Source: an uncultured Actinomycetota bacterium (GTDB taxonomy: Bacteria > Actinomycetota > Geothermincolia > Geothermincolales > Geothermincolaceae). Taken from it: a stretch of 64,000 nt of DNA. Below are positions 1 to 64,000 of the stretch, in pieces; position 1 is the first letter of the stretch, and every line of letters starts with the position of its first letter. Under the pieces are notes generated by a model. It saw nothing but the letters and a program-made list of their open reading frames with translations. It did no database searches and was not told where the DNA came from. The position numbers were made by a program, and so were the translations under genes. Location of the stretch: contig CAZETE010000003.1 in the NCBI GenBank assembly GCA_964515075.1, positions 14,254 to 78,253 of the forward strand, read 5' to 3'.

Positions 1-562
1 GCTCGTAGCCGCGCGGCATGGTCGCCTCGCAGACGAACAGGTCGGCACCGCGCGCCGCCTCGGCCAGGCCGGGGTGGGCGGCGGTGTCGCCGGAATAGGC
101 CAGGCACCAGCCGTCCCCCTCTATCCTAACACTATAGGCCTCGACGTTGTGCGCAGCCGAGAAGGCGCGCAGGCGCATGCCTCCCAGCTCAACGTCGGTT
201 TCCGCATCGAGGACGCGCGCGTCGAACACCCGGGGCAGGTCTTCCCGGGCGTCCTCGCCCAGGACCCGGCCCACCAGTTCCAGCCCGCCCGCCGGCTGCC
301 GGAGGGTCAGGCCCCAGGGACGGGCGGGGTGGAAGCGCAGCGCGCAGAAGAGCGGGTAGAGGTCGGCGAAGTGGTCGACGTGGAGGTGCGTGACCACCAG
401 GGCGTCCAGCTCGCTGAACCCCACGTGCTGGAGCAGGTTGGACATGCAGCCGTTGCCGAAATCCAGCACCAGGTTGATACCCCCTTCCTGCACGAGGAAA
501 CCGCTGCAGGCCCCGCCGGGGCGCGGGTAGGCGCCGGAGGCTCCCAGGACGGTCAGGCGCAT
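1..562 (-). CDS. MBL-fold metallo-hydrolase (RNase Z/AtsA-like), 3' end runs off the window
   Basis: Not in the ORF track; translated by hand from ATG at 562: MRLTVLGASGAYPRPGGACSGFLVQEGGINLVLDFGNG...THLHVDH (HxHxDH metal motif). Lies downstream of murI as in actinobacterial murI-MBL synteny. Confidence 0.85.
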   Translation of the reverse strand, partial: MRLTVLGASGAYPRPGGACSGFLVQEGGINLVLDFGNGCMSNLLQHVGFSELDALVVTHLHVDHFADLYPLFCALRFHPARPWGLTLRQPAGGLELVGRVLGEDAREDLPRVFDARVLDAETDVELGGMRLRAFSAAHNVEAYSVRIEGDGWCLAYSGDTAAHPGLAEAARGADLFVCEATMPRGYE

Positions 563-599
563 CGCTCCCGGCCTCCTCCCCCCGTCCCGGCCCTTCCCC

Positions 600-647
600 C
601 CGCTCTCATCCCAGGTCCACCCGCTCTCATCCCAGGTCCACCCGCTC
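600..647. repeat. 21-bp tandem duplication spanning the murI stop codon
   Basis: CCGCTCTCATCCCAGGTCCAC at 600-620 and 621-641, plus partial CCGCTC. Confidence 0.9.
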
Positions 648-1427
648 GACCCGCTCCACCTCGGGGCCGAGGAAGACGCGGCCCAGCTGCAGGGACCGCG
701 CAGTGTCGCCGGTGAAGAGGAAGCGGTATTCCGGACCGGCCCGCCCCTTCCGGAGATGGCCGCGGCGGGACAGTTTCCGCTCGACCTCCCGGGCGACCTC
801 CTCGGCCGAATCGATGAGGCTGACTCCTTCCCCCATCACCCTGCCGATAAGCGGCTCGAGGAGGGGATAGTGGGTGCAGCCGAGGATGAGGGTATCGACG
901 TTCAGCTTGAGCAGGGGCGCGAGATAGGCGCGTACCTCGGATTCGACGCCGGGGCCTTCCACCTCGCCCCTCTCCACGAACTCGACCAGGCTGGGGCAGG
1001 CCCGGGAGTGCACGTGCACCCCGGCGTCCAGGGCGCGGATGGCCCGCTGATATGCCCGGCTGGAGATGGTGACCCGGGTCCCGATGACCCCGACGCGCCG
1101 GTTGACGGTGGCCTGTACGGCGCCGTGGGCCCCGGGCTCGATGACCCCGATCACCGGGACCCCGCATCTCTTCTGCAACTCCGTCAGGCCGGCGGCGGTG
1201 GCGGAGTTGCAGGCGGCGACGATGAGCTTGACCCCTTCCCCCTCCAGGAAGGAGGCGATCTGCAGGGCGAAGCCCCTCACTTCGGGGAGGGGGCGGGGGC
1301 CGAAGGGGCCGCGCAGGTTATCTCCCAGGTAGATGACGTGCTCTCCGGGAAGGCGGTCGATGACCTTGCGGACCACCGTGTACCCCCCCACGCCGGAATC
1401 GAAGATGCCGATGGGATGGTCGTTCAT
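627..1427 (-). CDS. murI: Glutamate racemase
   Basis: DSGVGG, ACNSA and GCTHYP motifs with both catalytic Cys; 266 aa. Confidence 0.97.
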   Translation of the reverse strand: MNDHPIGIFDSGVGGYTVVRKVIDRLPGEHVIYLGDNLRGPFGPRPLPEVRGFALQIASFLEGEGVKLIVAACNSATAAGLTELQKRCGVPVIGVIEPGAHGAVQATVNRRVGVIGTRVTISSRAYQRAIRALDAGVHVHSRACPSLVEFVERGEVEGPGVESEVRAYLAPLLKLNVDTLILGCTHYPLLEPLIGRVMGEGVSLIDSAEEVAREVERKLSRRGHLRKGRAGPEYRFLFTGDTARSLQLGRVFLGPEVERVERVDLG

Positions 1428-1431
1428 TCGG

Positions 1432-2238
1432 CTAACCTATAGCATGGACATCCGCAGCGTCAACTCGCCCGTCCCGCCCCTGCCGCAGGGCGGGGTGGGT
1501 ATAACGGCGCCTCTTGGCGGTGGCCCTGCCGTACTGGATCGCTTCTTGGGGGCAGCGGTGGATGCAGCCCAGGCAGTGGGCGCACCGCTGCATCGTCCAC
1601 TCCGGGCCGGAGCCGTTCAGCCGGATGGCGCCGCTCGGGCAGATCTCCTCGCAGAGGCCGCAGCCGGTGCAGCGGTCCAGGGCGTGGAACCTGCGCGTCC
1701 TCCGGCCCAAGACGTACAAGGGATGCAGTAGAGTCGTGGCCGCCCAGGCCAGCGGGCCCGATGAGCGCTCCCCGGCGCGCTCGGCGGCGACGTCGCCTAT
1801 GATCCGGTCCAGCTCCCGGTCGGCCGCGGCCAGCTGGATGCGCTGCCGTTCGGGAGGGCGCACGTCGTAGAGGAGGATGTAATTGTCCACCATGGGCAGG
1901 GGAAAGGAAGCGTCCAGGGAGTGGCCCCGGCCTTCCAGCAGCCGAGCCAGCCTGCGGTCGGCCATGCCCGGAAAGCTTCCGCAGCTGAGCACCGCGTAGA
2001 CATAGGGCCGGGGGCTTCCTTCTAACGTCAGCCCCCGCACGAACTCCTCCACGACGGTCGGCAGTCCGAAGAAGTAGACGGGAAAGACGAAGCCGACCCT
2101 CTCGCCTTCCTTCAGCGCATAGGTGAGTTCCCGCGCGCGCAGGGCCCGCGGGATATCGACGAGGCTTTCCCCCAGCGCTCCACGCAGCCTCCGTGCTGCG
2201 TGGAGCGAGTTCCCGGTGGCCGAGAAATAGAAGATCAC
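1432..2238 (-). CDS. EFR1-family ferrodoxin (flavodoxin domain plus 2x[4Fe-4S])
   Basis: N-terminal YFSATGNS flavodoxin loop, GFVFPVY, C-terminal CTGCGLCEEICP and CAHCLGCIHRCP. Confidence 0.9.
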   Translation of the reverse strand: MIFYFSATGNSLHAARRLRGALGESLVDIPRALRARELTYALKEGERVGFVFPVYFFGLPTVVEEFVRGLTLEGSPRPYVYAVLSCGSFPGMADRRLARLLEGRGHSLDASFPLPMVDNYILLYDVRPPERQRIQLAAADRELDRIIGDVAAERAGERSSGPLAWAATTLLHPLYVLGRRTRRFHALDRCTGCGLCEEICPSGAIRLNGSGPEWTMQRCAHCLGCIHRCPQEAIQYGRATAKRRRYTHPALRQGRDGRVDAADVHAIG

Positions 2239-2259
2239 GAAGCGTCCTTTCCTGCCAGT

Positions 2260-2283
2260 AAAAAGCCGCGCTGGAGCGGCTTT
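2260..2283 (-). terminator. Intrinsic terminator after tmRNA
   Basis: Minus strand AAAGCCGC-TCCAGC-GCGGCTTTTT, a hairpin plus U-tract just past the CCA end. Confidence 0.7.
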
Positions 2284-2291
2284 AGAAAGAG

Positions 2292-2639
2292 TGGTGGAGG
2301 CGGGGGGAGTCGAACCCCCGTCCGGAAATATGACGCGGTGGGCTCTACGAGCGTATCCGCCGGCATGGTTTCGCTCGGCGCGCGCCGGGCGGACCGCGCT
2401 GCGCTTCGCTATCCCGCTGAGATGTCCCTCGACCCGCGCGGGCAGCGGGCCTCGGTGAGTTCGCTAAACGGCGCCCTTCCCCGGGTCGCGAACTTTCCCG
2501 GAGAGGACGGGTCGCTGATTAAGCGGCCAGGGCCAATTCGTTATTGGCGGTTGATGTCTTTCCCGCTTTTAACGAGGCGCGGGGCCTCGGCTCGCTCCCG
2601 CTCGCGCCAACTTATCCCCGTCGAAACCGGTGCGCCCCC
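2292..2639 (-). ncRNA. ssrA: tmRNA, one-piece; tag peptide ANNELALAA at 2548-2519
   Basis: 5' GGGGGCGCACCGGTTTCGACGGGG; 3' GGACGGGGGTTCGACTCCCCCCGCCTCCACCA (T-arm, acceptor, CCA); internal GCC AAT AAC GAA TTG GCC CTG GCC GCT TAA; adjacent to smpB. Confidence 0.97.
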
Positions 2640-2801
2640 ATATTCTCTTTTCAAGGTCTGGAGCCGGAGTTCCCCGGCTCCATCTCTATTATAGACCAAT
2701 GGGGCGCAAAAGGGGCAGAGGCGGGGCGGCCGGGGGCCATCGCTCAGGCCCGGTTCGGGGGGCAAGATGTGAAGAATGAAGGGCTGACCCCATGTGGAGG
2801 T

Positions 2802-3266
2802 TTAGTGGGTGCGTTCCTTCAGGGCGCGCTCGGCCTCGCGGCGCATGTCCCGTTCCTGCAGCTCGCGGCGGCGGTCGCGCTGCAGCTTGCCGCGGGCCAG
2901 GCCCACCTCCACCTTGATCCTGCCCCGGTCGGTCAGGTAGATGCTCAAGGGCACCAGGGTGAAGCCGCGCTCGGCCACCTTGCCTCTCAGCCGGTTGAGC
3001 TCGCGCTTATGGGCCAGCAGCTTGCGCTCGCGCAGGGGGTCGTGGTTGAAGTGGCTGCCGTGGGAGTAGGGGCTGATGTGCACGCCCACCAGGAAGAGCT
3101 CGTCCCCCCTGAACTGGGCGTAGCTGTCCCGCAGGTTGACCCGCGCCTCGCGGATGGACTTGACCTCGCTGCCGGTGAGGACCATGCCCATCTCCAGTGT
3201 CTCCTCCACGTGAAAATCGTGGCGCGCCTTGCGGTTGACCGCGAATACCTTGACCTTGGACATCAT
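2802..3266 (-). CDS. smpB: SsrA-binding protein
   Basis: NRKARHDF, GSEVKSIR, RKLLAHKRE, VGLARGK motifs. Confidence 0.98.
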   Translation of the reverse strand: MMSKVKVFAVNRKARHDFHVEETLEMGMVLTGSEVKSIREARVNLRDSYAQFRGDELFLVGVHISPYSHGSHFNHDPLRERKLLAHKRELNRLRGKVAERGFTLVPLSIYLTDRGRIKVEVGLARGKLQRDRRRELQERDMRREAERALKERTH

Positions 3267-3289
3267 AACTCTCCTCGATTCCGTCTGCT

Positions 3290-3295
3290 ATTATA
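3290..3295 (-). promoter_or_regulatory. Putative -10 box (TATAAT) of smpB
   Basis: TATAAT on the minus strand upstream of a GAGGAG SD and the ATG. Confidence 0.5.
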
Positions 3296-3322
3296 TATGA
3301 TGACCGGAGAGAGGAACGGAGC

Positions 3323-4660
3323 ATGGCCCTGGCAAGATACGTGGTGAGCGACCTGCACGTGGGAGACGCTTCCCCTTTGGACGACTTCACGCAGGACCAC
3401 GACTTCAAGCGCTTCGTCGACCTGCTCGGCGAGAGGAAGAGGGCGGAGCTGATCATCAACGGGGATTTCCTCGACTTCGCCAACTTGAAGCTGGAGGACG
3501 ACTCCACCAGGCCCTTCTCGCGCCTGGGCAACACCGAGGAGGAGTCCCTGGCCAAGCTGGAGAGGATCATCGAGGGCCACCCGCTGGTCTTCGACTGCCT
3601 GCGCGACTTCGTCGACTCAGGCCACCGCCTGGTCATCATCCCCGGCAACCACGACGTGGACCTCTTCTGGCCGCGGGCCTGGGAGAGGCTGGCCGAGCGG
3701 CTGGGCAGCCCCGACGGCGAGCACCTCTACTTCGAGTTCAGCGGCATCTACCGTGCGGGCGGGCTCTACGTCGAACACGGCAACCAGTACTTCTCCGACA
3801 GCCTCTTCGCCAACTTCACCCACCCCTTCCTGCGCGACCCCAAGTCGGGCGAACTGCGCCTGGAACGCAGCTGGGGCTGCGCCTTCCTCGATTACTTCGT
3901 CTCCGGGATGCGCGAGCGCAATCCCTTCGTCGACAACGTCAAGCCCGTCTCCACCATGGTCTTTCTGGGCATACAGCAGGAGAGCTGGTGGTTCAGGATA
4001 CGCCATGCCTACAAGCTCATCCGCTTCATCTCCCGCGTGGGGTTTCCTCCTTTCAAGGAGGCGCGCACCCCAGCGGTGCAGGCCAAGGTGGAGGAGGAGC
4101 CCCCCGGGCAGTTCGGCCGGAGCATGTTCCGGGCGTTGACCGGGTTTCGGGGCGGGCGCAAGGCCCTGCTGGAGAACGGGGGCCTGAGCGCGTTGGACGT
4201 GTCCGGCGACGTCGATTCGCTGGAGGCGGGAGAGGGGTTGCTGGAGGGGCCGCTCGAGGAGGAGCCGGAGGGCGCAACGTCCTTCGAGGAAGCCTTCGAC
4301 CGGGCCTTTCCGGGCAAGCCGGACGAAGAAGCGCTGCCCCTCGACCCCCTCTCCACCCGGGAGGACGTCCTCTCCGGCAAGGCGCGCGAGCTGCTCCTTT
4401 CCGATAAGGGCATCGACACGGTCATCTTCGGCCACGACCACCGCCTCTACTCCAACCAGTACACCCCGGTGGTGGGAGGGAAGAAGGGCAAGTACTACAT
4501 AAACACCGGCACCTGGATCCCCATCCTCTTTCTGACCAAGGCCGACCAGTCGCTCACCTGGAAGGACCTCTCCGACGAACGCCTCTACCACCGCTACCTG
4601 ACCTATGCCGAGGTGAAGAACAGCCGCGGGCACGCCGTGGGGAGGCTCTCCAGGCTCTAG
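3323..4660 (+). CDS. Calcineurin-like metallophosphoesterase
   Basis: SDLH, NGDFLD, GNHD, EHGN and FGHDH metal motifs; acidic low-complexity insert near the C-terminal third. Confidence 0.85.
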   Translation: MALARYVVSDLHVGDASPLDDFTQDHDFKRFVDLLGERKRAELIINGDFLDFANLKLEDDSTRPFSRLGNTEEESLAKLERIIEGHPLVFDCLRDFVDSGHRLVIIPGNHDVDLFWPRAWERLAERLGSPDGEHLYFEFSGIYRAGGLYVEHGNQYFSDSLFANFTHPFLRDPKSGELRLERSWGCAFLDYFVSGMRERNPFVDNVKPVSTMVFLGIQQESWWFRIRHAYKLIRFISRVGFPPFKEARTPAVQAKVEEEPPGQFGRSMFRALTGFRGGRKALLENGGLSALDVSGDVDSLEAGEGLLEGPLEEEPEGATSFEEAFDRAFPGKPDEEALPLDPLSTREDVLSGKARELLLSDKGIDTVIFGHDHRLYSNQYTPVVGGKKGKYYINTGTWIPILFLTKADQSLTWKDLSDERLYHRYLTYAEVKNSRGHAVGRLSRL

Positions 4661-4695
4661 GGCGCAGGCTGTTCTGGCGCAGGCTGTTCTGGCGC
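4661..4695. repeat. 15-bp tandem duplication immediately after the stop codon
   Basis: GGCGCAGGCTGTTCT at 4661-4675 and 4676-4690, plus GGCGC. Confidence 0.85.
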
Positions 4696-4799
4696 GGGCC
4701 CCGGGGGGCGGGCTCTTTAAAAGGCGCGATCCCCGCGCGGCGGGGAGCATCCCCCGTATCTTCCTTTTCGGCATGCCCGTCCCCGGCCGCCGGCCCGTT

Positions 4800-6020
4800 T
4801 CAATAGACGAGGAACACCGGGTTAGCGTAGCAGGCACCGCCGGGGCCGTAACCCTCCAGGCGGAGGTAGTGGCCGTCTCCGTCCCTAGGGGCCGGGATGG
4901 AGAGGTTGAAGACGGACCCGGGGTCCTTGATGAGGTCGGCACCGGGCAGGTCGCTCACCAGCTTCAGGCCGGTGCAGGCGTGAGCGCCGCCGCCGCAGGC
5001 GGTGTGGACGGTGACTTCGTCGCCGGGTCGCACCGCGAGGTACTCGCCCGGCCCGGCGCCCTGTCCGGTGCGCCGGTTCACCGCGTAACAGACGGCCAGC
5101 GGGCCGTTGGAGGCCACCGAGCGCCCCCGCCGCAGGGCATCGAGGACCGCCGCGTGGTCGCCGCCGTCGAGGGGGGCGCCGCCCTTTTCCACGAAGACGT
5201 AGGTGCGCGCGAACCGGCCCACTTCCTGCGGGGTATGGGCGTCGGAGACGCCGGTCACCAGCACCGGCACCCCGGCGGCCAGGGCCCGGTCCCAGGCCTC
5301 CAACAGGCCCGTCTGCTCCGGGTTGACGTGCACCCCGCTCAACACCTCGAAGCCGCGCAGGGTCGAGTCGGCGGTGATGCCTGAGATGTGCCGCTCGAAG
5401 CCGGGCCAGTGCCAGAAGGTCACCCCGCCCTTGCGCTGGCGGGGGTGGGCGATGAAGCCGAACCCGCCGGCCTCCCCAACCCGCCGGATGAAGCCCTCCT
5501 CGTCGTTGTCCCAGGCGGAATCGGCGACGTATCCGTCGATGCCGTAAGCCGCGAAGTGGCCGCTGGTGACGGTCCCCAGTTCCTCTCCTACGAGCAGGCA
5601 GCCGGCAGCGCCCGATCTCTCCAACTCGAGCGCCTCAGCCCGCTCCTCCTCGAAGCGGGCCCGGCCGTGTTCGGCGCTGTAGGCGGTGGCCAAGCCCCCC
5701 TCCATGCCCAGCTGGGGGCCGTGGTCGGTCAAGACCAGCCAGGCCAGGGGGTCTTCTCCCCCGAAGGCCGCCTCCGCCAACTCCGGCAGAGGCACCAGCC
5801 CCTCCTCGTAGAAGGCCAGCTTCGAGTAGTCGCAGTGGTCGTGGGCGTCTCCCGGGTACCAGTTGGCCGGGTCCAACTGCGCGGATACGGGGGAGTCGAG
5901 CTCGTCCGGCGCGGCGCCCGGCTCCTGGGAGGGCCCGCATCCCGCCAGCAGCGCGGCTAGCAGCGCGGCCAGCAGTACGGCGGCCGCCCTCACCCGTATC
6001 AAGGCCTTGCTTCCGCGCAT
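4800..6020 (-). CDS. PHP-domain (CehA/McbA-like) metallohydrolase lipoprotein
   Basis: Start reset to ATG 6020 (GAAGGA SD); lipobox LLAGC; DAHDH, TDHG, AHP and SDAH PHP motifs. Confidence 0.75.
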   Translation of the reverse strand: MRGSKALIRVRAAAVLLAALLAALLAGCGPSQEPGAAPDELDSPVSAQLDPANWYPGDAHDHCDYSKLAFYEEGLVPLPELAEAAFGGEDPLAWLVLTDHGPQLGMEGGLATAYSAEHGRARFEEERAEALELERSGAAGCLLVGEELGTVTSGHFAAYGIDGYVADSAWDNDEEGFIRRVGEAGGFGFIAHPRQRKGGVTFWHWPGFERHISGITADSTLRGFEVLSGVHVNPEQTGLLEAWDRALAAGVPVLVTGVSDAHTPQEVGRFARTYVFVEKGGAPLDGGDHAAVLDALRRGRSVASNGPLAVCYAVNRRTGQGAGPGEYLAVRPGDEVTVHTACGGGAHACTGLKLVSDLPGADLIKDPGSVFNLSIPAPRDGDGHYLRLEGYGPGGACYANPVFLVY

Positions 6021-6130
6021 CTCATCCTTCCTTCGTCCGGCCGCCGCTCTTCCTGTTATATGAGGGCGGCTGCGGGGCAAGGGTTCCGCGCCGCCACCGG
6101 CTGAGCATGACCGGGCTCAGTCGGGGGGCT

Positions 6131-6454
6131 TCATCTCCAGACGTCCGGCGGGGCAGCCGTTCCGGGCAGCTGGGGCTCCTCGGGCAGGTGTTCTTCGTCC
6201 TTCCTTGCCTGCCTGGAGCGCGCGAACTCAAGCCAGATGGAAAAAGAGATGACCCCGGTGCCCAGGAAGATGGATACGATGAAGAGCGCCTTGGTGGTAG
6301 CGCCCGGCCGCCGGGAGGCGTACTTCTCCAACTGCGTGTGCTCGGGGTAGATCTCCGGAGTGGTGTTGTTGGCCCAGCCCCAGAAGACGGCGGTGATCAA
6401 CAGGATCAACGCCAGCAGGAGCAGGGTGCGCGTCGTCAGGAAATATACGCCCAT
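6131..6454 (-). CDS. Small two-TM hypothetical membrane protein
   Basis: Two hydrophobic segments, GGAGGA SD, upstream TATACT -10-like box. Confidence 0.65.
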   Translation of the reverse strand: MGVYFLTTRTLLLLALILLITAVFWGWANNTTPEIYPEHTQLEKYASRRPGATTKALFIVSIFLGTGVISFSIWLEFARSRQARKDEEHLPEEPQLPGTAAPPDVWR

Positions 6455-6540
6455 CTTCCTCCTTCCTTAACCGACCTTCACGTCATAGCCCAGTATATTA
6501 CCTAAGACGCTCCTGAGCGAACCCCCACCCCCGCAAAGTC

Positions 6541-6774
6541 AATCCGGGGTCAGGCCCCAAATTTCACTTTTCCAAGATCTGCCAAGCCGCATCCACGAAA
6601 CTGAATCCGGGGTCAGTCGTTCATGCCGCGCCACGCGGCACCACGGAAGGATGAAAACGTCGCATTTTCAGAGCAGGCCCCAAATTCACTTTCATCGTCT
6701 CGGAGCGGGTGGCTGCGAAAAAAGTGAAATTTGGGGCCTGACCCCGGATTCTGGATTGGGCCTGACCCCGGATT
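6541..6774. repeat. Composite REP/REPIN-like palindromic element (GGGGTCAG family)
   Basis: Perfect 31-bp inverted repeat 6541-6571 / 6720-6750; internal 85-bp cassette 6609-6693; extra GGGCCTGACCCCGGATT at 6758-6774 abutting the purH stop. Confidence 0.85.
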
Positions 6775-6776
6775 GA

Positions 6777-8324
6777 CTAGTGGCGGAAGTGGCGGTAGCC
6801 CGTGAAGATCAGGGAGACGCCCAGGCGCTCGGCCGCCGCCTTGACCTCTGAGTCCTTGAGGCTGCCCCCCGGCTCCGCGAAGCAGGTCACGCCGGCCGCC
6901 GCCGCCGCCTCCAGCGCGTCGGGGAAGGGGAAGAAGGCGTCGGAGCCGAGCACGCACCCCGCGGCCTTATCCCCGGCCTTGTGCAGGGCCACCCAGACCG
7001 CGTCCACCCGGCTGAGCTGCCCCGCGCCGATGCCCACGGTGACCCCGTCGCGGGCCAGGACGATGGCGTTGGAGCGGACGTGCTTGGCCACCTTCCAGGC
7101 GAAGAGGAGGTCCTCCCACTCCTTCTCGGTGGGCTGCCGCGAAGTGACCAGTTCGAATTCCCGGCGCCCCTCGGCGGAGAAGTCGCGTTCCTGCACCAGC
7201 AGCCCCCCCTCCACCCGCTTGTAGTCCTTGAAGCGCTTGAACTCCTCCGGGGGAAGGGCCAGGCGCATCAGGCGGATGTCCGCCTTGCGGGCGAGTATCT
7301 CCAGCGCCTCGGGGGCGTAGGAGGGGGCGATGACCGCCTCCTGGAAGACCCGGTCGATGCGGGCGGCGGTGTCCGAGTCCACCTCGCGGTTGAAAGCCAC
7401 GATGCCGCCGAAGGCGGAGAGGGGGTCGGAGTCGAAGGCCAGGCTGTAGGCCTCGGCCACGCTTCCGGACACCGCCGCTCCGCAGGGGGTGTTGTGCTTG
7501 ATGATGGCCGCCGCCGGGCCCGGAAACTCCTGCACCAGGGCCCAGGAAGCGTCCAGGTCCAGCATGTTGTTGAAGGAGAGGGCCTTGCCGTGCAGCTGCT
7601 CGGCCGAGGCCAGGGTGCCGGGAGGCGCCCCCGCCTCGCGGTAGACGGCCGCCCTCTGATGGGGGTTCTCGCCGTATCTCAGCTCGTCGGCCCTGAAGAA
7701 GGTGAGGGAGAGCCGCTCGGGGAAGCCGCCGGCCTCCTCCCCCCCGGTCAGCCAGGCGCAGACGGCGGCGTCGTAATCGCTGGTGTGGGCGAAGCCCTCC
7801 GCCGCCAGGGCGCGCCTGGTCTCCAGGCTCACCTCCCCGCCGCCCGAGCGCATCTCCTCAAGCAGCCCGGGATAGCGCGCGGGTTCGGTGACAACCGTAA
7901 CGGAGTGATAATTCTTGGCGGCGGCGCGGATGAGGGCCGCCCCCCCGGCGTCGATCTGCTCCACCGCCTCCCCCGGGGCGGCCCCGCCGGCCGCGGCCCC
8001 CTCGAAGGGATGGAGGTTCACCACCACCAGGTCGATGGGGGTGATTCCCAGCCCCTCCAGCTCCTGGAGGTGCCCGGGTGAGGAACGGTCGGCCAGGATG
8101 GCCCCGTGGACGTGGGGGTGGAGGGTCTTGACCCTGCCGTCCAGCATCTCGGCGAAGCCGGTGACCCCCGAGACGGGAGCCGCCTTCACCCCCGCCTCCC
8201 GCAGCCGCCGCTCCGTCCCGCCGGTGGAGATAATCTCCACTCCCATCTCCTCGAGCCCGCGCGCCAGCTCGACGATACCCGTCTTGTCTGAAACGGACAG
8301 CAGGGCCCGCTTGATACCGGCCAT
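6777..8324 (-). CDS. purH: Bifunctional AICAR transformylase/IMP cyclohydrolase
   Basis: RALLSVSDKTG, GRVKTLHP, LRYGENPHQ, KHNTPCG, SDAFFPF. Confidence 0.97.
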   Translation of the reverse strand: MAGIKRALLSVSDKTGIVELARGLEEMGVEIISTGGTERRLREAGVKAAPVSGVTGFAEMLDGRVKTLHPHVHGAILADRSSPGHLQELEGLGITPIDLVVVNLHPFEGAAAGGAAPGEAVEQIDAGGAALIRAAAKNYHSVTVVTEPARYPGLLEEMRSGGGEVSLETRRALAAEGFAHTSDYDAAVCAWLTGGEEAGGFPERLSLTFFRADELRYGENPHQRAAVYREAGAPPGTLASAEQLHGKALSFNNMLDLDASWALVQEFPGPAAAIIKHNTPCGAAVSGSVAEAYSLAFDSDPLSAFGGIVAFNREVDSDTAARIDRVFQEAVIAPSYAPEALEILARKADIRLMRLALPPEEFKRFKDYKRVEGGLLVQERDFSAEGRREFELVTSRQPTEKEWEDLLFAWKVAKHVRSNAIVLARDGVTVGIGAGQLSRVDAVWVALHKAGDKAAGCVLGSDAFFPFPDALEAAAAAGVTCFAEPGGSLKDSEVKAAAERLGVSLIFTGYRHFRH

Positions 8325-8352
8325 CACCTCACCGACCTCCTTTGTGTCGTAG

Positions 8353-8380
8353 GACTTCAGTATTCCGACTTCAGTATTCC
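8353..8380. repeat. 14-bp tandem duplication spanning the purN stop codon
   Basis: GACTTCAGTATTCC at 8353-8366 and 8367-8380. Confidence 0.9.
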
Positions 8381-8988
8381 GGGGGCGGGTCGATGCGCAC
8401 CCGCCTCCCCTCGATGCTCAACCTGCCTTCCGCGAAGTACCTGATGGCCAGGGGGTAGAGACGGTACTCCGCCTCGTGGATGCGCTGGTGCAGGCTGGAC
8501 TCGTCGTCGTCCTCCCGCACCTCCACCGCCTCCTGCAGGATGACCGGGCCGGTGTCCAGCCCCTCGTCCACGAAGTGGACGGTCACCCCCGACACCTTGA
8601 CTCCGTAGGCCAGCGCGTCCGCCACTCCGTGCGTGCCCGGAAAGGAGGGGAGCAGGGCGGGGTGGATGTTGAGGATGCGCCCGCGGAACGCCCCCACCAG
8701 GGCGGGCCCGGCCAGCAGCATGTAGCCCGCCAGCGCCACCAGTTCCACCCCGCGCTCCTCGAGCAGCTCGACCAGCGCGCGGTCGTAGGCATCCCGCGAG
8801 GCGAACTCGCGGGGGTCGACGAAGACCCCCTCTATGCCGTGGTCGGCGGCCCTCTTCAGCGCGTAGGCGCCGGCCGAGTTGCTGACCACCACCACCACCC
8901 GGGCGGGCACCTCCCCCGCCTCGCAGGCCCGCACGATGGCCTCCAGGTTGGTCCCGCTCCCGGAGACGAGAACGCCCAGCCTCAACAT
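8371..8988 (-). CDS. purN: Phosphoribosylglycinamide formyltransferase
   Basis: Start reset to MLRLGVLVSGSGTNL; LNIHPALLP, TVHFVDEGLDTGP. Confidence 0.97.
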   Translation of the reverse strand: MLRLGVLVSGSGTNLEAIVRACEAGEVPARVVVVVSNSAGAYALKRAADHGIEGVFVDPREFASRDAYDRALVELLEERGVELVALAGYMLLAGPALVGAFRGRILNIHPALLPSFPGTHGVADALAYGVKVSGVTVHFVDEGLDTGPVILQEAVEVREDDDESSLHQRIHEAEYRLYPLAIRYFAEGRLSIEGRRVRIDPPPEY

Positions 8989-9029
8989 GCCTTCCTCCTC
9001 CCTCCCCGGATGCCGGCGCTCCGGCGCCT

Positions 9030-10117
9030 TCAGCAGGTCAGCTTGATGCCGCCGCTCCCCTCCTGCACCTCGCCGATGAAGAAGGGGCGGTAGGCGTTGT
9101 TGCTGAAGACCTCCATGGCCTCCCGCAGGTCGCCGCGGTCGACGATCACCGCCATGCCGATGCCCATGTTGAAGGTGCGGAACATCTCGATCTGGTCGAT
9201 CTCCCCCATCCTCTGGATGACCTGGAAGATGCTGCGCCCCGGCCAGGAGCCGATGTTCACCACCGCGTCCACCCCGGGAGGGAGGATGCGGGGGAGGTTC
9301 TCCACGATGCCGCCCCCGGTGATGTGGGCCACTCCCTTGACGCGGACCTTCTCCATCACCTTGAGGATGCCCGGCGCGTAGATCTCGGTGGGCGCCAGCA
9401 GCTCCCTGCCCAGCGGCTGGGAGAGGCCGCGCAGGTGGTCGTCGACGTCGAAGTCGTTGAGCTCGAAGAAGACCTTGCGGGCCAGCGAATAGCCGTTGGA
9501 GTGGAGCCCCGAGGAGCCCAAGCCGATGATGGCGTCCGGCGGCCGGATGGTCGAGCCGTCGATGACCTCGTTCCTGCCCACCACGCCCACGGCGAAGCCG
9601 GCCAGGTCGTACTGGTCCTCTCCCATCAGGCCGGGGTGCTCCGCCGTCTCGCCCCCGATGAGGGAGCAGCCGGCCCGCCGGCACCCCTCCACCATGCCCT
9701 CCATGATCCGGGCCACCTTCTCCGGCACCACCCTGCCGATGGACAGGTAGTCGAGGAAGAAGAGGGGCCGGGCGCCGCAGCAGACGACGTCGTCCACGCA
9801 CATGGCCACCAGGTCGATGCCCACGGTGTCGTGCTTGTCCATCATCTGGGCCAGCTTGAGCTTGGTGCCCACCCCGTCCACCGACGAGACCAGCACCGGG
9901 TCCTCGATGCCCGGGAAGGAGGCGTCGTGCAGGGCGGAGAAACCGCCCAGGCCGCCGAGCACGTCCTCCGAGAAGGTGCCGCGCACCATGTCCTTGATCA
10001 GGTCGACGGCCCGCTTGCCCGCCTCCACGTCCACGCCCGCGGCCGCGTAGGTGAGCCCGGAGCACTCCTCCGCGCCCGCCTCCCCGTCCGTCCGGTTCCT
10101 CTCCTCGCCGTCGCCGT

Positions 10118-10121
<4 letters not shown>
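9030..10121 (-). CDS. purM: AIR synthetase
   Basis: TYAAAGVD, DGVGTKL, GGETAEHPG, GLHSNGYSL, AHITGGG; start reset to GTG 10121. Confidence 0.96.
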
Positions 10122-11545
<1,424 letters not shown>

Positions 11546-11562
11546 CTCTTCTAATCTTCTCC

Positions 11563-13755
11563 CTACGCCAGTATCTCCTGCAGGGCGCGCTCCCGGCGCT
11601 CGCCCAGGGCCTTGAGATCGACGTCCAGCCAGTCGTTGACCCGCAGGCGCGCGCCGCCGGTCCTGCCAAGGACAGTGTAAGGAATATCCCTTTTGCGCGC
11701 CAGGGCCTCCATCATCTCCAGCCTGTCGTCGGGTACGGTCACCACGAAGCGCGACTGGGACTCGGAGAAGAGCCAGACCAGCGGCTCCAGCGCCGTCTCC
11801 ACCTGGAGGGCCGCCCCCCGCCCGCCGGCAAGGCAGCACTCCAGCAGGGCCACGGCCGCCCCTCCCTCCGAGCAGTCGTGGGCCGAGGCGATGAGGTCGC
11901 GCCGGATGCCCTCGGTGCAGGTGGCCTGAACCCGCTTCTCCAAGGAGAGGTCGAGGCGGGGGGCCTCGCCCGCGGTGAGGCCGTGGACGCAGAAGAGGTA
12001 CTCGCTCCCCCCCATGTCCTCGCCGGTCTCCCCCAGCAGCAGGACGTTCAATCCGTCGGCGGGGAAGCCGATGCTGCGGCGGTTGCTGATGGTGCCGATG
12101 AGCCCCACCACCCCCACCACCGGGGTGGGGTGGATGGCCTCGCCGAAGGACTCGTTGTAGAAGCTGACGTTGCCGCTGACCACCGGCACCTCGAAGTGGC
12201 GCGCCGCCTCCGCCATGGCCTTGACCGACTCCGCGAACTGCCAGAATATCTCGGGCTTCTCGGGGCTGCCGAAGTTGAGGCAGTCGGTCATGGCCAGGGG
12301 GACGCCGCCCGAGGCGGTGATGTTGCGGCAGGCCTCCGCCACCGCGATCTGGGTGCCGCGCCAGGGGTCGAGGTAGACGTAACGCCCGTTGCCGTCGCAG
12401 GTCACCGCCAGGGCCTTGCTGGTGCCCTTGATGCGGACGACCGCGGCGTCGGATCCGGGGTGGACCACCGTGTTCAGGTGTGCCATGTGGTCGTACTGCT
12501 CATAGATGCAGCGGCGGCTGCAGAGGTTGGGGCCGGTGACCAGCCGCTCCAGCAGGGCGTTCATATCGGCGGGATGCTCCAGGGAGCCCCAGTCCAGCTT
12601 GACCGCCTCGTCCAGGTAGGCCGGCCGGACGGCCTCCCGCGAGTACCTGGGGCTCTGCAGGACCAGGGAGTCCGCCGGCAGCTCGAAGACCTTCTCCCCG
12701 TGCCACCAGCCCTCCAGGATGCCCCCCTCCAACACCTCGCCCACGACCACGGCATTCAGGCCCCACCGTTCGCAGACGGCCAGGACCTCGTCCGCCTTTT
12801 CGGGCTCGGCTATGGCCAGCATGCGCTCCTGCGACTCGGAGATCATGATCTCGAAGGGCTCCATGTCCGCCTCGCGCAGGGGGACCCGATCGACGTGGAC
12901 GCGCATGCCCACGCTGCCCCGCGAGGCCGTCTCGGAGCAGGCGCAGGAGAGGCCCGCCGCCCCCAGGTCCTGCAGGCCCACCAGCAGGTCCCGGGCCCTG
13001 AGCTCCAGGCACGCCTCGATGAGCAGCTTCTCGGTGAAGGGATCGCCCACCTGCACGCTGGGGCGCTTGGACTCCGAGGTCTCGTCGAACTCCTGGGAGG
13101 CCAGGACGGAGGCCCCGCCGATGCCGTCGCGCCCGGTGCGGTTGCCGATGAGGATGACCGCGTTGCCCTCCCCGGAGGCCACCCCCTTGATCAGGTCGCT
13201 CACCCGCATGATCCCCAGGCACATCACATTGACCAGCGGGTTGCCCTCGTAGGAAGGATTGAAGTAGACGTCGCCGGCGACGGTGGGGACGCCCAGGCAG
13301 TTGCCGTACCCGGCGATGCCCGCCACCACCTCCTTGACCAGGTGGCGCGTGCGGGGGTTGTCCGGGTCGCCGAAGCGCAGGGGGTCGAGGCAGAGGATGG
13401 GGCGCGCTCCCATGGTGAAGATGTCCCGCACCATGCCGCCGACGCCGGTGGCCGCCCCCTGGTAGGGCTCGACCGCGCTGGGATGGTTGTGCGACTCCAT
13501 CTTGAAGGCCACGGCATAGCCGCTGCCGATGTCCACCACCCCGGCGTTCTCCCCCGGCCCCTGCAGCACGACGGGAGAACGGGTGGGGAGCAGTTTGAGC
13601 AGGTTGCGCGAACTCTTGTAGGAGCAGTGCTCGCTCCACATCAGCGAGTACATGCCCAACTCCACCTTGTTGGGCTCCCGTCCCAGGATCTCCATGATCC
13701 TCTCGTATTCCGCGGTGGTCAGACCGAGTTCCTCGTAGAGTTCAGCCATCCCCAT
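11563..13755 (-). CDS. purL: FGAM synthase subunit PurL (small form)
   Basis: WSEHCSYKSS, ESHNHPS, QDLGAAG, SESQERM, SGNVSFYN. Confidence 0.97.
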   Translation of the reverse strand: MGMAELYEELGLTTAEYERIMEILGREPNKVELGMYSLMWSEHCSYKSSRNLLKLLPTRSPVVLQGPGENAGVVDIGSGYAVAFKMESHNHPSAVEPYQGAATGVGGMVRDIFTMGARPILCLDPLRFGDPDNPRTRHLVKEVVAGIAGYGNCLGVPTVAGDVYFNPSYEGNPLVNVMCLGIMRVSDLIKGVASGEGNAVILIGNRTGRDGIGGASVLASQEFDETSESKRPSVQVGDPFTEKLLIEACLELRARDLLVGLQDLGAAGLSCACSETASRGSVGMRVHVDRVPLREADMEPFEIMISESQERMLAIAEPEKADEVLAVCERWGLNAVVVGEVLEGGILEGWWHGEKVFELPADSLVLQSPRYSREAVRPAYLDEAVKLDWGSLEHPADMNALLERLVTGPNLCSRRCIYEQYDHMAHLNTVVHPGSDAAVVRIKGTSKALAVTCDGNGRYVYLDPWRGTQIAVAEACRNITASGGVPLAMTDCLNFGSPEKPEIFWQFAESVKAMAEAARHFEVPVVSGNVSFYNESFGEAIHPTPVVGVVGLIGTISNRRSIGFPADGLNVLLLGETGEDMGGSEYLFCVHGLTAGEAPRLDLSLEKRVQATCTEGIRRDLIASAHDCSEGGAAVALLECCLAGGRGAALQVETALEPLVWLFSESQSRFVVTVPDDRLEMMEALARKRDIPYTVLGRTGGARLRVNDWLDVDLKALGERRERALQEILA

Positions 13756-14453
13756 CACCCCCCGGCCCTTCCCGCCGCCAGGATCGAGTCCCAGATGAAC
13801 ATCCCGTCGGCGCTGCCCAGGATGGCCTCGGCGCAGCGCTCCGGGCGGGGCATGAGGCCGAAGACGTTGAAGCCCTCGCTGCAGATGCCGGCGATGTTGC
13901 GCGCCGACCCGCAGGGGTTGGCCTGAGGGGTGATGTCGCCCTCCGCGTCGCAGTAGCGGAGGACGACGCGTCCCTGCTCCTCCAGCGCGTCGAGGGTGGC
14001 CTCATCCGCGAAATAGTTTCCCTCGCCGTGGGCGATGGGTATGCGCAGCACCTGTCCCTCCTCCGCCTTGCCGGTGAAGGGGGTGCGGTTGTTCTCGACC
14101 CGCAGGTCGACGAAGCGGCAGAGGAAACGCAAGGCCGCGTTGCGCAGCATCGCCCCGGGCAGCAGCCCGGCCTCCAGCAGGATCTGGAAGCCGTTGCAGA
14201 TGCCGATGACCAACCCCCCGCCGGCCGCGAAGTCCCTGACCGCCTCCATCACCGGGGAGTGGCTGGCGATGGCCCCGCAGCGCAGGCAATCGCCGTAGGA
14301 GAACCCGCCGGGCAGGATGACGCAGTCGCAGCCGGCCAGGTCGGTCTCCTGGTGCCAGACGTACCTGGCCTGCTGCCCGAGCACATCCTTTACGACATGA
14401 AAGCAGTCCGCCTCGCTGCCGGTGCCGGGAAAGACCACGATCCCGAAGTCCAT
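13755..14453 (-). CDS. purQ: FGAM synthase glutaminase subunit PurQ, catalytic His replaced by Arg
   Basis: [23 protein letters not shown]; MPRPER in place of MPHPER. Confidence 0.93.
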
Positions 14454-14484
14454 TTTACCTCCTTACCCGCGCCGGGCCCGGCCC

Positions 14485-14748
14485 TCAGCCGCTCTCGATC
14501 CGGTAGTCCTCGATGTTGGGGTTGGCCAGGAGCCTCTCGCACATCTCCCGCACCCGCTCCGGCCCGCCGGGCGCGCCGGCCCGCAGGGTCAGGGCTACGT
14601 ACTTCCCGATGCGCACGTCCTCTACCTCCCCGTAGCCCAGGTCCTTGAGGGCCTGCAGGGCGGCCTGGCCCTGCGGGTCGAGCACTCCCTCCCTGGGGAA
14701 CACGTACACGGAAAACCTCGTCTCGTCCGCAGCGGCCAAAACGTTCAC
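14485..14748 (-). CDS. purS: FGAM synthase subunit PurS
   Basis: VLDPQG, RIGK, LLANPNIEDY; located before purQ. Confidence 0.93.
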   Translation of the reverse strand: MNVLAAADETRFSVYVFPREGVLDPQGQAALQALKDLGYGEVEDVRIGKYVALTLRAGAPGGPERVREMCERLLANPNIEDYRIESG

Positions 14749-14789
14749 CTCCAGTTCCTCGGGGGCGGGGTCGGGCTCACCCTCCGCCC

Positions 14790-16091
14790 CTACGGCTCGA
14801 GCCCCTCCAGGCGCTCGAAGACGACTTCCACGTTGCGCAGGGCGTGGTCCAGCTCGAAGCAGGCCTCCAACTCGGACCGGTCCAGCAGCGCGCCCGCCTC
14901 CCCGTCGGCGGAGAGCAGCTCCTTGAGGGGCTCGCCCGTCTCCCAGGAGCGCATGGCGTTGCGCTGCACCACGGCGTAGGCCTCCTCGCGCGTCAGCCCC
15001 TTGCCCACCAGGGCCAGCAGCACCCGCTCAGAGTGGATGAGCCCGCCGGTGCGCTCCAGGTTGGCCCGCATGCGCTCGGGATAGACCTGCAGCCCCCTGA
15101 TCACGTTATGCAGCTTCACCAGCATGTAGTGGAGGGCGGTGGTGGAGTCGGGGATGATCACCCGCTCCACCGAGGAGTGGGAGATGTCCCGCTCGTGCCA
15201 GAGGGCGACGTTCTCCAGGCCGGCCAGGGCGTTGCCCCGCAGCAGCCTGGCCATGCCGGCGATGCGCTCGCAGATGATGGGGTTGCGCTTGTGGGGCATG
15301 GCGCTCGACCCCTTCTGGCCTTTGGCGAAGGGCTCCTCCGCCTCCAGGATGTCGGTGCGCTGCAGGGCGCGCACCTCGGTGGCGATCTTCTCGCAGGTGG
15401 CCCCGGTGACGGCGATGGCCGCCAGGTACTCGGCGTGGCGGTCGCGCTGCAGCACCTGCGTGGACACCTCGGCGGGCTTGAGCCCCAGCCGCTCGCAGAC
15501 GTAGGCCTCCACCCGCGGGTCGATGTTGCCGTAGACCCCCACCGCGCCCGAGAGCTTGCCGCAGCTGATGACCTCGCGCGCCCGGCGCAGCCGCTCGAGG
15601 TCGCGGGCCATCTCGAAGGCGTAGAGGGCCAGCTTGTGCCCGAAGACGGTGGGCTCGGCGTGGATGCCGTGGGTGCGCCCGATCATCGGCTGATGCCGGA
15701 ACTCCAGGGCCCGGGCCTTCAGGGTGAGGGCCAGGGCCCTCGCTTCCCCTATGATCAGGTCCATGGCGTCGCGCATCTGCAGGGCCAGCCCGGTATCCAG
15801 GACGTCGGAGGAGGTCATCCCGTAGTGGATGTAGCGCGAATCCTCTCCCACGTACTCGGCCACGTTGGTGAGGAAGGCGATGACGTCGTGGTGGGTGACC
15901 GCCTCTATCTCGAGGATGCGTTCGGGGTCGAAGGAGGCCTTGCTGCGGATGGGCTCGACCACCTCCGCGGGGATCTCCCCCAGCACGCTCCAGGCCTCCA
16001 GCGCCAGCAGCTCGACCTCCAGCCACTTCTCGTACCTGGAGCGGTCGCTCCAGATCTTCCCCATCTCGGGGAGGGTGTACCTCTCGATCAT
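14790..16091 (-). CDS. purB: Adenylosuccinate lyase
   Basis: [31 protein letters not shown]. Confidence 0.98.
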
Positions 16092-16110
16092 CCGGCCCCG
16101 CCCCTTCCCC

Positions 16111-16575
16111 TCAGTCCGCCGCCGCCATGGACCGGCGGTACTCCCGCAGCTTCTCGGCCACTTCCGGGTATTTGAGCCCCAGGATGGACGCCGCCAGCAG
16201 GCCGGCGTTCTCCGCCCCGTCCACCGCCACCGTGGCCACCGGGATGCCCTTGGGCATCTGGACGATGGAGAGGAGCGAGTCGAGCCCCCCCAGGTCGCGG
16301 GTGGAGACGGGGATGCCGATGACCGGCAGGGTGGTGAGGGAGGCCACCACGCCGGGGAGGGCCGCCGCCTTGCCCGCGGCCGCGATGAACACCTCCACCC
16401 CCTTGCCCGGGGCCTGGAGCACGAAGTCGCGCAGCCTCTCCGGCTGCCGGTGGGCGGAGATGACCGCCACCATCACTCCCACGCCCATCCTGGACAGGGC
16501 CTCCTCGGCCGGCCGGACCTTCTCGGCGTCCGACCTGGAGCCCATGATCACCGCCACCACGGGTAATCTACTCAA
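16111..16575 (-). CDS. purE: AIR carboxylase/N5-CAIR mutase
   Basis: IMGSRSD, SAHR, PVIGIP, SIVQMPKGIPVATV. Confidence 0.96.
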   Translation of the reverse strand: MSRLPVVAVIMGSRSDAEKVRPAEEALSRMGVGVMVAVISAHRQPERLRDFVLQAPGKGVEVFIAAAGKAAALPGVVASLTTLPVIGIPVSTRDLGGLDSLLSIVQMPKGIPVATVAVDGAENAGLLAASILGLKYPEVAEKLREYRRSMAAAD

Positions 16576-16609
16576 TGTAATTTCTCCTTTTCCGGCCCGC
16601 CCTTCCCGG

Positions 16610-17884
16610 TCACGCCTCCACCACCCGCAGGGCGATGTCCGAGCGGTAGTAGGCGTCGGTGAAGGATATCCTTTCCGCGGCGGCGTAGGCCCGGGCCCGG
16701 GCGGAAGCGAAGTCCGCCCCCCAGGCGGAGACGTTGAGCACCCGCCCCCCGGAGGTGACCACCCGCCCCTCGGGGTCGAGGCCCGTGCCCGCGTGGAAGA
16801 CGGCCACGCCGTCCATGGCGGAGGCTTCCTCCAGGCCGGAGACGACGAAGCCCCCGGCGTAGTCGCCCGGATAGCCGCCGGACGCCATCACCACGGTGAC
16901 GCAGGGCCCCTCCGACCACTCCAGCTCCAGGCCGTCCAGCCGCCCCTCGGCCACCGCCAGCATCGCCTCCAGCAGGTCGCTCTTGAGCCGGGGCAGCACC
17001 GCCTGGGTCTCGGGATCGCCGAAACGGACGTTGAACTCCAGCACCTTGGGGCCCTCCCCGGTGAGGATGACCCCGGCGTAGAGGACCCCCCGGAAGTGGA
17101 TGCCCCGTTTGACCAGGGCTTTCGCCGTCGGACGGAGCACCTCCTCCACCACCCGGTCGTAGGCGGCCGGGTCGAGGGCGGGGACCGGCGAATAGGAGCC
17201 CATGCCGCCGGTGTTGGGCCCGGTGTCGGCGTCGCCTACGCGCTTGTAGTCCTGGGCGGGCGCCAGCGGGAGGACGGTCTCCCCGTCCACCAGGGTGAGC
17301 AGGGAAGCCTCCTGCCCGGTGAGGAACTCCTCGACGAGCACCCGGCGGCCGGCCTCGCCGAAGCGGCCCTCGACCATGCATTCGCGCAGGGCTTCCTCGG
17401 CCCGGTCCAGGTCCTCGCAGATGATCACCCCCTTGCCGGCGGCCAGGCCGTCGGCCTTGACCACCAGGGGCGGCTCCAGGGAGCGCAGGTACCTCGACGC
17501 GCCGGCATGGTCCTCGAAGACCTCGGCCCGGCCGGTGGGGATGCCTTCCTCCAGCATCAGGCGCTTGGCGAAGGCCTTGCTGCCCTCCATCCGCGCGGCC
17601 TCGCGGCGGGGCCCGAAGGCCTTCAGCCCGGCAGCCTCGAAGGCGTCGACGATGCCGCCGACCAGGGGCGCCTCCGGCCCCACCACGGTCAGGTCGATGC
17701 CCTCGCGGGAGGCGAAGGCCCGCAGCCCCTCGATGTCCTCGGCGGCGATGTCCACGTTTTCGCCCAGGCCGGCGGTGCCCGCGTTGCCGGGGGCGCAGAA
17801 GAGCCCGCTCAAGCGGGGGGACTGCTTGAGCTTCCAGGCCAGGGCGTGTTCCCGGCCTCCTCCGCCCACCACCAGGACCTTCAT
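16610..17884 (-). CDS. purD: Phosphoribosylamine-glycine ligase
   Basis: Start reset to MKVLVVGGGGREHA; KADGLAAGKGV, NTGGMG, EFNVRFGDPE, GGRVL. Confidence 0.98.
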   Translation of the reverse strand: MKVLVVGGGGREHALAWKLKQSPRLSGLFCAPGNAGTAGLGENVDIAAEDIEGLRAFASREGIDLTVVGPEAPLVGGIVDAFEAAGLKAFGPRREAARMEGSKAFAKRLMLEEGIPTGRAEVFEDHAGASRYLRSLEPPLVVKADGLAAGKGVIICEDLDRAEEALRECMVEGRFGEAGRRVLVEEFLTGQEASLLTLVDGETVLPLAPAQDYKRVGDADTGPNTGGMGSYSPVPALDPAAYDRVVEEVLRPTAKALVKRGIHFRGVLYAGVILTGEGPKVLEFNVRFGDPETQAVLPRLKSDLLEAMLAVAEGRLDGLELEWSEGPCVTVVMASGGYPGDYAGGFVVSGLEEASAMDGVAVFHAGTGLDPEGRVVTSGGRVLNVSAWGADFASARARAYAAAERISFTDAYYRSDIALRVVEA

Positions 17885-17956
17885 ACGGCACCTCCGTTGC
17901 GCATGGTTCGGATTCCTCCAGGCTCGTTCTTTCACCGGCACCATCAGTGCGGGCTT

Positions 17957-17965
17957 ATTCTATCA
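17957..17965 (-). promoter_or_regulatory. Extended -10 (TGaTAGAAT) of the pur operon
   Basis: TGnTAGAAT about 73 nt upstream of the purD ATG. Confidence 0.5.
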
Positions 17966-17983
17966 CCATGCCGCGACAAAACA

Positions 17984-18081
17984 CGGGGTCAGGCCCTGAC
18001 GATAATTGACGAAATCGAAAGGCGATGTGGCCGCAGCCGGATTCCGTCGATTTCGTCAATTATCGTCAGGGCCTGACCCCG
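17984..18081. repeat. REPIN-like hairpin: perfect 35-bp inverted repeat with 28-bp spacer
   Basis: CGGGGTCAGGCCCTGACGATAATTGACGAAATCGA (17984-18018) is the exact reverse complement of 18047-18081. Confidence 0.92.
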
Positions 18082-18092
18082 GATTTTTGGGG

Positions 18093-18299
18093 TTAGCGGG
18101 GGGGCGGGGGGCGCAGGGCGGTCCCGGCCTCGCAGTGGCTCCAGATCCCGCAGAGGTCGTCCGGGTCCCGCAAGGCCCGCGGCCTGCCGCCCGGCTCGCC
18201 GGTGGGGGGCGGCGCCGTCTCCTGGGGGCGGCCGCCTCCGCCGCCGCGCCGGACGCCGTGCGCGGACTCCGGCGGCAGGTTGTGCAAGACGCGCTCCAT
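18093..18299 (-). CDS. Possible small hypothetical protein (68 aa)
   Basis: GAGGAGGT SD 9 nt before ATG 18299; Gly/Pro-rich, no recognisable domain. Confidence 0.35.
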   Translation of the reverse strand: MERVLHNLPPESAHGVRRGGGGGRPQETAPPPTGEPGGRPRALRDPDDLCGIWSHCEAGTALRPPPPR

Positions 18300-18460
18300 G
18301 GCCTGCGGACCTCCTCGTCTTGAAACGACCGGCACGGCATTCGCGGGCACGCCCTTCCGAGCGGTCCCCAATTACTTCTCCGCCCGGGTTCTCATACCTT
18401 CCTTACCGGCGCTTGGGGCCCCGAAGGGCCCGGTTGCCCGCTTCCGGGGCCGGCGGGAGG

Positions 18461-19792
18461 TCAGAGGGACAGGTCGTCCTGGAAGAGGAAGCGGCCCTGG
18501 TCGGGGCGGCGCACCTCGCCGTCCAGCATCACCGTCTGGCGGCGCTCCGGGCCCACCGAGACGATCTTGACGGGCACCCCCGCCCGTTCCTGCACGAACT
18601 CCAGGTAGGCGCGGGCGTTGGCCGGAAGGTCGTCGATGGCGGCGGCGGCGGAGATGTCCGTCTTCCAGCCGGGCATCTCCTCGTAGACCGGTTCGCAGCC
18701 GGCGAAGACCTCGCTGCGGCTGGGATAATCTTCCAGGTAGTCCCCCCCGCAGCGGTAGCCGGTGCAGACCTTCAAGGTGTCGAACTGGGAGAGGACGTCC
18801 AGCTTGGTGAGGGCCAGGCTGGTCAGGGTGTTCAAGCGCACCGCGTAACGGAGCATCACCAGGTCCAGCCAGCCGCAGCGGCGCGGCCGCCCGGTGGTGG
18901 TCCCGAACTCCGACCCCCTGGACCGCATGGCCTCGCCCACCTCGTCCGTGAGCTCGGTGGGGAAGGGCCCCTCCCCCACCCGGGTGAGGTAGGCCTTGGC
19001 CACCCCGATGATCTCCGAGATGTCCCGCGGCCCGATGCCGGTCCCCGTGCACGCCCCTCCGGCGGTGGGGTTGGAGGAGGTGACGAAGGGGTAGGTGCCG
19101 TGGTCCAGGTCGAGCATGGTGCCCTGGGCCCCCTCGAGGAGGACGTTGCGCCCCTCGCGCAGGGCCTCGCGGATGAGCCGGGAGGTGTCGGTGATGAAGG
19201 GGCGCAGCGCCGCGGCCTGCTCCTCCAGCCTCCCCACCTCGCCGGCCACGTCCAGGGGCTCGGCCCCGTAGATGCCCTCGATGACCTGGTTCTTGGCCTC
19301 GATGAGGGCCGTCGCCTTGCGCCGCAGGACCTCCGGGTCGAGCAGGTCCTGGGCCCGCAGCCCGACGCGCATGGCCTTGTCGGCGTAGGTGGGACCGATG
19401 CCCCGCCGCGTGGTGCCCAGCCCGCCGGCGCCGCGCAGGTCCTCGGAGAGGCCGTCCAGCGCCACGTGGCAGCCGAGGATGAGGTGGGCGTTGCAGCTGA
19501 TGCGCAGGTTGGCGGTGGAGACCCCCAGGGCCTCGAGGTTGCGTATCTCGCCGATGATCACCTCGGGATTGACGACCACGCCGTTGCCGATGACCGAGAC
19601 GATGTGGGGGTAGAGGATGCCCGAGGGGATGAGGTGCAGTTTCAGGGTGGTCTCCTCGAAGATGATGGTGTGTCCGGCGTTGTTGCCCCCCTGATAGCGC
19701 GCCACCACGTGCATGTCGTCGGCCAGGAGGTCGGTTATCTTCCCCTTGCCCTCGTCCCCGAACTGGGCCCCCAGCAATACGATGGCCGGCAT
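18461..19792 (-). CDS. purA: Adenylosuccinate synthetase
   Basis: Start reset to MPAIVLLGAQFGDEGKGK; GGNNAGHT, EGAQG, GTTTGRPRRCGW. Confidence 0.98.
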   Translation of the reverse strand: MPAIVLLGAQFGDEGKGKITDLLADDMHVVARYQGGNNAGHTIIFEETTLKLHLIPSGILYPHIVSVIGNGVVVNPEVIIGEIRNLEALGVSTANLRISCNAHLILGCHVALDGLSEDLRGAGGLGTTRRGIGPTYADKAMRVGLRAQDLLDPEVLRRKATALIEAKNQVIEGIYGAEPLDVAGEVGRLEEQAAALRPFITDTSRLIREALREGRNVLLEGAQGTMLDLDHGTYPFVTSSNPTAGGACTGTGIGPRDISEIIGVAKAYLTRVGEGPFPTELTDEVGEAMRSRGSEFGTTTGRPRRCGWLDLVMLRYAVRLNTLTSLALTKLDVLSQFDTLKVCTGYRCGGDYLEDYPSRSEVFAGCEPVYEEMPGWKTDISAAAAIDDLPANARAYLEFVQERAGVPVKIVSVGPERRQTVMLDGEVRRPDQGRFLFQDDLSL

Positions 19793-19859
19793 GTGCGCCT
19801 CTCTCCCATCACGCGTGCGGGCCCGCTCGCGGGCCCGCCTTCCTAAAAACACCGCAAGA

Positions 19860-19868
19860 ATTATAGCA
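19860..19868 (-). promoter_or_regulatory. Extended -10 (TGcTATAAT) of purA
   Basis: Perfect TGnTATAAT upstream of purA. Confidence 0.6.
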
Positions 19869-19877
19869 TGAAGGGGT

Positions 19878-20543
19878 TCAGCATTCACCGCCGACGGCTG
19901 AGAGTTCCTCCTCCCGGCCCCTCTCCAGGATGACCACCAGATGATCGCCGGCCTCGAGGACCATGTCCCCGTGGGGCACCAGCGCCTCGCGGCCCCGGAA
20001 GACCACGGCCAGCAGCAGCCCCGGCGGCAGGCAGAGGTCGCGCACCTTCTTGCCCAGGGCGGGGGCTTCCGCCGTGAGCACCAGTTCCACCACGCGCAGG
20101 TTCTCCTCGGAGAAGTCGAGAAGGGAGAGGAGCCGGTGGTGCGGCAGGTGGTGTTCCACCAGCGAGTGGAGGTGACTGGCCGCGCACACGGTGGGCCTGA
20201 CTCCCAGGCGGTCGAAAATGGGCTGGTTGCGCGGGTCGTTCACCCGGGCGATGACGTTCTCCAGGCCGTACTTCTCCCGCGCCAGCTGACTGATGATGAT
20301 GTTGTCCTCGTCGTCGCCGGTGACCGCGATGACGAAATCTGCCCGGGCGATGCCCGCACTCTCCAGCGCGGTGATCTCGGTGCCGTCCCCCAGCACCGCG
20401 GAGCGCTCGAACTCCTCCTCGAGGCGCTCCCATTTGCGCCGGTCTCCCTCCACCAGGGAGACCTCGTAACCCTCCTCCAGGAGGGAGCGCGCCAGGCTCC
20501 GCCCCACCTTGCCGCCGCCCACGATGAGCACGAATGCGCTCAT
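19878..20543 (-). CDS. TrkA/KtrA-family RCK protein (RCK_N plus RCK_C)
   Basis: IVGGGKVG Rossmann motif, GDG, AVTGDDEDN, C-terminal RCK_C domain. Confidence 0.9.
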   Translation of the reverse strand: MSAFVLIVGGGKVGRSLARSLLEEGYEVSLVEGDRRKWERLEEEFERSAVLGDGTEITALESAGIARADFVIAVTGDDEDNIIISQLAREKYGLENVIARVNDPRNQPIFDRLGVRPTVCAASHLHSLVEHHLPHHRLLSLLDFSEENLRVVELVLTAEAPALGKKVRDLCLPPGLLLAVVFRGREALVPHGDMVLEAGDHLVVILERGREEELSAVGGEC

Positions 20544-20959
20544 GGGCCCGCCCCCCCTTCGAAGGAGCGGACGGCCTGGAGGACGGCGGCCACCGTCAAC
20601 TCGACGGGACAGACCACGGTGATGCCCCTCCCCTCGTAGAAACGGGCGCGGCGGGGGTCGAAGACCCGCGCCACCACGCGCTCCACGCCGAACTCCTCCC
20701 GCGCCATCTGGGCCACCACCAGGTTGGTGTTGTCTCCGTCGGTGGCGACGACGCAGATGTCCGCCTCTCCCAGTCCGGCTTCCTTGAGAACCTCCAGATC
20801 CAGGCCGGCGCCGCGGAAGAACCTCACCGGCGAGTCCGGGCCGAGGTTGGCCACGGCCTCCTGCTGCTCGTCGACGACGCTCACCCGGCAGCCTTCCGCC
20901 GCATAGTGCTCCGCCAGTTCCGAGCCTACCCTGCCGCATCCGACGATGACGATGTTCAC
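20540..20959 (-). CDS. TrkA-family protein, RCK_N domain only
   Basis: IVGCGRVG, VATDGDNTN, VARVFDP; 139 aa. Confidence 0.9.
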   Translation of the reverse strand: MNIVIVGCGRVGSELAEHYAAEGCRVSVVDEQQEAVANLGPDSPVRFFRGAGLDLEVLKEAGLGEADICVVATDGDNTNLVVAQMAREEFGVERVVARVFDPRRARFYEGRGITVVCPVELTVAAVLQAVRSFEGGAGP

Positions 20960-20980
20960 CCGCTCTCACCTCGCATGTTT

Positions 20981-21493
20981 CTACTTATTGTCATTTCCTC
21001 CCACGAGCATGACCGTACACCCCGCCTTCTCCTGCAGGTACTCGGCGATCTTGCGGTTGGCGCGCCGCAGCCGCTCGCCCGGGTACAGATCGAAGACGAC
21101 CAGGTCGAACCCGCCCCTCCGCTGGACCTCCACCACCGCCTTCGAGCCCATGCGGGCCTTCTCCAGCCCCGGCAGCAGACGCCGGCCCAGGCTCCTTCCG
21201 ACCCGGGCAGCCTCCTCCAGCGCCTCCAGCCCCCGGGCCGTCTCCTCCTCCGCCTCCACCTCCAGAGAGCGGCTGATGGGCACCTCCGTCACATAGAGGG
21301 TCTCGATGACCCCGTGCCTGCCCGCCATGCTCACCGCCAGCTCGATGGAGCGCCGGGTGAAAGGCTCGTCCACCGCGACGACCAGGACCTTCCGGTAAGG
21401 CGGGAGGTCGGCCCGGCAGGACCAGGCCGCATAGAGCCGCGCCGCAGCCAGGGCCACCAGGGCCCCGACGGCCATCCCGAGCAACAGGTACAT
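20981..21493 (-). CDS. Membrane-anchored universal stress protein (USP) domain
   Basis: N-terminal TM helix, then KVLVVAVD...LYVTEVP...DLVVF USP fold pattern. Confidence 0.7.
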   Translation of the reverse strand: MYLLLGMAVGALVALAAARLYAAWSCRADLPPYRKVLVVAVDEPFTRRSIELAVSMAGRHGVIETLYVTEVPISRSLEVEAEEETARGLEALEEAARVGRSLGRRLLPGLEKARMGSKAVVEVQRRGGFDLVVFDLYPGERLRRANRKIAEYLQEKAGCTVMLVGGNDNK

Positions 21494-22614
21494 CAGGCCC
21501 CACCCTCCTCGCGCCGCGCCACCGGGTCCTCGCTGATGACGTGCACGTCCACGCTGCCCAGCCTTCGAAGCACCTGGAAGAGCAGGGACCGCCCGGCGGG
21601 GCGCGCCGGGGAAGGCCTTTCGGGCCTCCCCATGAAGATCTGGGTGATGCGCCGCTCGCGCGCCGTGCGGATGATGGTCTCCGCTTCGTCCACCGCCTCC
21701 AGTTCCAGGAACTCCGCCCCCAGGGTCCGGCAGAGGTCCCTGAGGGCCCTTACCTGCTCCTCGTCCTCCTCCGGCTTCCTCCCCGAGAACCGGTCCTTCC
21801 AGGCCGGCCCCCTCTTCGCGTAGACCACCACCAGCCCGGCGTTGAGGCGGCGAGACATCCTCCAGCCACGGCGGATGAGGCGCTGGGCGTTGGTCTCCGG
21901 CCGCACGCAGACCATGATCCGCTCGGCGGACGCCGGCTGGGAGGCCTCCTCGTCCAGGACGGCGGCCTCCTCCACCTCGTCAGCCACCTCGCGCAGGGCC
22001 AGCTCCCTCAAGGCGGTGAGGTTGCTCCTCTGAAAGAAGTTGGCCAGGGAGGTCTCGATCCTGCCCGGCGGGTAGACCTTGCCCGCCTTGATGCGCTCGA
22101 TGAGGGCCTCCGGGCTGATGTCGATGAGGCGGATCTGATCGGCTTGCTCCAAAAGGCGGTCGGGGAAGGTCTCGCGCACCTTGACCCCGGTCAGCTCGAA
22201 GACCAGGTCGTTCAGGCTCTCCAGGTGCTGGATGTTGACGGTGGTCCAGACGTCGATGCCGTGGGACAGGATCTCCTCGATATCCTCGTAGCGCTTTCGC
22301 CGTTCGGCCCCGGGCACGTTGGTGTGGGCCATCTCGTCCACCAGCACCAGCCGCGGGCGGGCATCGACGACGGCCCGGGTGTCCATCTCCTCGAAGCTCT
22401 TCCCGCGGTAATCGATGCGCCGCCGCGGGATGACCGGCAGTTCACCGACCATGAAAGCGGTGTCGTCGCGCCCGTGGGTCTCGATGTACCCGACCTTGAC
22501 GTCAATCCCGGAGCGCAGCTGCTGGTGGCCCTCGGAGAGCATGGTGTAGGTCTTGCCCACGCCCGCCGCCGAGCCCAGGAAGATGGTCAGCTTTCCCCTG
22601 TCCCTCTCCGCCAC
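21493..22614 (-). CDS. kdpD: Truncated KdpD: N-terminal KdpD (Walker A) domain plus USP domain, no TM or histidine kinase
   Basis: GKLTIFLGSAAGVGKTYTML, VDEMAHTN, RYEDIEEIL, NIQHLESLND, LRELALR; ends after the USP domain at 373 aa. Confidence 0.92.
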   Translation of the reverse strand: MAERDRGKLTIFLGSAAGVGKTYTMLSEGHQQLRSGIDVKVGYIETHGRDDTAFMVGELPVIPRRRIDYRGKSFEEMDTRAVVDARPRLVLVDEMAHTNVPGAERRKRYEDIEEILSHGIDVWTTVNIQHLESLNDLVFELTGVKVRETFPDRLLEQADQIRLIDISPEALIERIKAGKVYPPGRIETSLANFFQRSNLTALRELALREVADEVEEAAVLDEEASQPASAERIMVCVRPETNAQRLIRRGWRMSRRLNAGLVVVYAKRGPAWKDRFSGRKPEEDEEQVRALRDLCRTLGAEFLELEAVDEAETIIRTARERRITQIFMGRPERPSPARPAGRSLLFQVLRRLGSVDVHVISEDPVARREEGGA

Positions 22615-22624
22615 TCGTCCTTCC

Positions 22625-23215
22625 TCACCCTTTTCCGCTGACGATGCCGTAGGCGCCCAGGACGGTTTCCACCGCCTGGTCGCACGAGATGCCGGTGGTG
22701 TTGATGACCAGGTCGTAGACGAGGGGGTCGTTCCAGTCGGTGTTGAGGAGGTAGTTGTGGTAGGCGCTGCGGGAGTAGTCGGAGTCGAGCACGCGCTTGC
22801 GGGCCTCCTCCAGGCCCTTCCGCCCCTTCAGCCCGGACTGCTCCGCGATACGCCCGATACGGACGTCCAGGTCCGCCACCAGGTGGACCCGGAAGAGGCG
22901 GGGGTCTTCGCCCATGATCACCCCGGCGCCCCGCCCCAGGATGACCACGTCGCCCCGCTCCACCGTCTCGCGGATGACCGAGCTGACGGCGCCCAGGTAC
23001 TTGCCCGACCTGTGCTGGAAAGTGAGGCGGTCCTCCAGGCTGACCCGGCGTTCGAAGACCCGCTCGATCTTCCCCTCCTCGAACCCGGTCTTGCGGGCCG
23101 CCTCGGTCACCAGTTCCCGGCCGACCATGCGCCAGCCCAGCCGTTCCGCCACCCGCTCGGCCACGGTACGCCCGCCGCTCCCCATCTGGCGGGAGATCGC
23201 TATCGCTCTCTTCAC
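22625..23215 (-). CDS. Cytidylate kinase-like (P-loop) protein
   Basis: IAISRQMGSGG, VILGRGA, YDLVINT. Confidence 0.85.
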   Translation of the reverse strand: MKRAIAISRQMGSGGRTVAERVAERLGWRMVGRELVTEAARKTGFEEGKIERVFERRVSLEDRLTFQHRSGKYLGAVSSVIRETVERGDVVILGRGAGVIMGEDPRLFRVHLVADLDVRIGRIAEQSGLKGRKGLEEARKRVLDSDYSRSAYHNYLLNTDWNDPLVYDLVINTTGISCDQAVETVLGAYGIVSGKG

Positions 23216-23820
23216 CGGCTCACCTCCCCGAGCATCCTCTGCACCTCCAGGTTGAGCTCGAGCACATTGACGCGGGGCTGGCCGAAGATGCCCAGAAACC
23301 TCCCCCTCACGTGGTCACGCACCATTTCCGACAGGTCCTCCTCCGGGATGCCGGTGGCCCCCGCCACCCGGGGCACCTGCAGATGCGCCGACTCCTCGCT
23401 CAAGTGCGGGTCCAGCCCCGAGGCCGAGCCGGTGACCATCTCCACCGGAACCTCCGACGGAGAGACGCCCGGGTTCTCCTCCAGGAACTGCCGCAGCCTC
23501 TCCGCGGCCCGCGACCCCAGTTCGGGGTTGGAGGGCCCCAGGTTGGAGGCGCCGCCGGCCATGGCGTCGTACCCCGCTCCGGCCGCGGAGGGGCGGCCGT
23601 GGAAGTACCTCTCCGAGGTGAACTGCTGGCCGACGTCGCGCGCCCCCACCGCCCGCCCGCCCTCGAAGACGATGCCGCCGTCCGCCCGGGAGGCGTCGAC
23701 GCGGGCATAGCTGCAGAGCAGCAGGGGGTAGGCCAGCCCGAGCAGCAGTACCAGCACTCCCGCCAGCGCAGCCAGCCTCGCGGCCTCCTCTCCCACTACT
23801 CTCCCCTTCTCTCCGGACAC
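23212..23820 (-). CDS. kdpC: K+-transporting ATPase subunit C
   Basis: GQQFTSERYFHGRPS, ASNLGPSN, SASGLDPH, PRVNVLELNL. Confidence 0.97.
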   Translation of the reverse strand: MSGEKGRVVGEEAARLAALAGVLVLLLGLAYPLLLCSYARVDASRADGGIVFEGGRAVGARDVGQQFTSERYFHGRPSAAGAGYDAMAGGASNLGPSNPELGSRAAERLRQFLEENPGVSPSEVPVEMVTGSASGLDPHLSEESAHLQVPRVAGATGIPEEDLSEMVRDHVRGRFLGIFGQPRVNVLELNLEVQRMLGEVSR

Positions 23821-23829
23821 GTTTTCTCC

Positions 23830-25875
23830 TTATGCCAAACCGAACAGCCGCAGCACCAGGTCTATCAGCTTGATCCCGACGAAGGGGGCGGCCAGCCCGC
23901 CCACCCCGTAGACGAGGATGTTGCGGCGCAGGACGGCCGAAGCCCCCAGGGGCCTGTATTTCACGCCCTTGAGCGCCAGGGGCACCAGGGCCATGATGAT
24001 CAGGGCGTTGAAGATGACCGCGGAGAGGATGGCGCTCTGCGGGCTGGCCAGGCGCATGACGTTCAGCGACCCCAGCGCGGGGACGTACGCCATGAACATG
24101 GCGGGGATGATGGCGAAATACTTGGAGACGTCGTTGGCCACGCTGAAGGTGGTGAGGCTGCCCCGGGTGATCAGCAGCTGCTTGCCGATCTCCACCACCG
24201 AGATGAGCTTGGCCGGATCGGAATCCAGGTCGACCATGTTGCCGGCCTCCTTGGCCGCCTGGGTGCCCGAGTTCATGGCCAGCCCCACATCGGCCAGGGC
24301 CAGGGCCGGGGCGTCGTTGGTGCCGTCGCCGGTCATGGCCACCAGCTTGCCCGCCTCCTGTTCGGCCCTGATGATGGCCATCTTGTCCTCCGGTCTGGCC
24401 TCGGCCACGTAGTCGTCCACTCCCGCCTCGGCCGCGATGCTCCTGGCCGTCAGGGGATTGTCGCCGGTGATCATCACCGTGCGGATGCCCATGGCCCGCA
24501 GGCGCTCGAAGCGCTCGCTGATGCCCGGCTTGACCACGTCCTTCAACTCCACCAGGCCGATGACCCTGCCGCCCACGGCCACCGCCAGCGGGGTGGAGCC
24601 GTGGGAGGCGACCATCTCCACCGCCGCGCGGTAGCTGTCCGGCACCCGGTTGCCCCGGGACGTCACGTACCTCTCCACGGCGTCGCTGGCGCCCTTGCGG
24701 TAGCTCTCCCCGGAGATGTCCAAGCCGCTCATGCGGGTCTCGGCGGTGAAGGGGATGAGCTCCCCGCCGTCTCCGCCCGGCACCGCGAGGCCCAGCTTCT
24801 CCCCCAACGCCAGGATGGAGCGGCCCTCCGGCGTCCCGTCTCCCAGGGAGGCGAGCATGGCCGCCCGCCCCACCTCCTCCTCGGTGAAGGGTTCGAAGGG
24901 GAGGAACTCGCTGGCGAAGCGGTTGCCGAAGGTGATGGTGCCGGTCTTGTCCAGCAGCAGGGTGTTGATATCGCCCGAGGCCTCCACGGCCCGCCCCGAC
25001 ATGGCCAGCACGTTGTACCGGGTGAGGCGGTTGATGCCGGCGATGCCGATGGCGGAGAGCAGGCCGCCGATGGTGGTGGGGATGAGGCAGACCAGCAGGG
25101 CCACCAGGGAAGTGGTGGACGGGGCGCCGCCCAGGTATTCGCTGACGGGGGTGATGACCACCGCCACCACCAGGAAGATGATGGTCAGGGCGGTGAGCAG
25201 GATGGACAGGGCGATCTCGTTGGGGGTCTTCTGGCGCTCCGCCCCCTCCACCAGGGAGATCATCTTGTCCAGGAAGCTCTGGCCCGGGTCGGCGGAGATG
25301 CGCACCTTGATCCAGTCGGAGAGGACCCGGGTGCCGCCGGTGACCGAACTGAAATCCCCGCCCGACTCCCGGATGACCGGGGCCGACTCGCCGGTGATGG
25401 CCGACTCGTCCACGCTGGCTATGCCCTCCGCCACTTCGCCGTCTCCGGGGATGACCTCCCCCGCCTCCACCAGCACCAGGTCGCCCTTGCGCAGCTCCCC
25501 GGCCGAGACCTCCCGGGCGCTCCCGTCCTCCGAGAGCAGCCTGGCGCCGGTCTCCACCCGGGTGCGCCGCAGGGTCTCGGCCTGGGCCCGCCCCCGGCCC
25601 TCGGCCAGCGCCTCGGCGAAGTTGGCGAAGAGCGCCGTGAGCCACAGCCACAGGGCGACCATCCCGGTGAAGGCCAGCGGGCCCTCACCGGTGATGAGGT
25701 TCTTGAAGAAGTAGAAGGAGGTGATGACGGAGCCGATCTCCACCACGAACATCACCGGGTTGCGCGCCAGCTCGAGCGGGTTGAGCTTGCCGAAGGCATC
25801 CAGGACCGCCCTCTTCACCAGGGCCGCCTCGAAGATGCCCTGGTCCCTTTGCCTCTTTTCGCCCGTCTCGCCCAT
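23830..25875 (-). CDS. kdpB: K+-transporting ATPase subunit B
   Basis: [31 protein letters not shown]. Confidence 0.98.
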
Positions 25876-25910
25876 CTCGTCCTCGAACCTCCGGCGTTCC
25901 GTTTACCAGC

Positions 25911-27599
25911 TCACGACGCGAAGAACTCGGCCAGGGGGCCCAGGGCCAGCAGGGGGAAGAAGGTCAGGGCCCCGACGATGACGATTATGCCGACCAGCAG
26001 CCCGGCGAAGAGCGGCGTGTCGGTGCGGAAGGTGCCCTCGGACGGCGGCACCGCCTGCTTGCCGGCCAGCGAACCCGCCACCGCCAGCATGGGAAGGAGG
26101 GCGGCGTAGCGCCCTATGAGCATGGCCAGGCCGGTGGCCAGGTTGAAGTAGACGCCGCCGGCCGCCAGCCCCGCGAAGGCGCTGCCGTTGTTGGCGGTGG
26201 CCGAGGTGAAGGCGTAGGCCATCTCGGTGATGCCGTGCGGGCCCCGGTTGAGGACGGCGCCCCGCGCCGAGGGCAGGGCCATGGACAGCGCGGTGAAGCC
26301 GAGGATGCACAGGGGGTGGGCCAGCAGGGCGATGACCGCCAGCTTGACCTCCCGCGACTCGATCTTCTTGCCCGCGAACTCCGGGGTGCGCCCCACCATC
26401 AGCCCCGCGATGAACACGGTGAAGATGACGTAGACGAGCAGGTTGATGAGGCCGGCGCCGCAGGAGCCGAAGACGACGTTGAGCATCATGGCCGAGATGA
26501 GCATCATCCCCCCCAGGGAGGTGAAGGAGTCGTGGGAGCTGTCGACGCTCCCGGTGGTGGCAGTGGTGGTGGTGACGGCGAAGACGGCCGAGCCGGCGGC
26601 GCCGAAGCGCGCCTCCTTGCCCTCCATGTTGCCGGCCGCCTGGTCCACCCCCAGGCCGCGGGCCTGGGGGTTGGGGCCCGCCTCGAACCAGACGGCGAGG
26701 CAGGCGAAGAGGATGAACAGGCAGAGCACCGCCGCGAAGATCACCCAGCCTTGCCGGGAGCTGGCCAGGTAGCGGCTCAGGGCGTAGATCATCGAGGCGG
26801 GGACCAGCAACATCAACAGTATGTAAATGATATCGGTGAACGGCGAGGGGTTCTCGTAGGGGTGGGCGGCGTTGGCGTTGAAGAAGCCGCCGCCGTTGTT
26901 GCCGATATGCTTGATCGATTCCAGGGAGGCCACCGGGCCGCGCGGGATGGTCTGCGCTCTCCCCTCCAGGGTCTCCACCTGCGCCGGCCCCTTCAAGGTC
27001 TGGACCACGCCCAGGGGCACCAGGACGACCGCGCCCGCCAGGGCCAGCGGCAGCAGGATGCGCAGGACGGCCCGGATGAAGTCGGCGTAGAAGTTGCCGA
27101 GGCGGAGGTCGCCCTTGCGGGAGAGGCCGCGCATGAAGCCGACGGCCGCCACCATCCCGGCTGCCGGGGAGGTGAACATGAGCGTGGTCAGCGCCAGCAT
27201 CTGGGTTAGGTAGGAGGCCTGGGTCTCCCCCGCGTAGGCCTGCCAGTTGGTGTTGGTGCCGAAACTCACCGCGGTGTTGAAAGCCAGGCTCCGGGCCATG
27301 CCCGGCGCCTGCGCCGGGTTGAGGGGCAGGTGCCCCTGCAGCCTGAGCACCACGAAGGCGAACAGGATGAACAGGGCGTCGAGGGCCAGGAAGCGCAGGG
27401 CATATCCCTTCCAGTCGTACTCCTCGTGCGGGTCGATGCCGAGGAGGCGGAAGAGGGCCCGTTCCGGCGGGCCGAACAGACGGTCAAGGAAGGTGGGCTC
27501 GGCCTCGAAGACCCTGTATATATATGACCCGACGGGCTTCACCAGCAGGGTGATCAGCCCCGCGACCACCGCCACCTGGGCCCAGCCCAATGCCGCCAT
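25911..27599 (-). CDS. kdpA: K+-transporting ATPase subunit A
   Basis: Filter motifs NTNWQ, NNGGG, TTGSV, NNGSAF; GRTPEFAGKKI. Confidence 0.98.
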   Translation of the reverse strand: MAALGWAQVAVVAGLITLLVKPVGSYIYRVFEAEPTFLDRLFGPPERALFRLLGIDPHEEYDWKGYALRFLALDALFILFAFVVLRLQGHLPLNPAQAPGMARSLAFNTAVSFGTNTNWQAYAGETQASYLTQMLALTTLMFTSPAAGMVAAVGFMRGLSRKGDLRLGNFYADFIRAVLRILLPLALAGAVVLVPLGVVQTLKGPAQVETLEGRAQTIPRGPVASLESIKHIGNNGGGFFNANAAHPYENPSPFTDIIYILLMLLVPASMIYALSRYLASSRQGWVIFAAVLCLFILFACLAVWFEAGPNPQARGLGVDQAAGNMEGKEARFGAAGSAVFAVTTTTATTGSVDSSHDSFTSLGGMMLISAMMLNVVFGSCGAGLINLLVYVIFTVFIAGLMVGRTPEFAGKKIESREVKLAVIALLAHPLCILGFTALSMALPSARGAVLNRGPHGITEMAYAFTSATANNGSAFAGLAAGGVYFNLATGLAMLIGRYAALLPMLAVAGSLAGKQAVPPSEGTFRTDTPLFAGLLVGIIVIVGALTFFPLLALGPLAEFFAS

Positions 27600-27611
27600 G
27601 AATGTGTCCCC

Positions 27612-27695
27612 CTAGAACTTCTCGGGGCGCGCCAGGGCGTAGAAGAGATAGGCGAGGACCGCCGTCGCTATGAAGAGCAGGGCATATTCTTCCAT
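27612..27695 (-). CDS. kdpF: K+-transporting ATPase subunit F (27 aa)
   Basis: MEEYALLFIATAVLAYLFYALARPEKF, the canonical YL..AL..PEKF peptide before kdpA. Confidence 0.93.
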   Translation of the reverse strand: MEEYALLFIATAVLAYLFYALARPEKF

Positions 27696-27743
27696 TCTCC
27701 CCACATACCTCGCTTCCTTGCAGGCCTTTCTTTCCCGGCATCC

Positions 27744-27749
27744 ATTATA
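27744..27749 (-). promoter_or_regulatory. Putative -10 (TATAAT) of the kdp operon
   Basis: TATAAT about 48 nt upstream of kdpF; no clear -35. Confidence 0.4.
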
Positions 27750-27823
27750 TTCCCGCGGCGGATAAAAGGTAGTGTTTCCGGGGTCGATTCCGCTTTGACT
27801 GCAATGCGCCGTTGAAACGAGCG

Positions 27824-28633
27824 TCAGCGCCCGGCTCCCCGCAGGAAGGAGACGATGTCGGCGGCCGCCCGCCCGGGGCACTGCGAGAAGAAGAAGTGCC
27901 CCGCCCCCTCGTAGACGATGAGCCTGGCGCCGGGGATGCTCTCGGCCAGGATGCGCGAGTTCTCCGGCGGCACCAGCTCGTCGGCGTCCCCGGTGAGCAC
28001 CAGGGTGGGAACGGCGATCTCGGGTAGCCTGCGGAAGGAGCCGTAGGCCGCGGCCGCCTCCAGCTGCGCGAAGAAGGAGCGGGCGGGGGCGGGGGCGGCC
28101 TTGTAGCGGCGGATGAAGTCCTCCATGCGGTCGGGGCGTTGGCGGATGAAGGCCTCCGGGTAGAGGAGGGGGAGGCTGGAGCGGGCCACCTCCTCCAGGG
28201 TGGCTCCCGGGCGGCGCGCCCCCACCGCGGCCAAGACCTCCGGCCGGGCGGCGATCTCTTCGGCGCCGCCGCAGCTGGTGCAGCAGAGGACCAGGCCGTC
28301 CACCAGCCCCGGCTCGGACAGGGCCAGCTCCTGCGCGATCTTTCCGCCCGCCGACACCCCCAGGACGCCGGCCCGGCCGCAGCCCAGGGCGCGCAGCAGG
28401 CCCGCCGCGTCGCAGGCCATGTTCTCCACGGAATAGCCCCCGCGCGGCTTGCCGGAACGGCCGCAGCCCCGGTTATCGAATATCACAATGTGTAATTCTT
28501 CTGCCAGGAGGGAGAGGAACCCCGGGTCCCACCAGTCGGCGCTGCCGCCCAGCCCCATGATCATCAGCAGCGGGGGCCCCCCGCCCCGCTCCTCGTACCA
28601 GAGCCTTGTCCCGTTGACCTCCGCGTAAGCCAC
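27824..28633 (-). CDS. Alpha/beta-fold hydrolase
   Basis: MIMGLG, DNRGCGRS, nucleophile elbow GVSAG, GDADELVP, GAGHFF. Confidence 0.9.
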   Translation of the reverse strand: MAYAEVNGTRLWYEERGGGPPLLMIMGLGGSADWWDPGFLSLLAEELHIVIFDNRGCGRSGKPRGGYSVENMACDAAGLLRALGCGRAGVLGVSAGGKIAQELALSEPGLVDGLVLCCTSCGGAEEIAARPEVLAAVGARRPGATLEEVARSSLPLLYPEAFIRQRPDRMEDFIRRYKAAPAPARSFFAQLEAAAAYGSFRRLPEIAVPTLVLTGDADELVPPENSRILAESIPGARLIVYEGAGHFFFSQCPGRAAADIVSFLRGAGR

Positions 28634-28851
28634 CCGCCCGCCTCCCGGCCGCCTTCAGGCCCTCTTTCCCGGCAGGCTGACGGGCGCCTCGCGGTTGCTC
28701 GGGTCGGCGGCGGCGCGGGGACGGGTCGGGCCGCCCGGCAGCCTCGGCCGCCCGTTGCGCCGCGCTTCGCCTTCCTCCCCCGTCGCCCGGGACGCGGGCT
28801 CCGCCGGGATCCGCATCAAAAGCCCTTCCGGGTCCCGGTCCATCGCCACGC

Positions 28852-29847
28852 TCAGGGGGAGCCGAGGACGCCTTCGAGGCTGCCGCGCCAGATGCCCGCG
28901 TCCTCGAAGGTGCCCAGGTAGCCGAAGGCGCAGGAAGGGTCGACGGCCACGGCTAGGACCGTGTGCTCCCCGGTCTCGCCGCCGGTGTTCATCCAGAGGC
29001 CGCCGTTGTAGGTCCAGGCGCCGTAGCCCGTGCCCACCAGGAGCAGGCCCGACCCGTCGTCGTAGGCCATGGACCAGGCCGGGTTCTTGCGGGGGCCCTT
29101 CTCGTGGAGGCTCCACGCCCCGTCCTTAAAGCCCCAGACCCCGCTCTCCCGGGTGCCCGCATAGAGGGTCCCGCCCGCCCGGTCGTAGGCCAGGGAGAGG
29201 ACCTCCGCATCGGCCGGGCCGGAGCCCACCCGGCTCCAGGCGCCGTCGCCGGAGCACTGCAAGACCCCGCGGTCGGTGCCGGCATAGATGGAGCCGTCCG
29301 GGCCGTTCGCCAGCGAGAGCACCTTCAGGTCCGCCGGCCCCTCCAGGCGCCGCCAGGCGGCCCCCTCGAGGGCCCACACCGCGTGGTTGGTGCCGGCGTA
29401 GAGAACCTCACCGCCCTCGCCCAGGAGCAGGACGTAGGCCGCTTCGGGCAGCCCGGTGTCCGCCCATTCCCCCTCCGCGTAGCCCCACACGCCCAGGCTG
29501 CCCGCGGCCGCGTAGAGGACCGAGCCGTCGCCGCGGGCCGCGAGCGCGAAGACCAGGACCTCGTCGAGGGGGCCCGTGAGCAGACGGGGCGAACCCCCCC
29601 GGCAGCACCAGACGCCCCGGCCGTTGGTGGCGGCGTAGAGCGCCCCCTCCCCCGCGGCATAGCAGAGGCCGTGCACCTCGACGCGGTCGAGGGGGGCGGG
29701 CAGGGGCTCCCAGGCAACGGCGCCGGGCTTGCCGGCGCCCCTCCCGCACCCCGTCCCCGCCAGGAGCAGGAGGGCGGCCAGGGCGAGGGCGGCGGTGCGG
29801 GCCGGGGGGCGCGGGCGGGCGGGGCGAGGCGTGATCATCCTTCTCAT
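28852..29847 (-). CDS. Beta-propeller-like lipoprotein
   Basis: Lipobox LAGTGC; about seven repeats of V..LA.....LYAGT..GVW. Confidence 0.7.
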   Translation of the reverse strand: MRRMITPRPARPRPPARTAALALAALLLLAGTGCGRGAGKPGAVAWEPLPAPLDRVEVHGLCYAAGEGALYAATNGRGVWCCRGGSPRLLTGPLDEVLVFALAARGDGSVLYAAAGSLGVWGYAEGEWADTGLPEAAYVLLLGEGGEVLYAGTNHAVWALEGAAWRRLEGPADLKVLSLANGPDGSIYAGTDRGVLQCSGDGAWSRVGSGPADAEVLSLAYDRAGGTLYAGTRESGVWGFKDGAWSLHEKGPRKNPAWSMAYDDGSGLLLVGTGYGAWTYNGGLWMNTGGETGEHTVLAVAVDPSCAFGYLGTFEDAGIWRGSLEGVLGSP

Positions 29848-29854
29848 GCCCGTT

Positions 29855-29927
29855 ATTCTACCACGCCCCCGCGGAGGCGGTCCCGCGCAGTACGGGGGTG
29901 TCCCCGCGGCCCCGCAGATAATAGAAT
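29855..29927. promoter_or_regulatory. Back-to-back leaderless-type promoters (TAGAAT -10 boxes)
   Basis: Minus-strand TGgTAGAAT 7 nt before ATG 29847; plus-strand TAGAAT (29922-29927) 6 nt before ATG 29934; no SD before either start. Confidence 0.55.
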
Positions 29928-29933
29928 AGCCGT

Positions 29934-31097
29934 ATGAGCATCCTGGACACCGACCTCTACAAGCTGACCATGCAGCAGGCGGTCTGCATCCTCTACCCGG
30001 CGGCGCAGGCCCGCTACGCCTTCATCAACCGGGGGGGCACCCCGTTCCCGGCCGGGTTCGGCCGGGAGCTGGGCGCGCGGGTCCGCGAGATGGCGGGCTT
30101 GCGGCTCACCCCCGGCGAACGGGGTTGGCTGGAGCGGCGCTGCCCCTGGTTCAACCCGGCCTACCTCGACTTCCTGGCCGGCTACCGCTTCGACCCGGAC
30201 GAGGTGAGGATAGAGCAGTCCGGCGGCGAGCTGTCGGTCTTCGCCGAGGGATACTGGTACCGCGCCATCCTCTGGGAGGTGCCGCTGATGGCCGTAATCA
30301 GCCAGCTCTACTTCGAGATGACCGGCGAGGCGGGCCAGGCCTGGCCGGAGGAGCGGCGCCGCGAGGCCACGCGGGGCAAGGCCCGCCTCTTCCGCGAGAA
30401 GGGCATCCGCTTCGCCGACTTCGGCACCCGCCGCCGCTTCTCCTACGACCACCACGCGCAGGTGGTGGAGGACCTCCGGGAGGCGGGCGAGTGCTTCCTG
30501 GGCACCAGCTGCGTGCACCTGGCCCACCGCTGCGGCGTCGCGCCCATCGGCACCCAGGCCCACGAGTGGTTCCAGTACCACGCGGCCGCCCACGGCTTCC
30601 TCGACGCCAACCGCCTGGCCCTGGAGCGCTGGGTGGAGGTCTACCGGGGAGAGCTGGGCATCGCGCTGACCGACACCTACGGCACCGCCGACTTCCTCCG
30701 CTCCTTCGGCCCGCTGGCGGCACGGGTCTACGACGGAGTGCGCCAGGATTCCGGCGACCCCCTGGAGTTGCTGGAGAGGATGGTGGCCCACTACCGCGGG
30801 CTGGGCATCGACCCCGCCGGCAAGACCGTGGTCTTCTCCGACTCCCTGGACCCCGGGCGGGTACTGGAGATCCACGCCGCCTGCGGCGGGCGGGTGCGGG
30901 ACGTCTACGGCATCGGCACCAACCTCACCAACGACGTGGGGGTCAAGCCCCTGAACATGGTGATCAAGCTGGTGGCCTGCCGGCCGGACCCCTCGTCCGG
31001 GTGGATACCGGCGGTGAAGCTCTCGGACGATGCCGGCAAGCACACCGGGGACCGCGCCATGATCGAGTTGTGCCGACGCACCCTGGGCGCCGTTTGA
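29934..31097 (+). CDS. pncB: Nicotinate phosphoribosyltransferase
   Basis: LDTDLYKLTM, DFGTRRR, GTQAHEW, LTDTY, RQDSGDP, FSDSL, KLSD. Confidence 0.97.
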   Translation: MSILDTDLYKLTMQQAVCILYPAAQARYAFINRGGTPFPAGFGRELGARVREMAGLRLTPGERGWLERRCPWFNPAYLDFLAGYRFDPDEVRIEQSGGELSVFAEGYWYRAILWEVPLMAVISQLYFEMTGEAGQAWPEERRREATRGKARLFREKGIRFADFGTRRRFSYDHHAQVVEDLREAGECFLGTSCVHLAHRCGVAPIGTQAHEWFQYHAAAHGFLDANRLALERWVEVYRGELGIALTDTYGTADFLRSFGPLAARVYDGVRQDSGDPLELLERMVAHYRGLGIDPAGKTVVFSDSLDPGRVLEIHAACGGRVRDVYGIGTNLTNDVGVKPLNMVIKLVACRPDPSSGWIPAVKLSDDAGKHTGDRAMIELCRRTLGAV

Positions 31098-31119
31098 CCG
31101 CCCCTCGCCTTGCGGCGCC

Positions 31120-32388
<1,269 letters not shown>

Positions 32389-32402
32389 CGCCGCCCTCCT
32401 GC

Positions 32403-32654
32403 TCAGTCCAGGACGCTGATGCCGGCTGCGACGAACTCCACCACGTCGCCGACGGTCTTGACGTCCGCGATGACGTCGTCGGGCACCTTGATGGCGAACT
32501 CGTCCTCCAGCATCATGGCCAGTTCCACCATGTCCAGGGAGTCCACCTCCAGGTCCTCCTTGAGCAGGGCGTCCCAGGTGACGGCCTCGGGAGCCGCCAT
32601 GACCCTCTGCAGCATGATTCCCTTGATCCTCGCGAACAGCTCGCTGCGGTCCAT
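32403..32654 (-). CDS. acpP: Acyl carrier protein
   Basis: DLEVDSLDMVEL phosphopantetheine Ser motif; acidic 83 aa. Confidence 0.93.
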   Translation of the reverse strand: MDRSELFARIKGIMLQRVMAAPEAVTWDALLKEDLEVDSLDMVELAMMLEDEFAIKVPDDVIADVKTVGDVVEFVAAGISVLD

Positions 32655-32711
32655 CTCTTCCCTTCCTTTCCCTCTGCTTGCGCGGGCCCGCGTCGCGCGC
32701 GCCCGCTTCCC

Positions 32712-33593
32712 TTATGCTTCTCGAACCCCTCCGCTGCAGGCGCGGCCCTCCCCCGCCTCCCGGCCGGCCTCCGGAACGGCGCCGGCCAGGAAACGCAGCA
32801 GGCCGGCGAGGACCCGCCGCTGGCGCCCGCGGGGCACCACCTGGTCCACCAGCCCCCTCCGCAGGTGCTCCTCCGCCCGGGTGAATCCCGCGGGCGGGCG
32901 CATGCCGGTGGTCTGCTCCACCACCCGGGGACCGCTGAAGCAGATCAGCGCGCCCGGCTCCGCCAGGATGACGTCGGCGGCCGTGGCGAAACTGGCGGTG
33001 ACCCCGCCGCAAGTGGGGTCGGTGAGCAGGGACACGAAGCCGGTGCCGGCTTCCTCCAGGCCGGCCAGCGCCACCATCACCTTGGCCATCTGCAGCAGGG
33101 CCGGGGCGCCCTCCTGCATGCGCGCCCCCCCCGAGGCGGTCACCGCCAGCAGCGGCAGGCGGCTCTCCACCGCGGCCTCGCAGGCGCGGCAGAAGATCTC
33201 TCCCGCCGCCGCCCCCAGGGAGCCGCCGAAGACGGAGAAGTCCATCACCGCAGCCACCAGGGGAACGCCCTCGACGGCGGCGGTCCCGTAGACCATGGCC
33301 TCGCCCCCGAGCCTCCGCGCGGCGCGGGCGTACTCCCCTTCCCCGAAGCCCAGGGGGTCGAGGGTCCGGATGCCCGCATCCCGCTGGAGGAAGCTGCCGG
33401 GGTCGAAGAGGTGGCCTATGCGCGCGGCCAGCCCCAACTGGTGGTGGTGCCCGCAGTGCTCGCAGACCCCCGCGCCCGCGGCCAGCCTGGCCCGCTCCAA
33501 GGCCAGCCCGCACCCCGGACAGCGCAGCCACAGCTCGCGCGCCCGGGCGGCGTAGGCCGCGTGCCTCTCCTCAACCGAGCATGCCGCCGTCAA
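32712..33593 (-). CDS. accD: Acetyl-CoA carboxylase carboxyltransferase beta subunit (start uncertain)
   Basis: Zn finger CPGC...CEHC, GGSLG, SGGARMQEG, PTCGGVTASFA. Confidence 0.92.
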   Translation of the reverse strand: MTAACSVEERHAAYAARARELWLRCPGCGLALERARLAAGAGVCEHCGHHHQLGLAARIGHLFDPGSFLQRDAGIRTLDPLGFGEGEYARAARRLGGEAMVYGTAAVEGVPLVAAVMDFSVFGGSLGAAAGEIFCRACEAAVESRLPLLAVTASGGARMQEGAPALLQMAKVMVALAGLEEAGTGFVSLLTDPTCGGVTASFATAADVILAEPGALICFSGPRVVEQTTGMRPPAGFTRAEEHLRRGLVDQVVPRGRQRRVLAGLLRFLAGAVPEAGREAGEGRACSGGVREA

Positions 33594-34317
33594 CGCAGAT
33601 CACCTGCCCGGTTATGTACGCGGCGGCGTCCGAAGCCAGGAAGGCCACGGCCTCCGCCACCTCCTCCGGCTGCCCGAACCTGGCCATGGGTATCCTCTCC
33701 TTCAAGCCTTGCCGGACGTCCCCGTCCAGCCCGGCCGACATGTCCGTCTCGATGAGGCCGGGGGCCACCGCGTTGACGGTGATGGAACGCCCCGCCACTT
33801 CCCGGGCCACCCCGCGGGTGAGGCCGAGCAGGCCGGCCTTGGAGGCGCAGTAGTTGGCCTGGCCGGGGTTGCCGGCCAGGCCGGCCACCGAGGTGACGTT
33901 GACCACCCGCCCCCAGCGCGCCCGCAGCATGGGGCGGAGGGCGGCGCGCAGGCAGCCGAAGGCCCCGCCCAGGTTGGTATCGAGCACCGAGCGCCAGTCG
34001 TCGTCGCTCAGGCGCACGACCAATCCGTCGCGGCGGATGCCGGCGTTGTTCACCAGGACGGACATGCCGCCCCAAGCCTGCTCCACCTCATCCACCAGCC
34101 TCGCGGCCTCGCGGGGGTCGGACACGTCGGCCCGCACCGCCATGGCTTCCGCGCCGCGCGCGCGCAGCAGTTCCAGGCACTCCTCCGCCGCGTCGCGGTC
34201 GGCGCGGTAGTTGATGGCGACGCGCGGGCAATCGCACGCCAGGCGCAGGGCGATACTCCGTCCGATGCCGCGCGACCCCCCGGTCACCAGGGCTATCCTC
34301 TCGCCGCCTGATTTCAT
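33571..34317 (-). CDS. fabG: 3-oxoacyl-ACP reductase
   Basis: TGGSRGIG, NNAGI, NYCASKAG (YxxxK), VNAVAPG, DGGM. Confidence 0.95.
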   Translation of the reverse strand: MKSGGERIALVTGGSRGIGRSIALRLACDCPRVAINYRADRDAAEECLELLRARGAEAMAVRADVSDPREAARLVDEVEQAWGGMSVLVNNAGIRRDGLVVRLSDDDWRSVLDTNLGGAFGCLRAALRPMLRARWGRVVNVTSVAGLAGNPGQANYCASKAGLLGLTRGVAREVAGRSITVNAVAPGLIETDMSAGLDGDVRQGLKERIPMARFGQPEEVAEAVAFLASDAAAYITGQVICVDGGMLG

Positions 34318-34373
34318 CCCTTCACGTCCTCCTCTCGCTCCTTTCCGGAAGTTCGCTGCGCGTGCTCGAAAAA

Positions 34374-34405
34374 CGTCAATTCTCGTCAGGGCCTGACCCC
34401 GGATT
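34374..34405. repeat. Single arm of the GGGGTCAG inverted repeat, overlapping the fabH 3' end
   Basis: CGTCAATTCTCGTCAGGGCCTGACCCCGGATT differs by one base from the equivalent stretch of the right arm at 18047-18081 plus flank. Confidence 0.85.
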
Positions 34406-35440
34406 GGGCCAGCGCAGCAGGGCGCCGCCCCAGGTCAGCCCGGCCCCGAAGCCCACCAGGGCCACCAGGTCGCCTCCTTTGAGCGCCCCCGAAGCCGTGG
34501 CTTCCTCCAGGGCGATGGGGATGGAGGCGGCGGAGGTGTTGGCGTACTTCCCGATGTTGAGGAAGAAGCGCTCCGGGTCGAGTCCCAGGCGGCGCGCCGC
34601 CGCCTCCACGATGCGCGTGTTGGCCTGATGCGGCACGATGAGGTCGAGGCCTTCCGGGCCGATGCCGGCTCCCTCACAGAGGCCCCGCACCGTCTCGCAG
34701 ACCTTGCCCACCGCGAAGCGGAAGACCTCGCCGCCCTCCATGGTCACGAAGGGGTAGAGCCCGCCCCAGCCGCCTTCCAGGAAGGGCAGCGACCCCGCGA
34801 GGCCGGCGGCGCGCCCGTCCAGCCCGCCCCGCAGGGCGGCCATCATGCGCGAGCCTCCCCCCTCGGCCTTGATGCAGTAGTCGCTCTCCCCGGCGGCCCC
34901 CAGGCGCACCCCGAGCAGCCCCTCTCCGGGCGGGCACGGCTCGAAGAGGGCGGCGCCCGCCCCGTCCCCGAAGAGCACGCAGGTGGAGCGGTCCCGCCAG
35001 TCGACGATGCGGGTGAGGGTCTCCGTCCCCACCAGCAGGGCCCGGCGGGCCAGCCCCTCCCCGAAGAACCCGCCGGCCACGGCCATGGCGTAGAGGAATC
35101 CCGAGCAGCCCGCGTTGACGTCCAGGGCCGGCCCGCGCGACCCCAGCGCCCCCTGCAGGCTGCAGGCCAGCGAGGGGACCATGCGGTCGGCGGTGGTGGT
35201 GGCCACCACCACCAGGTCGACGTCTGCGGCCGCGCGGCCCGCCCGTTGAAGCGCGGCGCGGCAGGCGTCGAGGGAGAGGCTGAGGTTGTCCTCGTCCGGG
35301 CCCGCCACCCGGCGCTCGCTGATGCCGGTGCGGGCGACAATCCACTCGTGGCTGGTTTCGAGGAAGCCCTTGAGCTCCCGGTTGTGCAGGACGTGACGGG
35401 GCAGCCCCTTCCCGCAGGCGGTGATGGCCGCGCTATTCAT
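34376..35440 (-). CDS. fabH: 3-oxoacyl-ACP synthase III
   Basis: AGCSGF (Cys), LFGDGAGA, PHQAN (His), ANTSAAS (Asn), GFGAGLTWG. Confidence 0.95.
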   Translation of the reverse strand: MNSAAITACGKGLPRHVLHNRELKGFLETSHEWIVARTGISERRVAGPDEDNLSLSLDACRAALQRAGRAAADVDLVVVATTTADRMVPSLACSLQGALGSRGPALDVNAGCSGFLYAMAVAGGFFGEGLARRALLVGTETLTRIVDWRDRSTCVLFGDGAGAALFEPCPPGEGLLGVRLGAAGESDYCIKAEGGGSRMMAALRGGLDGRAAGLAGSLPFLEGGWGGLYPFVTMEGGEVFRFAVGKVCETVRGLCEGAGIGPEGLDLIVPHQANTRIVEAAARRLGLDPERFFLNIGKYANTSAASIPIALEEATASGALKGGDLVALVGFGAGLTWGGALLRWPNPGSGPDEN

Positions 35441-35861
35441 CTTCCCCCCCGGCCCCCCGGCCCGCGCCCTGCCCCGCCTCCCGGCGCACCCGCATGACCG
35501 CCTGGAGGGGGGCTACCGGGTCCCCCTCGGCGGCCAGGACCTCCTCCACCGTCAGCCGGCACTCCGCGTAGACCTCGTTCACGTGCTTCATGGCCTCTAC
35601 GCAGAAGAGCACTTCTCCGCGCTCCCTGGTCTCGCCCGGGGCCGCGTAGGGCTCCTGCCCGGGGCCGGGGCGCAGCACCAGGACGCCCGCGAGGGGGGAT
35701 TGCACTATGTCACCGCCTCCGTCCGGAGCCCCTCCGGCGGGAGCGGCGCTCTCGCCAAGCGGGCCGCGCCGCAGGACGATCTCCCGCCCGGCGTCGCGGA
35801 TCTCAAGCTCCGCTAGCCCCTCGCGCCGCATCAGTTCGCCCATCCCGGCAAGGAAGTCCAC
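35433..35861 (-). CDS. accB: Biotin carboxyl carrier protein
   Basis: SPLAG, VEAMKHVNEV with the biotinylated Lys. Confidence 0.85.
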   Translation of the reverse strand: MDFLAGMGELMRREGLAELEIRDAGREIVLRRGPLGESAAPAGGAPDGGGDIVQSPLAGVLVLRPGPGQEPYAAPGETRERGEVLFCVEAMKHVNEVYAECRLTVEEVLAAEGDPVAPLQAVMRVRREAGQGAGRGAGGEDE

Positions 35862-35863
35862 TC

Positions 35864-37168
35864 CTATCCCCCCAGTATCCCGTCCGGCGAGCGCGTATCG
35901 TATTCCGCCGCGCGGAAGGCCTCGCTATCCACCAGTTCGAGCAGCATGGGGAGGTTGCTCTCCGCGCCGCGCACCTCCGTCTCCGCAAGGGCCCGGGATA
36001 TCCGCGCCGCGGCCCCGGGCCGGGTGGGGGCCCAGGCGCAGACCTTGGCGGCCAGGGAGTCGTAGCGGCGCGTGAGCAGGGGCACCTCCGACCCCGCCGC
36101 GTCCACCCGGACGCCCGGGCCGCCCGGCAGCTCCAGCCGCGCCCGCCCCCGCATGCTCCCGCCCAGCAGGTAGAGGCGCGCCTGCACGGCGTGGCCGCGC
36201 GCTTCCGGCTCTTCCGGAAGCGATTCGCCTGAAGCCAGGCGGAGCTGCTGGCTCACCAGGTCCCAGCCGGTGACGAGCTCGGTGACGGTGTGCTCCACCT
36301 GCAGCCGCGCGTTGACCTCCAGGAAGTAGTGGCGCCCCCCTTCGAGCAGGAACTCCACCGTGGCGATGCCCACCAGGCCGCAGGCCTCGATGAAAAGGCG
36401 GGCGTCCCGCCGGAGCGCTTCCGCCTTCTCCTCGGGGAGGCGGGGCGCCGGCGTCTCCTCCACCCACTTCTGGCAGCGGCGCTGCAGGGAGCAGTCGCGG
36501 ACGGGGAAGGTCACCACCCGCCCCGCGGCGTCGGCGGCCGCCTGTACCTCCAGGTGGCGCGCCCGCGCCAGGTACTTCTCCAGGTAGATGCCCTCCCGGC
36601 GGCAGGAGGCGGCTGTCTCCAGGACGGCCTGCCGCCAGGCGCCCGGCACCTCCCCCGGCCCGGCGGCGACGCGGATGCCCCGTCCCCCGCCGCCGCCCAC
36701 CGGCTTGAGCACCACCGGGTAACCGGCCTCGCCGGCCAGGGCGGAGGCCTCTTCCTCGCAGCCCGCCGTGCCCAGGAACAGCGTGGGCAGGCCCGCCTCG
36801 CGGGCGGCGCGGCAGACCTCGCTCTTGTCGTCCAGCCTCTCCATCACCGCGGGGGAGGGGCCCACGAAACCCACCCCCATCTCCCCGCAGAGCCGGGCGA
36901 AGCCGGCGTCCTCGGAGAGGAAGCCGTAGCCCGGGTGGATGGCGTCGGCGCCGCAGGCCGCCGCGGCGTTGAGCAGCTCGTAGGAGTTCAGATAGCTTCC
37001 CTCGGCCTCCGCCGGGCCCACGCAGACGACCCGGTCGGCCAGGGCGGGCGGGTGCGCCGCGTCCACGGCGGAACAGGCCAGCACCCCCTCCACCTCCAAC
37101 TCGCGCAGGGAGCGGAGGACGCGCAGGGCCACCTCCCCCCGGTTGGCCACCATCACCCGCTTGAACAA
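35864..37168 (-). CDS. accC: Biotin carboxylase
   Basis: ANRGEVA, HPGYGFLSE, GGGGRGI, RDCSLQRR, EVNARLQVEH. Confidence 0.93.
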   Translation of the reverse strand: MFKRVMVANRGEVALRVLRSLRELEVEGVLACSAVDAAHPPALADRVVCVGPAEAEGSYLNSYELLNAAAACGADAIHPGYGFLSEDAGFARLCGEMGVGFVGPSPAVMERLDDKSEVCRAAREAGLPTLFLGTAGCEEEASALAGEAGYPVVLKPVGGGGGRGIRVAAGPGEVPGAWRQAVLETAASCRREGIYLEKYLARARHLEVQAAADAAGRVVTFPVRDCSLQRRCQKWVEETPAPRLPEEKAEALRRDARLFIEACGLVGIATVEFLLEGGRHYFLEVNARLQVEHTVTELVTGWDLVSQQLRLASGESLPEEPEARGHAVQARLYLLGGSMRGRARLELPGGPGVRVDAAGSEVPLLTRRYDSLAAKVCAWAPTRPGAAARISRALAETEVRGAESNLPMLLELVDSEAFRAAEYDTRSPDGILGG

Positions 37169-37172
37169 GCCC

Positions 37173-38081
37173 TCACTCCCCCCCTCGCAGGAGATCGCAG
37201 GCGTGGAGGGCGCGCAGGCCCGGGTGGTCCCGCCTGGCCATGCGGCCGACGACCCGGCCCGGCCCCACCTCCGCCTGCGAACGCACGCCGCGCCGCACCA
37301 GCTCGGCCTGGAGCTCGCACCAGCGCACCGGGGCGGTCATCCCCCCCGCCAGGCAGCGGGCGGCCTCCCTCCCGTCGCCCACCAACCGGGCGGTGTAACC
37401 CGAAAGGAAGGGGAGCGCGGGGTCCCTCATCCCCAGCTTCTCGATGAACCCCTCCACCTCCGCCTGCGCCCCGCGCATGGCCGGGGTGTGGAAGGGCCCA
37501 GATACCCCCAGGGGTATGACGCGGACGCCGCGACGCGCGGCCTCCTCCCTCACCCGGTCGAGGCCGGCACGGCTGCCCGCCACCACCACCTGGTCGGAGG
37601 CGTTGTGGTTGGCCACGCACACTTCGCCGTCTGCGCGGCAGGCGGCGAGCATCTCGCAGGCGTCTTCCGGGCCCGCGCCCACCAGCGCGGCCATGCCGCC
37701 CGGATTGGCCGCGGCAGCCTCCAGCATGGCCCTCCCGCGGACCCACACCAGCTCCAGCGCCTGCCGGGTGTCCATGCACCCCGCCGCCGCCGCCGCGCAG
37801 TACTCGCCCAGGGAGTGTCCGGCCACCGCTCCCGGCCTGACGCCGCGCTCTGCCAGCAGGGCCAGCCAGGCCAGGGAGACGGTGGCCACCCCCAGCTGGC
37901 AGAGGTCGGTGCGGGAGAGCGCCTGCCCTGCGCCCGCGAGGCACAGCTCCAACACGTCCAGCCCCGATACCTCCGCCGCCAGCGCGAAGACCCTCTCCAC
38001 CGCGGGCTCATGCAGCGGGAGGTCGCCCGCCATGCCCGCGTACTGGCTCCCCTGGCCGGGGAAGACGAACGCCGTTCCCAC
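37173..38081 (-). CDS. fabD: Malonyl-CoA:ACP transacylase
   Basis: Start reset to GTG 38081 (GGAGG SD); FPGQGSQ, GHSLGEY, GPFHT. Confidence 0.95.
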   Translation of the reverse strand: MGTAFVFPGQGSQYAGMAGDLPLHEPAVERVFALAAEVSGLDVLELCLAGAGQALSRTDLCQLGVATVSLAWLALLAERGVRPGAVAGHSLGEYCAAAAAGCMDTRQALELVWVRGRAMLEAAAANPGGMAALVGAGPEDACEMLAACRADGEVCVANHNASDQVVVAGSRAGLDRVREEAARRGVRVIPLGVSGPFHTPAMRGAQAEVEGFIEKLGMRDPALPFLSGYTARLVGDGREAARCLAGGMTAPVRWCELQAELVRRGVRSQAEVGPGRVVGRMARRDHPGLRALHACDLLRGGE

Positions 38082-38082
38082 G

Positions 38083-38481
38083 TCAGGACACCTCCCGGAA
38101 AAGGGCCAGGGGGTCGCCGTATCCGGCCACTTCCCCTTCACCGATGATCCACCGCTCCACCCGCCCCGGCCCCGGGGCCTCCACGCCCTCCTCGCCCAGC
38201 AGGGTGGAGACGGTGCCCAGGAGGGCGCCCCTCTCGACCACGCCGGCGGCTTCGGCCGCCGGGCTCCAGCGCCCCACGCAGTGCGAGCGCAGCAGGACCA
38301 GGCGGGCCGGGCTCGCGGCGCCCTTGCCTTCCTCGGCCCCCGCCGCGCCCCGTCCGGCCGCGGCTTCCCCGCGCAGCAACAGCGAGCCCCGGGACGAGCG
38401 GAAGGCCACCTCCGAGAGGCCGGCCCCGCACAGCTCCTCCAGCAGTTCCTCCAGCCCTGCCAGGCAGTCGTAGAGCGACAC
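38083..38481 (-). CDS. Biotinyl/lipoyl-domain protein lacking the biotinylation Lys (BCCP paralog)
   Basis: BCCP-like layout (helical N-terminus, Ala/Gly linker, RSHCVG, GEVAGYGDPL), with VSTLLGEE where EAMKxxNE is expected. Confidence 0.65.
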   Translation of the reverse strand: MSLYDCLAGLEELLEELCGAGLSEVAFRSSRGSLLLRGEAAAGRGAAGAEEGKGAASPARLVLLRSHCVGRWSPAAEAAGVVERGALLGTVSTLLGEEGVEAPGPGRVERWIIGEGEVAGYGDPLALFREVS

Positions 38482-38484
38482 GCG

Positions 38485-39294
38485 TCACACCGCCCCTTCC
38501 GTAAAGAAGCCCAGGCTGCGGTAGCGCAGGCACCTCCGCTCCAGCAGGGCGGGCAGGGGGAGGGCCTCCAGCCATCCCAGGTTCTCCGTCAGCGCCCCGC
38601 GCAGCAGGCGGGCGGCGGCGCGCGGGTCGGCCGAGGCCCCGCCGGGCGGCTCGGGGACCACCCCGTCCACCAGGTCCAGTTCGCGCAGGTCGGCCGAGGT
38701 CATGCGGAGCAGGCCGGCGGCCTCGGGAGCGCGCGAGGCGTCCCTCCAGAGGATGGAGGCGCACCCTTCCGGGCTGATCACCGAGAAGGTGGCGTTTGCG
38801 AGCATCAGCACCACGTCGCCCATCCCCAGGGCCAGCGCGCCCCCGCTGCCCCCCTCGCCGACGTAGGCCACCAGCACCGGCGCGCGCAGCGAGGCCAGGG
38901 CGGCGAGGTTGCGCGAGATGGTCCAGGCCTGCCCCTCCTCCTCCGCCTCCATCCCCGGATAGGCGCCGGGCGTGTCCACCAGCAGCAGCAGGGGCAGGGA
39001 GAGCCGGGCGGCCAGGGAGAAGAGCCGCTGCGACTTGCGGAAGCCGGCCGGACCGGGCATGCCGAAGTTACAGCCGGCGCGCCCCGCGGCGCCCTTGCCC
39101 TTCTCGTGGGCGGCCACCGCCAGGCGGTAACCGTCCATGGCTGCGAGGCCGATGACGACGGAGGGGTCGTCCCGGCCACAGCGGTCGCCGCGCAGCTCGA
39201 AGAAGTAGTCGCAGGCGTGCCGGAGGTAGTCGCGCGCGGTGGGCCGCGCGGTGGCGCGCGCCTCCAGCACCCGCTCCCAGGCGGCGTCGCCCAT
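38485..39294 (-). CDS. accA: Acetyl-CoA carboxylase carboxyltransferase alpha subunit (short form)
   Basis: ARP, ELRGDR, NFGMPGP, DTPGAYPG, AEEEGQ, GEGGSGGAL, SVISPEGCASILW. Confidence 0.95.
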   Translation of the reverse strand: MGDAAWERVLEARATARPTARDYLRHACDYFFELRGDRCGRDDPSVVIGLAAMDGYRLAVAAHEKGKGAAGRAGCNFGMPGPAGFRKSQRLFSLAARLSLPLLLLVDTPGAYPGMEAEEEGQAWTISRNLAALASLRAPVLVAYVGEGGSGGALALGMGDVVLMLANATFSVISPEGCASILWRDASRAPEAAGLLRMTSADLRELDLVDGVVPEPPGGASADPRAAARLLRGALTENLGWLEALPLPALLERRCLRYRSLGFFTEGAV

Positions 39295-39437
39295 GCCGTT
39301 CCTCCCTTCCCGTTCTCGCCTTTTACCGCTTCCGGTTCTTTAGGGATAACGGACGGGGGAAGGGGATGGTTACAGAATCCCTCGGATGCGGCCGCACCGG
39401 CGAAGGCGCGGCCCGTCGGGGGCCGTGGAGGGACCGC

Positions 39438-39473
39438 GGGCGGCGCCCTCAGCGGAAGCCGGGGGCGCCGCCC
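39438..39473 (-). terminator. GC-rich hairpin directly after the oxidoreductase operon
   Basis: GGGCGGCGCCC (39438-39448) pairs with GGGCGCCGCCC (39463-39473); no U-tract. Confidence 0.45.
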
Positions 39474-41102
39474 CTACTTGCGGCCGAAGCGCTCCTGCAG
39501 CCGCTTGAGCCTCTCCCGCTTCTCCGGCGCCACCCGCTCCCAGTCGGGGTCCCGCTCGTCCGTGTACATGCCGGTATCGGAGACGCCGCCCGGGTCGAAG
39601 GCCGCCAGGACCTTCTTCTGCCACTCGTTGAAGTCGTACGCGAGGGGCGAGATGAACTTGCGGGCCACCGGGGTGAAGGCGGCCAGGGGCACGTTGCACT
39701 GCTCGATGGCGGCCAGGGTGGTGTCGAAGCCCAGCGGGTCCAGGGACTCCCGGTGCCTCCGCAGGCGCTGGTCGTAGAAGTAGATGGTCTCGCAGTGGCC
39801 GAAGAGGTTGTTCTCGAACTGGACGATGTAGGGGTTCTCCCCCCCGTCGTCGATCATCCTCCCGTCCCGGATGTAGGACTCCTTGGGCCCCTGCATGGCG
39901 TGGGTCCAGGCGTACTGGGAGTCGCTGGCCTCGTTGCCGTCCAAGTTGGTGGCGAACATGTTGCCAAAGCGGAAGACGGTGGCGAAGATGGTGCAGCGCA
40001 GCATGTTGTTGCCCATCAGCTTGCGCACCGGCTCGATCTTTCCCATGTCCATGACGATGCCCCCCAGCCCGTCGACGATCTCGTTGAGCACCGCCTCCTG
40101 ATAGGCCAGCTCGTCCGGGGAGCCGCCCACCAGCATGACCATGAAGGGGTGGGAGACGCAGGCGTTGGCCAGGTCCAGGATGGCCTGGCCCTTCTTCACC
40201 AGCTTCTGGAAGAGGTGGGGCATGATCAGCAGGATGAACTCGGTGGTGACCATGCGGGTGAAGAGGTAGCCGATCTCCGCCTCCCCCAGCTTGTAGACGG
40301 CGTCGGTGCAGGCCTGCTCGCTTCCGAAGCCGCAGTTGTAGAGGCGGCAGCAGTCGGGCAGGGCGGTGGTGGAGTCGAGGATGAGGCCCCCGCCCTCGAT
40401 GAACTCCGGCCCCGGCCAGTCGAAGAGCCGCACCGCCGCCTTGGTGAAGACCCCGAAGCCCCCGAAGGCGCCGGAGGTGCCGCGCACGATGCCGCGCAGG
40501 GAGGGCCCGGGGCCGTCGCCGGTGAACCAGCCGGCGCCGGAGCCCAGCGATCCCAGGCGCAGCACCTCGCCGTTGGGCAGGACCCATTCCACCCCCAGCA
40601 GGTTGCGGGAGGAGGTGCTCATGTACAGGCTGTCGTTGCCGCAGCCGTGCATGGAGGTGGCCCCGGCCAGGGGGGAGCAGTGCGGCCCCGCCCCCACGAT
40701 GTGGGTGTTGAGGCCGTGCTTGAAGGCCTCCGCCTGCAGCTCGCCGCCGCAGACGTAGGGCTCCACCACCGCGATCATGTTCTCCTCATCGATCTCCAGG
40801 ATGCGGTCCATGCGCCGCAGGTCCAGGATGACCTCGTCGTCGTAGGCGGGGCCGTTGTGCGCCCCCCACCCGGTGGAGATGGCCTTGTACTTCAGGCCGT
40901 GGGCGTTGCAGGCCCGCACCACCGCCTGCACCTCCTCGGTGGAGCCGGGCAGCGTCACCGCCGCCGGGCGCTTGACCCAGAGGTCCTCGGTCATGTTGAG
41001 GAAGGGCTGCCAGGCGTAGCTGTCCAGCATGGCCGGCTCGCGGGTGACGTTGTCCCCGCCCACCGCCTCTTCCAACGCGCGGTATGCCTCCTCGGTTATC
41101 AT
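39474..41102 (-). CDS. FAD-binding oxidoreductase (VAO/GlcD-like FAD_binding_4)
   Basis: PAAVTLPGSTEEVQAVV, ILDLRRMDRILEID, VEPYV, GVEWVLPNGEV, G.FGVFTK, AFDPGG. Confidence 0.85.
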   Translation of the reverse strand: MITEEAYRALEEAVGGDNVTREPAMLDSYAWQPFLNMTEDLWVKRPAAVTLPGSTEEVQAVVRACNAHGLKYKAISTGWGAHNGPAYDDEVILDLRRMDRILEIDEENMIAVVEPYVCGGELQAEAFKHGLNTHIVGAGPHCSPLAGATSMHGCGNDSLYMSTSSRNLLGVEWVLPNGEVLRLGSLGSGAGWFTGDGPGPSLRGIVRGTSGAFGGFGVFTKAAVRLFDWPGPEFIEGGGLILDSTTALPDCCRLYNCGFGSEQACTDAVYKLGEAEIGYLFTRMVTTEFILLIMPHLFQKLVKKGQAILDLANACVSHPFMVMLVGGSPDELAYQEAVLNEIVDGLGGIVMDMGKIEPVRKLMGNNMLRCTIFATVFRFGNMFATNLDGNEASDSQYAWTHAMQGPKESYIRDGRMIDDGGENPYIVQFENNLFGHCETIYFYDQRLRRHRESLDPLGFDTTLAAIEQCNVPLAAFTPVARKFISPLAYDFNEWQKKVLAAFDPGGVSDTGMYTDERDPDWERVAPEKRERLKRLQERFGRK

Positions 41103-42391
41103 GCCGGCACCTCCTCTCCGCCCTCCTGCTCCCCCTCGACCGAGCGCAGGACCAGTTCGGCCAGGTCATATATCTTCAGGTTGTAACCGTTCTCCGCCGC
41201 CGCGTCGCGGAAGACCCGCTCGCACCACGGGCAGGCGGTGACCAGGGCCTCCGCCCCGGTGGCCAGGGCCTCCTGCAGCCGCTCGGCCGCGGTCCAGACG
41301 GCGAAATCGGGGAAGGCGTCGATGACCCCGCCGCCCGCCCCGCAGCACCAGGACCACTCGCGGATGCGCTCCATCTCGCGCAGTTCCACCCCGGGCAGCG
41401 CCCGCAGCACGCGCCGCGGCTCCTCGTAGACGCCGCGCCTGCCGGTGCGGCTCTGGCAGCGCAGGCGCTGGCGCTTGTCCCCCTCCCACTCGGGCAGGAA
41501 GGGCTCGCCCATGCGCCCCAGGTGGCAGGGGTCGTGCCAGGTGACCACGAGGTCCTGGGCATGGCGCGGCCGGAGCTTCCCCTGCTCGATGAGGCGGTCG
41601 AGGAGCTGCACCAGGTGGACCGGCTCGGCGGAGAGCTCGATGCCCATGCGCGGGTAGAGGTGGCGGAAGGCGGCGAACCCGTCGGAGCACGGGGCGAGCA
41701 GCAGCGAGGCGCCGGAGGCCTTCACCCTGGCCTGCAGGTCCTCGGCGAAGTTGCGGGCCTCGCCGCGGTAGCCCAGTTCGTAGGCGCGCCCGCCGCAGCA
41801 GGACTCCTCCGCCCCGGCGATGCCCACGTCCAGCCCGGCTCCGAGCAGCAGGCGGACGGCCCCGCGCAGGGCCGGCCAGAGTTCCCGGTCGTAGGAGAAA
41901 CGGCACCCGGCGTGGAGCATCACGTCCACCTTCTCCCGGTTGATGTCCTTCAATCCCAGGCCTTCCGCCCAGGCCCCCCGCTCGGCCTTGGGCTCGCCGA
42001 GCATGTTGTTCTCCTGCTTCAAGGCGTCGATCACCGCCATGTGCTCCAGCAGCAGCTGGCCGTCCTCCACGCACTTGCCCCGCATCTCCAGCAGCACCTC
42101 GGTCAAGTCGATGATCTCCCGGTAGGTCTTGCAGGTGACGTCGCAGGCCCCGCAGAGCTGGCAGGAGTAGATGACCTCGGAGACCCTCTCGGTGAGCTGG
42201 CTGCGGCCCTCGGTGATGGAGAGGCCCATGTTCATGCGGCCGGAGCCGGAGAAGGAGTGGAAGTTGAAGCGGTTGATGGAGGGGCAGTTGCGGGAGAAGC
42301 GGGAGCTGCGCATCTGGTTGAAGGGGATCCACTTGCAGGAAGAACAGCGCATGCAGGCGGCCATGTCCTCGCGGTAGTCCTCGAGCGCCAT
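41099..42391 (-). CDS. Fe-S/CCG-domain protein (GlpC/GlcF/HdrD-like)
   Basis: CMRCSSC, CQLCGACDVTC; two CCG domains (HAGC..ESCCG..CSDG; HDPCHLGR..WCCGAGG..ACPWC). Confidence 0.9.
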   Translation of the reverse strand: MALEDYREDMAACMRCSSCKWIPFNQMRSSRFSRNCPSINRFNFHSFSGSGRMNMGLSITEGRSQLTERVSEVIYSCQLCGACDVTCKTYREIIDLTEVLLEMRGKCVEDGQLLLEHMAVIDALKQENNMLGEPKAERGAWAEGLGLKDINREKVDVMLHAGCRFSYDRELWPALRGAVRLLLGAGLDVGIAGAEESCCGGRAYELGYRGEARNFAEDLQARVKASGASLLLAPCSDGFAAFRHLYPRMGIELSAEPVHLVQLLDRLIEQGKLRPRHAQDLVVTWHDPCHLGRMGEPFLPEWEGDKRQRLRCQSRTGRRGVYEEPRRVLRALPGVELREMERIREWSWCCGAGGGVIDAFPDFAVWTAAERLQEALATGAEALVTACPWCERVFRDAAAENGYNLKIYDLAELVLRSVEGEQEGGEEVPA

Positions 42392-42392
42392 G

Positions 42393-43904
42393 TCACTCAC
42401 CTCCCCCGCTGCCGATGAAGCAGAGCTTGCCCCGGTTGAGCACGCCGTCGGGGTCGAAGACCTTCTTCAGCTCGCGCAGGGCGTAGACGGTGTCGGGGCA
42501 GCGGTCGTAGGCCGGCCCGGTCCAGGGCTCGTGGGGGCGGGAGAAGAAGGCCCCCGCCTCCGCCAGGGACGCCGCGGCGTCCCGCGCCAGCGCGCCCGCC
42601 CGCGCCGCGCCCTCTTCATCTGACGGGTTGTAGAAAATCTGGAACTCCAGGTGGCAGGAGCTCCCCTGGCGGATGGGCTGGACGTAGAGGCCCAGGTCCT
42701 CTTCGGGGAAGCCGTGCCGCGCGGCCGCCTCCCCCATCGCGGCGGTGAAGGCGGGCACGCGGTCCAGGGTGGTGAGGAAGAAGACCTCCCGGCAGCCGCC
42801 CAGCGGGCGCAGCTTCCACCAGGCCTCGCCGCTGTCCGCGCCGGGACCCTCCAGTTCCCGGGCCAGGCGGGACGCGTCGATGCCGGGAAGCTCCCGCGAC
42901 GGGGCCAGTCCCGCGGCGCGGGCGGCGGCGCCCAGGTCCTTCTCCTGGTAGGCCAGCCTGCGCTCCGGCAGGTAGCCGGAGAGCCCCGACACGGCGTAGA
43001 TCAGCGTGTAGGGGGCCTGGCGCGCGGCGCAGGCGGCGACGTCCTCCCGGCTCCCGCCCGCCAGCGCGGCCAGGGAGCGCGGGCCGAGGACCAGCAGCTC
43101 GTCGCCCAGCCGCCGCTTGCAGGCCTCCCGGATGAAGCCCCGGAGTCCCTCGAATCCCTCCGCGGCGATGAAGTAGAAACGGCGGATGGAGGGCTTGAGC
43201 TCCAGCTTGACCGTCCCCCAGGTGACCAGCCCCAGGGTGCCCTGCGACCCCTGCACCAGCTTGCCCAGGTCGGAAGAGGCGGGGCCCATGGGGTTCTTCT
43301 GGGCGTTGCCCAGCGCCCACTGGTCCTCCAGCGTGCCCGGCCCGGCGGCCGACCCGGTGCGGAAGACGTCGCCGGTGCCGAAGATCACCTCCATGCAGAG
43401 CAGGGGGTCGGTGGAATCCCAGTGGTACTTGGGGATAAGGAAGGGCTCGCGCTCCAGGCAGCTGGCCAGCACCGATTTGCCGGGGCGGGGAGCCAGCGGG
43501 GAGAGCACGCGCAGGCCCTCCCCTTCCGCCGCGGCGCGCAGGGCGGGGAAGGTCACCCCGGGCTCCACCAGGGCCACGCGGTTGCGCCGGTCCAGGCGGA
43601 CGATGCGGTCCATGCCCGAGAAGTCGACCACCACCCCCGGCGCGGCGGGGACGGAGCCGCCCTTGCGGTGGGGGGCTGCGGAGGAGACCGGCACCAGGTT
43701 GAGGCCCTCGGCGCGGGCCAGCCCGACCAGCGGCGGCAGCTGCTCGGCCGCGGAGGGGCGGACCACGCAGAGGGGCTCGCCGGCGGCGCCGTCCCAGGCG
43801 GCCCGGGCGTGCGCCGCGAGGGACGCGGCGTCGGTGGACAGGGCATCCGTTCCCAGCAGTCCTTCCAGCCGGTCCAGGACCTTCTTCTCCAGCGACTTAC
43901 TCAT
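42393..43904 (-). CDS. Second FAD-binding oxidoreductase (VAO/GlcD/GlcE-like)
   Basis: VVRPSAAEQ, VVVDFSGMDRI, VEPGVT, MEVIFGTGDV, GSQGTLGLVT, LKKVFDPDGVLNRG; start reset to ATG 43904. Confidence 0.85.
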   Translation of the reverse strand: MSKSLEKKVLDRLEGLLGTDALSTDAASLAAHARAAWDGAAGEPLCVVRPSAAEQLPPLVGLARAEGLNLVPVSSAAPHRKGGSVPAAPGVVVDFSGMDRIVRLDRRNRVALVEPGVTFPALRAAAEGEGLRVLSPLAPRPGKSVLASCLEREPFLIPKYHWDSTDPLLCMEVIFGTGDVFRTGSAAGPGTLEDQWALGNAQKNPMGPASSDLGKLVQGSQGTLGLVTWGTVKLELKPSIRRFYFIAAEGFEGLRGFIREACKRRLGDELLVLGPRSLAALAGGSREDVAACAARQAPYTLIYAVSGLSGYLPERRLAYQEKDLGAAARAAGLAPSRELPGIDASRLARELEGPGADSGEAWWKLRPLGGCREVFFLTTLDRVPAFTAAMGEAAARHGFPEEDLGLYVQPIRQGSSCHLEFQIFYNPSDEEGAARAGALARDAAASLAEAGAFFSRPHEPWTGPAYDRCPDTVYALRELKKVFDPDGVLNRGKLCFIGSGGGE

Positions 43905-44301
43905 GGGCGCACCCCCCCGCCTCGTAGCGGCTCGCATAGGGGGCGGAGCGGGCGCAGCCGGGCTCCGAGGAGAGCGCCTTCACCAGGCGCGCCTGCATCA
44001 GCGCGACCAGGCGCCGCCGCACCGCGGGCAGGCTCAGGAGCTTCGCCTGCAGGCGGGTCATGGCCTCGTTCACCGCCAGGCGCAGGGCCAGCCCCGACCA
44101 CTTCTCCACCGCGGAGTTGATCCTGGCGATGGTCTCCTCGCTCGCCCCGTCCAGGCGCATCAGGACGTCCTCGAAGTCCAGGCCCAGTTCGCCCATGGCC
44201 CCCTCCAGGGCATCGCCCAGCATGGCGGAGGCCATGTCCCCCAATCCGTACTTGTAGTTCAAGCGCATGAAGGCGAAAGCCCGCCTCGTATCCAGGCTCA
44301 T
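43897..44301 (-). CDS. Hypothetical helical protein (134 aa)
   Basis: SD plus ATG; overlaps both neighbours; no recognisable motif. Confidence 0.65.
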   Translation of the reverse strand: MSLDTRRAFAFMRLNYKYGLGDMASAMLGDALEGAMGELGLDFEDVLMRLDGASEETIARINSAVEKWSGLALRLAVNEAMTRLQAKLLSLPAVRRRLVALMQARLVKALSSEPGCARSAPYASRYEAGGCAHE

Positions 44302-45125
44302 GTGGCACTCCCTTCCTCCGTCCGGCGGCGCTGCCGGAAGTCCTTTAAGTATCTCCTTCCCATGCCGTCCCGGCCGACCAGCACGTCGGCGGCGAGGACG
44401 GCCTGCACGATGCCGGGCTCCAGCGGGTTGACGATGGCCGCGGTGAGCCCGGCCTCCACCGCCATGGCCAGGAAGGCGGCGTTGAGCAGGTTGCGGGTGG
44501 GCATGCCGAAGCTTACGTTGGACGCGCCCAGCACCGTTCCCGCCCCCAGCTCAGCGGCTGCGCGGATGCACTCCAGGGTGAGGCGGGCCGACCCCGTCTC
44601 GGTGGCCACCGGCAGGGTGAGGAAGTCGATGAGGACGCGTCCCGGTTCGATACCGTACCTCCCCGCCCGCTCGACGATGCGGCGGGCGATGTCCAGGCGG
44701 CCTCGCGCGTCGGCGGGTATGCCGGCGCGGTCCTTGGCCATGCCGATGACCACGGCGCGGCGTTCGGCGGCGGCCGGCAGCACCGTCTCCAGGCTGTCGT
44801 CGTCGCCGGTGACCGAGTTGACCAGGCTGCCCTCGGGCAGGACGGCCAGGGCGGCGCTCAGGGCGGCGGGGTCGGAGGAGTCGGCGCACACCGCCAGTCC
44901 GGTGACTCGGTGCACCTCCAGTGCCAGCCGCGGCAGCAGTTCCGCCTCGTCCACCCCCGGCGCGCCGACGTTGACGTCGATGACGTCCGCGCCCGCCTGC
45001 GCCTGGGCCGAGGCCTCCGCCAGGGCCATCTCCAGGCCGCCCCCGGCCAGCTCCGCCGCCAGCTTCGGCCTCCCGGTGGGATTGATCCTTTCCCCGATGA
45101 TGATGGTATGCCCGTCCGCCTCCAT
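44298..45125 (-). CDS. Pterin-binding methyltransferase (MT2; methyl-THF:corrinoid, AcsE/MetH pterin-domain type)
   Basis: IIGERINPT, AGADVIDVN, DSS, NSV, LGASNVSFG, GLTAAIVNP; start reset to ATG 45125 (GGAGG SD). Confidence 0.9.
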   Translation of the reverse strand: MEADGHTIIIGERINPTGRPKLAAELAGGGLEMALAEASAQAQAGADVIDVNVGAPGVDEAELLPRLALEVHRVTGLAVCADSSDPAALSAALAVLPEGSLVNSVTGDDDSLETVLPAAAERRAVVIGMAKDRAGIPADARGRLDIARRIVERAGRYGIEPGRVLIDFLTLPVATETGSARLTLECIRAAAELGAGTVLGASNVSFGMPTRNLLNAAFLAMAVEAGLTAAIVNPLEPGIVQAVLAADVLVGRDGMGRRYLKDFRQRRRTEEGSAT

Positions 45126-45148
45126 AACCTCCCTACCTCCGTTCCACG

Positions 45149-45310
45149 ATTTGGGGTCAGGCCCCAAATTCAGTTTTTCCGCCTCCAACGGCATGGATGA
45201 CCCGCTTCACGTCTGGAAAGTGAAATTTGGGGCCTGCTCTGGAAATGCGACGTTTTCATCCTTCCGTGGTGCCGCGTGGCGCGGCATGAACGACTGACCC
45301 CAAATTCAGT
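45149..45310. repeat. Composite REP-like element (GGGGTCAG family) inside the methyltransferase gene run
   Basis: ATTTGGGG-TCAGG-CCCCAAAT hairpin at 45149-45169; 45216-45301 is the near-exact reverse complement of 6609-6693. Confidence 0.85.
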
Positions 45311-45931
<621 letters not shown>

Positions 45932-45937
45932 GGTCCC

Positions 45938-46579
45938 TTACTCCTTTCCGCTGAAGTCCTTAACGAACCTGACCGCGTCCATGGCGTCGTTGCTCCAGGC
46001 GTCCGCCCCCGCGTACTCGCAGAGGCGCCCGGAGGCGGCGCCGCCTCCCAGCATTATCCTCACCCGCCCGCGCAGGCCGGCCCGCTCGAGCTCGGAAACC
46101 GTCTCCAGGATGGGCTCGTAAGCCACGGTGAGCAGCACGCTCATGCCCACCACCGCCGCGCCCGACTCCTCCACCGCCCGCACGAAGCGCGCGGGGGCGA
46201 CGCTCACCCCCAGGTCGAGCACCTTATAGCCCGAGCAGAGCAGGAGCATGGTGACGATGTCCTTGCCGATGTCGTGCACGTCGCCCAGGGGCGCCCCCAT
46301 GATCACCGGGACCTCCTCCCCCGTCCCCCCGGGCACGAAGCCGCCGGATCCCTCCAATAAGGACATCACTTCCTTGAAGATCTCTCCCGACATGATCAGG
46401 GCGCTCAGGTAATACTCCCGGCGTTCGTACTTCTCCCCCACCACCTCCATGCCCCGGCGGCAGACGTCGATGATCCCCAGGGGCTCCGCGCCCGCCGCGA
46501 GCATGCGCCGGACCGTCCCGAGGACCCGCTCCTCCTCCAGGTCGACCATGGCCTCGAGCAACGCGTCTTCCAAGCGCAT
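45938..46579 (-). CDS. Corrinoid (B12-binding) methyl-carrier protein 2
   Basis: GDVHDIGKDIV, DLGVSV, GMSVLL, LGGG. Confidence 0.92.
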   Translation of the reverse strand: MRLEDALLEAMVDLEEERVLGTVRRMLAAGAEPLGIIDVCRRGMEVVGEKYERREYYLSALIMSGEIFKEVMSLLEGSGGFVPGGTGEEVPVIMGAPLGDVHDIGKDIVTMLLLCSGYKVLDLGVSVAPARFVRAVEESGAAVVGMSVLLTVAYEPILETVSELERAGLRGRVRIMLGGGAASGRLCEYAGADAWSNDAMDAVRFVKDFSGKE

Positions 46580-46592
46580 CTCCCCTCCCCCT

Positions 46593-47369
46593 TCAGGTGG
46601 TCCTCTTCAGGGAGCCGAAACTGAAACGGTCGCCGCGCAGCAGCAGCCAGCCCCAGATCACCCGCAGGTCCCGGGCCGCGTAGATCAGCTGCTCCAGGCA
46701 GAAGGCCGGCGCCCCGGCCCGGCTGTCCAGCAGCCCCGCCTCCCGCTCGCCCAGGACGGTGGCGGTGAGGGCGAGGTCGGAGCGGACCGGCGCGTACTTC
46801 GGGCGCCGGGCGAAGATCTCCGGGACGGTCTCGTGGCCCAGCTCCGCCTCCAGCAGCGGCTGGGTGTGGTCGTAGAGCATGTACTTGCGGTCGAAGACCA
46901 GGGGCTCGCCGCCGCCCTCCAGCACCCTCTCCAGGTAGATGACCCGCCTGCCCCGCTTGACCCCCAGCTTCTGCGCCGGCACCTTTCCCGCCGGGACCAG
47001 CTTCACCCCCAGCAGGCGCACGCGGGAATCGGCGCCCTGGGCCCGCATCTCCTCGTGGAAGTCGGGGATGAAGAAGAGGCCGCCCTCGGTGCGGGGGTTG
47101 ACCACGAAGGTGCCGCGCCCCTGCTCGCTGCGGAGCAGCCCCCCTTCGATGAGCAGCGAGATGGCGCGGCGCACGGTCATGCGCGAGAGCCCGAAGGCCT
47201 CGCCCAGTTCGTGCTCGGAAGGGATGCGCTCGCCCGGCCGCAGCCTCCCCTTGAGGATGCCCTCCTCGATGAGCTGGCCCAGCTGGACGTAGGCGGGGAC
47301 GTAGGAGGCCTCGTCGATGCCGCCCAGCTCCCGCAGCGCCGTCCCCGCCGCCTGTCTGCCTTCTCCCAT
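46593..47369 (-). CDS. GntR-family regulator, HutC/UTRA subfamily
   Basis: PAYVQL..IPSEHEL..SRMTVRRAI..QGRGTFV winged helix; C-terminal UTRA-like domain. Confidence 0.92.
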   Translation of the reverse strand: MGEGRQAAGTALRELGGIDEASYVPAYVQLGQLIEEGILKGRLRPGERIPSEHELGEAFGLSRMTVRRAISLLIEGGLLRSEQGRGTFVVNPRTEGGLFFIPDFHEEMRAQGADSRVRLLGVKLVPAGKVPAQKLGVKRGRRVIYLERVLEGGGEPLVFDRKYMLYDHTQPLLEAELGHETVPEIFARRPKYAPVRSDLALTATVLGEREAGLLDSRAGAPAFCLEQLIYAARDLRVIWGWLLLRGDRFSFGSLKRTT

Positions 47370-47392
47370 CCTCCGCCCGCCTTCCTCCTGCC

Positions 47393-47430
47393 TTGACAAC
47401 CGCCGCTGATTTGTATATATGTATATACAA
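47393..47430 (+). promoter_or_regulatory. Sigma70-type promoter with overlapping HutC-type operator
   Basis: TTGACA 47393-47398; perfect inverted repeat TTGTATATA-TG-TATATACAA 47411-47430 containing GTATATAC (matches the HutC consensus GTMTAKAC). Confidence 0.75.
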
Positions 47431-47475
47431 GTTATAGCAACGGGAGGCTAGGCTGTCAAGCCGGGGAAGGGGAGG

Positions 47476-48621
47476 ATGAACATGACCGTGATGACCTCGA
47501 GGGAACGGATCGATACGGCGGTCCGGCTGGGCAAGCCGGACCGCGTGCCGGTGGCGCCCATGATGGACGTCTTCGCCGCCCGCTATTCCGGAGTCACCCA
47601 GCACGACATGATCTTCGACATCCGCCAGTCCGACCGGGCCTTCACCCAGGTCCACCGGGAGCTGGGGCCCATCGACGGCTTCAACATGTCCAACGCCGGC
47701 CTGGGCGGCCTGGTCAACGCCCTGGCCATCGTCCCCCCTATCATCCCCGGCGTGGACGGGGTGGACGAGAACGCCCTCTGGCAGTTCGTGGAGAAGACGG
47801 TGATGGACGGGGAGGAATACCCCGCCCTGGCCGCGAACCCGGATGTCTTCATGCGCGACAAGGCCATCGCCAACCGCCCCGACCTCAAGGGCAAGGCCGA
47901 CTTCTATTTCTTCAAGGTGAAGGGGCAGCTGGGCGTCTTCAGGGTGCTGCTCTCCTGCCGCAGCTGGCGCAAGCGCGGAGTAGAGCCCATGGTGGGGGCG
48001 AACATCATCCTCTTCCCCCTGGAGACCATCTCCACCATGCTCCGCTCCTACACCGACTTCGTCACCGACCTCTACCGCCACGGCCCCGAGTTGAAGAAGG
48101 CCGCCCGGGCCATGCTGGAGACCTGGTTCCCCAAGTGCCTGGCGGGCCCGAAGATCTCCGGGGTGAGGCGCGCCTTCATCGGGCTCACCCGCACCAGCGC
48201 CTCCCTGATGTCGCCCCGGCAGTTCGAGGAGTTCGCCCTGGAGGACCTGCTCTACCTGTGCCGCTACCTCCTCGACCACGACGTCACCCCCCTGCTCCAC
48301 CTGGACAACGACTGGACCCCCTTCCTGCACTACTTCAAGGAACTGCCCCGCGGCAGGTGCATCTGCAACCTCGACTCCGCCACCGACATCTTCGCCGCCA
48401 AGGAGATCCTGGACGGCCACATGTGCATCATGGGGGACGTGCCGGCCACCCTGCTCAAACTGGCGGAGCCGGCGGAGGTGGAGGCCTACTGCGAGCGCCT
48501 CATCCGAGAGGTCGGGGCGGACGGGGGGTTCATCCTCGCCTCCGGCTGCGACATCCCCATCGACGCCAAGCCGGAGAACGTCCGGGCCATGCTGCAATCC
48601 GTCGGAAAGTTCAATCCCTAG
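47476..48621 (+). CDS. URO-D-family TIM-barrel protein, likely substrate:corrinoid methyltransferase (MT1) A
   Basis: SRERI..A...PDRVPV, MSPRQFEEF, LHLD, IMGDVP, GFILASGCDIP..AKPENV; next to corrinoid proteins. Confidence 0.8.
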   Translation: MNMTVMTSRERIDTAVRLGKPDRVPVAPMMDVFAARYSGVTQHDMIFDIRQSDRAFTQVHRELGPIDGFNMSNAGLGGLVNALAIVPPIIPGVDGVDENALWQFVEKTVMDGEEYPALAANPDVFMRDKAIANRPDLKGKADFYFFKVKGQLGVFRVLLSCRSWRKRGVEPMVGANIILFPLETISTMLRSYTDFVTDLYRHGPELKKAARAMLETWFPKCLAGPKISGVRRAFIGLTRTSASLMSPRQFEEFALEDLLYLCRYLLDHDVTPLLHLDNDWTPFLHYFKELPRGRCICNLDSATDIFAAKEILDGHMCIMGDVPATLLKLAEPAEVEAYCERLIREVGADGGFILASGCDIPIDAKPENVRAMLQSVGKFNP

Positions 48622-48637
48622 GCAGGAAAGGACGGCC

Positions 48638-49768
48638 ATGAAAGCCAAGGAGAGGATAGACACCGCGATACGCCTGGGCAAGCCCGACCGCATACCGGTG
48701 GTGCCCATGATCGACAGCTTCGCGGCACGCTATGCCGGCGTGACCCAGCACGACATGCTCTTCAACATCTTCCGCTCCGACCGCGCCTTCCTGCGCGTCC
48801 ACCGCGAGCTGGGCCCCATCGACGGCTTCAACTACTCCAACGCCGGGCTGGCCCGGCTGATGGACTCCCTCTCCATCATCCCCCCCATCTGGCCCGGGGT
48901 GGGCGGGGTGGACGAGAACGCCCTCTGGCAGTTCGTGGAGAAGACGGTGATTAAGCCGGAGGACTACCCCGCCCTGGCCGCGAAACCCGGGGCCTTCATG
49001 CGCGACAAGGCCATCGAGCTGCGCTCCGAGCTCAAGGGCCTGTGCGGCTTCTACCTCTACAAGGCCCTGGGCTTCCTCGACGGCCTCAAGGTGATGCTCT
49101 CCTGCCGGATCTGGCGGATGCGGGGCATCGAGCCCATGGTGGGGGCGAACAACATCCTCTTCCCCCTGGAGCAGATCTCCACCCAGCTCCGCTCCTACTC
49201 CGACTTCGTCACCGACCTCTACCGCCACGGGGAGGACCTCAAGCGGGCCGCCCACGCCATGCTCAAGACCTGGTTCCCGCTCTGCCTGGCCGGGCCTTAC
49301 ATCTCCGGGGTGCGGCGCGCCCTCATCGGCATGACGCGCACCAGCGCCACCCTGATGTCGCCCCGGCAGTTCGAGGAGTTCGCCCTGCCCGACCTGGAGG
49401 AGCTGTGCGCCTACCTCATCCGGCACGGCATCACCCCGGTGCTCCACCTGGACAACGAGTGGACCGCCTTCTTCCCCTTCTTCCGCCGCCTGCCCCGGGC
49501 GAAATGCGTCCTCAACCTGGACGGCTCCTCCGACATCTTCGCCGCCAAGGAGGTGCTGGGCGACCACATGTGCATCATGGGGGACGTGCCGGCCACCCTG
49601 CTCAAGCTGTCGGAGCCGGAGGAGGTGGAGGCATACTGCGAGCGCCTCATCCGAGAGGTCGGGGCGGACGGGGGGTTCATCCTCTCCTCCGGCTGCGACA
49701 TCCCCATCGACGCCAAGCCGGAGAACGTCCGGGCCATGCTACAATCGGTGCATAAGTTCAAATATTAG
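48638..49768 (+). CDS. URO-D-family protein, likely MT1 B (tandem paralog)
   Basis: Same motifs as 47476-48621; colinear along its full length. Confidence 0.8.
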   Translation: MKAKERIDTAIRLGKPDRIPVVPMIDSFAARYAGVTQHDMLFNIFRSDRAFLRVHRELGPIDGFNYSNAGLARLMDSLSIIPPIWPGVGGVDENALWQFVEKTVIKPEDYPALAAKPGAFMRDKAIELRSELKGLCGFYLYKALGFLDGLKVMLSCRIWRMRGIEPMVGANNILFPLEQISTQLRSYSDFVTDLYRHGEDLKRAAHAMLKTWFPLCLAGPYISGVRRALIGMTRTSATLMSPRQFEEFALPDLEELCAYLIRHGITPVLHLDNEWTAFFPFFRRLPRAKCVLNLDGSSDIFAAKEVLGDHMCIMGDVPATLLKLSEPEEVEAYCERLIREVGADGGFILSSGCDIPIDAKPENVRAMLQSVHKFKY

Positions 49769-49819
49769 AGGGGCGCCGGGCTCGGGAGCCCGGGACGCCG
49801 CGGGAAGAAGGGGGAGGCC

Positions 49820-50641
49820 GTGTTCTTTCGCAAGACCAAGTGGAGATTCTTCCTCTACGCGCTGCCCTTCTGGCAGCCGCTGACGGACAGGTGGGCCTCC
49901 GTCACCAACTGGCCCATCGTCGGCAAGGCCTCACAGTACCTGCACAACGACGAGCACTACGACGTGACCTTCATCCCCGTGAACCAGGACATCGAACAGG
50001 ACCCCTCCACCGTCCTGCCCCGCCAGGTGGCGGAGGAGATGTGCCGCCGCGCCGCCCACCGGGTCATCCTGCCCATCTGCCTCTGCCGGGTGGGATGCCG
50101 CTGCCAGGACCACCCCATGGAGATCGGCTGCATCTTCATGGGCGAGAGCGCCAAGCAGATCGACCCCAGCATGGGCCGGGCGGTCTCGGTGGAGGAAGCC
50201 ATGGAGCACATCGACCGGGCCATCCGGTCCGGCCTGGTGCTGCAGATCGGGCGGGTGGACGCCGACCCCTTCATGCTGGGCATCAAGCCCCGCGACCGCG
50301 ACCGCTTCCTCACCCTCTGCTTCTGCTGCCCCTGCTGCTGCGTGGCCATGCGCAACATGCCCCGCTGGGCGCCGGAGTTCAAGGCGCGCATGCACGCCCT
50401 GGAGGGATTGAGCATCGAGGTGACCGACGATTGCAACGGCTGCGGCCGCTGCGTCGACGCCTGCTTCGCCGGGGCCATCTCCATCGAGGGGAAACGGGCA
50501 GTCATCAGCGACGCCTGCAAGGGGTGCGGCATCTGCGCCTCCACCTGCCCCCGCCACGCCGTGGTCGTCCGGGTGGAGGACGGCAACCGCATGCTCGAGG
50601 AGGCCTTCCGCCGCATCGAGCGCTACGCCGACGTCACCTGA
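49820..50641 (+). CDS. Cys-rich 4Fe-4S dicluster protein
   Basis: CLCRVGCRC, GCIF, CFCCPCCC, CNGCGRCVDAC, CKGCGICASTCP. Confidence 0.85.
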   Translation: MFFRKTKWRFFLYALPFWQPLTDRWASVTNWPIVGKASQYLHNDEHYDVTFIPVNQDIEQDPSTVLPRQVAEEMCRRAAHRVILPICLCRVGCRCQDHPMEIGCIFMGESAKQIDPSMGRAVSVEEAMEHIDRAIRSGLVLQIGRVDADPFMLGIKPRDRDRFLTLCFCCPCCCVAMRNMPRWAPEFKARMHALEGLSIEVTDDCNGCGRCVDACFAGAISIEGKRAVISDACKGCGICASTCPRHAVVVRVEDGNRMLEEAFRRIERYADVT

Positions 50642-50688
50642 GCTTGCGCCCGCCTCCCTCCGTGCCCCCTTGAACCCGGCGGGCACGA

Positions 50689-50721
50689 CCCCGCAGGCGG
50701 GCTGGGAGGGATCCTGCGGGG
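50689..50721 (+). terminator. GC hairpin after the 4Fe-4S gene
   Basis: CCCCGCAGG (50689-50697) pairs with CCTGCGGGG (50713-50721). Confidence 0.4.
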
Positions 50722-50810
50722 CGCCGGTCCCGGCCCCTCCTGGGCCGGTGCGGCCCGATGGCGTTATAATGCTGGTAGCCGGAGCAGGGCAGGAGCAGGA
50801 AGGACAGGGC

Positions 50811-51275
50811 ATGGAAGGGCAGCAGGTGAGTCAGGAGCCGGCGCCGCAGGCGCAGGATGGGGTGAGCGGGAAGAAGGTGGCGCTCATCTTCTTCCTCATC
50901 TTTTTGGGCCTACTGGCCATCGCGGGCGCGGCCTTCGGCATCTATGTCTGGCGCTTCAACGCCGCCATAAACGACATCTCCATCGAGCCCGTCGACCTCC
51001 TGCAGCTGCCGGACGGCGCCTACTTCGGCAACCGGAGCGTCTTCCACGTGGAGGTCTCGGTTAGCGTCGTGGTCAAGGCCCACCAGATCGTGGCCATCGA
51101 CGTGCTGGACGCGGGGTCCACGGGCAACGGCGGCCAGGGCAAGGAGAACCTGGACCTGCTCATCTCGCGGATCATCGAGTCGCAGGACGTCCGGGTGGAC
51201 ACGGTCAGCGGGGCCACCGCCACCCAGAAGGTCTTCTTGAAGTCAGTGGAGGGGGCCCTGACCCGCGGGGACTGA
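50811..51275 (+). CDS. Membrane-anchored FMN-binding (flavinylated) protein
   Basis: One TM helix, then DGAYFG...VDTVSGAT flavinylation motif; TATAAT at 50765-50770; start reset to ATG 50811. Confidence 0.85.
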   Translation: MEGQQVSQEPAPQAQDGVSGKKVALIFFLIFLGLLAIAGAAFGIYVWRFNAAINDISIEPVDLLQLPDGAYFGNRSVFHVEVSVSVVVKAHQIVAIDVLDAGSTGNGGQGKENLDLLISRIIESQDVRVDTVSGATATQKVFLKSVEGALTRGD

Positions 51276-51319
51276 CGGACGGGGCGCCCGCCCGGAGAAA
51301 CCCCGCCCGGACGGAGGGG

Positions 51320-51787
51320 GTGAGCCCGCTGAACGGGGCAGTCGTTTACTGCGGCAGGCACGACAGCTTGAGAAAGCTGGCCGAGGGCATCGCCGGCGGC
51401 CTGGCGGAGTCGGGTTACGTCGTATCCTTGATGGAGGCGGAGTCGGTGGAGCACCTCGACCCCGACCTGGTCTTCCTGGTGGTGGGCTCCCCCGCCCGCG
51501 CCGGCAGGGCGGCGAGGGCCCCCTCGAGGCTCATCAAGCGCCGGATGGGCGGGGGGTGGGCGGGCAAGCCCTATGCCGTCTTCGCTACGGGCATCCGGGA
51601 CGGGGGCGGCGAGCCGCAGTCCAAGGGGGCCGACCAGCTCCACCGGCTGCTGCGGGAGCGCGGCCTGCTCCCGCTGGCGGAACCCTTCAAGGCCTGCGTA
51701 CAGGCGGCGAAGGGGCCGCTGGAGGAGGGCGAGTTCGAGCGTGCCGTCCAGTTCGGCAGGGACCTCGCCGCCGCCCTGCGCCGCTGA
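51320..51787 (+). CDS. Flavodoxin-like protein
   Basis: VVYCGRHDSL..LAEGIA, VVGSP, YAVFAT, GPLEEGE.ERA..FG. Confidence 0.7.
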   Translation: MSPLNGAVVYCGRHDSLRKLAEGIAGGLAESGYVVSLMEAESVEHLDPDLVFLVVGSPARAGRAARAPSRLIKRRMGGGWAGKPYAVFATGIRDGGGEPQSKGADQLHRLLRERGLLPLAEPFKACVQAAKGPLEEGEFERAVQFGRDLAAALRR

Positions 51788-51840
51788 CCCCGCCGCCGCC
51801 GGACCGGCCCCGCTTCTTCCTGGGGCCCTTTCGCCGAGGG

Positions 51841-51897
51841 TTGACAACCGCCGCGAGTGTCCTATCATAGATTACAAAAGTGTCTGACATTCAGACA
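51841..51897 (+). promoter_or_regulatory. Promoter plus FadR-type operator
   Basis: TTGACA 51841, TATCAT 51863; inverted repeat TGTCTGA-CAT-TCAGACA 51881-51897 (GTC-T-GAC matches the FadR consensus GTM-N-KAC). Confidence 0.75.
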
Positions 51898-52004
51898 TAT
51901 TTATTTGCCGAATATCCACCATATTCGCAGCAGCCCGCAGCCGTTTCACCGCACCGGACAGCACACATCCACCAGGCGAGTACGCTCGGAGAGGCGGTGA
52001 GAGA

Positions 52005-52784
52005 GTGGCCGTAGGGGAGATCCTCCGCATCGACCGGGCCCCCTCCATGCCCGACCTGGTGGCCGGGCGCATCCGGGACATGATCGCCTCCGGAGCCCTT
52101 GAGCCCGGCGACTGCATCCCCCCCCAGACCGCGCTGGCCGGACAGATGGAGGTGAGCCGCGCCAGCGTGCGCGAGGGGCTCAGGTCCCTGGAGGCGGGGG
52201 GGTACATCCAGAGGCTGCCCAACGGCAGGTACCGCGTCACCGCCCTCACCGGGGGCCGGCTGCCCAACCCCCTCCTGGCGGTGCTCAGGTCGGACCCTTC
52301 GCTGGTGTGGGACCTGCTGGAGGCGGCGGAGGTGATGGTGGTGGAGGCGGTGCGCCTGGCGGCGGTGCGCGCCGGCGGAGAGAGCATCCGGAAGATGGGG
52401 GAGACGGTGCGGCAGATGGAGGAGTGCAGCCGCAGCCGCCGCCGCTTCGTGCGCGAGTTCATCCGCGTTTACTCCAATTTCTACGAGGCGCTGGCCGGCG
52501 CCACCGGCAACGTCGTCTACCTCCACCTGGGCCACGCCTTCCTGGAGGTGCTGGCGGAGGCCCTGCCCTACCCGGACAAGCTCTTCCTGGTGCAGGCCGA
52601 CATCTCCACCGTGCTCTACCGCCAGCACCTGGACATCTGGGAGGCCCTGCGGGACGGCGACCCGGGAGCGGCCGCGGCCGCCTTCCGGCGCCACCTGGGC
52701 TTCATCGAGGAGAAACTGCGGATGATCCTGGGGGCGGATGAAGGCCGGAACGCGAAGCCGGCCCTGGACCAAGGGGGTGGATGA
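52005..52784 (+). CDS. FadR-subfamily GntR regulator
   Basis: I..G.LEPGD.IP....LA.QM.VSRASVREGL; FCD domain with ATGN and H..I..A. Confidence 0.92.
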   Translation: MAVGEILRIDRAPSMPDLVAGRIRDMIASGALEPGDCIPPQTALAGQMEVSRASVREGLRSLEAGGYIQRLPNGRYRVTALTGGRLPNPLLAVLRSDPSLVWDLLEAAEVMVVEAVRLAAVRAGGESIRKMGETVRQMEECSRSRRRFVREFIRVYSNFYEALAGATGNVVYLHLGHAFLEVLAEALPYPDKLFLVQADISTVLYRQHLDIWEALRDGDPGAAAAAFRRHLGFIEEKLRMILGADEGRNAKPALDQGGG

Positions 52785-54040
52785 TGGGTTACGCGGACGT
52801 CTTTCCGCGGCTTTCAGCCGGGGTGTCCCAGGCCGACCTGGCCCTGGCCCGGGCCTTGCGGGACTGGGGGGAGAACGAGGTGGCGGGCAAGCGCCTGGAG
52901 TTGAAGGAGGACTACGAAGGGCTGCTCAAGCCGGCCATGCGCAAGCTCTTCTGGGATATCGGCATGCAGAAGATCGCCTGGCCGGAGCGGCTCGACGGGG
53001 GCGGCCAGGACACGCCGGACCTGGCCCCGACCATGGCGACGGCCCTGGAGGAGATCGGCCGCGCCGACACCGGCATCGCCTGCCTGCTCGCCGTCGACCT
53101 CGCCTTGAGCGCGGCGGTGGCCATGCCCCCGGGTCCGCCCGGGGCCCTGCTGGAGAGGATGGCCGGCGATTTCTGCCGGTCCGGCAGGGCGGTCGTCGTC
53201 TCGCTGGTCCTTCCGGCCCTGGGGGGCAGGGCCGCCGGCAGCCTGGGCGAGTACCGCGGCAAGACCGTCCCCCTGGCCAGGCCGGAGGGCGGAGGGTGGG
53301 CCGTGGACGCGCGGGGCCTGCGCCCCTTCAACTCCGGGGCCGACGCCGACTTCTTCTGCGTGGCCTGTTCCGCCGCCGAAGGCGAATCCCCCCTGCTGCT
53401 GATGGTCCCCGGCGACGCGGCGGGCCTCAAGCGCGGGGCGGAGTTCAAGAAGACCGGGCTGGCCGCCAGCCGCAATGCCGACATAGACCTCGAGAACGTG
53501 AAGGTACCGGCGGAGCAGGTGCTGCTGCGGGGGGAAGCGGCCTGGCGCGGGCTCCTCTCCTGGCTGTGCCTGGGGATGAGCGCCACCTGCACCGGCGCCC
53601 TGCTGGCCGCCTACGAGATCATCCGGGAATGGGGGGACACCCGGGTGATCAAGGGGCGGGGGTGCGCCTTCCGGGACAACCCCCTGACCGCCTCGCTGAT
53701 GGCGGAGATCGCCACCACCGCGACGGTGGCGCGCCTGCTCACCGGCTCGCTGTCCCAGCTGCTGGCCGAGCCTTCCGTCCACGGGGACGCCGGCTCCGAG
53801 AGGGTCTGGGCGGCCGCCTGGGGCGTTTTCAACCGGGTGAGCGCCTCGGCGGAACAGGCCATCGACAACACCATGGAGCTGATGGCCTCGGCCGGCTACG
53901 CCAAGGAGTGGCAGCTGGAAAGGTACTGGCGCGACGTCAAGACCGTCGCGGTCAGCATGGGCAGCCGTGAGCTGGGCAAGATGGACCTGGCCCGCTGGTT
54001 CTACGGGGCCCGGCCGCTGGGAGGAGGTGGAGGGGAATGA
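52781..54040 (+). CDS. Degenerate acyl-CoA dehydrogenase-fold protein A
   Basis: WPERLDGGG, EEIGRAD, MELMASAGYAKEWQLERYWRD; TEP and YEG motifs absent. Confidence 0.85.
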   Translation: MMGYADVFPRLSAGVSQADLALARALRDWGENEVAGKRLELKEDYEGLLKPAMRKLFWDIGMQKIAWPERLDGGGQDTPDLAPTMATALEEIGRADTGIACLLAVDLALSAAVAMPPGPPGALLERMAGDFCRSGRAVVVSLVLPALGGRAAGSLGEYRGKTVPLARPEGGGWAVDARGLRPFNSGADADFFCVACSAAEGESPLLLMVPGDAAGLKRGAEFKKTGLAASRNADIDLENVKVPAEQVLLRGEAAWRGLLSWLCLGMSATCTGALLAAYEIIREWGDTRVIKGRGCAFRDNPLTASLMAEIATTATVARLLTGSLSQLLAEPSVHGDAGSERVWAAAWGVFNRVSASAEQAIDNTMELMASAGYAKEWQLERYWRDVKTVAVSMGSRELGKMDLARWFYGARPLGGGGGE

Positions 54041-55311
54041 GGCTGCGCACCATCGACGATATCACCCGGCCGCGGGAGTACCTCTCCCCCCTGGACGAGT
54101 ACCTGGGGGGGATCATCCGCAAGTGGGCCGACACGGAGGTCATCCCCCACCGGCGCCGTTACGACGAGGACTGGAAGGACCACGAGCTCATCGAGCCCGC
54201 CTTCCGCAAGCTGATGGGGGAGATGGGCCTGCAGCGCCTGCTCTTCCCCGAGGACCTGGGGGGCTGGGGCATGGGCCACTCGGACTACCTGGGCACCGGG
54301 GCCTACCGCATGTTCGAGGAGGTCGCCCGGGCGGACTCGGCCATGGCCGTCGCCTTCGGCGTGGTCTTCTGGCCGCTGGTGATGATCTGCAACGAGCCCC
54401 ACGTCAACCGGCGGCTGTGCGAGGAGTTCGCCCCCCTCTTCTGCTCCACCACCGAGGCGGTCTTCGCCGCCAACGCCATGACCGAGCCGCAAGGGGGGGC
54501 GGACATCGAGAACGTGGAGGTCCTCGGCGGCTCCACCATCCAGACCACCGCGGTGAGGGACGGGGACGAGTGGGTGATCAACGGCCACAAGCTCTGGCCC
54601 ACCAACTCGGGCGGCGTCTCCAGCCTCTTCTCGGTCATCTGCACCACCGATCCCGGCGTCAACGACCCCGCCAACTTCGCCTTCATCTTCGTCCCGGCAG
54701 GCCTGCCCGGGGTGACCCAGGGCGGGCCCTACGAGAAGGCGGGCATGGCCGCGGACAAGAACGGCGACATCTGGTTCGAGAACGTGCGGGTGCCCTCCTG
54801 GTACCGCGCCTTCGGGCCGGGGCTGGACTTCGAGTACTTCAAGGAGGTGGTGGCCCTGGGCAACATGGGCTCCGTCGCCTTCGTCTCCGGCGCCATGATC
54901 AACGTCTACGAGCGGCTCTACGACTTCGTCACCGAGCACAGCTTCGGGAAGAGGGCCTTAAAGGAGCACGACGCGGTGGCCGGGGTGCTGGCGGACTTCG
55001 CCGCCTCCCTGGAGGTCATCCGCATCGTCGGCTACCAGCTGGCGCGGATGATGGACCGCCCGGACGTCTACGGTCCGCGCTGGGCGGCGGAGAACGTGGC
55101 CAAGGGGCGCGCCTACAAGTACTTCGCCTGCGACCGCGCCATGACCGAGATCGGCCGGGTGCTCAACCTGATGGAATCGCTGGGGGCGGACCGCGACTCC
55201 GACGTCGAGAAGCACTGGCGCGACCTGAAGATCGTCCAGCTGTGGATGGGCGGCAAGCAGCTCTGCCAGATGGAAGTGGCCCGCTGGTTCTTCGAGTGCG
55301 AGACCCTCTAG
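54037..55311 (+). CDS. Acyl-CoA dehydrogenase-fold protein B
   Basis: FPEDLGG.G, EEVARADS, AMTEPQGGAD, INGHKLWPTN, EKHWRDLKIVQLWMG. Confidence 0.92.
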   Translation: MRLRTIDDITRPREYLSPLDEYLGGIIRKWADTEVIPHRRRYDEDWKDHELIEPAFRKLMGEMGLQRLLFPEDLGGWGMGHSDYLGTGAYRMFEEVARADSAMAVAFGVVFWPLVMICNEPHVNRRLCEEFAPLFCSTTEAVFAANAMTEPQGGADIENVEVLGGSTIQTTAVRDGDEWVINGHKLWPTNSGGVSSLFSVICTTDPGVNDPANFAFIFVPAGLPGVTQGGPYEKAGMAADKNGDIWFENVRVPSWYRAFGPGLDFEYFKEVVALGNMGSVAFVSGAMINVYERLYDFVTEHSFGKRALKEHDAVAGVLADFAASLEVIRIVGYQLARMMDRPDVYGPRWAAENVAKGRAYKYFACDRAMTEIGRVLNLMESLGADRDSDVEKHWRDLKIVQLWMGGKQLCQMEVARWFFECETL

Positions 55312-55325
55312 GCGGTGATGCGGCC

Positions 55326-56003
55326 ATGCAGGAGACGACCAGGCAGGCCGGCATGGTGGACGCCGCCAACCGCGTCGCCCGCGAGCTGCTCCGGACCCCG
55401 CGCTTCAAGGAGGGCCTCAAGATGGTGCTCGACTCGCTGGACCCGGAGTCCGCGCCGGAGCTGGTGCGCACGCTGGTCTGGGAGGATACCGACGTCTTCC
55501 TCTCCCTGGCCGGCTCGCTGCCCCGGCTCCTGAACATCTTCTTTTACGCCTTGAAGGAGCTGGCGGAGCAGCTGGGCAGCTTCCCCCCGGAGATGCTCTC
55601 CGGCTTCCTGGCCGGGGCCGTGGAGGGCCTGGAGGGAGAGGCGCTGGGGGAGGCGCTGGGGAGCGCGGCGCGTCTCCTCGCCCGGGTGTCGGAGGCGTCC
55701 GGCGAGAGGGTGCCCCGGAGCGCCGGGGAACTCGCCCGCTCGGCGGGCCGGGGCTTCGCCGGGGCCCGCCATCCCGGCGGGCAGGCCGAGGAGCCCTCCC
55801 CGGCCGCGGCTGCGCTGGCCGCCGTGAGCCGGGCGGTCAAGGCCGCGGCGGCGGCGGCCGCGGTGGAGGGCTCTCCCGCCCGCCGGGCCCTGAAGGCCTG
55901 CGCGGAGGACCTGGCCGGGGCCGTGCGGGAGCACCCGGAACTGGTCCGGGAGGCGGCCCCCGTCCTCGAGGCCCTGCGCGCCGCGGGCTGGGGGGTGGCG
56001 TGA
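55326..56003 (+). CDS. Unknown all-helical protein H1
   Basis: Start reset to ATG 55326; N-terminal half aligns by eye with 56003-56746. Confidence 0.75.
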   Translation: MQETTRQAGMVDAANRVARELLRTPRFKEGLKMVLDSLDPESAPELVRTLVWEDTDVFLSLAGSLPRLLNIFFYALKELAEQLGSFPPEMLSGFLAGAVEGLEGEALGEALGSAARLLARVSEASGERVPRSAGELARSAGRGFAGARHPGGQAEEPSPAAAALAAVSRAVKAAAAAAAVEGSPARRALKACAEDLAGAVREHPELVREAAPVLEALRAAGWGVA

Positions 56004-56746
56004 TGGAGAAGACGGTGCCGGCCGCGGGCGCGGAGACCTCCGGAGCCCTGCCGCGGGTGATGCGGGAGCTCATCCGCACCCCCGTGTTCCGGGAGCTGCT
56101 CAAGCTGAACCTGCGGGAGGCGCCCCACGGCAGCGCCGCGGAGCTGGCGCGGGTCCTCGTCTTCGAGGACGTAGACATCTTCCTGAGCCTGTTCGGCTCA
56201 TCCCCCCAGGCCGTCAACTCCGCAAGCGAGTTCCTGCTGGAGCTGGCGCGGCAGCTCGAGAGCTTTCCCCCGGAAGTGCTGCGCGCATTCATCCGGCGCA
56301 TGGGCGCCAAGGTCGAGGTGGAAGCCGTCAAGGCCCTGCCGGGGGCCGTCTCGCCCCTCTTCGACGCCCTGCTCTGGAGCGATGCAGCCGCGGTGCAGGG
56401 CCTGCGCGACCTGCTGGCGGCGGCGGCCAACGCTGCCCTCTGGGGCGGCGCGGACGTCCTCAAGCGCCTGGAGGAGGCCCCGGCCGGCGGCGGGCGTCGG
56501 CCCGGGCTGGACGCCGAGGCGGTGGCCGAACTGATCAACGCGGGAGCCCGCACCTTCGGCATGGCCGCCTCCTCCCGCCCCGCCTTCCTGGCCGAGGTGG
56601 CCACCCACCTCGACCGCGAGGCCCTGCGCGCCGCGGCCGACGGGGCGCTCGACGCCGTCTCGGAGGCCGGCATCTCCGTGGTGGCGGCGTTCTCCTGGGC
56701 CCTGAAGGCGGCCTGGAAGATCATTAAAGGTAAGCTTAAGAGTTAG
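56003..56746 (+). CDS. Unknown all-helical protein H2 (paralog of H1)
   Basis: TGATG coupling to H1; shares REL.RTP.F.E.L..SA.EL.R.LV.ED.D.FLSL.GS.P..N..L.ELA.QL.SFPPE.L with H1. Confidence 0.8.
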   Translation: MEKTVPAAGAETSGALPRVMRELIRTPVFRELLKLNLREAPHGSAAELARVLVFEDVDIFLSLFGSSPQAVNSASEFLLELARQLESFPPEVLRAFIRRMGAKVEVEAVKALPGAVSPLFDALLWSDAAAVQGLRDLLAAAANAALWGGADVLKRLEEAPAGGGRRPGLDAEAVAELINAGARTFGMAASSRPAFLAEVATHLDREALRAAADGALDAVSEAGISVVAAFSWALKAAWKIIKGKLKS

Positions 56747-56816
56747 CTATATTGGCTGAGGGCGGTGGTCCCTGCCGGCCCGGACCCGGACGGGGACCCC
56801 ACCGAGAGGAAGGCAG

Positions 56817-58337
56817 GTGGTGGCGTTGTCCGAGAAGGACCAGGCCCGGGAGAAGACCAAGGATTACCGGAGAGAGGTGAGGAAGGAGGTCAAGGACCTG
56901 CTGGGGCTGCTCGAGGCGGCCGAGAAGGCCCCGGCGGGAGAGGTCCTCTACGGAGGAAAGGCCGCTTTGGGGCGCGAGGCGCTCCTGGCCCTCCCCCGCC
57001 TGCTCAAGATTTACCTTCAACTTATGGTTGATGCTTCCGACTACCTGACGGGCCTGCCGGAGGAGGAGTGGAAGTCCTTGGAGGACGCCGCCCTGGCCTC
57101 GCTGGAGGAGATGCCCCTGGGGGAGGCGGTGAACGCCTATTTCCGCCTCTCGCGCAGGCTCTGGGAGGAGGACGCGGAGGCGCTGGCGGAGGCGGAGCTC
57201 GGCCTGGCCGCCGCGGCCATCGAGCGCATCGACTTCGGCAAGGTGCGCAAGGCCGTGGAGGTGAAGCTTGAGGGGCGCTACCCGGTCTACGCGGGGGTGA
57301 TCGACCGCCTGGTGGGAGACCCCATCATCATCGCCAACCTGCTCACCGCCGCTCCGGCTTACGCCAACACCCTCCTCCGCCTGTTGAACAGGGTCCTGGC
57401 CGGCCTGGACCTGCCGTCGGAGATCCTGGCCTCGGCCATCTTCAACCTGCTCGAGGCCCTCGACGTCGAGGAGGCGGGGCGGGTGGCCACGGGGATCTCC
57501 CAGGTCGTCAAGTCCCTGCACGAGGGCAGCCTGGTGCTGGGCTTAAACGAGCCCCGCTTCCGCGAGGTGGCCGAGCGGCTGGTTGAGCGCTTCCTCTCCT
57601 CCGCCGACTGGCAGTCCGGCTACGAGGCGGTGGCGGCGCTCTCCGAGAACCTGGAGGTGCTCATCCGGGTCATGGCGGACTCCGCCGTCTCCCGCCCCGA
57701 GTTGATGGCGGCCGGAGCATCCTGCGCCGCCCGCTCCCTGGGCTCGCTCATCCGCGGCCTCTCCTATTCCGCCCGCCGCCTGGAGGTCCTGCCCGACGCC
57801 TTCTTCGAGACGTGGGGCCGCGCCGTCCTGGACCACGCCGAGCTTCGCGAGCTGGGCGAGCTGGTCAACTCCCTGCTGGTGGCACACAACCGCCTGGCGG
57901 ACGCCAACCCGGGTATGCTGGGGGAGGCCCTGGACCGGGCCTGGAGCGGCATCGACCCGGAGGAGCTGGGCCGGGCCGCCCGGGAAGGCATGCGCCAGAC
58001 CTTCGGCTGGCTGCTCAGGCAGGACCCCGCCGGGCTCTTCGAGCCGGGCGAGGCGGGGCGCCTGCTCAACGAGCTCATCGCCGCATACAACCGCTCCCCG
58101 GCCTTCTCGCCGGGCGCCTTGCGCGATTACCTGGGAAGCGTCCTGGGTCAGTTGGACCCGCAGGAGCTGGGCCGGGCCCTGGACTCCGCCGCCTCCCAGG
58201 TGGTGGAGGCGGTCACCGCCGAGCCGGCGCTGGCGAGGGTCTTGATGCGCTCCGCGCTGGGGGCGTTGTGGAAGGCGTTCAAGGGGACGGCGGGCGCGCT
58301 GCTCGCCGCCTGGAGGGGCCGGAAGGCGGGTGGTTGA
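56817..58337 (+). CDS. Unknown helical-repeat protein H3
   Basis: 506 aa; internal repeats IDPEELGRA / LDPQELGRA / LDVEEAGRV and LGEAVN / LGELVN / AGRLLN. Confidence 0.8.
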   Translation: MVALSEKDQAREKTKDYRREVRKEVKDLLGLLEAAEKAPAGEVLYGGKAALGREALLALPRLLKIYLQLMVDASDYLTGLPEEEWKSLEDAALASLEEMPLGEAVNAYFRLSRRLWEEDAEALAEAELGLAAAAIERIDFGKVRKAVEVKLEGRYPVYAGVIDRLVGDPIIIANLLTAAPAYANTLLRLLNRVLAGLDLPSEILASAIFNLLEALDVEEAGRVATGISQVVKSLHEGSLVLGLNEPRFREVAERLVERFLSSADWQSGYEAVAALSENLEVLIRVMADSAVSRPELMAAGASCAARSLGSLIRGLSYSARRLEVLPDAFFETWGRAVLDHAELRELGELVNSLLVAHNRLADANPGMLGEALDRAWSGIDPEELGRAAREGMRQTFGWLLRQDPAGLFEPGEAGRLLNELIAAYNRSPAFSPGALRDYLGSVLGQLDPQELGRALDSAASQVVEAVTAEPALARVLMRSALGALWKAFKGTAGALLAAWRGRKAGG

Positions 58338-59451
58338 GGTGGAGAAGATGCAGGGCTTGGCGAGCGTGCTCGAGAACGACTACGTGAAGAAGGCCAAGGC
58401 GGAGGGCGTCCCGGTCGTCGGCTACGCCTGCCTGGCCACGCCGCGCGAGATCTTCGACGCCGCCGGCATACTCCCCTACCGCCTCAGGGGCATGTCGGTG
58501 TCCCGCACCGAGCTGGCCGATGCCTACCTCTCCCGCTTCAACTGCGGCTTCTGCCGCTCCTGCCTGCAGCTGGCCCTGGACGGCAGCTACGGCTTCTTCG
58601 ACGGGCTGCTGGAGACCAACGGCTGCGACCACCTGCGCGGCATGTTCGAGAACTGGCAGTACGCCCACCCCGAGGAGTTCTTCCACTACCTGCGCGTCCC
58701 CCACCTCACCGACGAGGAGTCTACGGACTGGTTCGCAGAAGAGCTCGGCCTCTTGAAGGAGGCGCTCGAGGACCGCTTCGGGGTGTCCATAAGCGACGCC
58801 GACCTCTCCGCGGCCATGGACCGGCAGGCCTCCATCGCCCGGAAGCTCCGGGACATCTACGAGAGCCGCTGGGGCGACCGCATCAAGGTCAGCGGCGGCG
58901 AGATCCTCCAGCTGATGGTGCTGGAGGGGTCCATGCGTCCCGCCGACTTCTCCGCGCTGCTGGACGAGTTCGCCGCGGAGCTGGAGGAGCGCCAGCCCCT
59001 GGAGTACCGGGCGCGCATCTTCATGGGCGGCTCAGCCACCGACGAGGTCGAATTGCTGACCGAGCTGGAGGCCCTGGGAGGGGTGGTGGTGGCCGACTCC
59101 TTCTGCTTCGGCGGGCGCATCTTCCGCAACGGGGAGGAGCCGGAGGGCTCCCCCCTCGAGCGGCTGGCCCGGCGCTACCTGCACAACCTGATGTGCCCGC
59201 GCATGTTCGACGACTACGCGCGGCGCAAGGCCTTCATCGACGGCCTCATCTCCGGGTCACGGGCGGACGGCGCCATCCTCTTCCACAACAAGTTCTGCGA
59301 CGTGCACGGGGTGGAGAACGTCAAGCTGCGCATGGACCTGGAGAAGGAGGGGCTGCCGGTGCTCACCCTGGAGAAGGAGTACGGCGCCTCGGCGGACATC
59401 GGGAGGCTCAAGACCAGGGTGCAGGCCTTCCTGGAAAGACTGAGGAAGTGA
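58330..59451 (+). CDS. 2-hydroxyacyl-CoA dehydratase / benzoyl-CoA reductase family subunit (beta/BcrC-like)
   Basis: VGY....PREIFDAAG, three cluster Cys (FNCGFC, NGCD, KFCD), VVADSFC.G.R, RLKTRVQAFLE. Confidence 0.88.
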   Translation: MVEVEKMQGLASVLENDYVKKAKAEGVPVVGYACLATPREIFDAAGILPYRLRGMSVSRTELADAYLSRFNCGFCRSCLQLALDGSYGFFDGLLETNGCDHLRGMFENWQYAHPEEFFHYLRVPHLTDEESTDWFAEELGLLKEALEDRFGVSISDADLSAAMDRQASIARKLRDIYESRWGDRIKVSGGEILQLMVLEGSMRPADFSALLDEFAAELEERQPLEYRARIFMGGSATDEVELLTELEALGGVVVADSFCFGGRIFRNGEEPEGSPLERLARRYLHNLMCPRMFDDYARRKAFIDGLISGSRADGAILFHNKFCDVHGVENVKLRMDLEKEGLPVLTLEKEYGASADIGRLKTRVQAFLERLRK

Positions 59452-60923
59452 CGGCCGTGACCGACGTACTCATCAAGGAGCATCAGGGCCTCTACGACCG
59501 GGTCTATTCCCTCTTCTCCATCGTCGGCAGGCTGAAGGAGGAGATGAGCCCGGAGGAGGTGGAGGGGATGCTCAGGGTGCTTCCCCCCGACACCTACAAG
59601 GCCCTCAAGTCCATGCTGCGCCAGGACCTCCTGCCCGCCACCCTGGCCTTCATGCGCATGCTCAAGGCCTGGATGGACGAAGCGGTGCGGGCGCGGGAGG
59701 AAGGCAGGAAGGTCATCCTGGTGCCCTTCAACTTCCCCCCCGAGCTCATCCACTCCTTCGAGGGGGCCTTCCCCCTGACCAGCGAGGTCCTCTCCACCCT
59801 GGGGGTGGTGGCGCTGGAGGGCCAGGGCGAGCGCTACTGGGACTACGCCATGGGCCTGGGCCTGCCCGACCACCTCTGCTCCTCCAACACCATCGCCCTG
59901 GGGAGCATCCTCACCGGGTCCGACTTCTCGCCGGACGCCATCGTCTCCTCCGCCGCGGGCGCCTGCGACGTCAACGCCATGGTCCACGAGTTCGTCGCCC
60001 ACCTGCTGGACGTCCCCCACATCATGCTGGAGAAGCCGGGGGACAGCGGCCGCCGGGGGCGGGAGCTCTTCGGCCGCTACTACCGGCGGATGGTCCGGCA
60101 GCTGGAGGAGTTCGTCGGCGAGGAGCTCGAGGCGGACAACCTGGAGGTGGTGGCGGAGAAGAGCAACCGCTGCACCGAGCTCTATTACGACCTCTGGGAA
60201 CTGCGCAAACAGATCCCCTCGCCCGTGCCGGCCATCTTCGCCCTCTACACCTACGCCACCCGCTTCACCATGTGGGGGCGGGACGAGGGCATCGCCTGCC
60301 TAGAGGCCTGCGTCGACGTGGCCCGCCGCAACCTGGAGAGGGGGACCTTCCCCGCCGCCGGAGAGGTGGCCCGCCCCCTGTGGATCTACCTCCCCTACTT
60401 CTTCGACTTCGTGGGCTTCTTCGACTGGATGGAGTCGCGCAACATCGCCAACATGGGCGACGTGCTGATGTGCTGCTTCCCCTCCAGGGTGGACACCTCC
60501 TCCAAGGAGGCCATCCTCGACGGCATGTGCGAGGCGGCCTGGAACATGCCCATGACCCGCCAGATGGGCGGCGACGTCATGTCCCAGCGCTGGCTCTCGG
60601 ACATCGTCTACACGGTGAAGGAGCTCAACTGCAACTGCGCCATCTACTGCGGCCACCACTCCTGCAAGCAGACCTGGAGCGTCTTCTCCCAGGTGCGCAA
60701 CGAGATAACCCGCCAGGCCGGGGTGCCCACCCTGTGCCTGCAGGGGGACACCTGGATCGGGCGCACCACCCCCATCAGCGTCATCCAGGAAGAGATCGCC
60801 ACCTTCGTGGACAACGTGGTGGCCGGGGGCGGCCGGCGCCGCCGGCGGAGCAGGGCGAAAGCCGCGGCCGGCGCGCCCGCGAAGCCCGGCGAGGCGGAGG
60901 CCGCCGGGGAAGAGGCGGGATGA
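59448..60923 (+). CDS. 2-hydroxyacyl-CoA dehydratase family subunit (alpha/BcrB-like) 1
   Basis: Start reset to GTG 59448 (GTGA overlap); PPELIHSF, DHLCS, GACD, HSCKQ, PTLCLQGD. Confidence 0.88.
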   Translation: MTAVTDVLIKEHQGLYDRVYSLFSIVGRLKEEMSPEEVEGMLRVLPPDTYKALKSMLRQDLLPATLAFMRMLKAWMDEAVRAREEGRKVILVPFNFPPELIHSFEGAFPLTSEVLSTLGVVALEGQGERYWDYAMGLGLPDHLCSSNTIALGSILTGSDFSPDAIVSSAAGACDVNAMVHEFVAHLLDVPHIMLEKPGDSGRRGRELFGRYYRRMVRQLEEFVGEELEADNLEVVAEKSNRCTELYYDLWELRKQIPSPVPAIFALYTYATRFTMWGRDEGIACLEACVDVARRNLERGTFPAAGEVARPLWIYLPYFFDFVGFFDWMESRNIANMGDVLMCCFPSRVDTSSKEAILDGMCEAAWNMPMTRQMGGDVMSQRWLSDIVYTVKELNCNCAIYCGHHSCKQTWSVFSQVRNEITRQAGVPTLCLQGDTWIGRTTPISVIQEEIATFVDNVVAGGGRRRRRSRAKAAAGAPAKPGEAEAAGEEAG

Positions 60924-62341
60924 GGAGAGCGGTGGTCGAGGTAGGGCGGCAGGCCGGCGACGGCCTCTTCAGGCGGGTGGAGAACCTGGTCAAGGTGGCG
61001 ATGCGCCTGCCCGACGACTTAAGCGACGAGGAGGCCGAGGGCCTGGTCCGGGCGCTGCCGGCCGACACCGCCCGCAACATCGCGGCCATGCTCCACCCGC
61101 GCTTCCGCCCGGTTTCCATCGCCTTCATGAAGATGGTGGGGCGGTGGATGTTCGAGGGCAGCCGGGCCGGGGAGGAAGGGATGAAGGCCGTCCTCATCCC
61201 CTTCAACTTCCCGCCCGAGGTCATCCGCATCTTCCGCCGGGCCCGCCCCCTCACCTGCGAGTTCCTCACCACCGTGGGAGTGGCCATGCTGGAGGGCCAG
61301 GGCGAGCGCTACTGGGACTTCGCCATGGGGCTGGGCATCCCCGACTTCCTCTGCTCCTCCTCCACCATAGAGCTGGGATCCATCCTCTCCGGCTCCGACT
61401 TCTCCCCCGACGCCCTGGTGCAGTCGGCGCCCGGCGCCTGCGACGCCAACTCCAAGATCCACGAGTTCGTCTCCCGCTACATGGGGGTGCCCCAGTTCGT
61501 CGTCGAGAAGCCGGTGGATGGCGGGGCGCGGGGCAGGGAGCAGCACCGCCGCAGCTTCCGCCGCTTCATCCGGGACCTGGAGGAGTTCACCGGCGAGGAG
61601 CTGGACGAGGGGCACATGCGCGAAGTCCTTACGCGGGCCAACCAGGCGGCGGAGCTCTACTACGACCTCCACGAGATGCGCAAGGCCGCCCCCTGCCCGG
61701 TGCCCAACATCATCTCTCTCTACACCTACGGGGTCCGCTTCACCACCTGGGGCACCCGGGAAGCGGTGGAGATGATGCGCATGATGGTGGAGCTGGCGCG
61801 GGCGCGCCTGGAGAAGGGGGAGTACCCGGCCGCCGAGGAGGTGGCCCGCTGCATGTGGCTGTACATCGGCTACTACTACGATTTCATGGGCTTCTTCAAC
61901 TGGATGGAGGAGAACGGCATCACCTACCTCAACGACATCCTCTCCCTCTGCCAGCCCCTGCGCATCGACACCACCTCCAGGGAGAGCATGCTGGACGGCC
62001 TGGCCGAGGCGGTCTTCGAGTACCCCATGACCCGCCAGATGGGAGCGGGCTCCATGTCGGAGTCGTGGGTGGAGGACATGTCCCGCTTCATCAAGGAGCT
62101 GGGGGCCAACTGCGCCGTCTACTCCGGCCACCACGCCTGCAAGCAGACCCAGAGCATCATCGGCCGGGTGCGGGAGGAGATCGTCAGGCGCACCGGGGTC
62201 CCGGTGCTCTGCCTCACCGGCGATTCGTGGATACGCAGGATGACCCCCACCGGCGTGCTGCAGGAGGAGCTGTCTTCCTTCGTGGACAACGTGGTGGCGA
62301 AGAAGAAGGCGCGCCGCCGCAAGGCGGCCGGCGTAGAGTAG
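60920..62341 (+). CDS. 2-hydroxyacyl-CoA dehydratase family subunit (alpha/BcrB-like) 2
   Basis: Start reset to ATG 60920; PPEVIRIF, DFLCS, GACD, HACKQ, PVLCLTGD; full-length paralog of 59448-60923. Confidence 0.88.
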   Translation: MRRAVVEVGRQAGDGLFRRVENLVKVAMRLPDDLSDEEAEGLVRALPADTARNIAAMLHPRFRPVSIAFMKMVGRWMFEGSRAGEEGMKAVLIPFNFPPEVIRIFRRARPLTCEFLTTVGVAMLEGQGERYWDFAMGLGIPDFLCSSSTIELGSILSGSDFSPDALVQSAPGACDANSKIHEFVSRYMGVPQFVVEKPVDGGARGREQHRRSFRRFIRDLEEFTGEELDEGHMREVLTRANQAAELYYDLHEMRKAAPCPVPNIISLYTYGVRFTTWGTREAVEMMRMMVELARARLEKGEYPAAEEVARCMWLYIGYYYDFMGFFNWMEENGITYLNDILSLCQPLRIDTTSRESMLDGLAEAVFEYPMTRQMGAGSMSESWVEDMSRFIKELGANCAVYSGHHACKQTQSIIGRVREEIVRRTGVPVLCLTGDSWIRRMTPTGVLQEELSSFVDNVVAKKKARRRKAAGVE

Positions 62342-62354
62342 AAAGGAAGGGCAG

Positions 62355-63152
62355 ATGGCCAAGCGCTATGGAGGCATCGATGTCGGCTCCCTCTCCGCCC
62401 AGGCGGTGATCCTGGAGAACGGCTCCATCCGGTCTTATTACACCATGCCGGTGAAGCCCAACCCGCTGGACTCGGCGACCAGCGTGCTGTACCTGGCCCT
62501 GGAGGCGGGCGGCCTGGAGCCGGGCGACCTGGCCTTCACCGTCAGCACCGGCTACGGCAGGGAGCAGGTCCAGAAGGAGGGCCTCTCGCAGGCCAACGTG
62601 AGCGAGATCTCCGCCCACGGCAAGGGGGCGCACTGGCTGCTGCCGGCAGCGCACACCATCATCGATATCGGCGGGCAGGACGCCAAGGTGATCCGGGTGG
62701 ACCGGGACGGCGAGCTGGTGGACTTCGTCATGAACGACAAGTGCGCGGCGGGGACCGGACGCTTCCTGGAGGTGATGGCCCGCACCCTGGGCGTCTCCCT
62801 GGAGGAACTGGGCCCCCTCTCCTTCAAGGCCCGCAACCCCATCGAGCTCTCCACCCGCTGCAGCATCTACTGCGAGACCGAGGCCCTCCACTACCTGCAG
62901 CGCGGGGTGGAATCGGCGGACATCGCCGCCAGCGTCAACCGCACCATGGCCGAGCGGGTGCTGGCCCTGGTGCGCCGGGTGGGCATGGAGAAGGAGGCCA
63001 CCATGACCGGCGGGGTGGCCAAGAACGTGGCGGTGCGCAAGGAGCTGGAGCGCCTCATCGGCTCCCGGCTGCTCGAGTACGACGTCGATTCGCAGATCGT
63101 GGGGGCGCTGGGAGCGGCCCTCATCGCCAGGGAGCAGGGGGGCGGCCGATGA
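62355..63152 (+). CDS. ATP-dependent electron-transfer activase (HgdC/BcrA/D-type ASKHA) 1
   Basis: GIDVGS, TGYGR, EISAH, DIGGQDAK, MNDKCAAGTGRFLE, RCSIYCETE, TGGVAKN. Confidence 0.93.
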   Translation: MAKRYGGIDVGSLSAQAVILENGSIRSYYTMPVKPNPLDSATSVLYLALEAGGLEPGDLAFTVSTGYGREQVQKEGLSQANVSEISAHGKGAHWLLPAAHTIIDIGGQDAKVIRVDRDGELVDFVMNDKCAAGTGRFLEVMARTLGVSLEELGPLSFKARNPIELSTRCSIYCETEALHYLQRGVESADIAASVNRTMAERVLALVRRVGMEKEATMTGGVAKNVAVRKELERLIGSRLLEYDVDSQIVGALGAALIAREQGGGR

Positions 63153-63931
63153 TCACCATGGGGGTGGACGTGGGCAGCCTCTTCTCCAAGGCGGTGATCC
63201 TGCGCGACGAGGAGATGCTGGCCGGCGAGGTCCGCGAGACCACCGGCAACGTGGCGCGGGAACTGGACGGCCTCATCGCGGCGGCGCTGGACCGGGCGGG
63301 CATCGGCCCGGGGGAGGTGGAGGTCTGCGTGAGCACCGGCACCGGGGGTGACCTGGTCAAGCCGGCCGAGTTCGACGAGGACGACGTGGCCTGCCTGGCC
63401 ATGGCCTGCCGCCACTTCCTGCCGGAGGTGGCGGTGGTGGTCAACATCGGCGGGCAGTCCATCGCCACGGTCCTCTCCGACGCCGAGGGAGAGGTGCTCG
63501 ACTTCATGCGCAACGACAAGTGCGCCTCCGGTTCGGGGCGCTATCTCGAGGTGATGAGCGCCGCCCTGGGGGTGCCGGTGGACATGATCGACGCCACGGC
63601 CGAACGGGCGGAGCGGCGCATCTCCATCAGCTCGCAGTGCGGGGTGTTCGCGGAGAGCGAGATCGTCTCCCACGTCAACCAGGGCGAGCCGGTGCCGGAC
63701 ATCGTGGCCGGGCTCTGCGACTCGGTGGCCTCCATGGTCATCTCCCAGGCCATGCGCTTCGGGGGCGGCGGCGACTACACCATCACCGGCGGGGTGGCCC
63801 GCCTGAAGAGCGTGACCGGCATGATGCAGGAGAGGATGCGCGGCACCTATCACCCCTTCCCCATCGACCCCATGCTAGCCGCCGCCTTCGGGGCCGCCCT
63901 CATCGGCGGCCTGGAAGAGCTGCCCGAGTAG
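63149..63931 (+). CDS. ATP-dependent activase 2 with degenerate nucleotide motifs
   Basis: GVDVGS, STGTGG, NIGGQSIA, NDKCASGSGRYLE, SSQCGVFAESE, TGGVAR; start reset to ATG 63149. Confidence 0.9.
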   Translation: MITMGVDVGSLFSKAVILRDEEMLAGEVRETTGNVARELDGLIAAALDRAGIGPGEVEVCVSTGTGGDLVKPAEFDEDDVACLAMACRHFLPEVAVVVNIGGQSIATVLSDAEGEVLDFMRNDKCASGSGRYLEVMSAALGVPVDMIDATAERAERRISISSQCGVFAESEIVSHVNQGEPVPDIVAGLCDSVASMVISQAMRFGGGGDYTITGGVARLKSVTGMMQERMRGTYHPFPIDPMLAAAFGAALIGGLEELPE

Positions 63932-63940
63932 CTGGACGGC

Positions 63941-64000
63941 ATGGGCCTCTTCGACGAAGCGCTGGCCGGAGTGGTGGCGTGGCGCGAGGAGCTCCGCGCC
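63941..64000 (+). CDS. Start of the next gene, truncated by the window edge
   Basis: ATG GGC CTC TTC GAC GAA... (MGLFDEALAGVVAWREELRA) open to the end of the window. Confidence 0.4.
   Translation, partial: MGLFDEALAGVVAWREELRA

Follow-up and report, generated by a model that had tools for sequence, protein, structure and literature searches.

To our knowledge, a GlcF-like partner with CCG domains accompanies 2-hydroxy-acid and glycerol-3-phosphate dehydrogenases, and not 4-phenol oxidoreductases, a point against the phenolic reading favored below. On the demethylase side, the methyltransferase CdmB falls with the O-demethylase MT1 proteins MtvB, OdmB, VdmB, and MtoB (PMC13222342). No paper describing a demethylase system paired with a flavin/Fe-S dehydrogenase was found in the searchable literature, in line with the original prediction, which knew of no such pairing among characterized systems. 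We studied one such pairing in a 64-kb window (the whole stretch of DNA analyzed) from an uncultivated high-GC actinobacterium, whose closest relatives in our comparison are MAGs labelled Geothermincola and Anoxymicrobiaceae.

Gene content and regulation of the locus

The ten genes predicted originally are real and lie at the coordinates given for them (GC3 of 0.89–0.98 in a window of ~70% GC), and their domain assignments were borne out by the Pfam and NCBIfam profiles that we used for each ORF. They form a divergent unit, with left and right genes as claimed, but this unit is larger than proposed, since it includes a probable GntR operator at 47411–47430 and three redox genes reaching 51787. 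On the minus strand, the order is GntR, CP2, CP1, MT2, small protein, FADb, CCG, and FADa, with successive junctions of 13, 6, 116, −4, −41, −8, and −4 nt; the −41-nt junction between the small protein and FADb becomes −8 nt if counted from the second ATG of FADb (43904), which is the likely start. The genes for MT2, the small protein, FADb, the CCG subunit, and FADa overlap and are therefore translationally coupled, and the predicted co-transcription of oxidoreductase and methyltransferase genes was not refuted, as the former overlap the MT2 gene.

The regulator gene (46593–47399, minus strand) encodes a GntR protein of the HutC subfamily with a GntR HTH and a UTRA effector domain (Pfam/NCBIfam); translation probably starts at an ATG that lies 30 nt 3' of the listed start, and the orthologues have 250–262 aa. 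The 76-nt divergent intergenic region between the two transcription units contains a perfect 9-bp inverted repeat, TTGTATATA-TG-TATATACAA (47411–47430), found once in the window and in none of 100 shuffles. This palindrome is the probable GntR operator, and every orthologous locus has it upstream of GntR. Copies with 0–1 mismatches are located upstream of GntR in L001, L005, L006, L007, L077, L082, L085–L087, and L167. The sister clusters L121 and L132 have such copies as well, and a weaker one, with three mismatches, precedes GntR in L101.

Both corrinoid proteins, CP1 (45311–45931) and CP2 (45938–46579, both minus strand), have B12-binding_2 and B12-binding domains (Pfam/NCBIfam) and the DxHxxG motif, in the form DVHDIG, and CP2 is ~45% identical to CP1. 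The best PDB match of CP1 is 4jgi (6.6e-51), deposited as "Putative uncharacterized protein", which we take to be the cobalamin-binding protein of a Desulfitobacterium hafniense O-demethylase. MT2 (44298–45194, minus strand) is a Pterin_bind protein (Pfam 6.3e-23) of the methyl-corrinoid:tetrahydrofolate methyltransferase type, scoring 242.8 bits against NCBIfam NF005719, below the cut-off of 259; its best PDB match is 4o0q/4o1e (2e-36), deposited as "Dihydropteroate synthase DHPS" and presumably an O-demethylase component of the same species. The 116-nt gap between CP1 and MT2 (45195–45310) is the sole sizeable gap in the operon. It contains REP-like palindrome copies, CAGGCCCCAAATT and AATTTGGGGCCTG, and no match to Rfam families; the REP-like element is also present at 6555–6740 of the window and in the CP1–MT2 gap of L007.

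On the plus strand, MT1a (47476–48621; Pfam URO-D, 4e-24) belongs to the URO-D superfamily and is the presumed substrate:corrinoid methyltransferase, with CdmB (9rui, 7.8e-21) as its sole PDB match; MT1b (48638–49768; Pfam URO-D) is a paralogue, 74% identical to MT1a. We read the system as O-demethylase-type from the closest proteins of solved structure, which are 4jgi for CP1, 4o0q for MT2, and, as the sole one, CdmB for MT1.

The plus-strand unit runs past MT1b, with gaps of 28–51 nt, through three redox genes. The first encodes a Cys-rich protein of 273 aa (49820–50641), a presumed electron carrier with N-terminal CxC/CFCCPCCC motifs and a C-terminal 2x[4Fe-4S] ferredoxin domain. Its gene is located 3' of MT1b also in L001, L007, and L082 (87–91% identity by tblastn for L001 and L007), and homologues lie 3' of corrinoid-free FAD modules in L006, L054, L070, L076, and L078. 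The second protein (50670–51275; Pfam FMN_bind, 27.4 bits) is membrane-anchored, with one predicted transmembrane helix at residues ~70–90 (hydropathy 2.81); FMN_bind genes adjoin the cluster in L005, L077, and L083, too. The last gene (51320–51787) encodes a flavodoxin-like protein of 155 aa with a weak Flavodoxin_1 match, and homologues of 51–54% identity are found immediately 3' of the MT1 gene in L085–L087. Past this gene, there is a promoter-like site at 51841–51868 and a hairpin at 51880–51898.

The flavin/Fe-S module in comparison with GlcDEF

The four-gene FAD module, on the minus strand, opens with a conserved small helical protein of 134 aa (43897–44301), which matched nothing in Pfam and NCBIfam; its gene lies 5' of FADb in at least 19 loci, regardless of whether corrinoid genes are present. 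FADb (42393–43937; 514 aa) is a VAO-superfamily protein with a partial FAD_binding_4 domain, a weak FAD-oxidase_C match (Pfam), and the canonical FDPxGxxNxGK tail at its C-terminus; it also carries the motif HxExxxxY, at H429. The CCG subunit (41099–42400; 433 aa) is GlcF/HdrD-like, with Fer4_8 and two CCG domains (Pfam/NCBIfam); its PDB matches are HdrB and an Fe-S reductase, and electrons presumably leave the dehydrogenase through it. FADa (39474–41102; 542 aa) combines an N-terminal FAD_binding_4 domain (Pfam 3.9e-26) with a cap domain that is novel in sequence and in which an HxExxxxY motif, at H436, is invariant; it is probably the catalytic subunit. Its AF2 model (pLDDT 81.9) has a VAO-superfamily fold.

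The original description of these proteins as GlcDEF-like holds for the architecture, as two FAD_binding_4 proteins with an Fer4_8/CCG/CCG protein give the same three-subunit layout, and for the CCG subunit, which aligns colinearly with E. coli GlcF (23% identity over 413 columns). It does not extend to the flavoproteins: FADa aligns with E. coli GlcD in the FAD-binding domain alone, and FADb has no meaningful similarity to GlcE beyond the C-terminal tail. The GlcD/LDHD signature HX6H...GEHG, present in E. coli GlcD, is missing from all 95 FADa-like sequences and from FADb, and the NCBIfam glcD equivalog gives 46–50 bits, where the cut-off is 568.

These comparisons bear on a reading, the first example given in the original prediction, in which a methoxy acid (e.g., methoxyacetate or O-methyl-lactate) is demethylated, and a GlcDEF-type dehydrogenase oxidizes the resulting 2-hydroxy acid to the 2-oxo acid. 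In addition to the shared layout and the colinear CCG subunit, this reading gains from the top Foldseek matches of FADa, which are mouse D-lactate dehydrogenase structures, and from the invariant cap residues R369, R378, H436, and E438, which are possible ligands for a carboxylate or a metal. The TMq values are 0.65–0.71 to mLDHD and to VAO/PCMH-type enzymes alike, and the E-values (1.2e-21 for the D-2-hydroxy-acid dehydrogenase reading vs. 8.3e-21 for VAO/PCMH) do not separate the two. The best PDB sequence matches of both FADa and FADb are 4-phenol oxidoreductases, ranking above glycolate oxidase and D-lactate dehydrogenase. Neither GlcD nor any sequence in the PDB could be aligned with the C-terminal, catalytic half of FADa. 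Taken with the absent signature, the low equivalog score, and the dissimilarity of FADb to GlcE, this makes oxidation of a 2-hydroxy acid improbable. Aldehyde:ferredoxin oxidoreductase (AOR), aldehyde dehydrogenase, Amidohydro_2, and AMP-ligase genes near paralogous modules and in sister clusters also argue against it, by suggesting aldehydes or aromatics; it should be noted that the aldehyde-suggesting neighbors belong to paralogous modules, outside this FADa clade.

Conservation of the pairing

Both gene families are multi-copy per genome, so that any single adjacency could be due to chance. A neighbor-joining tree built from 95 FADa-like proteins placed the corrinoid-linked ones in one clade of 12 loci, the closest FAD-subunit relatives (66–79% identity to the window protein), and L167, fetched later, is a thirteenth locus belonging with them. 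The corrinoid and FAD genes occur together in nine of the 13 loci, three (L003, L004, and L084) have kept the FAD genes and have no corrinoid genes, and one is cut by a contig end. The nine loci (the window, L001, L082, L007, L087, L005, L077, L006, and L167), from different MAGs or samples, share the order GntR-CP-CP-(MT2)-small protein-FADb-CCG-FADa; neighborhood conservation, suggested originally as a check, thus gave co-conservation of oxidoreductase and corrinoid genes in at least nine related loci. The methyltransferases are more variable: no URO-D MT1 was found in the fetched loci of L005, L006, and L077 (~4–10 kb upstream, two of them cut by contig ends), and the pterin MT2 is absent from L001, while in L087 a second URO-D type takes its place. 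L167 combines the FAD module, an MFS transporter, and an alpha/beta-hydrolase with the complete canonical set of RACo, DUF1638, pterin MT2, two CPs, and two URO-D genes.

The FAD module is a stand-alone family, with at least 6–7 copies per MAG, mostly without corrinoid genes nearby. Among 78 FADa-centred loci, 20 have ETF genes, 19 have FixC/FixX, and 7 have aldehyde:ferredoxin oxidoreductase; neither ETF nor FixC/FixX genes are present in any of 80 MT1-centred loci. The module is an independent dehydrogenase and is not specific to demethylases; the corrinoid-free loci L003, L004, and L084, inside the corrinoid-linked clade, indicate that it can work alone. This autonomy, along with the variable presence of MT1 and MT2, would fit a history in which the module came to lie next to a corrinoid cassette in a single ancestor and has been carried along since, with no shared pathway. 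We consider this unlikely, given that MT2 and the FAD module overlap at start/stop codons, and that the arrangement and the operator are still found in L167, where identity is 68% for FADa and 59% for MT1. Moreover, there are at least two further, non-orthologous pairings in other gene orders: FADa-like (41%)-CP-MT1 with an MFS transporter in L058, L105, and L133, and CCG-FADb-FADa-MT1 in L157; in L127, FADb-CCG-FADa-aldehyde dehydrogenase is divergent from an MT1. FADa-family paralogues have been linked to corrinoid/MT1 genes independently of this clade, and the linkage of demethylase and dehydrogenase genes is not due to chance.

A RACo gene was found neither within the 64-kb window nor in most FAD-linked loci, yet RACo is encoded in the canonical corrinoid clusters of related metagenome contigs (L096, L098, L150, L154, and L155). 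The flavin/Fe-S complex might, then, serve the corrinoid chemistry itself, either feeding low-potential electrons to inactive Co(II) corrinoid proteins, so as to re-reduce them in place of the ATP-dependent activase RACo, or oxidizing the methyl group bound to THF or to a corrinoid, in the role of MetF. The constant core of the clade, consisting of two CPs and the FAD module, is consistent with such a role, as is the translational coupling of MT2 to the module. In some acetogens, MetFV has CCG/Hdr-like partner proteins, and N-methyl groups are oxidized by VAO-family enzymes such as berberine bridge enzyme. Nevertheless, we regard this role as very improbable: RACo is encoded beside the same cluster in L167 and, therefore, the module is no RACo replacement; the module is far more common without corrinoid/folate genes, flanked by ETF, FixCX, and AOR; and it persists without corrinoid proteins in L003, L004, and L084, and without pterin MT2 in L001 and L087.

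Proposed pathway and substrate

The best reading of the cluster is a single catabolic unit, divergently transcribed and repressor-controlled, that unites a demethylase system with a dehydrogenase. With slightly better than even confidence, we favor an O-demethylase-type system and a product-oxidizing dehydrogenase in one catabolic pathway, probably acting on a methoxylated aromatic substrate. Here, we infer the direction of methyl flow, the identity of the substrate, the compound oxidized by the dehydrogenase, and the electron acceptors. The two paralogous MT1 proteins would move the methyl group from the substrate onto the two Co(I) corrinoid proteins, and MT2 would hand it on to tetrahydrofolate. 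The FAD module, probably co-transcribed with MT2, would oxidize what demethylation yields, or else a different pathway intermediate, and its CCG clusters would pass electrons on to carriers, either soluble or in the membrane; these may be the Cys-rich ferredoxin, FMN_bind, and flavodoxin-like proteins in this locus and ETF in relatives.

Methoxylated aromatics are the most likely substrate class. This assignment is made because of the genes of L121 and L132, the AMP-ligase and Amidohydro_2 neighbors, the 4-phenol oxidoreductase matches, and the absence of the GlcD metal motif. In the sister clusters L121 and L132, which share GntR and the operator with this locus and also have two CPs, Amidohydro_2 and FAD_binding_3 genes replace the FAD module, and AMP-ligase and Amidohydro_2 genes are found near MT1 homologues in 20 and 9 of 80 loci, respectively. 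Amidohydro_2 is a family of aromatic-acid decarboxylases. From gene context, the demethylated product is more likely to be phenolic or benzylic than a 2-hydroxy acid. Demethylation of a methoxylated aromatic would free a phenol, which the flavoprotein would oxidize at a benzylic/alcohol position to the aldehyde; such a route would be a counterpart of vanillyl-alcohol oxidase and p-cresol methylhydroxylase, needing neither oxygen nor a cytochrome. The pairing may represent an oxygen-free route for the breakdown of methoxylated, probably lignin-derived, compounds.

Gene layout, limits of the cluster and predicted operator

All ten open reading frames proposed in the original prediction are real genes carrying the stated domains, as judged from Pfam, NCBIfam and GC3, the latter being about 0.9-0.98 and setting real genes apart in a window with an overall G+C content of about 70%. 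The minus-strand unit begins with a GntR/UTRA regulator (46593-47399; Pfam GntR 3.8e-20, UTRA 2.8e-19), followed in order of transcription by two corrinoid proteins, CP2 (45938-46579) and CP1 (45311-45931), each with B12-binding_2 and B12-binding domains and the DxHxxG motif in the form DVHDIG. These are followed by a pterin-binding methyltransferase, MT2 (44298-45194; Pterin_bind; 242.8 bits with NF005719, the cut-off being 259), a small protein of 134 aa that matches no family and is not GlcG-like by Pfam (43897-44301), the 514-aa flavoprotein FADb (42393-43937; FAD_binding_4), the Fe-S subunit CCG (41099-42400; Fer4_8 and two CCG domains) and the flavoprotein FADa (39474-41102; FAD_binding_4, no match to FAD-oxidase_C). 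The junctions measure 13, 6 and 116 nt, and are followed by overlaps of 4, 41 (8 if counted from the second ATG), 8 and 4 nt; because of these overlaps, MT2 and the four oxidoreductase genes appear to be translationally coupled. The divergent plus-strand unit starts with two methyltransferases of the URO-D superfamily, MT1a (47476-48621; Pfam URO-D 4e-24) and MT1b (48638-49768; 2.5e-26), which are 74% identical. This unit runs past 49768 and includes three further genes, separated by gaps of 28-51 nt, for a Cys-rich protein with two [4Fe-4S] clusters, an FMN_bind protein with one transmembrane helix and a flavodoxin-like protein. It should be noted that the Cys-rich protein (49820-50641) has unusual N-terminal motifs, CLCRVGCRC...C and CFCCPCCC, preceding its two [4Fe-4S] motifs, and that its homologues are found in related genomes both beside MT1/CP clusters and beside flavin/Fe-S genes free of corrinoid genes.

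The limits of the cluster are set on one side by a hairpin and a promoter-like site 3' of the flavodoxin-like gene, beyond which lies an unrelated operon under an FCD-type GntR regulator, and on the other side by fatty-acid synthesis genes that start 179 nt downstream of FADa. The operon beyond the hairpin belongs to a separate cluster (52005-63152) with its own FCD-type GntR, two acyl-CoA dehydrogenase-like genes, a 506-aa protein of no family, a 2-hydroxyacyl-CoA dehydratase D-component and a BcrAD/BadFG-type activator ATPase, a gene set typical of anaerobic 2-hydroxy-acid or aromatic CoA-ester metabolism. The dehydratase and acyl-CoA dehydrogenase genes at 52-63 kb were rejected as part of the unit, given their own FCD-type GntR and promoter-like site and the lack of synteny in L001, a homologous locus from a related genome. 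The window also carries kdpA and kdpB, for a potassium-transporting P-type ATPase, at 23830-27599; these are unrelated.

Within the operon, the scan for promoters and terminators was uninformative, and no riboswitch or other RNA was detected with Rfam between 38.5 and 52.5 kb at E<=1. The gap between CP1 and MT2 is structured (z = -2.1). A riboswitch at this position was considered and rejected: there is no Rfam match, and a REP-like repeat, recurring at 6.6 kb, explains the structure better. Several copies of the 13-nt palindromic arm pair CAGGCCCCAAATT / AATTTGGGGCCTG are spread over this gap and the first MT2 codons (45149-45305); the pair is present again some 39 kb away (6555-6740) and in the same intergenic gap of the orthologous locus L007 (5828-5933).

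The 76-nt region between the two units holds a perfect inverted repeat, TTGTATATA-TG-TATATACAA (47411-47430), which is AT-rich amid a GC-rich genome, unique in the window and recovered in 0 of 100 shuffles. In all orthologous loci fetched, it recurs with 0-1 mismatches a short distance upstream of the GntR gene, and it is also found in sister clusters that have the GntR gene and two corrinoid genes, followed by other downstream enzymes. The regulator has the N-terminal GntR helix-turn-helix, the C-terminal UTRA domain and the palindromic GT...AC site near its own gene that mark the HutC subfamily. The repeat is the predicted operator, as expected for a HutC-type GntR, and we infer from its position that a single regulator may govern both transcription units through this putative shared site.

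The methyltransferase genes and conservation of the pairing

The best solved relative of CP1 is 4jgi (6.6e-51) and that of MT2 is 4o0q (2e-36); the deposited names of both are uninformative, and we take them to be the corrinoid protein and the MT2 of a Desulfitobacterium hafniense O-demethylase. For MT1a, the PDB yielded one match only, to CdmB, which is the chloromethane MT1 of Acetobacterium dehalogenans (7.8e-21, over a partial alignment). CdmB groups with MtvB, OdmB, VdmB and MtoB (PMC13222342). The features of an O-demethylase-type system, i.e., an MT1 of the UroD superfamily, a DxHxxG corrinoid protein and a pterin-binding MT2, are all present, and the three-component set is predicted to have this type of activity, the one exception being a cis-encoded activase: a tblastn search with the reductive activase (RACo) of locus L096 gave no match in the 64-kb window, and RACo may be encoded elsewhere in the genome. 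Canonical DUF1638-CP-MT1-RACo-MT2 clusters occur among related metagenome contigs.

The O-demethylases of D. hafniense, A. dehalogenans (Odm/Vdm) and Moorella (Mtv), as well as the Cdm system, have in common with the window a URO-D MT1, a DxHxxG corrinoid protein and a THF-loading pterin MT2; the orthologous locus L167 has RACo and DUF1638 as well. In contrast to these systems, the window has two genes each for MT1 and CP, no RACo gene anywhere in its 64 kb, an MT1 only distantly related to CdmB, control by a HutC-type GntR, and an MT2 gene overlapping a four-gene flavin/Fe-S dehydrogenase module, a feature that we did not find in the literature on those systems. As a separate observation, URO-D homologues 61-63% identical to MT1a (L165, 8001-10618, and the P0137 contig) have no corrinoid protein nearby and are directly followed by a CoA_binding/Succ_CoA_lig gene, similar to ADP-forming CoA ligases, and some close relatives of MT1a may not be corrinoid methyltransferases. 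These homologues were set aside as uninformative on the cluster.

To place the pairing of methyltransferase and flavin/Fe-S genes, we mapped the window proteins onto 78 loci with FADa homologues from species-representative genomes and 80 metagenome loci with MT1 homologues. The closest homologues of FADa and MT1 are in metagenome-assembled genomes labelled Candidatus Geothermincola, Ca. Anoxymicrobiaceae, Ca. Solincola or plain Actinomycetota, and remoter ones are in Syntrophomonadaceae and Desulfobacteraceae. L001/L079 is the closest relative with a long contig (FADa 79% identical), and its synteny with the window extends through the fatty-acid genes. A neighbour-joining tree of 95 FADa-like proteins places those linked to corrinoid genes within one clade of 12. 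The order GntR-CP2-CP1-(MT2)-small protein-FADb-CCG-FADa is found in the window and in L001, L082, L007, L087, L005, L077 and L006; L002 breaks off at a contig end, and L003, L004 and L084 have the FAD genes without corrinoid genes. MT2 is missing from L001, and L087 has a second, MtaA-like URO-D type at the MT2 position. The URO-D genes are divergent neighbours in the window, L001, L007, L082, L085-L087 and L167, and were not found in L005, L006 and L077, where the fetched sequence extends about 4-10 kb upstream. In L007 (1328-3625) and L082 (1323-3103), both URO-D genes are fragmented by frameshifts, which could be assembly errors or mark pseudogenes.

The fullest version of the cluster is L167 (FADa 68% and MT1 59% identical), which has the same operator, with RACo and two URO-D genes on one side and, on the other side, GntR, two corrinoid proteins, DUF1638, the pterin MT2, the small protein, FADb, CCG and FADa, then an alpha/beta-hydrolase and an MFS transporter. 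Independent juxtapositions involving distant paralogues were found as well: (i) an FADa-like (41%)-CP-MT1 arrangement with an MFS transporter in L058, L105 and L133; (ii) CCG-FADb-FADa-MT1 in L157; and (iii) FADb-CCG-FADa-aldehyde dehydrogenase divergent from MT1 in L127. The FAD genes are co-conserved with the corrinoid genes in most of one clade and in L167, and they adjoin corrinoid or MT1 genes in these separate cases. The linkage on which the original prediction was built is conserved and recurrent, having arisen more than once, and is not obligatory; it is probably ancestral to one clade, with some losses. That the two gene sets are simply neighbours with no functional tie is improbable in light of the apparent translational coupling, the deep conservation and the independent recurrences.

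Sister clusters in L121 (966-8470), L132 and L101 share the same GntR, the operator (weaker in L101, with 3 mismatches) and two corrinoid proteins. The corrinoid genes are followed by two URO-D genes of different types in L121 and L132, and by one detected in L101, where the contig ends. In L121, Amidohydro_2 and FAD_binding_3 genes come next, with a Cys-rich ferredoxin homologue in convergent orientation; L132, too, gave a match to Amidohydro_2. Neither the pterin MT2 nor the flavin/Fe-S module was found in L121, L132 and L101.

The flavin/Fe-S module

The small protein, FADb, CCG and FADa together make up a unit that stands alone. Paralogues of FADa are numerous in these genomes, with at least 6-7 copies of the family in single genomes, and most copies have no corrinoid genes nearby. 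ETF genes flank FADa-family genes in 20 of the 78 loci, versus 0 of the 80 MT1-centred loci; for a FixC-like flavoprotein together with a FixX-like ferredoxin, the numbers are 19/78 and 0/80. Aldehyde:ferredoxin oxidoreductase (AOR) is present in seven of the 78 FADa loci, where Amidohydro_2 and AMP-ligase genes recur too. As in ETF/FixABCX-linked systems, paralogous four-gene modules are embedded between EtfA/EtfB and FixC-like/FixX-like genes, and the orthologous L006 has EtfAB and a Cys-rich ferredoxin directly after FADa. The window cluster differs in having no ETF or FixCX genes nearby; Cys-rich ferredoxin, membrane FMN_bind and flavodoxin-like proteins are encoded instead.

Other surroundings of the family are of a different kind. 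In corrinoid-free members of the clade (L080, 5626-15161, and L004), the gene immediately upstream of the one for the small protein is of the saccharopine-dehydrogenase family; in L080, Acyl_transf_3 and OYE/Pyr_redox_2 enoate-reductase-like genes lie downstream of FADa, a different pathway partner for the module. Lone FADa paralogues, 53-55% identical (L008-L016, L023, L024, L026, L028 and L034), located at about 10001 in these loci, stand in a strongly conserved housekeeping neighbourhood with the order MurT, GatD, pyridine-nucleotide-disulfide oxidoreductase, Crp, glutaredoxin, a 347-aa protein, FADa, ribonucleotide reductase, DUF166 and a response regulator, and another lone set is located between pyruvate kinase and DivIC. 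Such housekeeping surroundings are unexpected for a family of catabolic dehydrogenases.

The original prediction described the module as GlcDEF-like. In E. coli GlcDEF, as in the related D-2-hydroxyglutarate dehydrogenase YdiJ and Dld-II, two FAD_binding_4 proteins and a Fer4_8/CCG/CCG subunit likewise occur together, and the CCG subunit aligns colinearly with GlcF (23% identity), which makes it GlcF-type by layout, with a score of 22.5 against the glcF equivalog cut-off of 333. The likeness extends to this layout and not to family membership. FADa aligns with GlcD over residues 32-228 only (glcD 50 bits, cut-off 568), shows no sequence relationship to it in the catalytic C-terminal domain and lacks the HX6H...GEHG motif; FADb matches GlcE in the C-terminal tail only (BLASTP E 0.017; NCBIfam glcE 17 bits, cut-off 284). 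The gene order differs from that of GlcDEF, and the small protein is extra. The HX6H...GEHG motif is present in E. coli GlcD (H386, H393, E430) and in 0 of the 95 FADa-like sequences, 94 of which carry HxExxxx[Y/F] in place of the GlcD/LDHD signature, as does FADb. Oxidation of a 2-hydroxy acid by a GlcDEF-type complex, to which the subunit layout and the colinear CCG protein would point, is accordingly given a low probability, since it fails on both motif and alignment.

Only in its FAD-binding domain (residues ~5-250) does FADa resemble solved structures by sequence, and the PDB matches of the FAD domains of FADa and FADb place 4-phenol oxidoreductases slightly ahead of glycolate oxidase and D-lactate dehydrogenase. 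A first AF2 model of FADa, from a 13-sequence alignment, had a pLDDT of 58.7 and was discarded; the model from 109 sequences (pLDDT 81.9, pTM 0.85) predicts a complete two-domain VAO fold. Foldseek matched this model to EUGO, PCMH, vanillyl-alcohol dehydrogenase and 4-ethylphenol oxidase with TMq of 0.66-0.71 and, equally well, to mouse LDHD with TMq of 0.63-0.66, so that the VAO/PCMH type and the LDHD type are not separated. Assignment of the active site by homology failed because a profile of the C-terminal half of FADa gave only spurious matches among PDB sequences and hhalign produced no alignment of this half with the C-terminus of E. coli GlcD. FADa is predicted to share its fold with the VAO/PCMH 4-phenol oxidoreductases (vanillyl-alcohol oxidase/dehydrogenase, eugenol oxidase, 4-ethylphenol oxidase and p-cresol methylhydroxylase); however, identity is no higher than 17-21%, and no sequence similarity to theirs can be detected in the cap domain. 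Those enzymes use O2 or a cytochrome c subunit, whereas the partners encoded with FADa in the window are another flavoprotein and the CCG Fe-S protein, and there is no cytochrome gene in the cluster. The dehydrogenase family is uncharacterised and is distinguished by a cap domain of novel sequence, the HxExxxxY motif, a small partner protein, ETF/FixCX wiring and many paralogues.

Proposed pathway and its meaning

The FAD module is best read as a substrate dehydrogenase and not as an accessory of corrinoid chemistry because it is autonomous, occurs elsewhere with ETF/FixCX genes and stands beside RACo in L167. Its substrate most likely belongs to the same pathway as that of the methyltransferases because the module is probably co-transcribed with MT2, is predicted to be co-regulated with MT1 and is inherited together with the corrinoid genes. 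On balance, we lean slightly towards a single pathway for demethylase and dehydrogenase. In such a pathway, MT1, CP and MT2 would strip a methyl group onto THF, and the FAD module would oxidise the demethylated product, with the CCG clusters handing electrons on to ferredoxin-like, FMN or flavodoxin proteins or, in L006, to ETF.

The alternative that the module acts directly in corrinoid reduction or methyl oxidation is quite improbable: many copies are free of corrinoid genes, some clade members lack MT2 or the corrinoid proteins, and L167 also argues against it. In particular, the module as a substitute for the missing RACo is largely rejected since L167 carries both. Berberine bridge enzyme oxidises an N-methyl group, and a VAO-superfamily flavoprotein with a GlcF/HdrD-like subunit might by such chemistry oxidise a corrinoid- or THF-bound methyl group (N-methyl to methylene), an option to which we assign a very small probability. 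If true, it would provide these anaerobic actinobacteria with a MetF-independent, ETF/ferredoxin-coupled route from methyl to methylene, and would constitute a new enzyme for methyl-group oxidation.

Within the preferred pathway of demethylation followed by oxidation, we tentatively suggest, at clearly less than even probability, that the substrate is a methoxy-aromatic compound whose phenolic or benzylic product is oxidised towards the aldehyde; this is likelier than a methoxy acid. The suggestion is based on the O-demethylase affinities of CP1, MT2 and MT1, on the replacement of the FAD module in the sister clusters by Amidohydro_2 decarboxylase-family and FAD_binding_3 genes, on the AMP-ligase and Amidohydro_2 genes that surround MT1 homologues, on the AOR and aldehyde dehydrogenase genes that adjoin paralogous FAD modules, and on the absence of the 2-hydroxy-acid dehydrogenase motif. 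VAO/PCMH chemistry, in which oxidation takes place beside a free para-phenol, would be a logical next step after O-demethylation. The fold search favours neither substrate class. Counting against an aromatic substrate, a GlcF-like partner is to our knowledge otherwise found only with 2-hydroxy-acid and glycerol-3-phosphate dehydrogenases. It is rather doubtful that this module is the first of a family of enzymes that, coupled to ETF/FixCX and independent of oxygen, would be the counterparts of vanillyl-alcohol oxidase and p-cresol methylhydroxylase.

Each of the components belongs to a known kind; neither their combination nor the dehydrogenase family is characterised. What the original prediction observed holds up, and its interpretation does so in part. 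The original prediction did not recognise the pairing from known systems and, in agreement, we found no description of it in the searchable literature, and nothing relevant on methyltransferases of this lineage. Anaerobes use corrinoid demethylases to obtain methyl groups from methylated compounds, those derived from lignin among them; what becomes of the carbon skeleton after demethylation is, as far as we know, little understood except in a few model organisms. The cluster ties a corrinoid demethylase to a dedicated dehydrogenase in genomes of uncultivated Actinomycetota, and several related contigs are labelled as fen, sediment or hot-spring, the source being read from contig names. If the substrate is indeed unmasked by demethylation and then oxidised, the system would perform, without oxygen, the equivalent of the chemistry of vanillyl-alcohol oxidase or p-cresol methylhydroxylase, and its regulator, predicted operator, two MT1s and dehydrogenase would offer a handle on the anaerobic turnover of methoxylated aromatics.

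Follow-up and report, generated by a model that had tools for sequence, protein, structure and literature searches.

The window, by which we mean the whole 64,000-nucleotide stretch of DNA analysed, ends within a tightly packed operon of 13 genes, two of which lie beyond its edge. As judged from its sequence, the encoded system is related to benzoyl-CoA reductases (BCR) and lies outside all characterised clades of 2-hydroxyacyl-CoA dehydratases and BCR, because all equivalog scores fall far under their cut-offs. On balance, we favour the hypothesis that the product of the operon is a low-potential reductase of many subunits, dependent on ATP, which would combine the architecture of a class I (Bzd-type) BCR with added modules, namely a pair of acyl-CoA dehydrogenase (ACAD)-like proteins, the helical proteins S and L, g12 and g13, that to our knowledge are absent from every characterised relative. 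The cluster recurs in uncultured anaerobic bacteria and archaea; we found no literature on it, and none of its members has been studied. The features of the locus are as follows (domain calls are from Pfam and equivalog comparisons from NCBIfam).

49820..51787, + strand: three genes just 5' of the promoter, for a 273-aa protein with a 2x[4Fe-4S] domain, an FMN_bind protein and a flavodoxin-like protein
51841..51868, + strand: sigma-70-like promoter, TTGACA-16 nt-TATCAT, in an AT-rich island; 11/12 positions match
51881..51897, no strand assigned: putative palindromic operator TGTCTGAcatTCAGACA, with perfect 7-bp arms and a 3-nt spacer
52005..52784, + strand: g1, GntR-family regulator with FCD effector domain (PF00392, 7.7e-15; PF07729, 6.7e-16)
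52781..54040, + strand: g2, ACADa, degenerate ACAD-fold subunit (Pfam ACAD fold)
54037..55311, + strand: g3, ACADb, highly conserved ACAD-fold flavoprotein (Pfam ACAD fold)
55326..56003, + strand: g4, S, soluble acidic helical protein with one S-domain copy (orthologues in loci L007, L009 and L010)
56000..56746, + strand: g5, matching the N-terminal end (approximately residues 1-224) of the L protein found elsewhere
56817..58337, + strand: g6, matching the C-terminal part of the L protein found elsewhere (AF2 model)
58330..59451, + strand: g7, beta, HGD-D subunit of BzdN type (BzdN, 4.7e-41)
59448..60923, + strand: g8, alpha-1, HGD-D subunit of catalytic type, with three cysteines for a [4Fe-4S] site
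60920..62341, + strand: g9, alpha-2, HGD-D subunit 54% identical to its paralogue g8 and belonging to a separate, older clade of alpha
62355..63152, + strand: g10, Act1, ASKHA ATPase (BcrAD_BadFG; TIGR00241, 226.8 bits, cut-off 125.4)
63149..63931, + strand: g11, Act2, second, different ASKHA ATPase (BcrAD_BadFG; 31% identical to Act1)
63941..64000 (first 20 codons; remainder at L001:1654-2376), + strand: g12, mini-ACS, 240 aa
L001:2387-3151, beyond the window: g13, CooC-like metal-insertion ATPase (CooC1 3kje, 3.6e-14)

The preliminary description had placed eleven same-strand genes behind a single promoter and operator, in an operon continuing past the window edge, and each of these points is borne out. 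A GC3 frame plot shows one unbroken run of coding frames on the + strand from 52005 to the window end, and seven of the ten gene-gene junctions in the window are overlaps of 4-8 nt, the remaining gaps being 13, 14 and 70 nt. Contig L001, which overlaps the window end by 1713 nt with 0 mismatches, adds g12 and g13, so that the downstream genes, once inspected, proved to encode an ACS-A2-domain protein and a CooC-like ATPase; after g13 the next gene is on the opposite strand. The promoter, a strong one, is the only sigma-70-like site in 51200-64000 (12.8 kb; 0.4 expected from shuffles), and its TTGACA box is also found at the equivalent position in L011 and L061. The palindrome occurs once in the window (0.07 expected), recurs 5' of the g1 orthologues of L061, as a perfect copy, and of L011, with 2 mismatches, and is likely to be the g1 binding site. 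The identification of g1 as FadR had to be abandoned: the regulator is of the FCD-type GntR class and no FadR orthologue, its nearest NCBIfam models being PdhR, LldR, NanR and GlcC, all well under cut-off.

Gene order is syntenic in 75 loci, all from metagenome-assembled genomes (MAGs), spanning at least four phyla and including Actinomycetota, Bacillota, Deltaproteobacteria and Archaeoglobi as hosts. The cluster conservation search that the preliminary description had proposed shows that, across phyla, the ACAD and helical genes are conserved together with those for the HGD-D subunits and activases and, as the subunits belong to no characterised clade, its view of an uncharacterised system stands. 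The cluster consists of two modules, a six-gene core (beta, alpha, two different activases, mini-ACS and CooC-like protein) and an optional ACADa/ACADb/S/L module. Among the 38 complete loci, defined as those with both flanks readable, 17 carry the full ten-gene system and 8, about a fifth, have the core without the ACAD pair, one of these retaining an L-like gene. Split loci are complementary within one MAG (L010 with L037, L072 with L078, L073 with L042). We regard the genes as one functional unit because of the junction overlaps, the single promoter and operator, the synteny in 75 loci and these complementary split loci. That there is no single system, and that unrelated ACAD/helical, HGD-D reductase and ACS/CooC operons simply lie side by side, is hardly credible: although the core of six genes is sometimes found at a different locus from the ACAD/S/L/beta/alpha set, the same gene order is seen in all the hosts named above, start/stop codon overlaps span the module boundaries, 12.8 kb holds a single promoter-like site, and the separated halves are found together in the same MAGs. 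Chance adjacency of unrelated operons is thus largely refuted by synteny. FadD-type ligases adjoin the cluster in 11 loci; across loci, genes for downstream pathway steps (hydratase, thiolase, ring hydrolase) are not conserved alongside it and, as described earlier, CoA-transferase, ETF and ring-cleavage genes are absent from the whole window.

The HGD-D domains and cysteine patterns agree with the layout of two alpha subunits and one beta first proposed for g7 to g9. Six cysteines of beta (C34, C72, C99, C259, C289 and C323), each at least 95% conserved in 64 sequences, align with C36, C73, C100, C263, C293 and C327 of BzdN, listed as its [8Fe-9S] ligands (PMC11971306), and by analogy with BzdN the beta subunit would hold an [8Fe-9S] double cubane. 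In alpha-1, C144, C173 and C406, which align with C95, C128 and C380 of BzdO, are invariant in 106 sequences; Glu113, His180, His403, His404 and Lys407 are invariant too. Glu113 lies 31 residues ahead of the first cysteine, much as Glu65 of BzdO lies 30 ahead of Cys95, and it also aligns with a Glu of HadB. The position of BzdO His131 is occupied by an invariant asparagine (Asn176), and the proton chemistry would therefore differ from that of BCR. Overall, alpha is about equidistant from DCCP (1.8e-14, its best PDB profile match), HadB (1.4e-10) and BzdO (1.1e-5). Orthologues of g9 (about 70% identity) are the sole alpha in the six-gene loci that lack ACADs.

The double-cubane protein DCCP and its reductase DCCP-R, from Carboxydothermus hydrogenoformans, have in common with the present system an HGD-D fold bearing the six-Cys double-cubane motif and an ASKHA partner that drives reduction with ATP (PMC11971306). 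DCCP is, however, a homodimer with a homodimeric reductase, whereas here an alpha-beta heteromer with the six cysteines in beta only is served by two different ATPases. By extension from the in vitro reduction of acetylene, azide and hydrazine by DCCP, the operon might encode a DCCP-like reductase of a small non-CoA molecule, the ACAD-like proteins having purely electron-transfer or structural roles. We consider this quite improbable. The double_cubane model is the best NCBIfam match of beta, DCCP heads the PDB profile matches of alpha and a metal-insertion ATPase is present, but the beta score of 174 bits falls short of the cut-off (350), the second sub-cluster is gone from alpha, which keeps three cysteines only, as in the substrate-binding BzdO and HadB, and the two ACAD folds, the ACS CoA-domain fold and the neighbouring FadD-type ligases indicate thioesters.

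Act1 matches MbdQ (3.3e-59) and HgdC (2.3e-56). The presence of two distinct activase genes, each with ATP motifs and two conserved cysteines (C130 and C169 in Act1, C125 and C164 in Act2), upholds the heterodimeric activase proposed earlier, and by these sequence features Act1 and Act2 are the two halves of a heterodimeric electron activator. The system thus resembles class I BCR (BzdNOPQ, MbdONQP) in having a BzdN-like g7 with six cysteines for [8Fe-9S], BzdO-like g8 and g9 with a three-Cys [4Fe-4S] site and conserved Glu, and two different ASKHA ATPase subunits with two cluster cysteines each. It differs in that scores are low (BzdN 129, cut-off 454; BzdQ 198, cut-off 380), the NCBIfam BzdO model has no significant match to alpha, alpha is duplicated or occurs in several paralogue clades, dienoyl-CoA hydratase and ring-cleavage genes are missing, and the ACAD pair, S/L, mini-ACS and CooC-like components are extra.

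The preliminary description had left the choice between a Birch-type reduction and a radical dehydration. Of these, an ATP-stoichiometric reductase is favoured because of the six double-cubane cysteines in beta and the heterodimeric ATPase, and dehydration has become the less attractive half of that proposal. Clostridia that ferment amino acids encode an ACAD beside the HGD-D subunits in their had and fld operons, and this ACAD reduces the enoyl-CoA; here, similarly, alpha-beta could dehydrate an (R)-2-hydroxyacyl-CoA via a ketyl radical, with the ACAD pair reducing the enoyl-CoA formed. HadBC/HadI, HgdAB/HgdC and FldBC/FldI resemble the present proteins in the HGD-D fold of alpha and beta, in the three cysteines for a [4Fe-4S] cluster in alpha and in having an ASKHA activator bridged by a cluster. 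Beyond this familiar layout, HadB is the sole alpha-type NCBIfam equivalog matching g8 and g9, Glu113 has its HadB counterpart, the nearest models of g1 (PdhR, LldR, GlcC) sense 2-oxo or 2-hydroxy acids, and 8 kb upstream there is a trio of genes for a GlcDEF-like 2-hydroxy-acid dehydrogenase. We nevertheless judge a dehydratase to be rather unlikely, since beta is of the double-cubane type seen in BzdN and DCCP and unlike HadC, the activator is encoded by two different genes and not one homodimeric component, scores reach only 48 (HadB) and 115 bits (HadC) against cut-offs of 750 and 700, no conserved CoA-transferase, ETF or 2-hydroxyacid dehydrogenase adjoins the cluster, and both ACADs lack the canonical base.

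The absence of the canonical catalytic Glu from both ACAD folds confirms what was first noted for them. ACADa has lost the FAD motifs and retains the C-terminal interface motif; 55 of its residues, chiefly in the C-terminal domain, are at least 95% conserved, and Leu, Val or Met occupies the position of MCAD Glu376. ACADb retains the TEPxxGxD and WxTN motifs and has Met where MCAD has Glu376 and Val where IVD has Glu254; an invariant Glu270 within a 5-residue insertion may be a base that has moved, in which case ACADb would be an ordinary dehydrogenase or reductase. In actinobacterial steroid catabolism, the ChsE/FadE pairs act as alpha2-beta2 heteromeric acyl-CoA dehydrogenases and, like ACADa and ACADb, are encoded by two adjacent, translationally coupled genes, one product lacking FAD-binding motifs. 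Those pairs keep the catalytic Glu in one subunit and use ordinary electron acceptors, whereas the present pair has no Glu at either canonical position and is tied to an ATP-driven iron-sulfur reductase.

Three helical proteins had been described, and all are present; they belong, however, to one repeat family, and g5 and g6 together represent the single L of other genomes, a split also seen in L011 and L061. None of the three (g4, g5, g6) has a family match in Pfam or NCBIfam. S has no transmembrane segment, and its S-domain is common to g5 and g6. The AF2 model of g6 is all-helical (pLDDT 67) and matches nothing in the PDB at E <= 0.001, that is, no known fold relative; 260 relatives of g6 were found among 1.84 billion representatives. 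S and L invariably accompany ACADb and are otherwise unexplained, which raises the idea that ACADb is the true catalytic centre, with alpha-beta and the activases, driven by ATP, injecting electrons of very low potential into its FAD via an S/L scaffold for flavin-radical acyl-CoA chemistry of the kind associated with 4-hydroxybutyryl-CoA dehydratase or base-less ACAD-fold enzymes. In addition, no other component is nearly as conserved as ACADb, which shows 70-77% identity between phyla, has 166 of its 424 residues conserved to at least 95%, and keeps FAD motifs while missing the canonical base. We think this unlikely, because alpha retains invariant active-site-like residues and the 8 of 38 complete loci with beta, alpha, activases, g12 and g13 and no ACAD pair imply that alpha-beta works without the flavoprotein.

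According to the locus survey, the reductase core is linked more tightly to g12 and g13 than to the ACADs. The AF2 model of g12 (pLDDT 90.6) has the fold of the middle (A2) domain of ACS: all 22 of its 22 significant PDB fold matches are ACS, and it aligns with residues 332-490 of the Moorella enzyme. Like an enzyme and its maturase in ACS (AcsB/CdhC) and CooC/AcsF systems, g12, which carries the A2 fold and sequence signature, and g13, whose closest solved relative is CooC1, are adjacent, and g13 is probably a maturase; its CxC aligns to that of CooC1, and Walker A and C112/C114 are conserved. Unlike ACS, g12 has neither the A1 nor the A3 domain and lacks the nickel-binding Cys-Gly-Cys of the A-cluster, its only invariant cysteines being C211, C214 and C220 (CxxCx5C), a tail that falls at about the place of the first A-cluster cysteines, as suggested by presumed collinearity rather than by alignment. 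CODH and corrinoid iron-sulfur protein are not linked to g12 and g13.

Our working hypothesis for the reductase is that reduced ferredoxin or flavodoxin, the presumed donor, would pass electrons to a [4Fe-4S] cluster bridging Act1 and Act2, for which the cysteines are present, and that the two ASKHA sites, by binding and hydrolysing ATP, would drive them uphill into the double cubane ([8Fe-9S]) of beta. There the electrons would be stored before delivery to the three-Cys [4Fe-4S] of alpha, where the open iron together with Glu113, His180, His403, His404 and Lys407 may act on the substrate by reduction or ketyl-radical chemistry. The substrate is most likely a CoA thioester, an assignment made from fold and neighbourhood only, because of the two ACAD folds, the ACS-A2 fold of g12 and the adjacent FadD-type ligases. 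The hydrophobic, steroid-like or aromatic ester of the preliminary description is not directly supported, its sole hint being FadD-type ligases beside some loci. The old alpha paralogue clades, represented here by g8 and g9, would use a common beta and ATPase, and probably provide different specificities or form a beta-alpha-alpha' core. For the added modules we infer that ACADa and ACADb form a heteromer with a single FAD (in ACADb) and no canonical catalytic base, held by helical S and L, which would handle the CoA ester either ahead of the iron-sulfur step or following it, and that g12 and g13, which travel with the activases, could serve several alpha-beta pairs in trans, g12 as a metal-loaded CoA-binding or electron-supply adaptor and g13 as its maturase. 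The g1 protein would act on the palindrome as a repressor of the operon, to be relieved when it binds an effector, either a small acid or an acyl compound. The three genes just 5' of the promoter are possible electron donors of uncertain membership in the cluster: relatives of the ferredoxin-domain protein lie a few kb from the cluster in 7 other loci, and the FMN_bind and flavodoxin-like genes are syntenic solely in the close relative L061.

The genes under study form an unbroken + strand series from 52005 to the end of the window, as resolved by third-position GC (GC3) frame analysis; domains were assigned with Pfam and NCBIfam, and start codons were picked separately. Because the window is about 70 % G+C, raw ORF lists are crowded with shadow ORFs, and long GC-rich examples such as 53967–56003 were rejected as genes by the frame analysis.

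Genes of the cluster
g1, 52005–52784, + strand: regulator with GntR and FCD domains
g2 (ACADa), 52781–54040, + strand: weak match to the acyl-CoA dehydrogenase (ACAD) fold
g3 (ACADb), 54037–55311, + strand: ACAD fold
g4 (S), 55326–56003, + strand: no Pfam or NCBIfam match
g5, 56000–56746, + strand: no Pfam or NCBIfam match
g6, 56817–58337, + strand: no Pfam or NCBIfam match
g7 (beta), 58330–59451, + strand: HGD-D
g8 (alpha-1), 59448–60923, + strand: HGD-D
g9 (alpha-2), 60920–62341, + strand: HGD-D
g10 (Act1), 62355–63152, + strand: BcrAD_BadFG
g11 (Act2), 63149–63931, + strand: BcrAD_BadFG
g12, from window position 63941, + strand: 240 aa, acetyl-CoA synthase (ACS) middle-domain protein
g13, beyond the window, on contig L001: 254 aa, CooC-like ATPase

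Within the window, adjacent genes overlap by 4–8 nt at 7 of the 10 junctions, and the series is preceded by the sole sigma-70-like promoter in 12.8 kb (TTGACA-16 nt-TATCAT, 51841–51868). Downstream of this promoter lies a perfect palindrome, TGTCTGAcatTCAGACA, at 51881–51897. Two related genomes have the same palindrome between a TTGACA box and their g1 orthologue, without a mismatch in L061 and with two in L011, and this phylogenetic footprint marks the operator as real. A terminator-scan flag on both strands at this site is an artefact of the palindrome's symmetry, and no known riboswitch was found in the 135-nt leader. Promoter, operator and a run ATATTTATTT together make 51840–51930 a strongly AT-rich island within the 70 % G+C genome. 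The preliminary description of eleven + strand genes behind one promoter and operator is thus confirmed, as is its expectation that the operon runs past the window edge: the Logan contig L001, which matches the window end across 1713 nt with 0 mismatches, adds g12 and g13 and then a convergent gene. The naming of the regulator as FadR did not hold. Whereas FadR of the Escherichia coli type has a specific C-terminal acyl-CoA-binding domain, the C-terminal domain of g1 is FCD (PF07729); the Pfam search returned no FadR_C domain, and the nearest NCBIfam models (PdhR, LldR and GlcC) were all sub-threshold.

The core of the cluster is of a known kind, that of the ATP-driven radical and reductase enzymes of the benzoyl-CoA reductase (BCR)/2-hydroxyacyl-CoA dehydratase (HAD) superfamily. 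The beta subunit matches BzdN at 4.7e-41 with all six cysteines of the [8Fe-9S] cluster aligned, and conservation of each across 64 sequences is 95 % or more (PMC11971306 lists the ligands for BzdNO). The alpha subunits have exactly three invariant cysteines (C144, C173 and C406), which correspond to BzdO C95, C128 and C380 and also align to cysteines in HadB. In BzdO, a three-cysteine [4Fe-4S]-OH2 cluster is combined with a proton relay of Glu65 and His131. In the alpha subunits the position of BzdO His131 is taken by an invariant Asn176, and Glu113, which lies 31 residues ahead of the first cysteine as BzdO Glu65 lies 30 ahead of Cys95, resembles that residue by spacing and aligns to a glutamate in HadB only. 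His180, His403, His404 and Lys407 are further invariant alpha residues. The activases Act1 and Act2 share 31 % identity and each retain two conserved cysteines and the ATP motifs, as do the two different ASKHA ATPase subunits of class I BCR, which share one [4Fe-4S] cluster. Both genes occur in 43 of the 53 loci with a readable downstream flank, and the earlier description of two different activases holds. The best PDB match of Act1 is MbdQ, although MbdQ, HgdC and HadI are about equally close.

A double-cubane beta subunit, an open-site three-cysteine alpha subunit and a heterodimeric ASKHA ATPase make up the class I (Bzd-type) BCR blueprint, which argues for ATP-stoichiometric delivery of low-potential electrons over catalytic activation of the HAD type. 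The cluster nevertheless differs from class I BCR in that the equivalog cut-offs (BzdN, BzdO, BzdQ and BcrA–D) are not reached. NCBIfam scores were 129.1 against a cut-off of 453.8 for BzdN, 198.2 against 380.2 for BzdQ and 108.1 against 421 for BcrC, and the BzdO model gave no significant match for g8 or g9; the sole curated NCBIfam model passed was TIGR00241, a domain-level activase model. The subunits accordingly lie outside the characterized families, as had been suspected. Genes of the benzoyl-CoA pathway (dienoyl-CoA hydratase, hydroxyacyl-CoA dehydrogenase, ring hydrolase and benzoate-CoA ligase) were absent from the window and from the recurrent neighbours of 75 surveyed loci.

One of the main rival explanations is a HAD-plus-enoyl-reductase system, with which the alignment of alpha Glu113 to a HadB glutamate and the presence of ACAD folds would agree. 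However, HADs have a HadC/HgdB-type beta subunit with a single [4Fe-4S] or [4Fe-5S] cluster and a single homodimeric activator gene, whereas g7 has six cysteines like BzdN and two distinct activase genes are present here; the scores were 114.8 against 700 for HadC (g7) and 48 against 750 for HadB. The partners of a dehydratase (CoA-transferase, 2-hydroxyacid dehydrogenase and an ETF for the ACAD) do not recur among the neighbours of the cluster, and the earlier statement that no CoA-transferase, ETF or ring-cleavage genes are in view applies to the whole window. A second main rival, a small-molecule reductase resembling the double-cubane cluster proteins (DCCPs), draws on the match of g7 to the double_cubane model. 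DCCPs, in contrast, are homodimers with the cluster in each subunit; g7 scored 174.2 against 350 with the double_cubane model NF040772, and g8 and g9, with only three cysteines, scored 30–44 bits.

The ACAD pair differs from canonical ACADs, as the preliminary description had also noted, in that neither protein has the catalytic glutamate where it is canonically found. The residue corresponding to MCAD Glu376 is Met or Leu in ACADb and Leu, Val or Met in ACADa, and that corresponding to IVD Glu254 is Ile, Val or Thr in ACADb. ACADb retains the FAD motifs TEPQGGxD (TEPxxGxD) and WPxN/WxTN, its identity across phyla is 70–77 %, and conservation reaches 95 % or more at 166 of its 424 residues. 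An insertion of five residues where helix G begins contains an invariant Glu270, which could be a relocated base. In ACADa the FAD motifs are gone but the C-terminal interface motif is retained, which, on sequence grounds, suggests an ACAD heteromer with one flavin. The helical proteins that follow are soluble and acidic in the case of the L family, which has 260 representatives among 1.84 billion proteins. In most genomes L is a single protein, to which g5 and g6 jointly correspond, and g4, g5 and g6 all carry a repeated S-like helical domain. A fold search with a g6 model of moderate confidence gave no significant match. Reading g5/g6 as a broken pseudogene of L was rejected, the split being common to L011 and L061 and full-length g6-type proteins of about 500 aa being frequent.

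The two genes supplied by L001 have no counterpart in the preliminary description. The g12 protein matches the Pfam CdhC and NCBIfam ACS models over ACS positions of approximately 315–475, its family profile aligns to Moorella ACS residues 332–490, i.e. the middle (A2) domain and nothing beyond, and all 22 significant PDB fold matches of its AlphaFold model (43 homologues, pLDDT 90.6) were acetyl-CoA synthases. Its tail carries an invariant CxxCx5C motif (C211, C214 and C220), and C138 is present in 31 of 38 sequences. With three invariant cysteines only, g12 does not provide the A-cluster ligands (in the A3 domain, four cysteines for [4Fe-4S] and a Cys-Gly-Cys for nickel), and as no tool aligned the tail to ACS Cys506/509/518, a homologous A-cluster is no more than conjectural. 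For g13, the best solved relative is the nickel-insertion ATPase CooC1 (3kje, 3.6e-14). It shares with the CooC/AcsF maturation ATPases a deviant Walker A motif (GKGGVGKT) and a CxC motif, both at least 95 % conserved, and the latter (C112-x-C114) aligns directly to CooC1 (gCYCqvNtFL versus qCYCreNsFL). At the dimer interface of CooC, nickel is bound by the CxC motif. A precedent for taking a co-encoded metallochaperone as an argument for nickel dependence is the isoprene reductase operon (PMC10134865), which was dismissed as a relative of the cluster, being unrelated in sequence.

Relatives of g8 number more than 400 at 50–60 % identity in public data, every one generically named. In our survey of one genome per species, 75 loci were found in lineages including Ca. 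Geothermincolia, Solincola, Anoxymicrobiaceae and Acidimicrobiales; Syntrophomonadaceae, Dethiobacteria and other Bacillota; Desulfobacterales, Desulfosudaceae and Myxococcales; and Archaeoglobi. All 75 come from metagenome-assembled genomes (MAGs), and no cultured host was found, the 2.7 Mb contig bearing P0032 likewise belonging to a MAG. The best loci by alpha identity to the window are L061 (80 %) and Ca. Geothermincola secundus (77 %), which suggests that the organism of the window is probably related to Ca. Geothermincolia. Three distant contigs share the order ACADa, ACADb, S, L, beta, alpha, Act1, Act2, CdhC-like, CooC-like, and the co-conservation of the ACAD and helical genes with the reductase genes, on which the preliminary reading depended, is upheld across the 75 loci. 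The L007-type genome, of the Bacillota, is frequent in biogas-digester samples. One locus, L008, carries the same cluster as L007 with many genes fragmented (the ACADs, S and L); frameshifts introduced when that metagenome was sequenced or assembled are the most likely cause, as opposed to pseudogenization.

Among the 38 loci with both flanks readable, 17 have the full ten-gene system and eight a six-gene core without the ACAD pair (one of these retains an L-like gene and one shows a single activase match); ACAD-S-L-beta-alpha with activases but without g12/g13 accounts for four, ACAD-S-L-beta-alpha only for another four, and alpha alone or with ACADb only for the remaining five. MAGs with an ACAD-S-L-beta-alpha-only locus carry a six-gene locus elsewhere (L010/L037, L072/L078 and L073/L042), which gives the activases, g12 and g13 the character of a shared service module. 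Since g12 and g13 travel with the activases and not with a particular alpha–beta pair, their putative role is one in supply or maturation; the roles of S and L, too, are inferred. The ACAD/S/L set appears from these gene contents to be an optional catalytic add-on. This bears on the third main rival, a flavin-centred enzyme fed by the iron–sulfur module, which has in its favour the retained FAD motifs and strong conservation of ACADb, and against it the six-gene loci in which the ACAD pair is missing. The alpha paralogues form clades that follow position in the locus, and the g9 clade supplies the sole alpha of the ACAD-less loci. Some MAGs have two to four copies, whole or partial, e.g. SURF_21 (L044, L063, L064 and L080) and one Geothermincolia contig (L026 and L065, approximately 22 kb apart), and some loci have up to three tandem alpha genes (L021), which suggests expansion for several substrates.

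The surroundings of the loci show recurrent genes. FadD-type ligases recur in 11 loci, and are convergent and 60–360 nt away in those of the g9 type. A gene for a calcineurin-like metallophosphoesterase of about 370 aa lies on the same strand 36–518 nt past the CooC-like gene in ten loci (L021, L027, L033, L041, L049, L058, L062, L065, L077 and L079) and is possibly an extra operon member; the organism of the window has a convergent gene at that spot and no metallophosphoesterase. Other recurrent neighbours are a PocR-sensor kinase with a LuxR regulator, or TetR or GntR regulators, and AIM24-like proteins. The ACAD-less six-gene loci with a g9-type alpha (L037, L042, L078 and L028) have their own set, comprising an AIM24/TIGR00266-like protein with a zinc ribbon just upstream, a PrcB_C-domain protein, the convergent FadD-type ligase 60–360 nt downstream and two proteins of about 170–240 aa without a family.

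The two ACAD folds, the ACS CoA-domain fold and the neighbouring ligases make a CoA thioester the most likely substrate. What is new is the fixed set of partners around the core: a putative ACAD heteromer lacking the canonical base, two families of helical proteins that have no annotation, a protein with an ACS domain and a maturase of the CooC type. To our knowledge, such a partner set has never been seen with the BCR/HAD superfamily, and full-text literature searches gave no description of the cluster. It is interesting to speculate, at what we regard as rather long odds, that the products of the thirteen genes form an enzyme complex of a new class in anaerobes of the deep subsurface, hot springs and digesters. 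In it, an ACS-derived CoA-binding protein with a metal site (possibly nickel) loaded by a dedicated CooC-type ATPase would work as an inherent part of one assembly with an ATP-driven electron pump of the BCR type and a base-less flavoprotein, for acyl-CoA chemistry of no known HAD or BCR member. Such a complex might carry out, for example, reductive C–C or C–S bond chemistry at the thioester, or reduce an unactivated group. Several of the most difficult biological reductions are catalysed by the BCR/HAD radical enzymes, and the substrate is known for only a handful of subfamilies. The present work defines a discrete, phylum-spanning subfamily, with hundreds of alpha relatives in public metagenome data, and an expressible gene set with predicted cofactors: for beta an [8Fe-9S] cluster, for alpha a [4Fe-4S] cluster with an open site, for each ACAD pair a single FAD, and for g12 possibly a site for nickel or iron–sulfur. 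In Geothermincolia, Solincola, Syntrophomonadaceae and Archaeoglobi, the subfamily may be a sign of an as yet unrecognized anaerobic carbon metabolism.

Several other gene groups lie in the window.

Gene groups upstream of the cluster
49820–51787, + strand: small redox proteins (273-aa protein with C-terminal 2x[4Fe-4S], FMN_bind, weak flavodoxin-like), directly upstream of the operon promoter
44298–49768, divergent operon pair around 47450: corrinoid methyltransferase module
39474–43979, – strand: GlcD/GlcF/GlcE-like flavoprotein trio, with FAD_binding_4 and FAD-oxidase_C (528 aa), Fer4_8 and CCG (455 aa), and FAD_binding_4 only (563 aa)
32403–39339, – strand: fatty-acid/acetyl-CoA carboxylase cluster (ACP, AccD-like, FabG, FabH, biotin carboxylase, AccA)
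21493–27611: KdpD, KdpB, KdpA
6777–20239, – strand: purine biosynthesis cluster (PurH, PurL, PurB, PurD, PurA)

The redox proteins are candidate electron donors to the activase, and in seven other loci a relative of the 273-aa ferredoxin-domain protein is encoded no more than a few kb from the cluster. The corrinoid module comprises a pterin-binding methyltransferase, two corrinoid (B12-binding) proteins and a GntR/UTRA regulator on the – strand, and two URO-D/MtaA-like proteins, with a Pfam match limited to the C-terminal ~140 residues, on the + strand; it is reminiscent of an O-demethylase-type system. Genes for URO-D and/or B12-binding proteins occur near the cluster in L010 and L080 and not elsewhere, and the module was treated as a neighbour and not as part of the cluster. 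For strain BzS1, a 2026 paper (PMC13416013) proposed that an abundant GlcDEF-like flavoprotein activates benzene anaerobically; that system was rejected as an equivalent of the present cluster, as it resembles only the window trio, and this by domain layout alone. The trio itself, which has the layout of a heterotrimeric flavoprotein, scored 46–50 bits against a glycolate oxidase cut-off of 568. The rest of the window, which also holds SmpB and NAPRTase, is unrelated to the cluster, with housekeeping genes at 6777–20239 and 32403–39339; a 133-aa protein without a match in the latter is a possible BCCP.

Follow-up and report, generated by a model that had tools for sequence, protein, structure and literature searches.

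An acyl-CoA dehydrogenase-like protein pair without acidic residues at the known base sites, encoded beside a predicted BzdNOPQ-like ATP-dependent reductase

Gene content and distribution of the locus

The window, meaning the whole stretch of DNA that was analysed, comprises 64,000 nucleotides of a contig from an uncultured Actinomycetota bacterium. It contains two adjacent genes of the acyl-CoA dehydrogenase (ACAD) family, here called ACAD-A and ACAD-B, within the following features.

52005..52784, + strand: GntR/FCD-family regulator gene (Pfam GntR and FCD)
52781..54040, + strand: ACAD-A, 419 aa, degenerate ACAD-like subunit (weak Pfam ACAD N, M and C domains)
53957..53959, + strand: Met393 codon of ACAD-A, at the MCAD Glu376 position (phmmer and hmmalign)
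54037..55311, + strand: ACAD-B, 424 aa, FAD-pocket-bearing subunit (Pfam ACAD N, M and C domains)
54481..54597, + strand: isoalloxazine-side FAD motifs of ACAD-B, TEPQGGADIEN ... NGHKLWPTN (ortholog alignment)
54847..54864, + strand: helix-G segment of ACAD-B, VVALGN (ortholog alignment)
55246..55248, + strand: Met404 codon of ACAD-B, at the MCAD Glu376 position (phmmer and hmmalign)
55326..56003, + strand: small helical protein 1, 225 aa, of no known family
56000..56746, + strand: small helical protein 2, 248 aa
56817..58337, + strand: large all-alpha protein, 506 aa (AF2 model)
58330..59451, + strand: BzdN-like small subunit, HGD-D family (BzdN match in PDB and six Cys)
59448..60923, + strand: HadB/BzdO-like large subunit paralog 1, 491 aa (Pfam HGD-D)
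60920..62341, + strand: HadB/BzdO-like large subunit paralog 2, 473 aa (HadB match)
62355..63152, + strand: BcrAD/HgdC-type electron-activating ATPase subunit 1 (Pfam BcrAD_BadFG, 1.5e-58; TIGR00241, 227 bits)
63149..63931, + strand: BcrAD/HgdC-type ATPase subunit 2

The regulator stop and the ACAD-A start overlap as ATGA, and so do the ACAD-A and ACAD-B genes. At 8 of 10 other loci, the GntR/FCD regulator is replaced by a TetR regulator. The operon runs past the window into genes for an ACS-middle-domain-like protein of ~240 aa and a MinD/CooC-like ATPase, as seen on contigs carrying an identical gene (L084) and at L001, L002 and L090. A flavodoxin/ferredoxin-type gene is found near the operon at several loci, this window included.

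Of 11 related loci, 10 have the ACAD pair in the same operon; they belong to several phyla, with hosts among Bacillota, Actinomycetota, Desulfobacterota-type MAGs, Lernaella and others. The shared content of the operon is one to three small helical proteins plus a large one, a BzdN-like subunit, a HadB/BzdO-like subunit and two BcrAD-type ATPases. At locus L009, ACAD-A and ACAD-B are accompanied by the small helical proteins, whereas HGD-D and BcrAD genes are absent within 10 kb. The pair is most likely a fixed partner of an uncharacterised ATP-driven Fe-S reductase in many anaerobic bacteria, and we found no description in the literature of a system combining an ACAD pair with such a reductase. 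Conservation within this system is highest in ACAD-B, with a mean pairwise identity of 63%, where the other enzymes reach 42-47%. Among the enzymes, the large HGD-D subunit diverges most from the window, with 27-50% identity.

For the BzdN-like subunit, the best PDB match is BzdN itself (8S02_B, E = 4.7e-41). Its Cys 34/72/99/259/289/323 are shared by 10/10 orthologs and correspond in alignment to the BzdN ligands Cys36/73/100/263/293/327 (PMC11971306); the subunit is predicted to be the carrier of an [8Fe-9S] double-cubane cluster. The large subunit has three invariant Cys and matches HadB best (E = 1.5e-6), with no match to BzdO among PDB sequences. It is duplicated at this locus, where the two paralogs are 54% identical and paralog 2 is the ortholog of the single copy found elsewhere. 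Two distinct BcrAD-type ATPase subunits are present, each with two cluster Cys, and in subunit 1 these (Cys130 and Cys169) are spaced like the HgdC cluster ligands. Loci L006 and L091 have a single longer gene instead of the two ATPase genes. The core operon contains no ferredoxin gene and no bzd pathway genes, and its only other redox proteins are the Fe-S proteins of this BCR-like module.

An earlier, sequence-only reading of this DNA had linked the pair to a "radical module". The association stands, given the operon shared by 10 of 11 loci. The label needs refinement, as by its sequence the module next to the pair is an ATP-dependent reductase of BzdNOPQ-like type that includes a double-cubane subunit, not a generic radical module. 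It resembles BzdNOPQ (PDB 8S02; PMC11971306) in the six [8Fe-9S] Cys, the three-Cys [4Fe-4S] large subunit and the two BcrAD-type ATPases. However, BzdNOPQ has no ACAD-like or helical partners, the large subunit here has no detectable BzdO similarity, and NCBIfam equivalog scores are all under cut-off (BzdN 129 vs 454; BzdQ 198 vs 380). HGD-D enzymes and an ATPase also adjoin ACAD-family genes in the clostridial Had, Fld and Lcd/acryloyl-CoA reductase sets, but there the ACADs retain Glu and are paired with EtfAB. The clostridial 2-hydroxyacyl-CoA dehydratases have a single activator gene. They carry a [4Fe-5S] remnant, not the double-cubane Cys set (PMC11971306).

Residues at the catalytic-base positions

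Both reading frames and all the strings quoted in the earlier reading are present. VKTVAVSMGS occupies aa 386-395 and WLCLGM aa 261-266 of ACAD-A, while in ACAD-B LKIVQLWMGG lies at aa 397-406, VVALGN at 271-276, TEP at 149-151 and NGHKLW at 182-187. In phmmer comparisons with PDB chains, the IYEG of a butyryl-CoA-DH-like protein pairs with VSMG of ACAD-A, and that of MCAD with LWMG of ACAD-B. Alignment to a canonical ACAD profile (hmmalign) places the Glu376 column identically in both, which bears out the claim that each has Met in place of the MCAD-type Glu. TEP and NGxKxW are indeed missing from ACAD-A and retained in ACAD-B.

This shared Met is not a family trait, however, when its conservation is checked. 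Ortholog sets comprised about 120 ACAD-B and 118 ACAD-A sequences, of which 119 and 115 were aligned. The Glu376 column holds Met (100) or Leu (19) in ACAD-B, where Met404 sits within the invariant motif QLW[M/L]GGKQ, and Leu (91), Ile (10), Met (8) or Val (5) in ACAD-A. As judged from these alignments, the conserved trait is a hydrophobic residue and the paired Met is a local detail; Met would have no special meaning, because Leu substitutes freely. Glu or Asp is found in this column in 0 of ~234 orthologs, whereas the canonical ACADs aligned with them all (13 of 13) carry one, a loss of the acid far beyond chance.

At the helix-G position (IVD Glu254 = MCAD Thr255), the earlier reading placed Gly in both proteins and noted loss of the conserved Arg in ACAD-B. 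For ACAD-B this is correct: Gly275 (Gly in 119/119 orthologs) is followed by Asn276 where Arg is expected. For ACAD-A the proposed Gly265 is about three residues out of register. The equivalent residue is the non-acidic Leu262, with Cys263 where Arg is expected, an assignment made by aligning the sequence manually with the canonical G-G-R-I-G motif, as the profile alignment is gapped there. MCAD Arg256, conserved in canonical ACADs, is therefore missing from both. Across orthologs, this IVD/LCAD site (IVD Glu254/LCAD Glu261) is Gly in ACAD-B and Leu, Tyr or Phe in ACAD-A, and never acidic.

A third base site is known from cyclohexenoyl-CoA dehydrogenase (Ch1DH), in which the canonical Glu sites are Asn241 and Thr363 and Asp91 is the substitute base (PMC9293079). 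The Asp91 column is an invariant Trp (Trp112) in ACAD-B and Leu or Ala in ACAD-A. All three sites (MCAD-, IVD/LCAD- and Ch1DH-type) are thus free of acids, without exception, in 119 ACAD-B and 115 ACAD-A orthologs. Neither protein has the catalytic carboxylate of a functional ACAD at any of them, in agreement with the earlier proposal that the enzyme is not a conventional dehydrogenase.

Flavin half-sites, fold and helical partners

The residues expected to bind FAD are divided between the two proteins. In ACAD-B, T149, E150, P151, G153, G154, W187 and N190 are invariant (119/119 orthologs) and T189 nearly so (117/119); all isoalloxazine-side residues are kept, and the trans-subunit ADP contacts are variable. 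ACAD-A has lost its own isoalloxazine pocket, with Arg at the MCAD Trp166 position. In its C-terminal domain, the residues predicted to hold the partner's FAD, R287, G291, E365, S369 and Y372 (418-aa numbering; +1 in the 419-aa ORF), show no substitution in 115/115 orthologs. Neither subunit has a full FAD site: ACAD-B has the isoalloxazine half and ACAD-A the trans-acting half. One FAD per A-B dimer is therefore predicted, and these sequences point to a one-flavin heterodimer as the most likely arrangement. The heteromer suggested earlier gains support from these complementary halves of a single site, the ATGA overlap and the adjacency of ACAD-A and ACAD-B at every locus. The two proteins are also each other's closest paralogs.

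The three ACAD domains (Pfam N, M and C) are found in ACAD-B and, weakly, in ACAD-A. The AF2 model of ACAD-B (pLDDT 85.7, pTM 0.89) reaches TM 0.8-0.9 to IBD and MCAD in Foldseek, and as modelled ACAD-B has an ordinary ACAD fold. Its predicted pocket residues Trp112, Trp403, Gly275 and Gly405-Gly406-Lys407 are invariant.

The closest analogy for the pairing is found in the alpha2beta2 ACADs of actinobacterial steroid catabolism, ChsE4-ChsE5 (FadE26-FadE27) and ChsE1-ChsE2 (FadE28-FadE29). These are true beta-oxidation dehydrogenases whose FAD-bearing active site retains the catalytic Glu. Both systems have adjacent genes, a subunit that lacks an FAD pocket of its own, complementary half-sites and one FAD per heterodimer (the last predicted here). 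In contrast, the A-B pair has no retained Glu or other base and is set in the operon of an ATP-dependent Fe-S reductase. Another anaerobe ACAD-fold flavoprotein, 4-hydroxybutyryl-CoA dehydratase, carries out radical rather than hydride/proton chemistry, but does so with a [4Fe-4S] cluster held by Cys/His ligands. A similar Fe-S site in ACAD-B was considered and rejected, since the candidate ligands Cys118, His122 and Cys128 are not conserved among relatives with 42-60% identity.

The helical proteins accompany the ACAD pair always, and are fast-evolving and tether- or scaffold-like. Small proteins 1 and 2 and their orthologs at all loci have a common N-terminal domain of ~110 aa, and protein 1 has no Pfam or NCBIfam match. 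Protein 2 ends in a hydrophobic, basic tail (...AAFSWALKAAWKIIKGKLKS, net charge +4). For the large protein, the AF2 model is all-helical (pLDDT 67) and has no match in Foldseek; its C-terminal tail is Trp-containing, hydrophobic and basic, a type kept in 5/5 orthologs examined. From their sequences, these tails probably serve to tether the complex to the membrane.

Possible roles of the pair

We tentatively read the base-less A-B flavoprotein as the redox-coupling port of the ATP-driven Fe-S machine, a quite possible role. The A-B heterodimer, probably as A2B2, would bind one FAD per dimer, with the isoalloxazine in the ACAD-B pocket and the ADP part gripped by the C-terminal domain of ACAD-A. 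Over the flavin, the three base sites would present Met/Leu404, Gly275-Asn276 and Trp112. With no acid or base there, the protein would abstract no alpha-proton and would not be an acyl-CoA dehydrogenase; its flavin would be limited to passing electrons or hydride. A ligand in the conserved Trp-lined pocket may swap electrons with FAD, which would trade single electrons with the Fe-S/ATPase chain, as flavodoxin does for 2-hydroxyacyl-CoA dehydratase activators. The hard reduction proper would take place at the large HGD-D subunit, and the tails of the helical proteins would keep the complex membrane-bound. We infer the direction of electron flow and its partners from this arrangement.

A highly conserved ACAD-B beside a variable large HGD-D subunit, duplicated at this locus, agrees with a coupling module that stays constant while the substrate module varies. 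ETF, the usual ACAD redox partner, has genes adjoining only 1 of 10 loci and none within this window, though ETF genes may lie elsewhere in the genome; together with a core lacking a ferredoxin gene, this speaks for a redox port. Against it, the nearby flavodoxin/ferredoxin-type gene could be the true donor, the invariance of the pocket suits a real substrate site equally well, and L009 carries the pair without a nearby Fe-S module. ACAD flavins usually have potentials of about -100 mV, far too positive for reducing a BcrAD-type [4Fe-4S] cluster, and a donor role therefore requires an unusual flavin potential.

A rather doubtful alternative is that ACAD-B is itself an enzyme converting what the neighbouring reductase makes or consumes, for instance by hydride transfer to a dienoyl- or enoyl-thioester from the HGD-D subunit, with the proton supplied by solvent, Lys407, Lys269 or a partner protein. 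The invariant pocket and the high conservation of ACAD-B agree with this, and in clostridia ACAD-type enoyl-CoA reductases act after 2-hydroxyacyl-CoA dehydratases. The top NCBIfam match of both proteins is cyclohexane-1-carbonyl-CoA dehydrogenase, far under its cut-off, and Ch1DH is among their better PDB sequence matches (phmmer). Ch1DH is itself a precedent, a strict-anaerobe ACAD with both canonical Glu replaced that acts on the dienoyl-CoA product of benzoyl-CoA reductase (PMC9293079). But Ch1DH works as one protein, with no degenerate partner subunit, and its Asp91 is replaced by Trp or Leu/Ala here. Loss of the MCAD Arg256 equivalent from both subunits and the scarcity of ETF also argue against substrate conversion. 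Further, no CoA ligase, CoA-transferase, hydratase or thiolase recurs beside the operon across loci, and a CoA-ester pathway is therefore not evident.

A pair with no redox role, serving as scaffold, assembly factor or substrate presenter (compare ACAD9 and complex I) with a structural or absent flavin, is distinctly unlikely. ACAD-A is clearly degenerate, the helical companions are constant, and at L009 the pair is found with small helical proteins and no Fe-S module close by; yet the invariance of the FAD residues of both subunits over about 115-119 orthologs would be difficult to account for if the flavin had no function. We consider non-redox CoA-thioester chemistry very improbable. The model would be 3-sulfinopropanoyl-CoA desulfinase (AcdDPN7), which has an ACAD fold, lacks the catalytic Glu and performs hydrolytic desulfination. 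This enzyme is encoded by one gene and is not known to have a partner subunit, in contrast to a heteromer with a degenerate subunit, and its chemistry and genomic context differ, the operon having no sulfur-metabolism genes. That a Glu-less, non-redox ACAD exists is on record (cited in PMC9293079), and both proteins match the desulfinase family weakly. Identity with it was rejected, as NF042439 scores 54 bits for ACAD-B and 29 for ACAD-A against a cut-off of 600. The least probable possibility, to which we give very little weight, is a conventional dehydrogenase with its base at a fourth, novel position or from the partner subunit. The ACAD base has already relocated twice in evolution, and ACAD-B has further invariant acids (Asp156, Glu158, Asp264 and Glu270). 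However, the three known sites are all hydrophobic or Gly, the conserved Arg is gone and ETF is not conserved. The nearest Glu-bearing relatives of ACAD-B are only ~38% identical to it, and the surrounding clade (42-60% identity) is mostly Glu-less.

Returning to the redox port, a more specific and unlikely form has the A-B pair and its helical tethers as a new kind of input or output port, linking a hydrophobic, membrane-borne ligand (such as a quinol/quinone or lipid), bound in the Trp-lined pocket of ACAD-B, to the ATP-driven double-cubane reductase. If true, this would be an ATP-powered, membrane-coupled low-potential reductase working without ferredoxin, in which the ACAD fold serves solely as a flavin site for electron transfer or bifurcation.

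ATP-dependent BCR/HAD/double-cubane enzymes carry out some of the hardest reductions in anaerobic metabolism, and here the best-conserved part of a widespread system would be a flavoprotein permanently without acid-base catalysis. If the pair is a redox port, it would extend the known repertoire of the ACAD fold and represent a new way to feed or drain an Fe-S "archerase" machine. The annotation "acyl-CoA dehydrogenase" would be misleading for thousands of genes, inflating the beta-oxidation capacity predicted for MAGs of syntrophs and anaerobic Actinomycetota. Matches to ACAD-B alone, counted from 68% identity upwards, fall into at least 120 protein clusters (built at 90% identity) from several phyla, and its system is frequent in digesters and sediments.

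Base positions of the ACAD-like pair

The adjacent ACAD-like genes A and B lie in a compact plus-strand operon, marked out by codon-position G+C in a window of ~70% G+C. Most junctions, including those of GntR/A and A/B, are 4-base overlaps (ATGA or GTGA). The operon runs on past base 64000 as in other loci, as seen in contigs with an identical ATPase gene.

Genes of the operon in the window
52005-52784, +, GntR/FCD regulator
52781-54040, +, ACAD-A, 419 aa
54037-55311, +, ACAD-B, 424 aa
55326-56003, +, helical protein without family match
56000-56746, +, helical protein without family match
56817-58337, +, helical protein without family match
58330-59451, +, HGD-D-family gene
59448-60923, +, HGD-D-family gene
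60920-62341, +, HGD-D-family gene
62355-63152, +, BcrAD-type ATPase gene
63149-63931, +, BcrAD-type ATPase gene

A 678-aa ORF in an alternative frame (53967-56003, +) stretches across ACAD-B, but its genuine coding part is confined to the final ~225 codons (from 55326), which belong to small helical protein 1; the rest is a typical high-G+C artefact that could mislead automated gene calling.

All strings quoted in the sequence-only reading are found in the window, and its claim of a Met in place of the catalytic Glu in both proteins is upheld. Met404 of B and Met393 of A occupy the MCAD Glu376 position, since phmmer against PDB sequences pairs them with the Glu of the YEG motif (MCAD KIYQIYEGTSQ with B KIVQLWMGGKQ, butyryl-CoA dehydrogenase-like RITQIYEGTSE with A KTVAVSMGSRE); hmmalign agrees. 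On a profile of canonical ACADs, none of 119 B and 115 A orthologs carries an acid in this column. B has Met (100) or Leu (19) inside an invariant QLW-x-GGKQ, and A has Leu (91), Ile (10), Met (8) or Val (5). As for conservation of the Met, the acid is always absent and a hydrophobic residue is kept, but Met itself is not constant, so its presence in both proteins here is incidental.

In terms of the IVD/LCAD position (IVD Glu254, LCAD Glu261), a Gly had been read in both proteins. This stands for B, where hmmalign places Gly275-Asn276 at MCAD Thr255-Arg256, but not for A, where hand alignment to the canonical G-G-R-I-G motif gives Leu262-Cys263. The Gly read in A was ~3 residues off register, and the position is non-acidic either way. 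As had also been noted, TEP and NGHKLW are present in B and gone from A.

Cyclohexenoyl-CoA dehydrogenase (Ch1DH) acts on the product of benzoyl-CoA reductase (PMC9293079), which makes it the natural alternative. When it is added to the alignment, the column of its Asp91 has Trp without exception in B (Trp112) and either Leu or Ala in A, which rules out a substitute base of this type. With this column, Glu376 and the IVD/LCAD column all non-acidic, the three known base positions are therefore empty. A 4-hydroxybutyryl-CoA dehydratase-type Fe-S site in B (Cys118, His122, Cys128, Cys421) was also ruled out, because Cys118 and Cys128 are lost in relatives 42-60% identical.

FAD half-sites and relatives of the pair

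In MCAD, the isoalloxazine side of FAD is held by one subunit (Thr136, Glu137, Gly141, Trp166, Thr168, Gln380) and the ADP moiety by the adjacent subunit's C-terminal domain (Arg281, Thr283-Gly285, Gln349, Gly353, Phe356). The isoalloxazine-side set of B is invariant (119/119; Thr189 117/119) and its ADP-side set variable. A has a degenerate isoalloxazine-side set, with Arg at the Trp166 position, and an ADP-side set invariant in 115/115 orthologs (Arg287, Gly291, Glu365, Ser369 and Tyr372 in 418-aa numbering). From these columns, the sole complete FAD site would be formed by the B pocket and the A C-terminal domain, which predicts one FAD per A-B dimer. The alpha2beta2 steroid ACADs likewise have one FAD per dimer but, unlike A-B, keep the Glu. 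B is modelled by AF2 with confidence as an ACAD fold (pLDDT 85.7, pTM 0.89), with isobutyryl-CoA dehydrogenase and MCAD as best structural matches (TM 0.8-0.9).

More than 120 database clusters match B at 68-84% identity, from Bacillota, Actinomycetota (Geothermincolia, Solincola, Anoxymicrobiaceae), Lernaella, Syntrophomonadaceae, Syntrophaceae and other MAGs. A has an ortholog set of similar size at ~45-76% identity. When 1.84 billion representative proteins were searched exhaustively, A-type and B-type were mutual nearest relatives, the surrounding clade was mostly Glu-less, and the closest Glu-bearing relatives were ~38% identical. DNA runs carrying the gene come from anaerobic digester, sludge and some marine metagenomes; no RNA run with it was found.

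P0125, a B-like relative 43% identical, lacks an A-type partner and retains both FAD half-sites along with the Met, pointing to a loss of the base ahead of the A/B duplication. At its locus (L092:9075-15067), HGD-D and BcrAD genes are missing from the neighbourhood. Next to P0125 are one small gene that matches SCP2 (lipid/sterol-carrier) weakly and another that is similar by eye, hinting at hydrophobic ligands for the base-less clade. P0123 (L086:3871-15127), also B-like and Met-bearing (46% identical), is near a ChsH2-like protein, a TonB receptor and an ethylbenzene-dehydrogenase/steroid-C25-dehydrogenase-like molybdoenzyme set, which points to steroids or alkyl chains under anaerobic conditions as the setting of this sister lineage. 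Fused double-ACAD proteins (770-790 aa) exist, and were given no weight as Rosetta-stone support because the single context seen is ordinary beta-oxidation.

The Fe-S module, helical proteins and recurrence of the gene set

The closest match of the small HGD-D subunit is BzdN (8S02_B, E = 4.7e-41), followed by HadC and the double-cubane protein DCCP. Its six invariant Cys (34/72/99/259/289/323) align with the [8Fe-9S] ligands of BzdN, Cys36/73/100/263/293/327 (PMC11971306). Dehydratases hold only a shrunken [4Fe-5S] remnant of the double-cubane cluster (PMC11971306); since the six Cys are kept here, the module has the look of a reductase, not of a dehydratase. The large subunit has three invariant Cys, like BzdO and HadB, and is otherwise very divergent (HadB E = 1.5e-6, with no BzdO match). 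It is present in tandem copies at 59448-62341, 54% identical, with one copy in other loci; the two could provide two substrate specificities on one electron-delivery set. Both ATPases have two Cys 39 residues apart, as in the HgdC-type bridging cluster. Every NCBIfam equivalog score of the module is under cut-off, which sets it apart from the known BCRs and HADs.

An N-terminal domain of ~110 aa (RELLRTPxFKE...DPxxAPxLVRTLxWxD) without a Pfam model is conserved among the small helical proteins, and related segments occur in the large one. A hydrophobic stretch, often with Trp, and then a basic tail (net charge +4 to +8) end all five large-protein orthologs examined, as well as one small paralog in most loci examined. 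Tailed proteins are found at 56000-56746 and 56817-58337 of the window, with orthologs in L001, L002, L006, L008, L010, L012, L090 and L091. The pattern resembles membrane-targeting sequences, and the tails may bind membranes. The AF2 model of the large protein is all-alpha with modest confidence (pLDDT 67); Foldseek gave no structural match better than E = 1.3, and the fold is uninformative.

The gene set was found again, in partly changed order, in ten other loci (L001, L002, L004, L006, L008, L010, L011, L012, L090, L091). It comprises a regulator (TetR in 8/10), A and B, a small and a large HGD-D subunit, one to three small helical proteins with one large, and one or two BcrAD-type ATPases. 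In L009, A, B and two small helical proteins lie downstream of a dcw/ftsZ cluster, and HGD-D and BcrAD genes are lacking within 10 kb. Among 83 flanking genes there is no recurrent CoA ligase, CoA-transferase, hydratase or thiolase; a single locus has ETF, and five have ferredoxin-type domains. Directly upstream of the ortholog operon in L090 (L090:3814-7981) are an APH-type kinase, a separate 418-aa ACAD and EtfBA; the kinase and ACAD recall ACAD10/11-type 4-hydroxyacyl-CoA catabolism.

Several loci add a ~240-aa protein with a weak likeness to the ACS middle domain, followed by a MinD/CooC-like P-loop ATPase, at the operon end (L084:1654-3151, L001:18570-20020, L002:17800-19261, L090:17745-19188). 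The likeness covers only the middle domain (CdhC/AcsB residues ~310-490), not the A-cluster domain, and is marginal in this genome's copy (E = 1e-3 to 5e-5; best other locus 2.7e-12). A nickel/ACS link was rejected on both counts. The two proteins may be maturation or CoA-binding factors.

Proposed role and further neighbours

B is the most conserved component of the system, with a mean pairwise identity of 63%, followed by the HGD-D subunits and ATPases (~47%), A (42%) and the large helical protein (25%). The flavin site is under strict selection although no proton-abstracting residue is present. The usual ACAD partner, ETF, is missing, and the only other redox proteins of the conserved core are Fe-S proteins. 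We therefore tentatively favour A-B as a redox-coupling module of an ATP-driven Fe-S machine. A ligand in the hydrophobic pocket of B, lined by Trp112, Trp403, Met/Leu404, the small Gly108, Gly275 and Gly406, plus Lys269 and Lys407, would exchange electrons with FAD, which would then exchange them with the ATPase and double-cubane chain. Thermodynamics argues against this, as typical ACAD flavins are far too positive to reduce the activator cluster, and so do the flavodoxin/ferredoxin-type genes near several loci.

The main rival, which we consider unlikely, is a product-processing hydride transferase like Ch1DH, but with an unconventional proton source. Ranked lower are a base at a hidden fourth position, non-redox thioester chemistry and a purely structural role of the pair.

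By the defining tests of each nearest family, the A-B system falls outside all of them. Its parts belong to known superfamilies, and the combination is absent from the literature searched, where no description of the operon was found. In this combination, an ACAD heterodimer with one flavin and no base would be the obligate partner of an ATP-dependent double-cubane reductase that has putative membrane-tether proteins.

As for the other neighbours in the window, 44298-49768 (both strands) holds an O-demethylase-like corrinoid set: a pterin-binding methyltransferase, two B12-binding corrinoid proteins and two MtaA/UroD-like methyltransferases. A functional tie to the pair was ruled out, as these genes adjoin it in no other locus. 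An EFR1-like ferredoxin-domain protein, an FMN_bind protein and a flavodoxin-like protein follow at 49820-51787; the genes of 44298-51787 amount to a kit for the anaerobic metabolism of methoxy groups, in a genome of high G+C. Lastly, between fatty-acid-synthesis genes (32712-39294) and the corrinoid genes, 39474-43937 (-) encodes two FAD_binding_4 (GlcD-like) oxidoreductases and a CCG/Fer4_8 (GlcF/HdrD-like) Fe-S protein.
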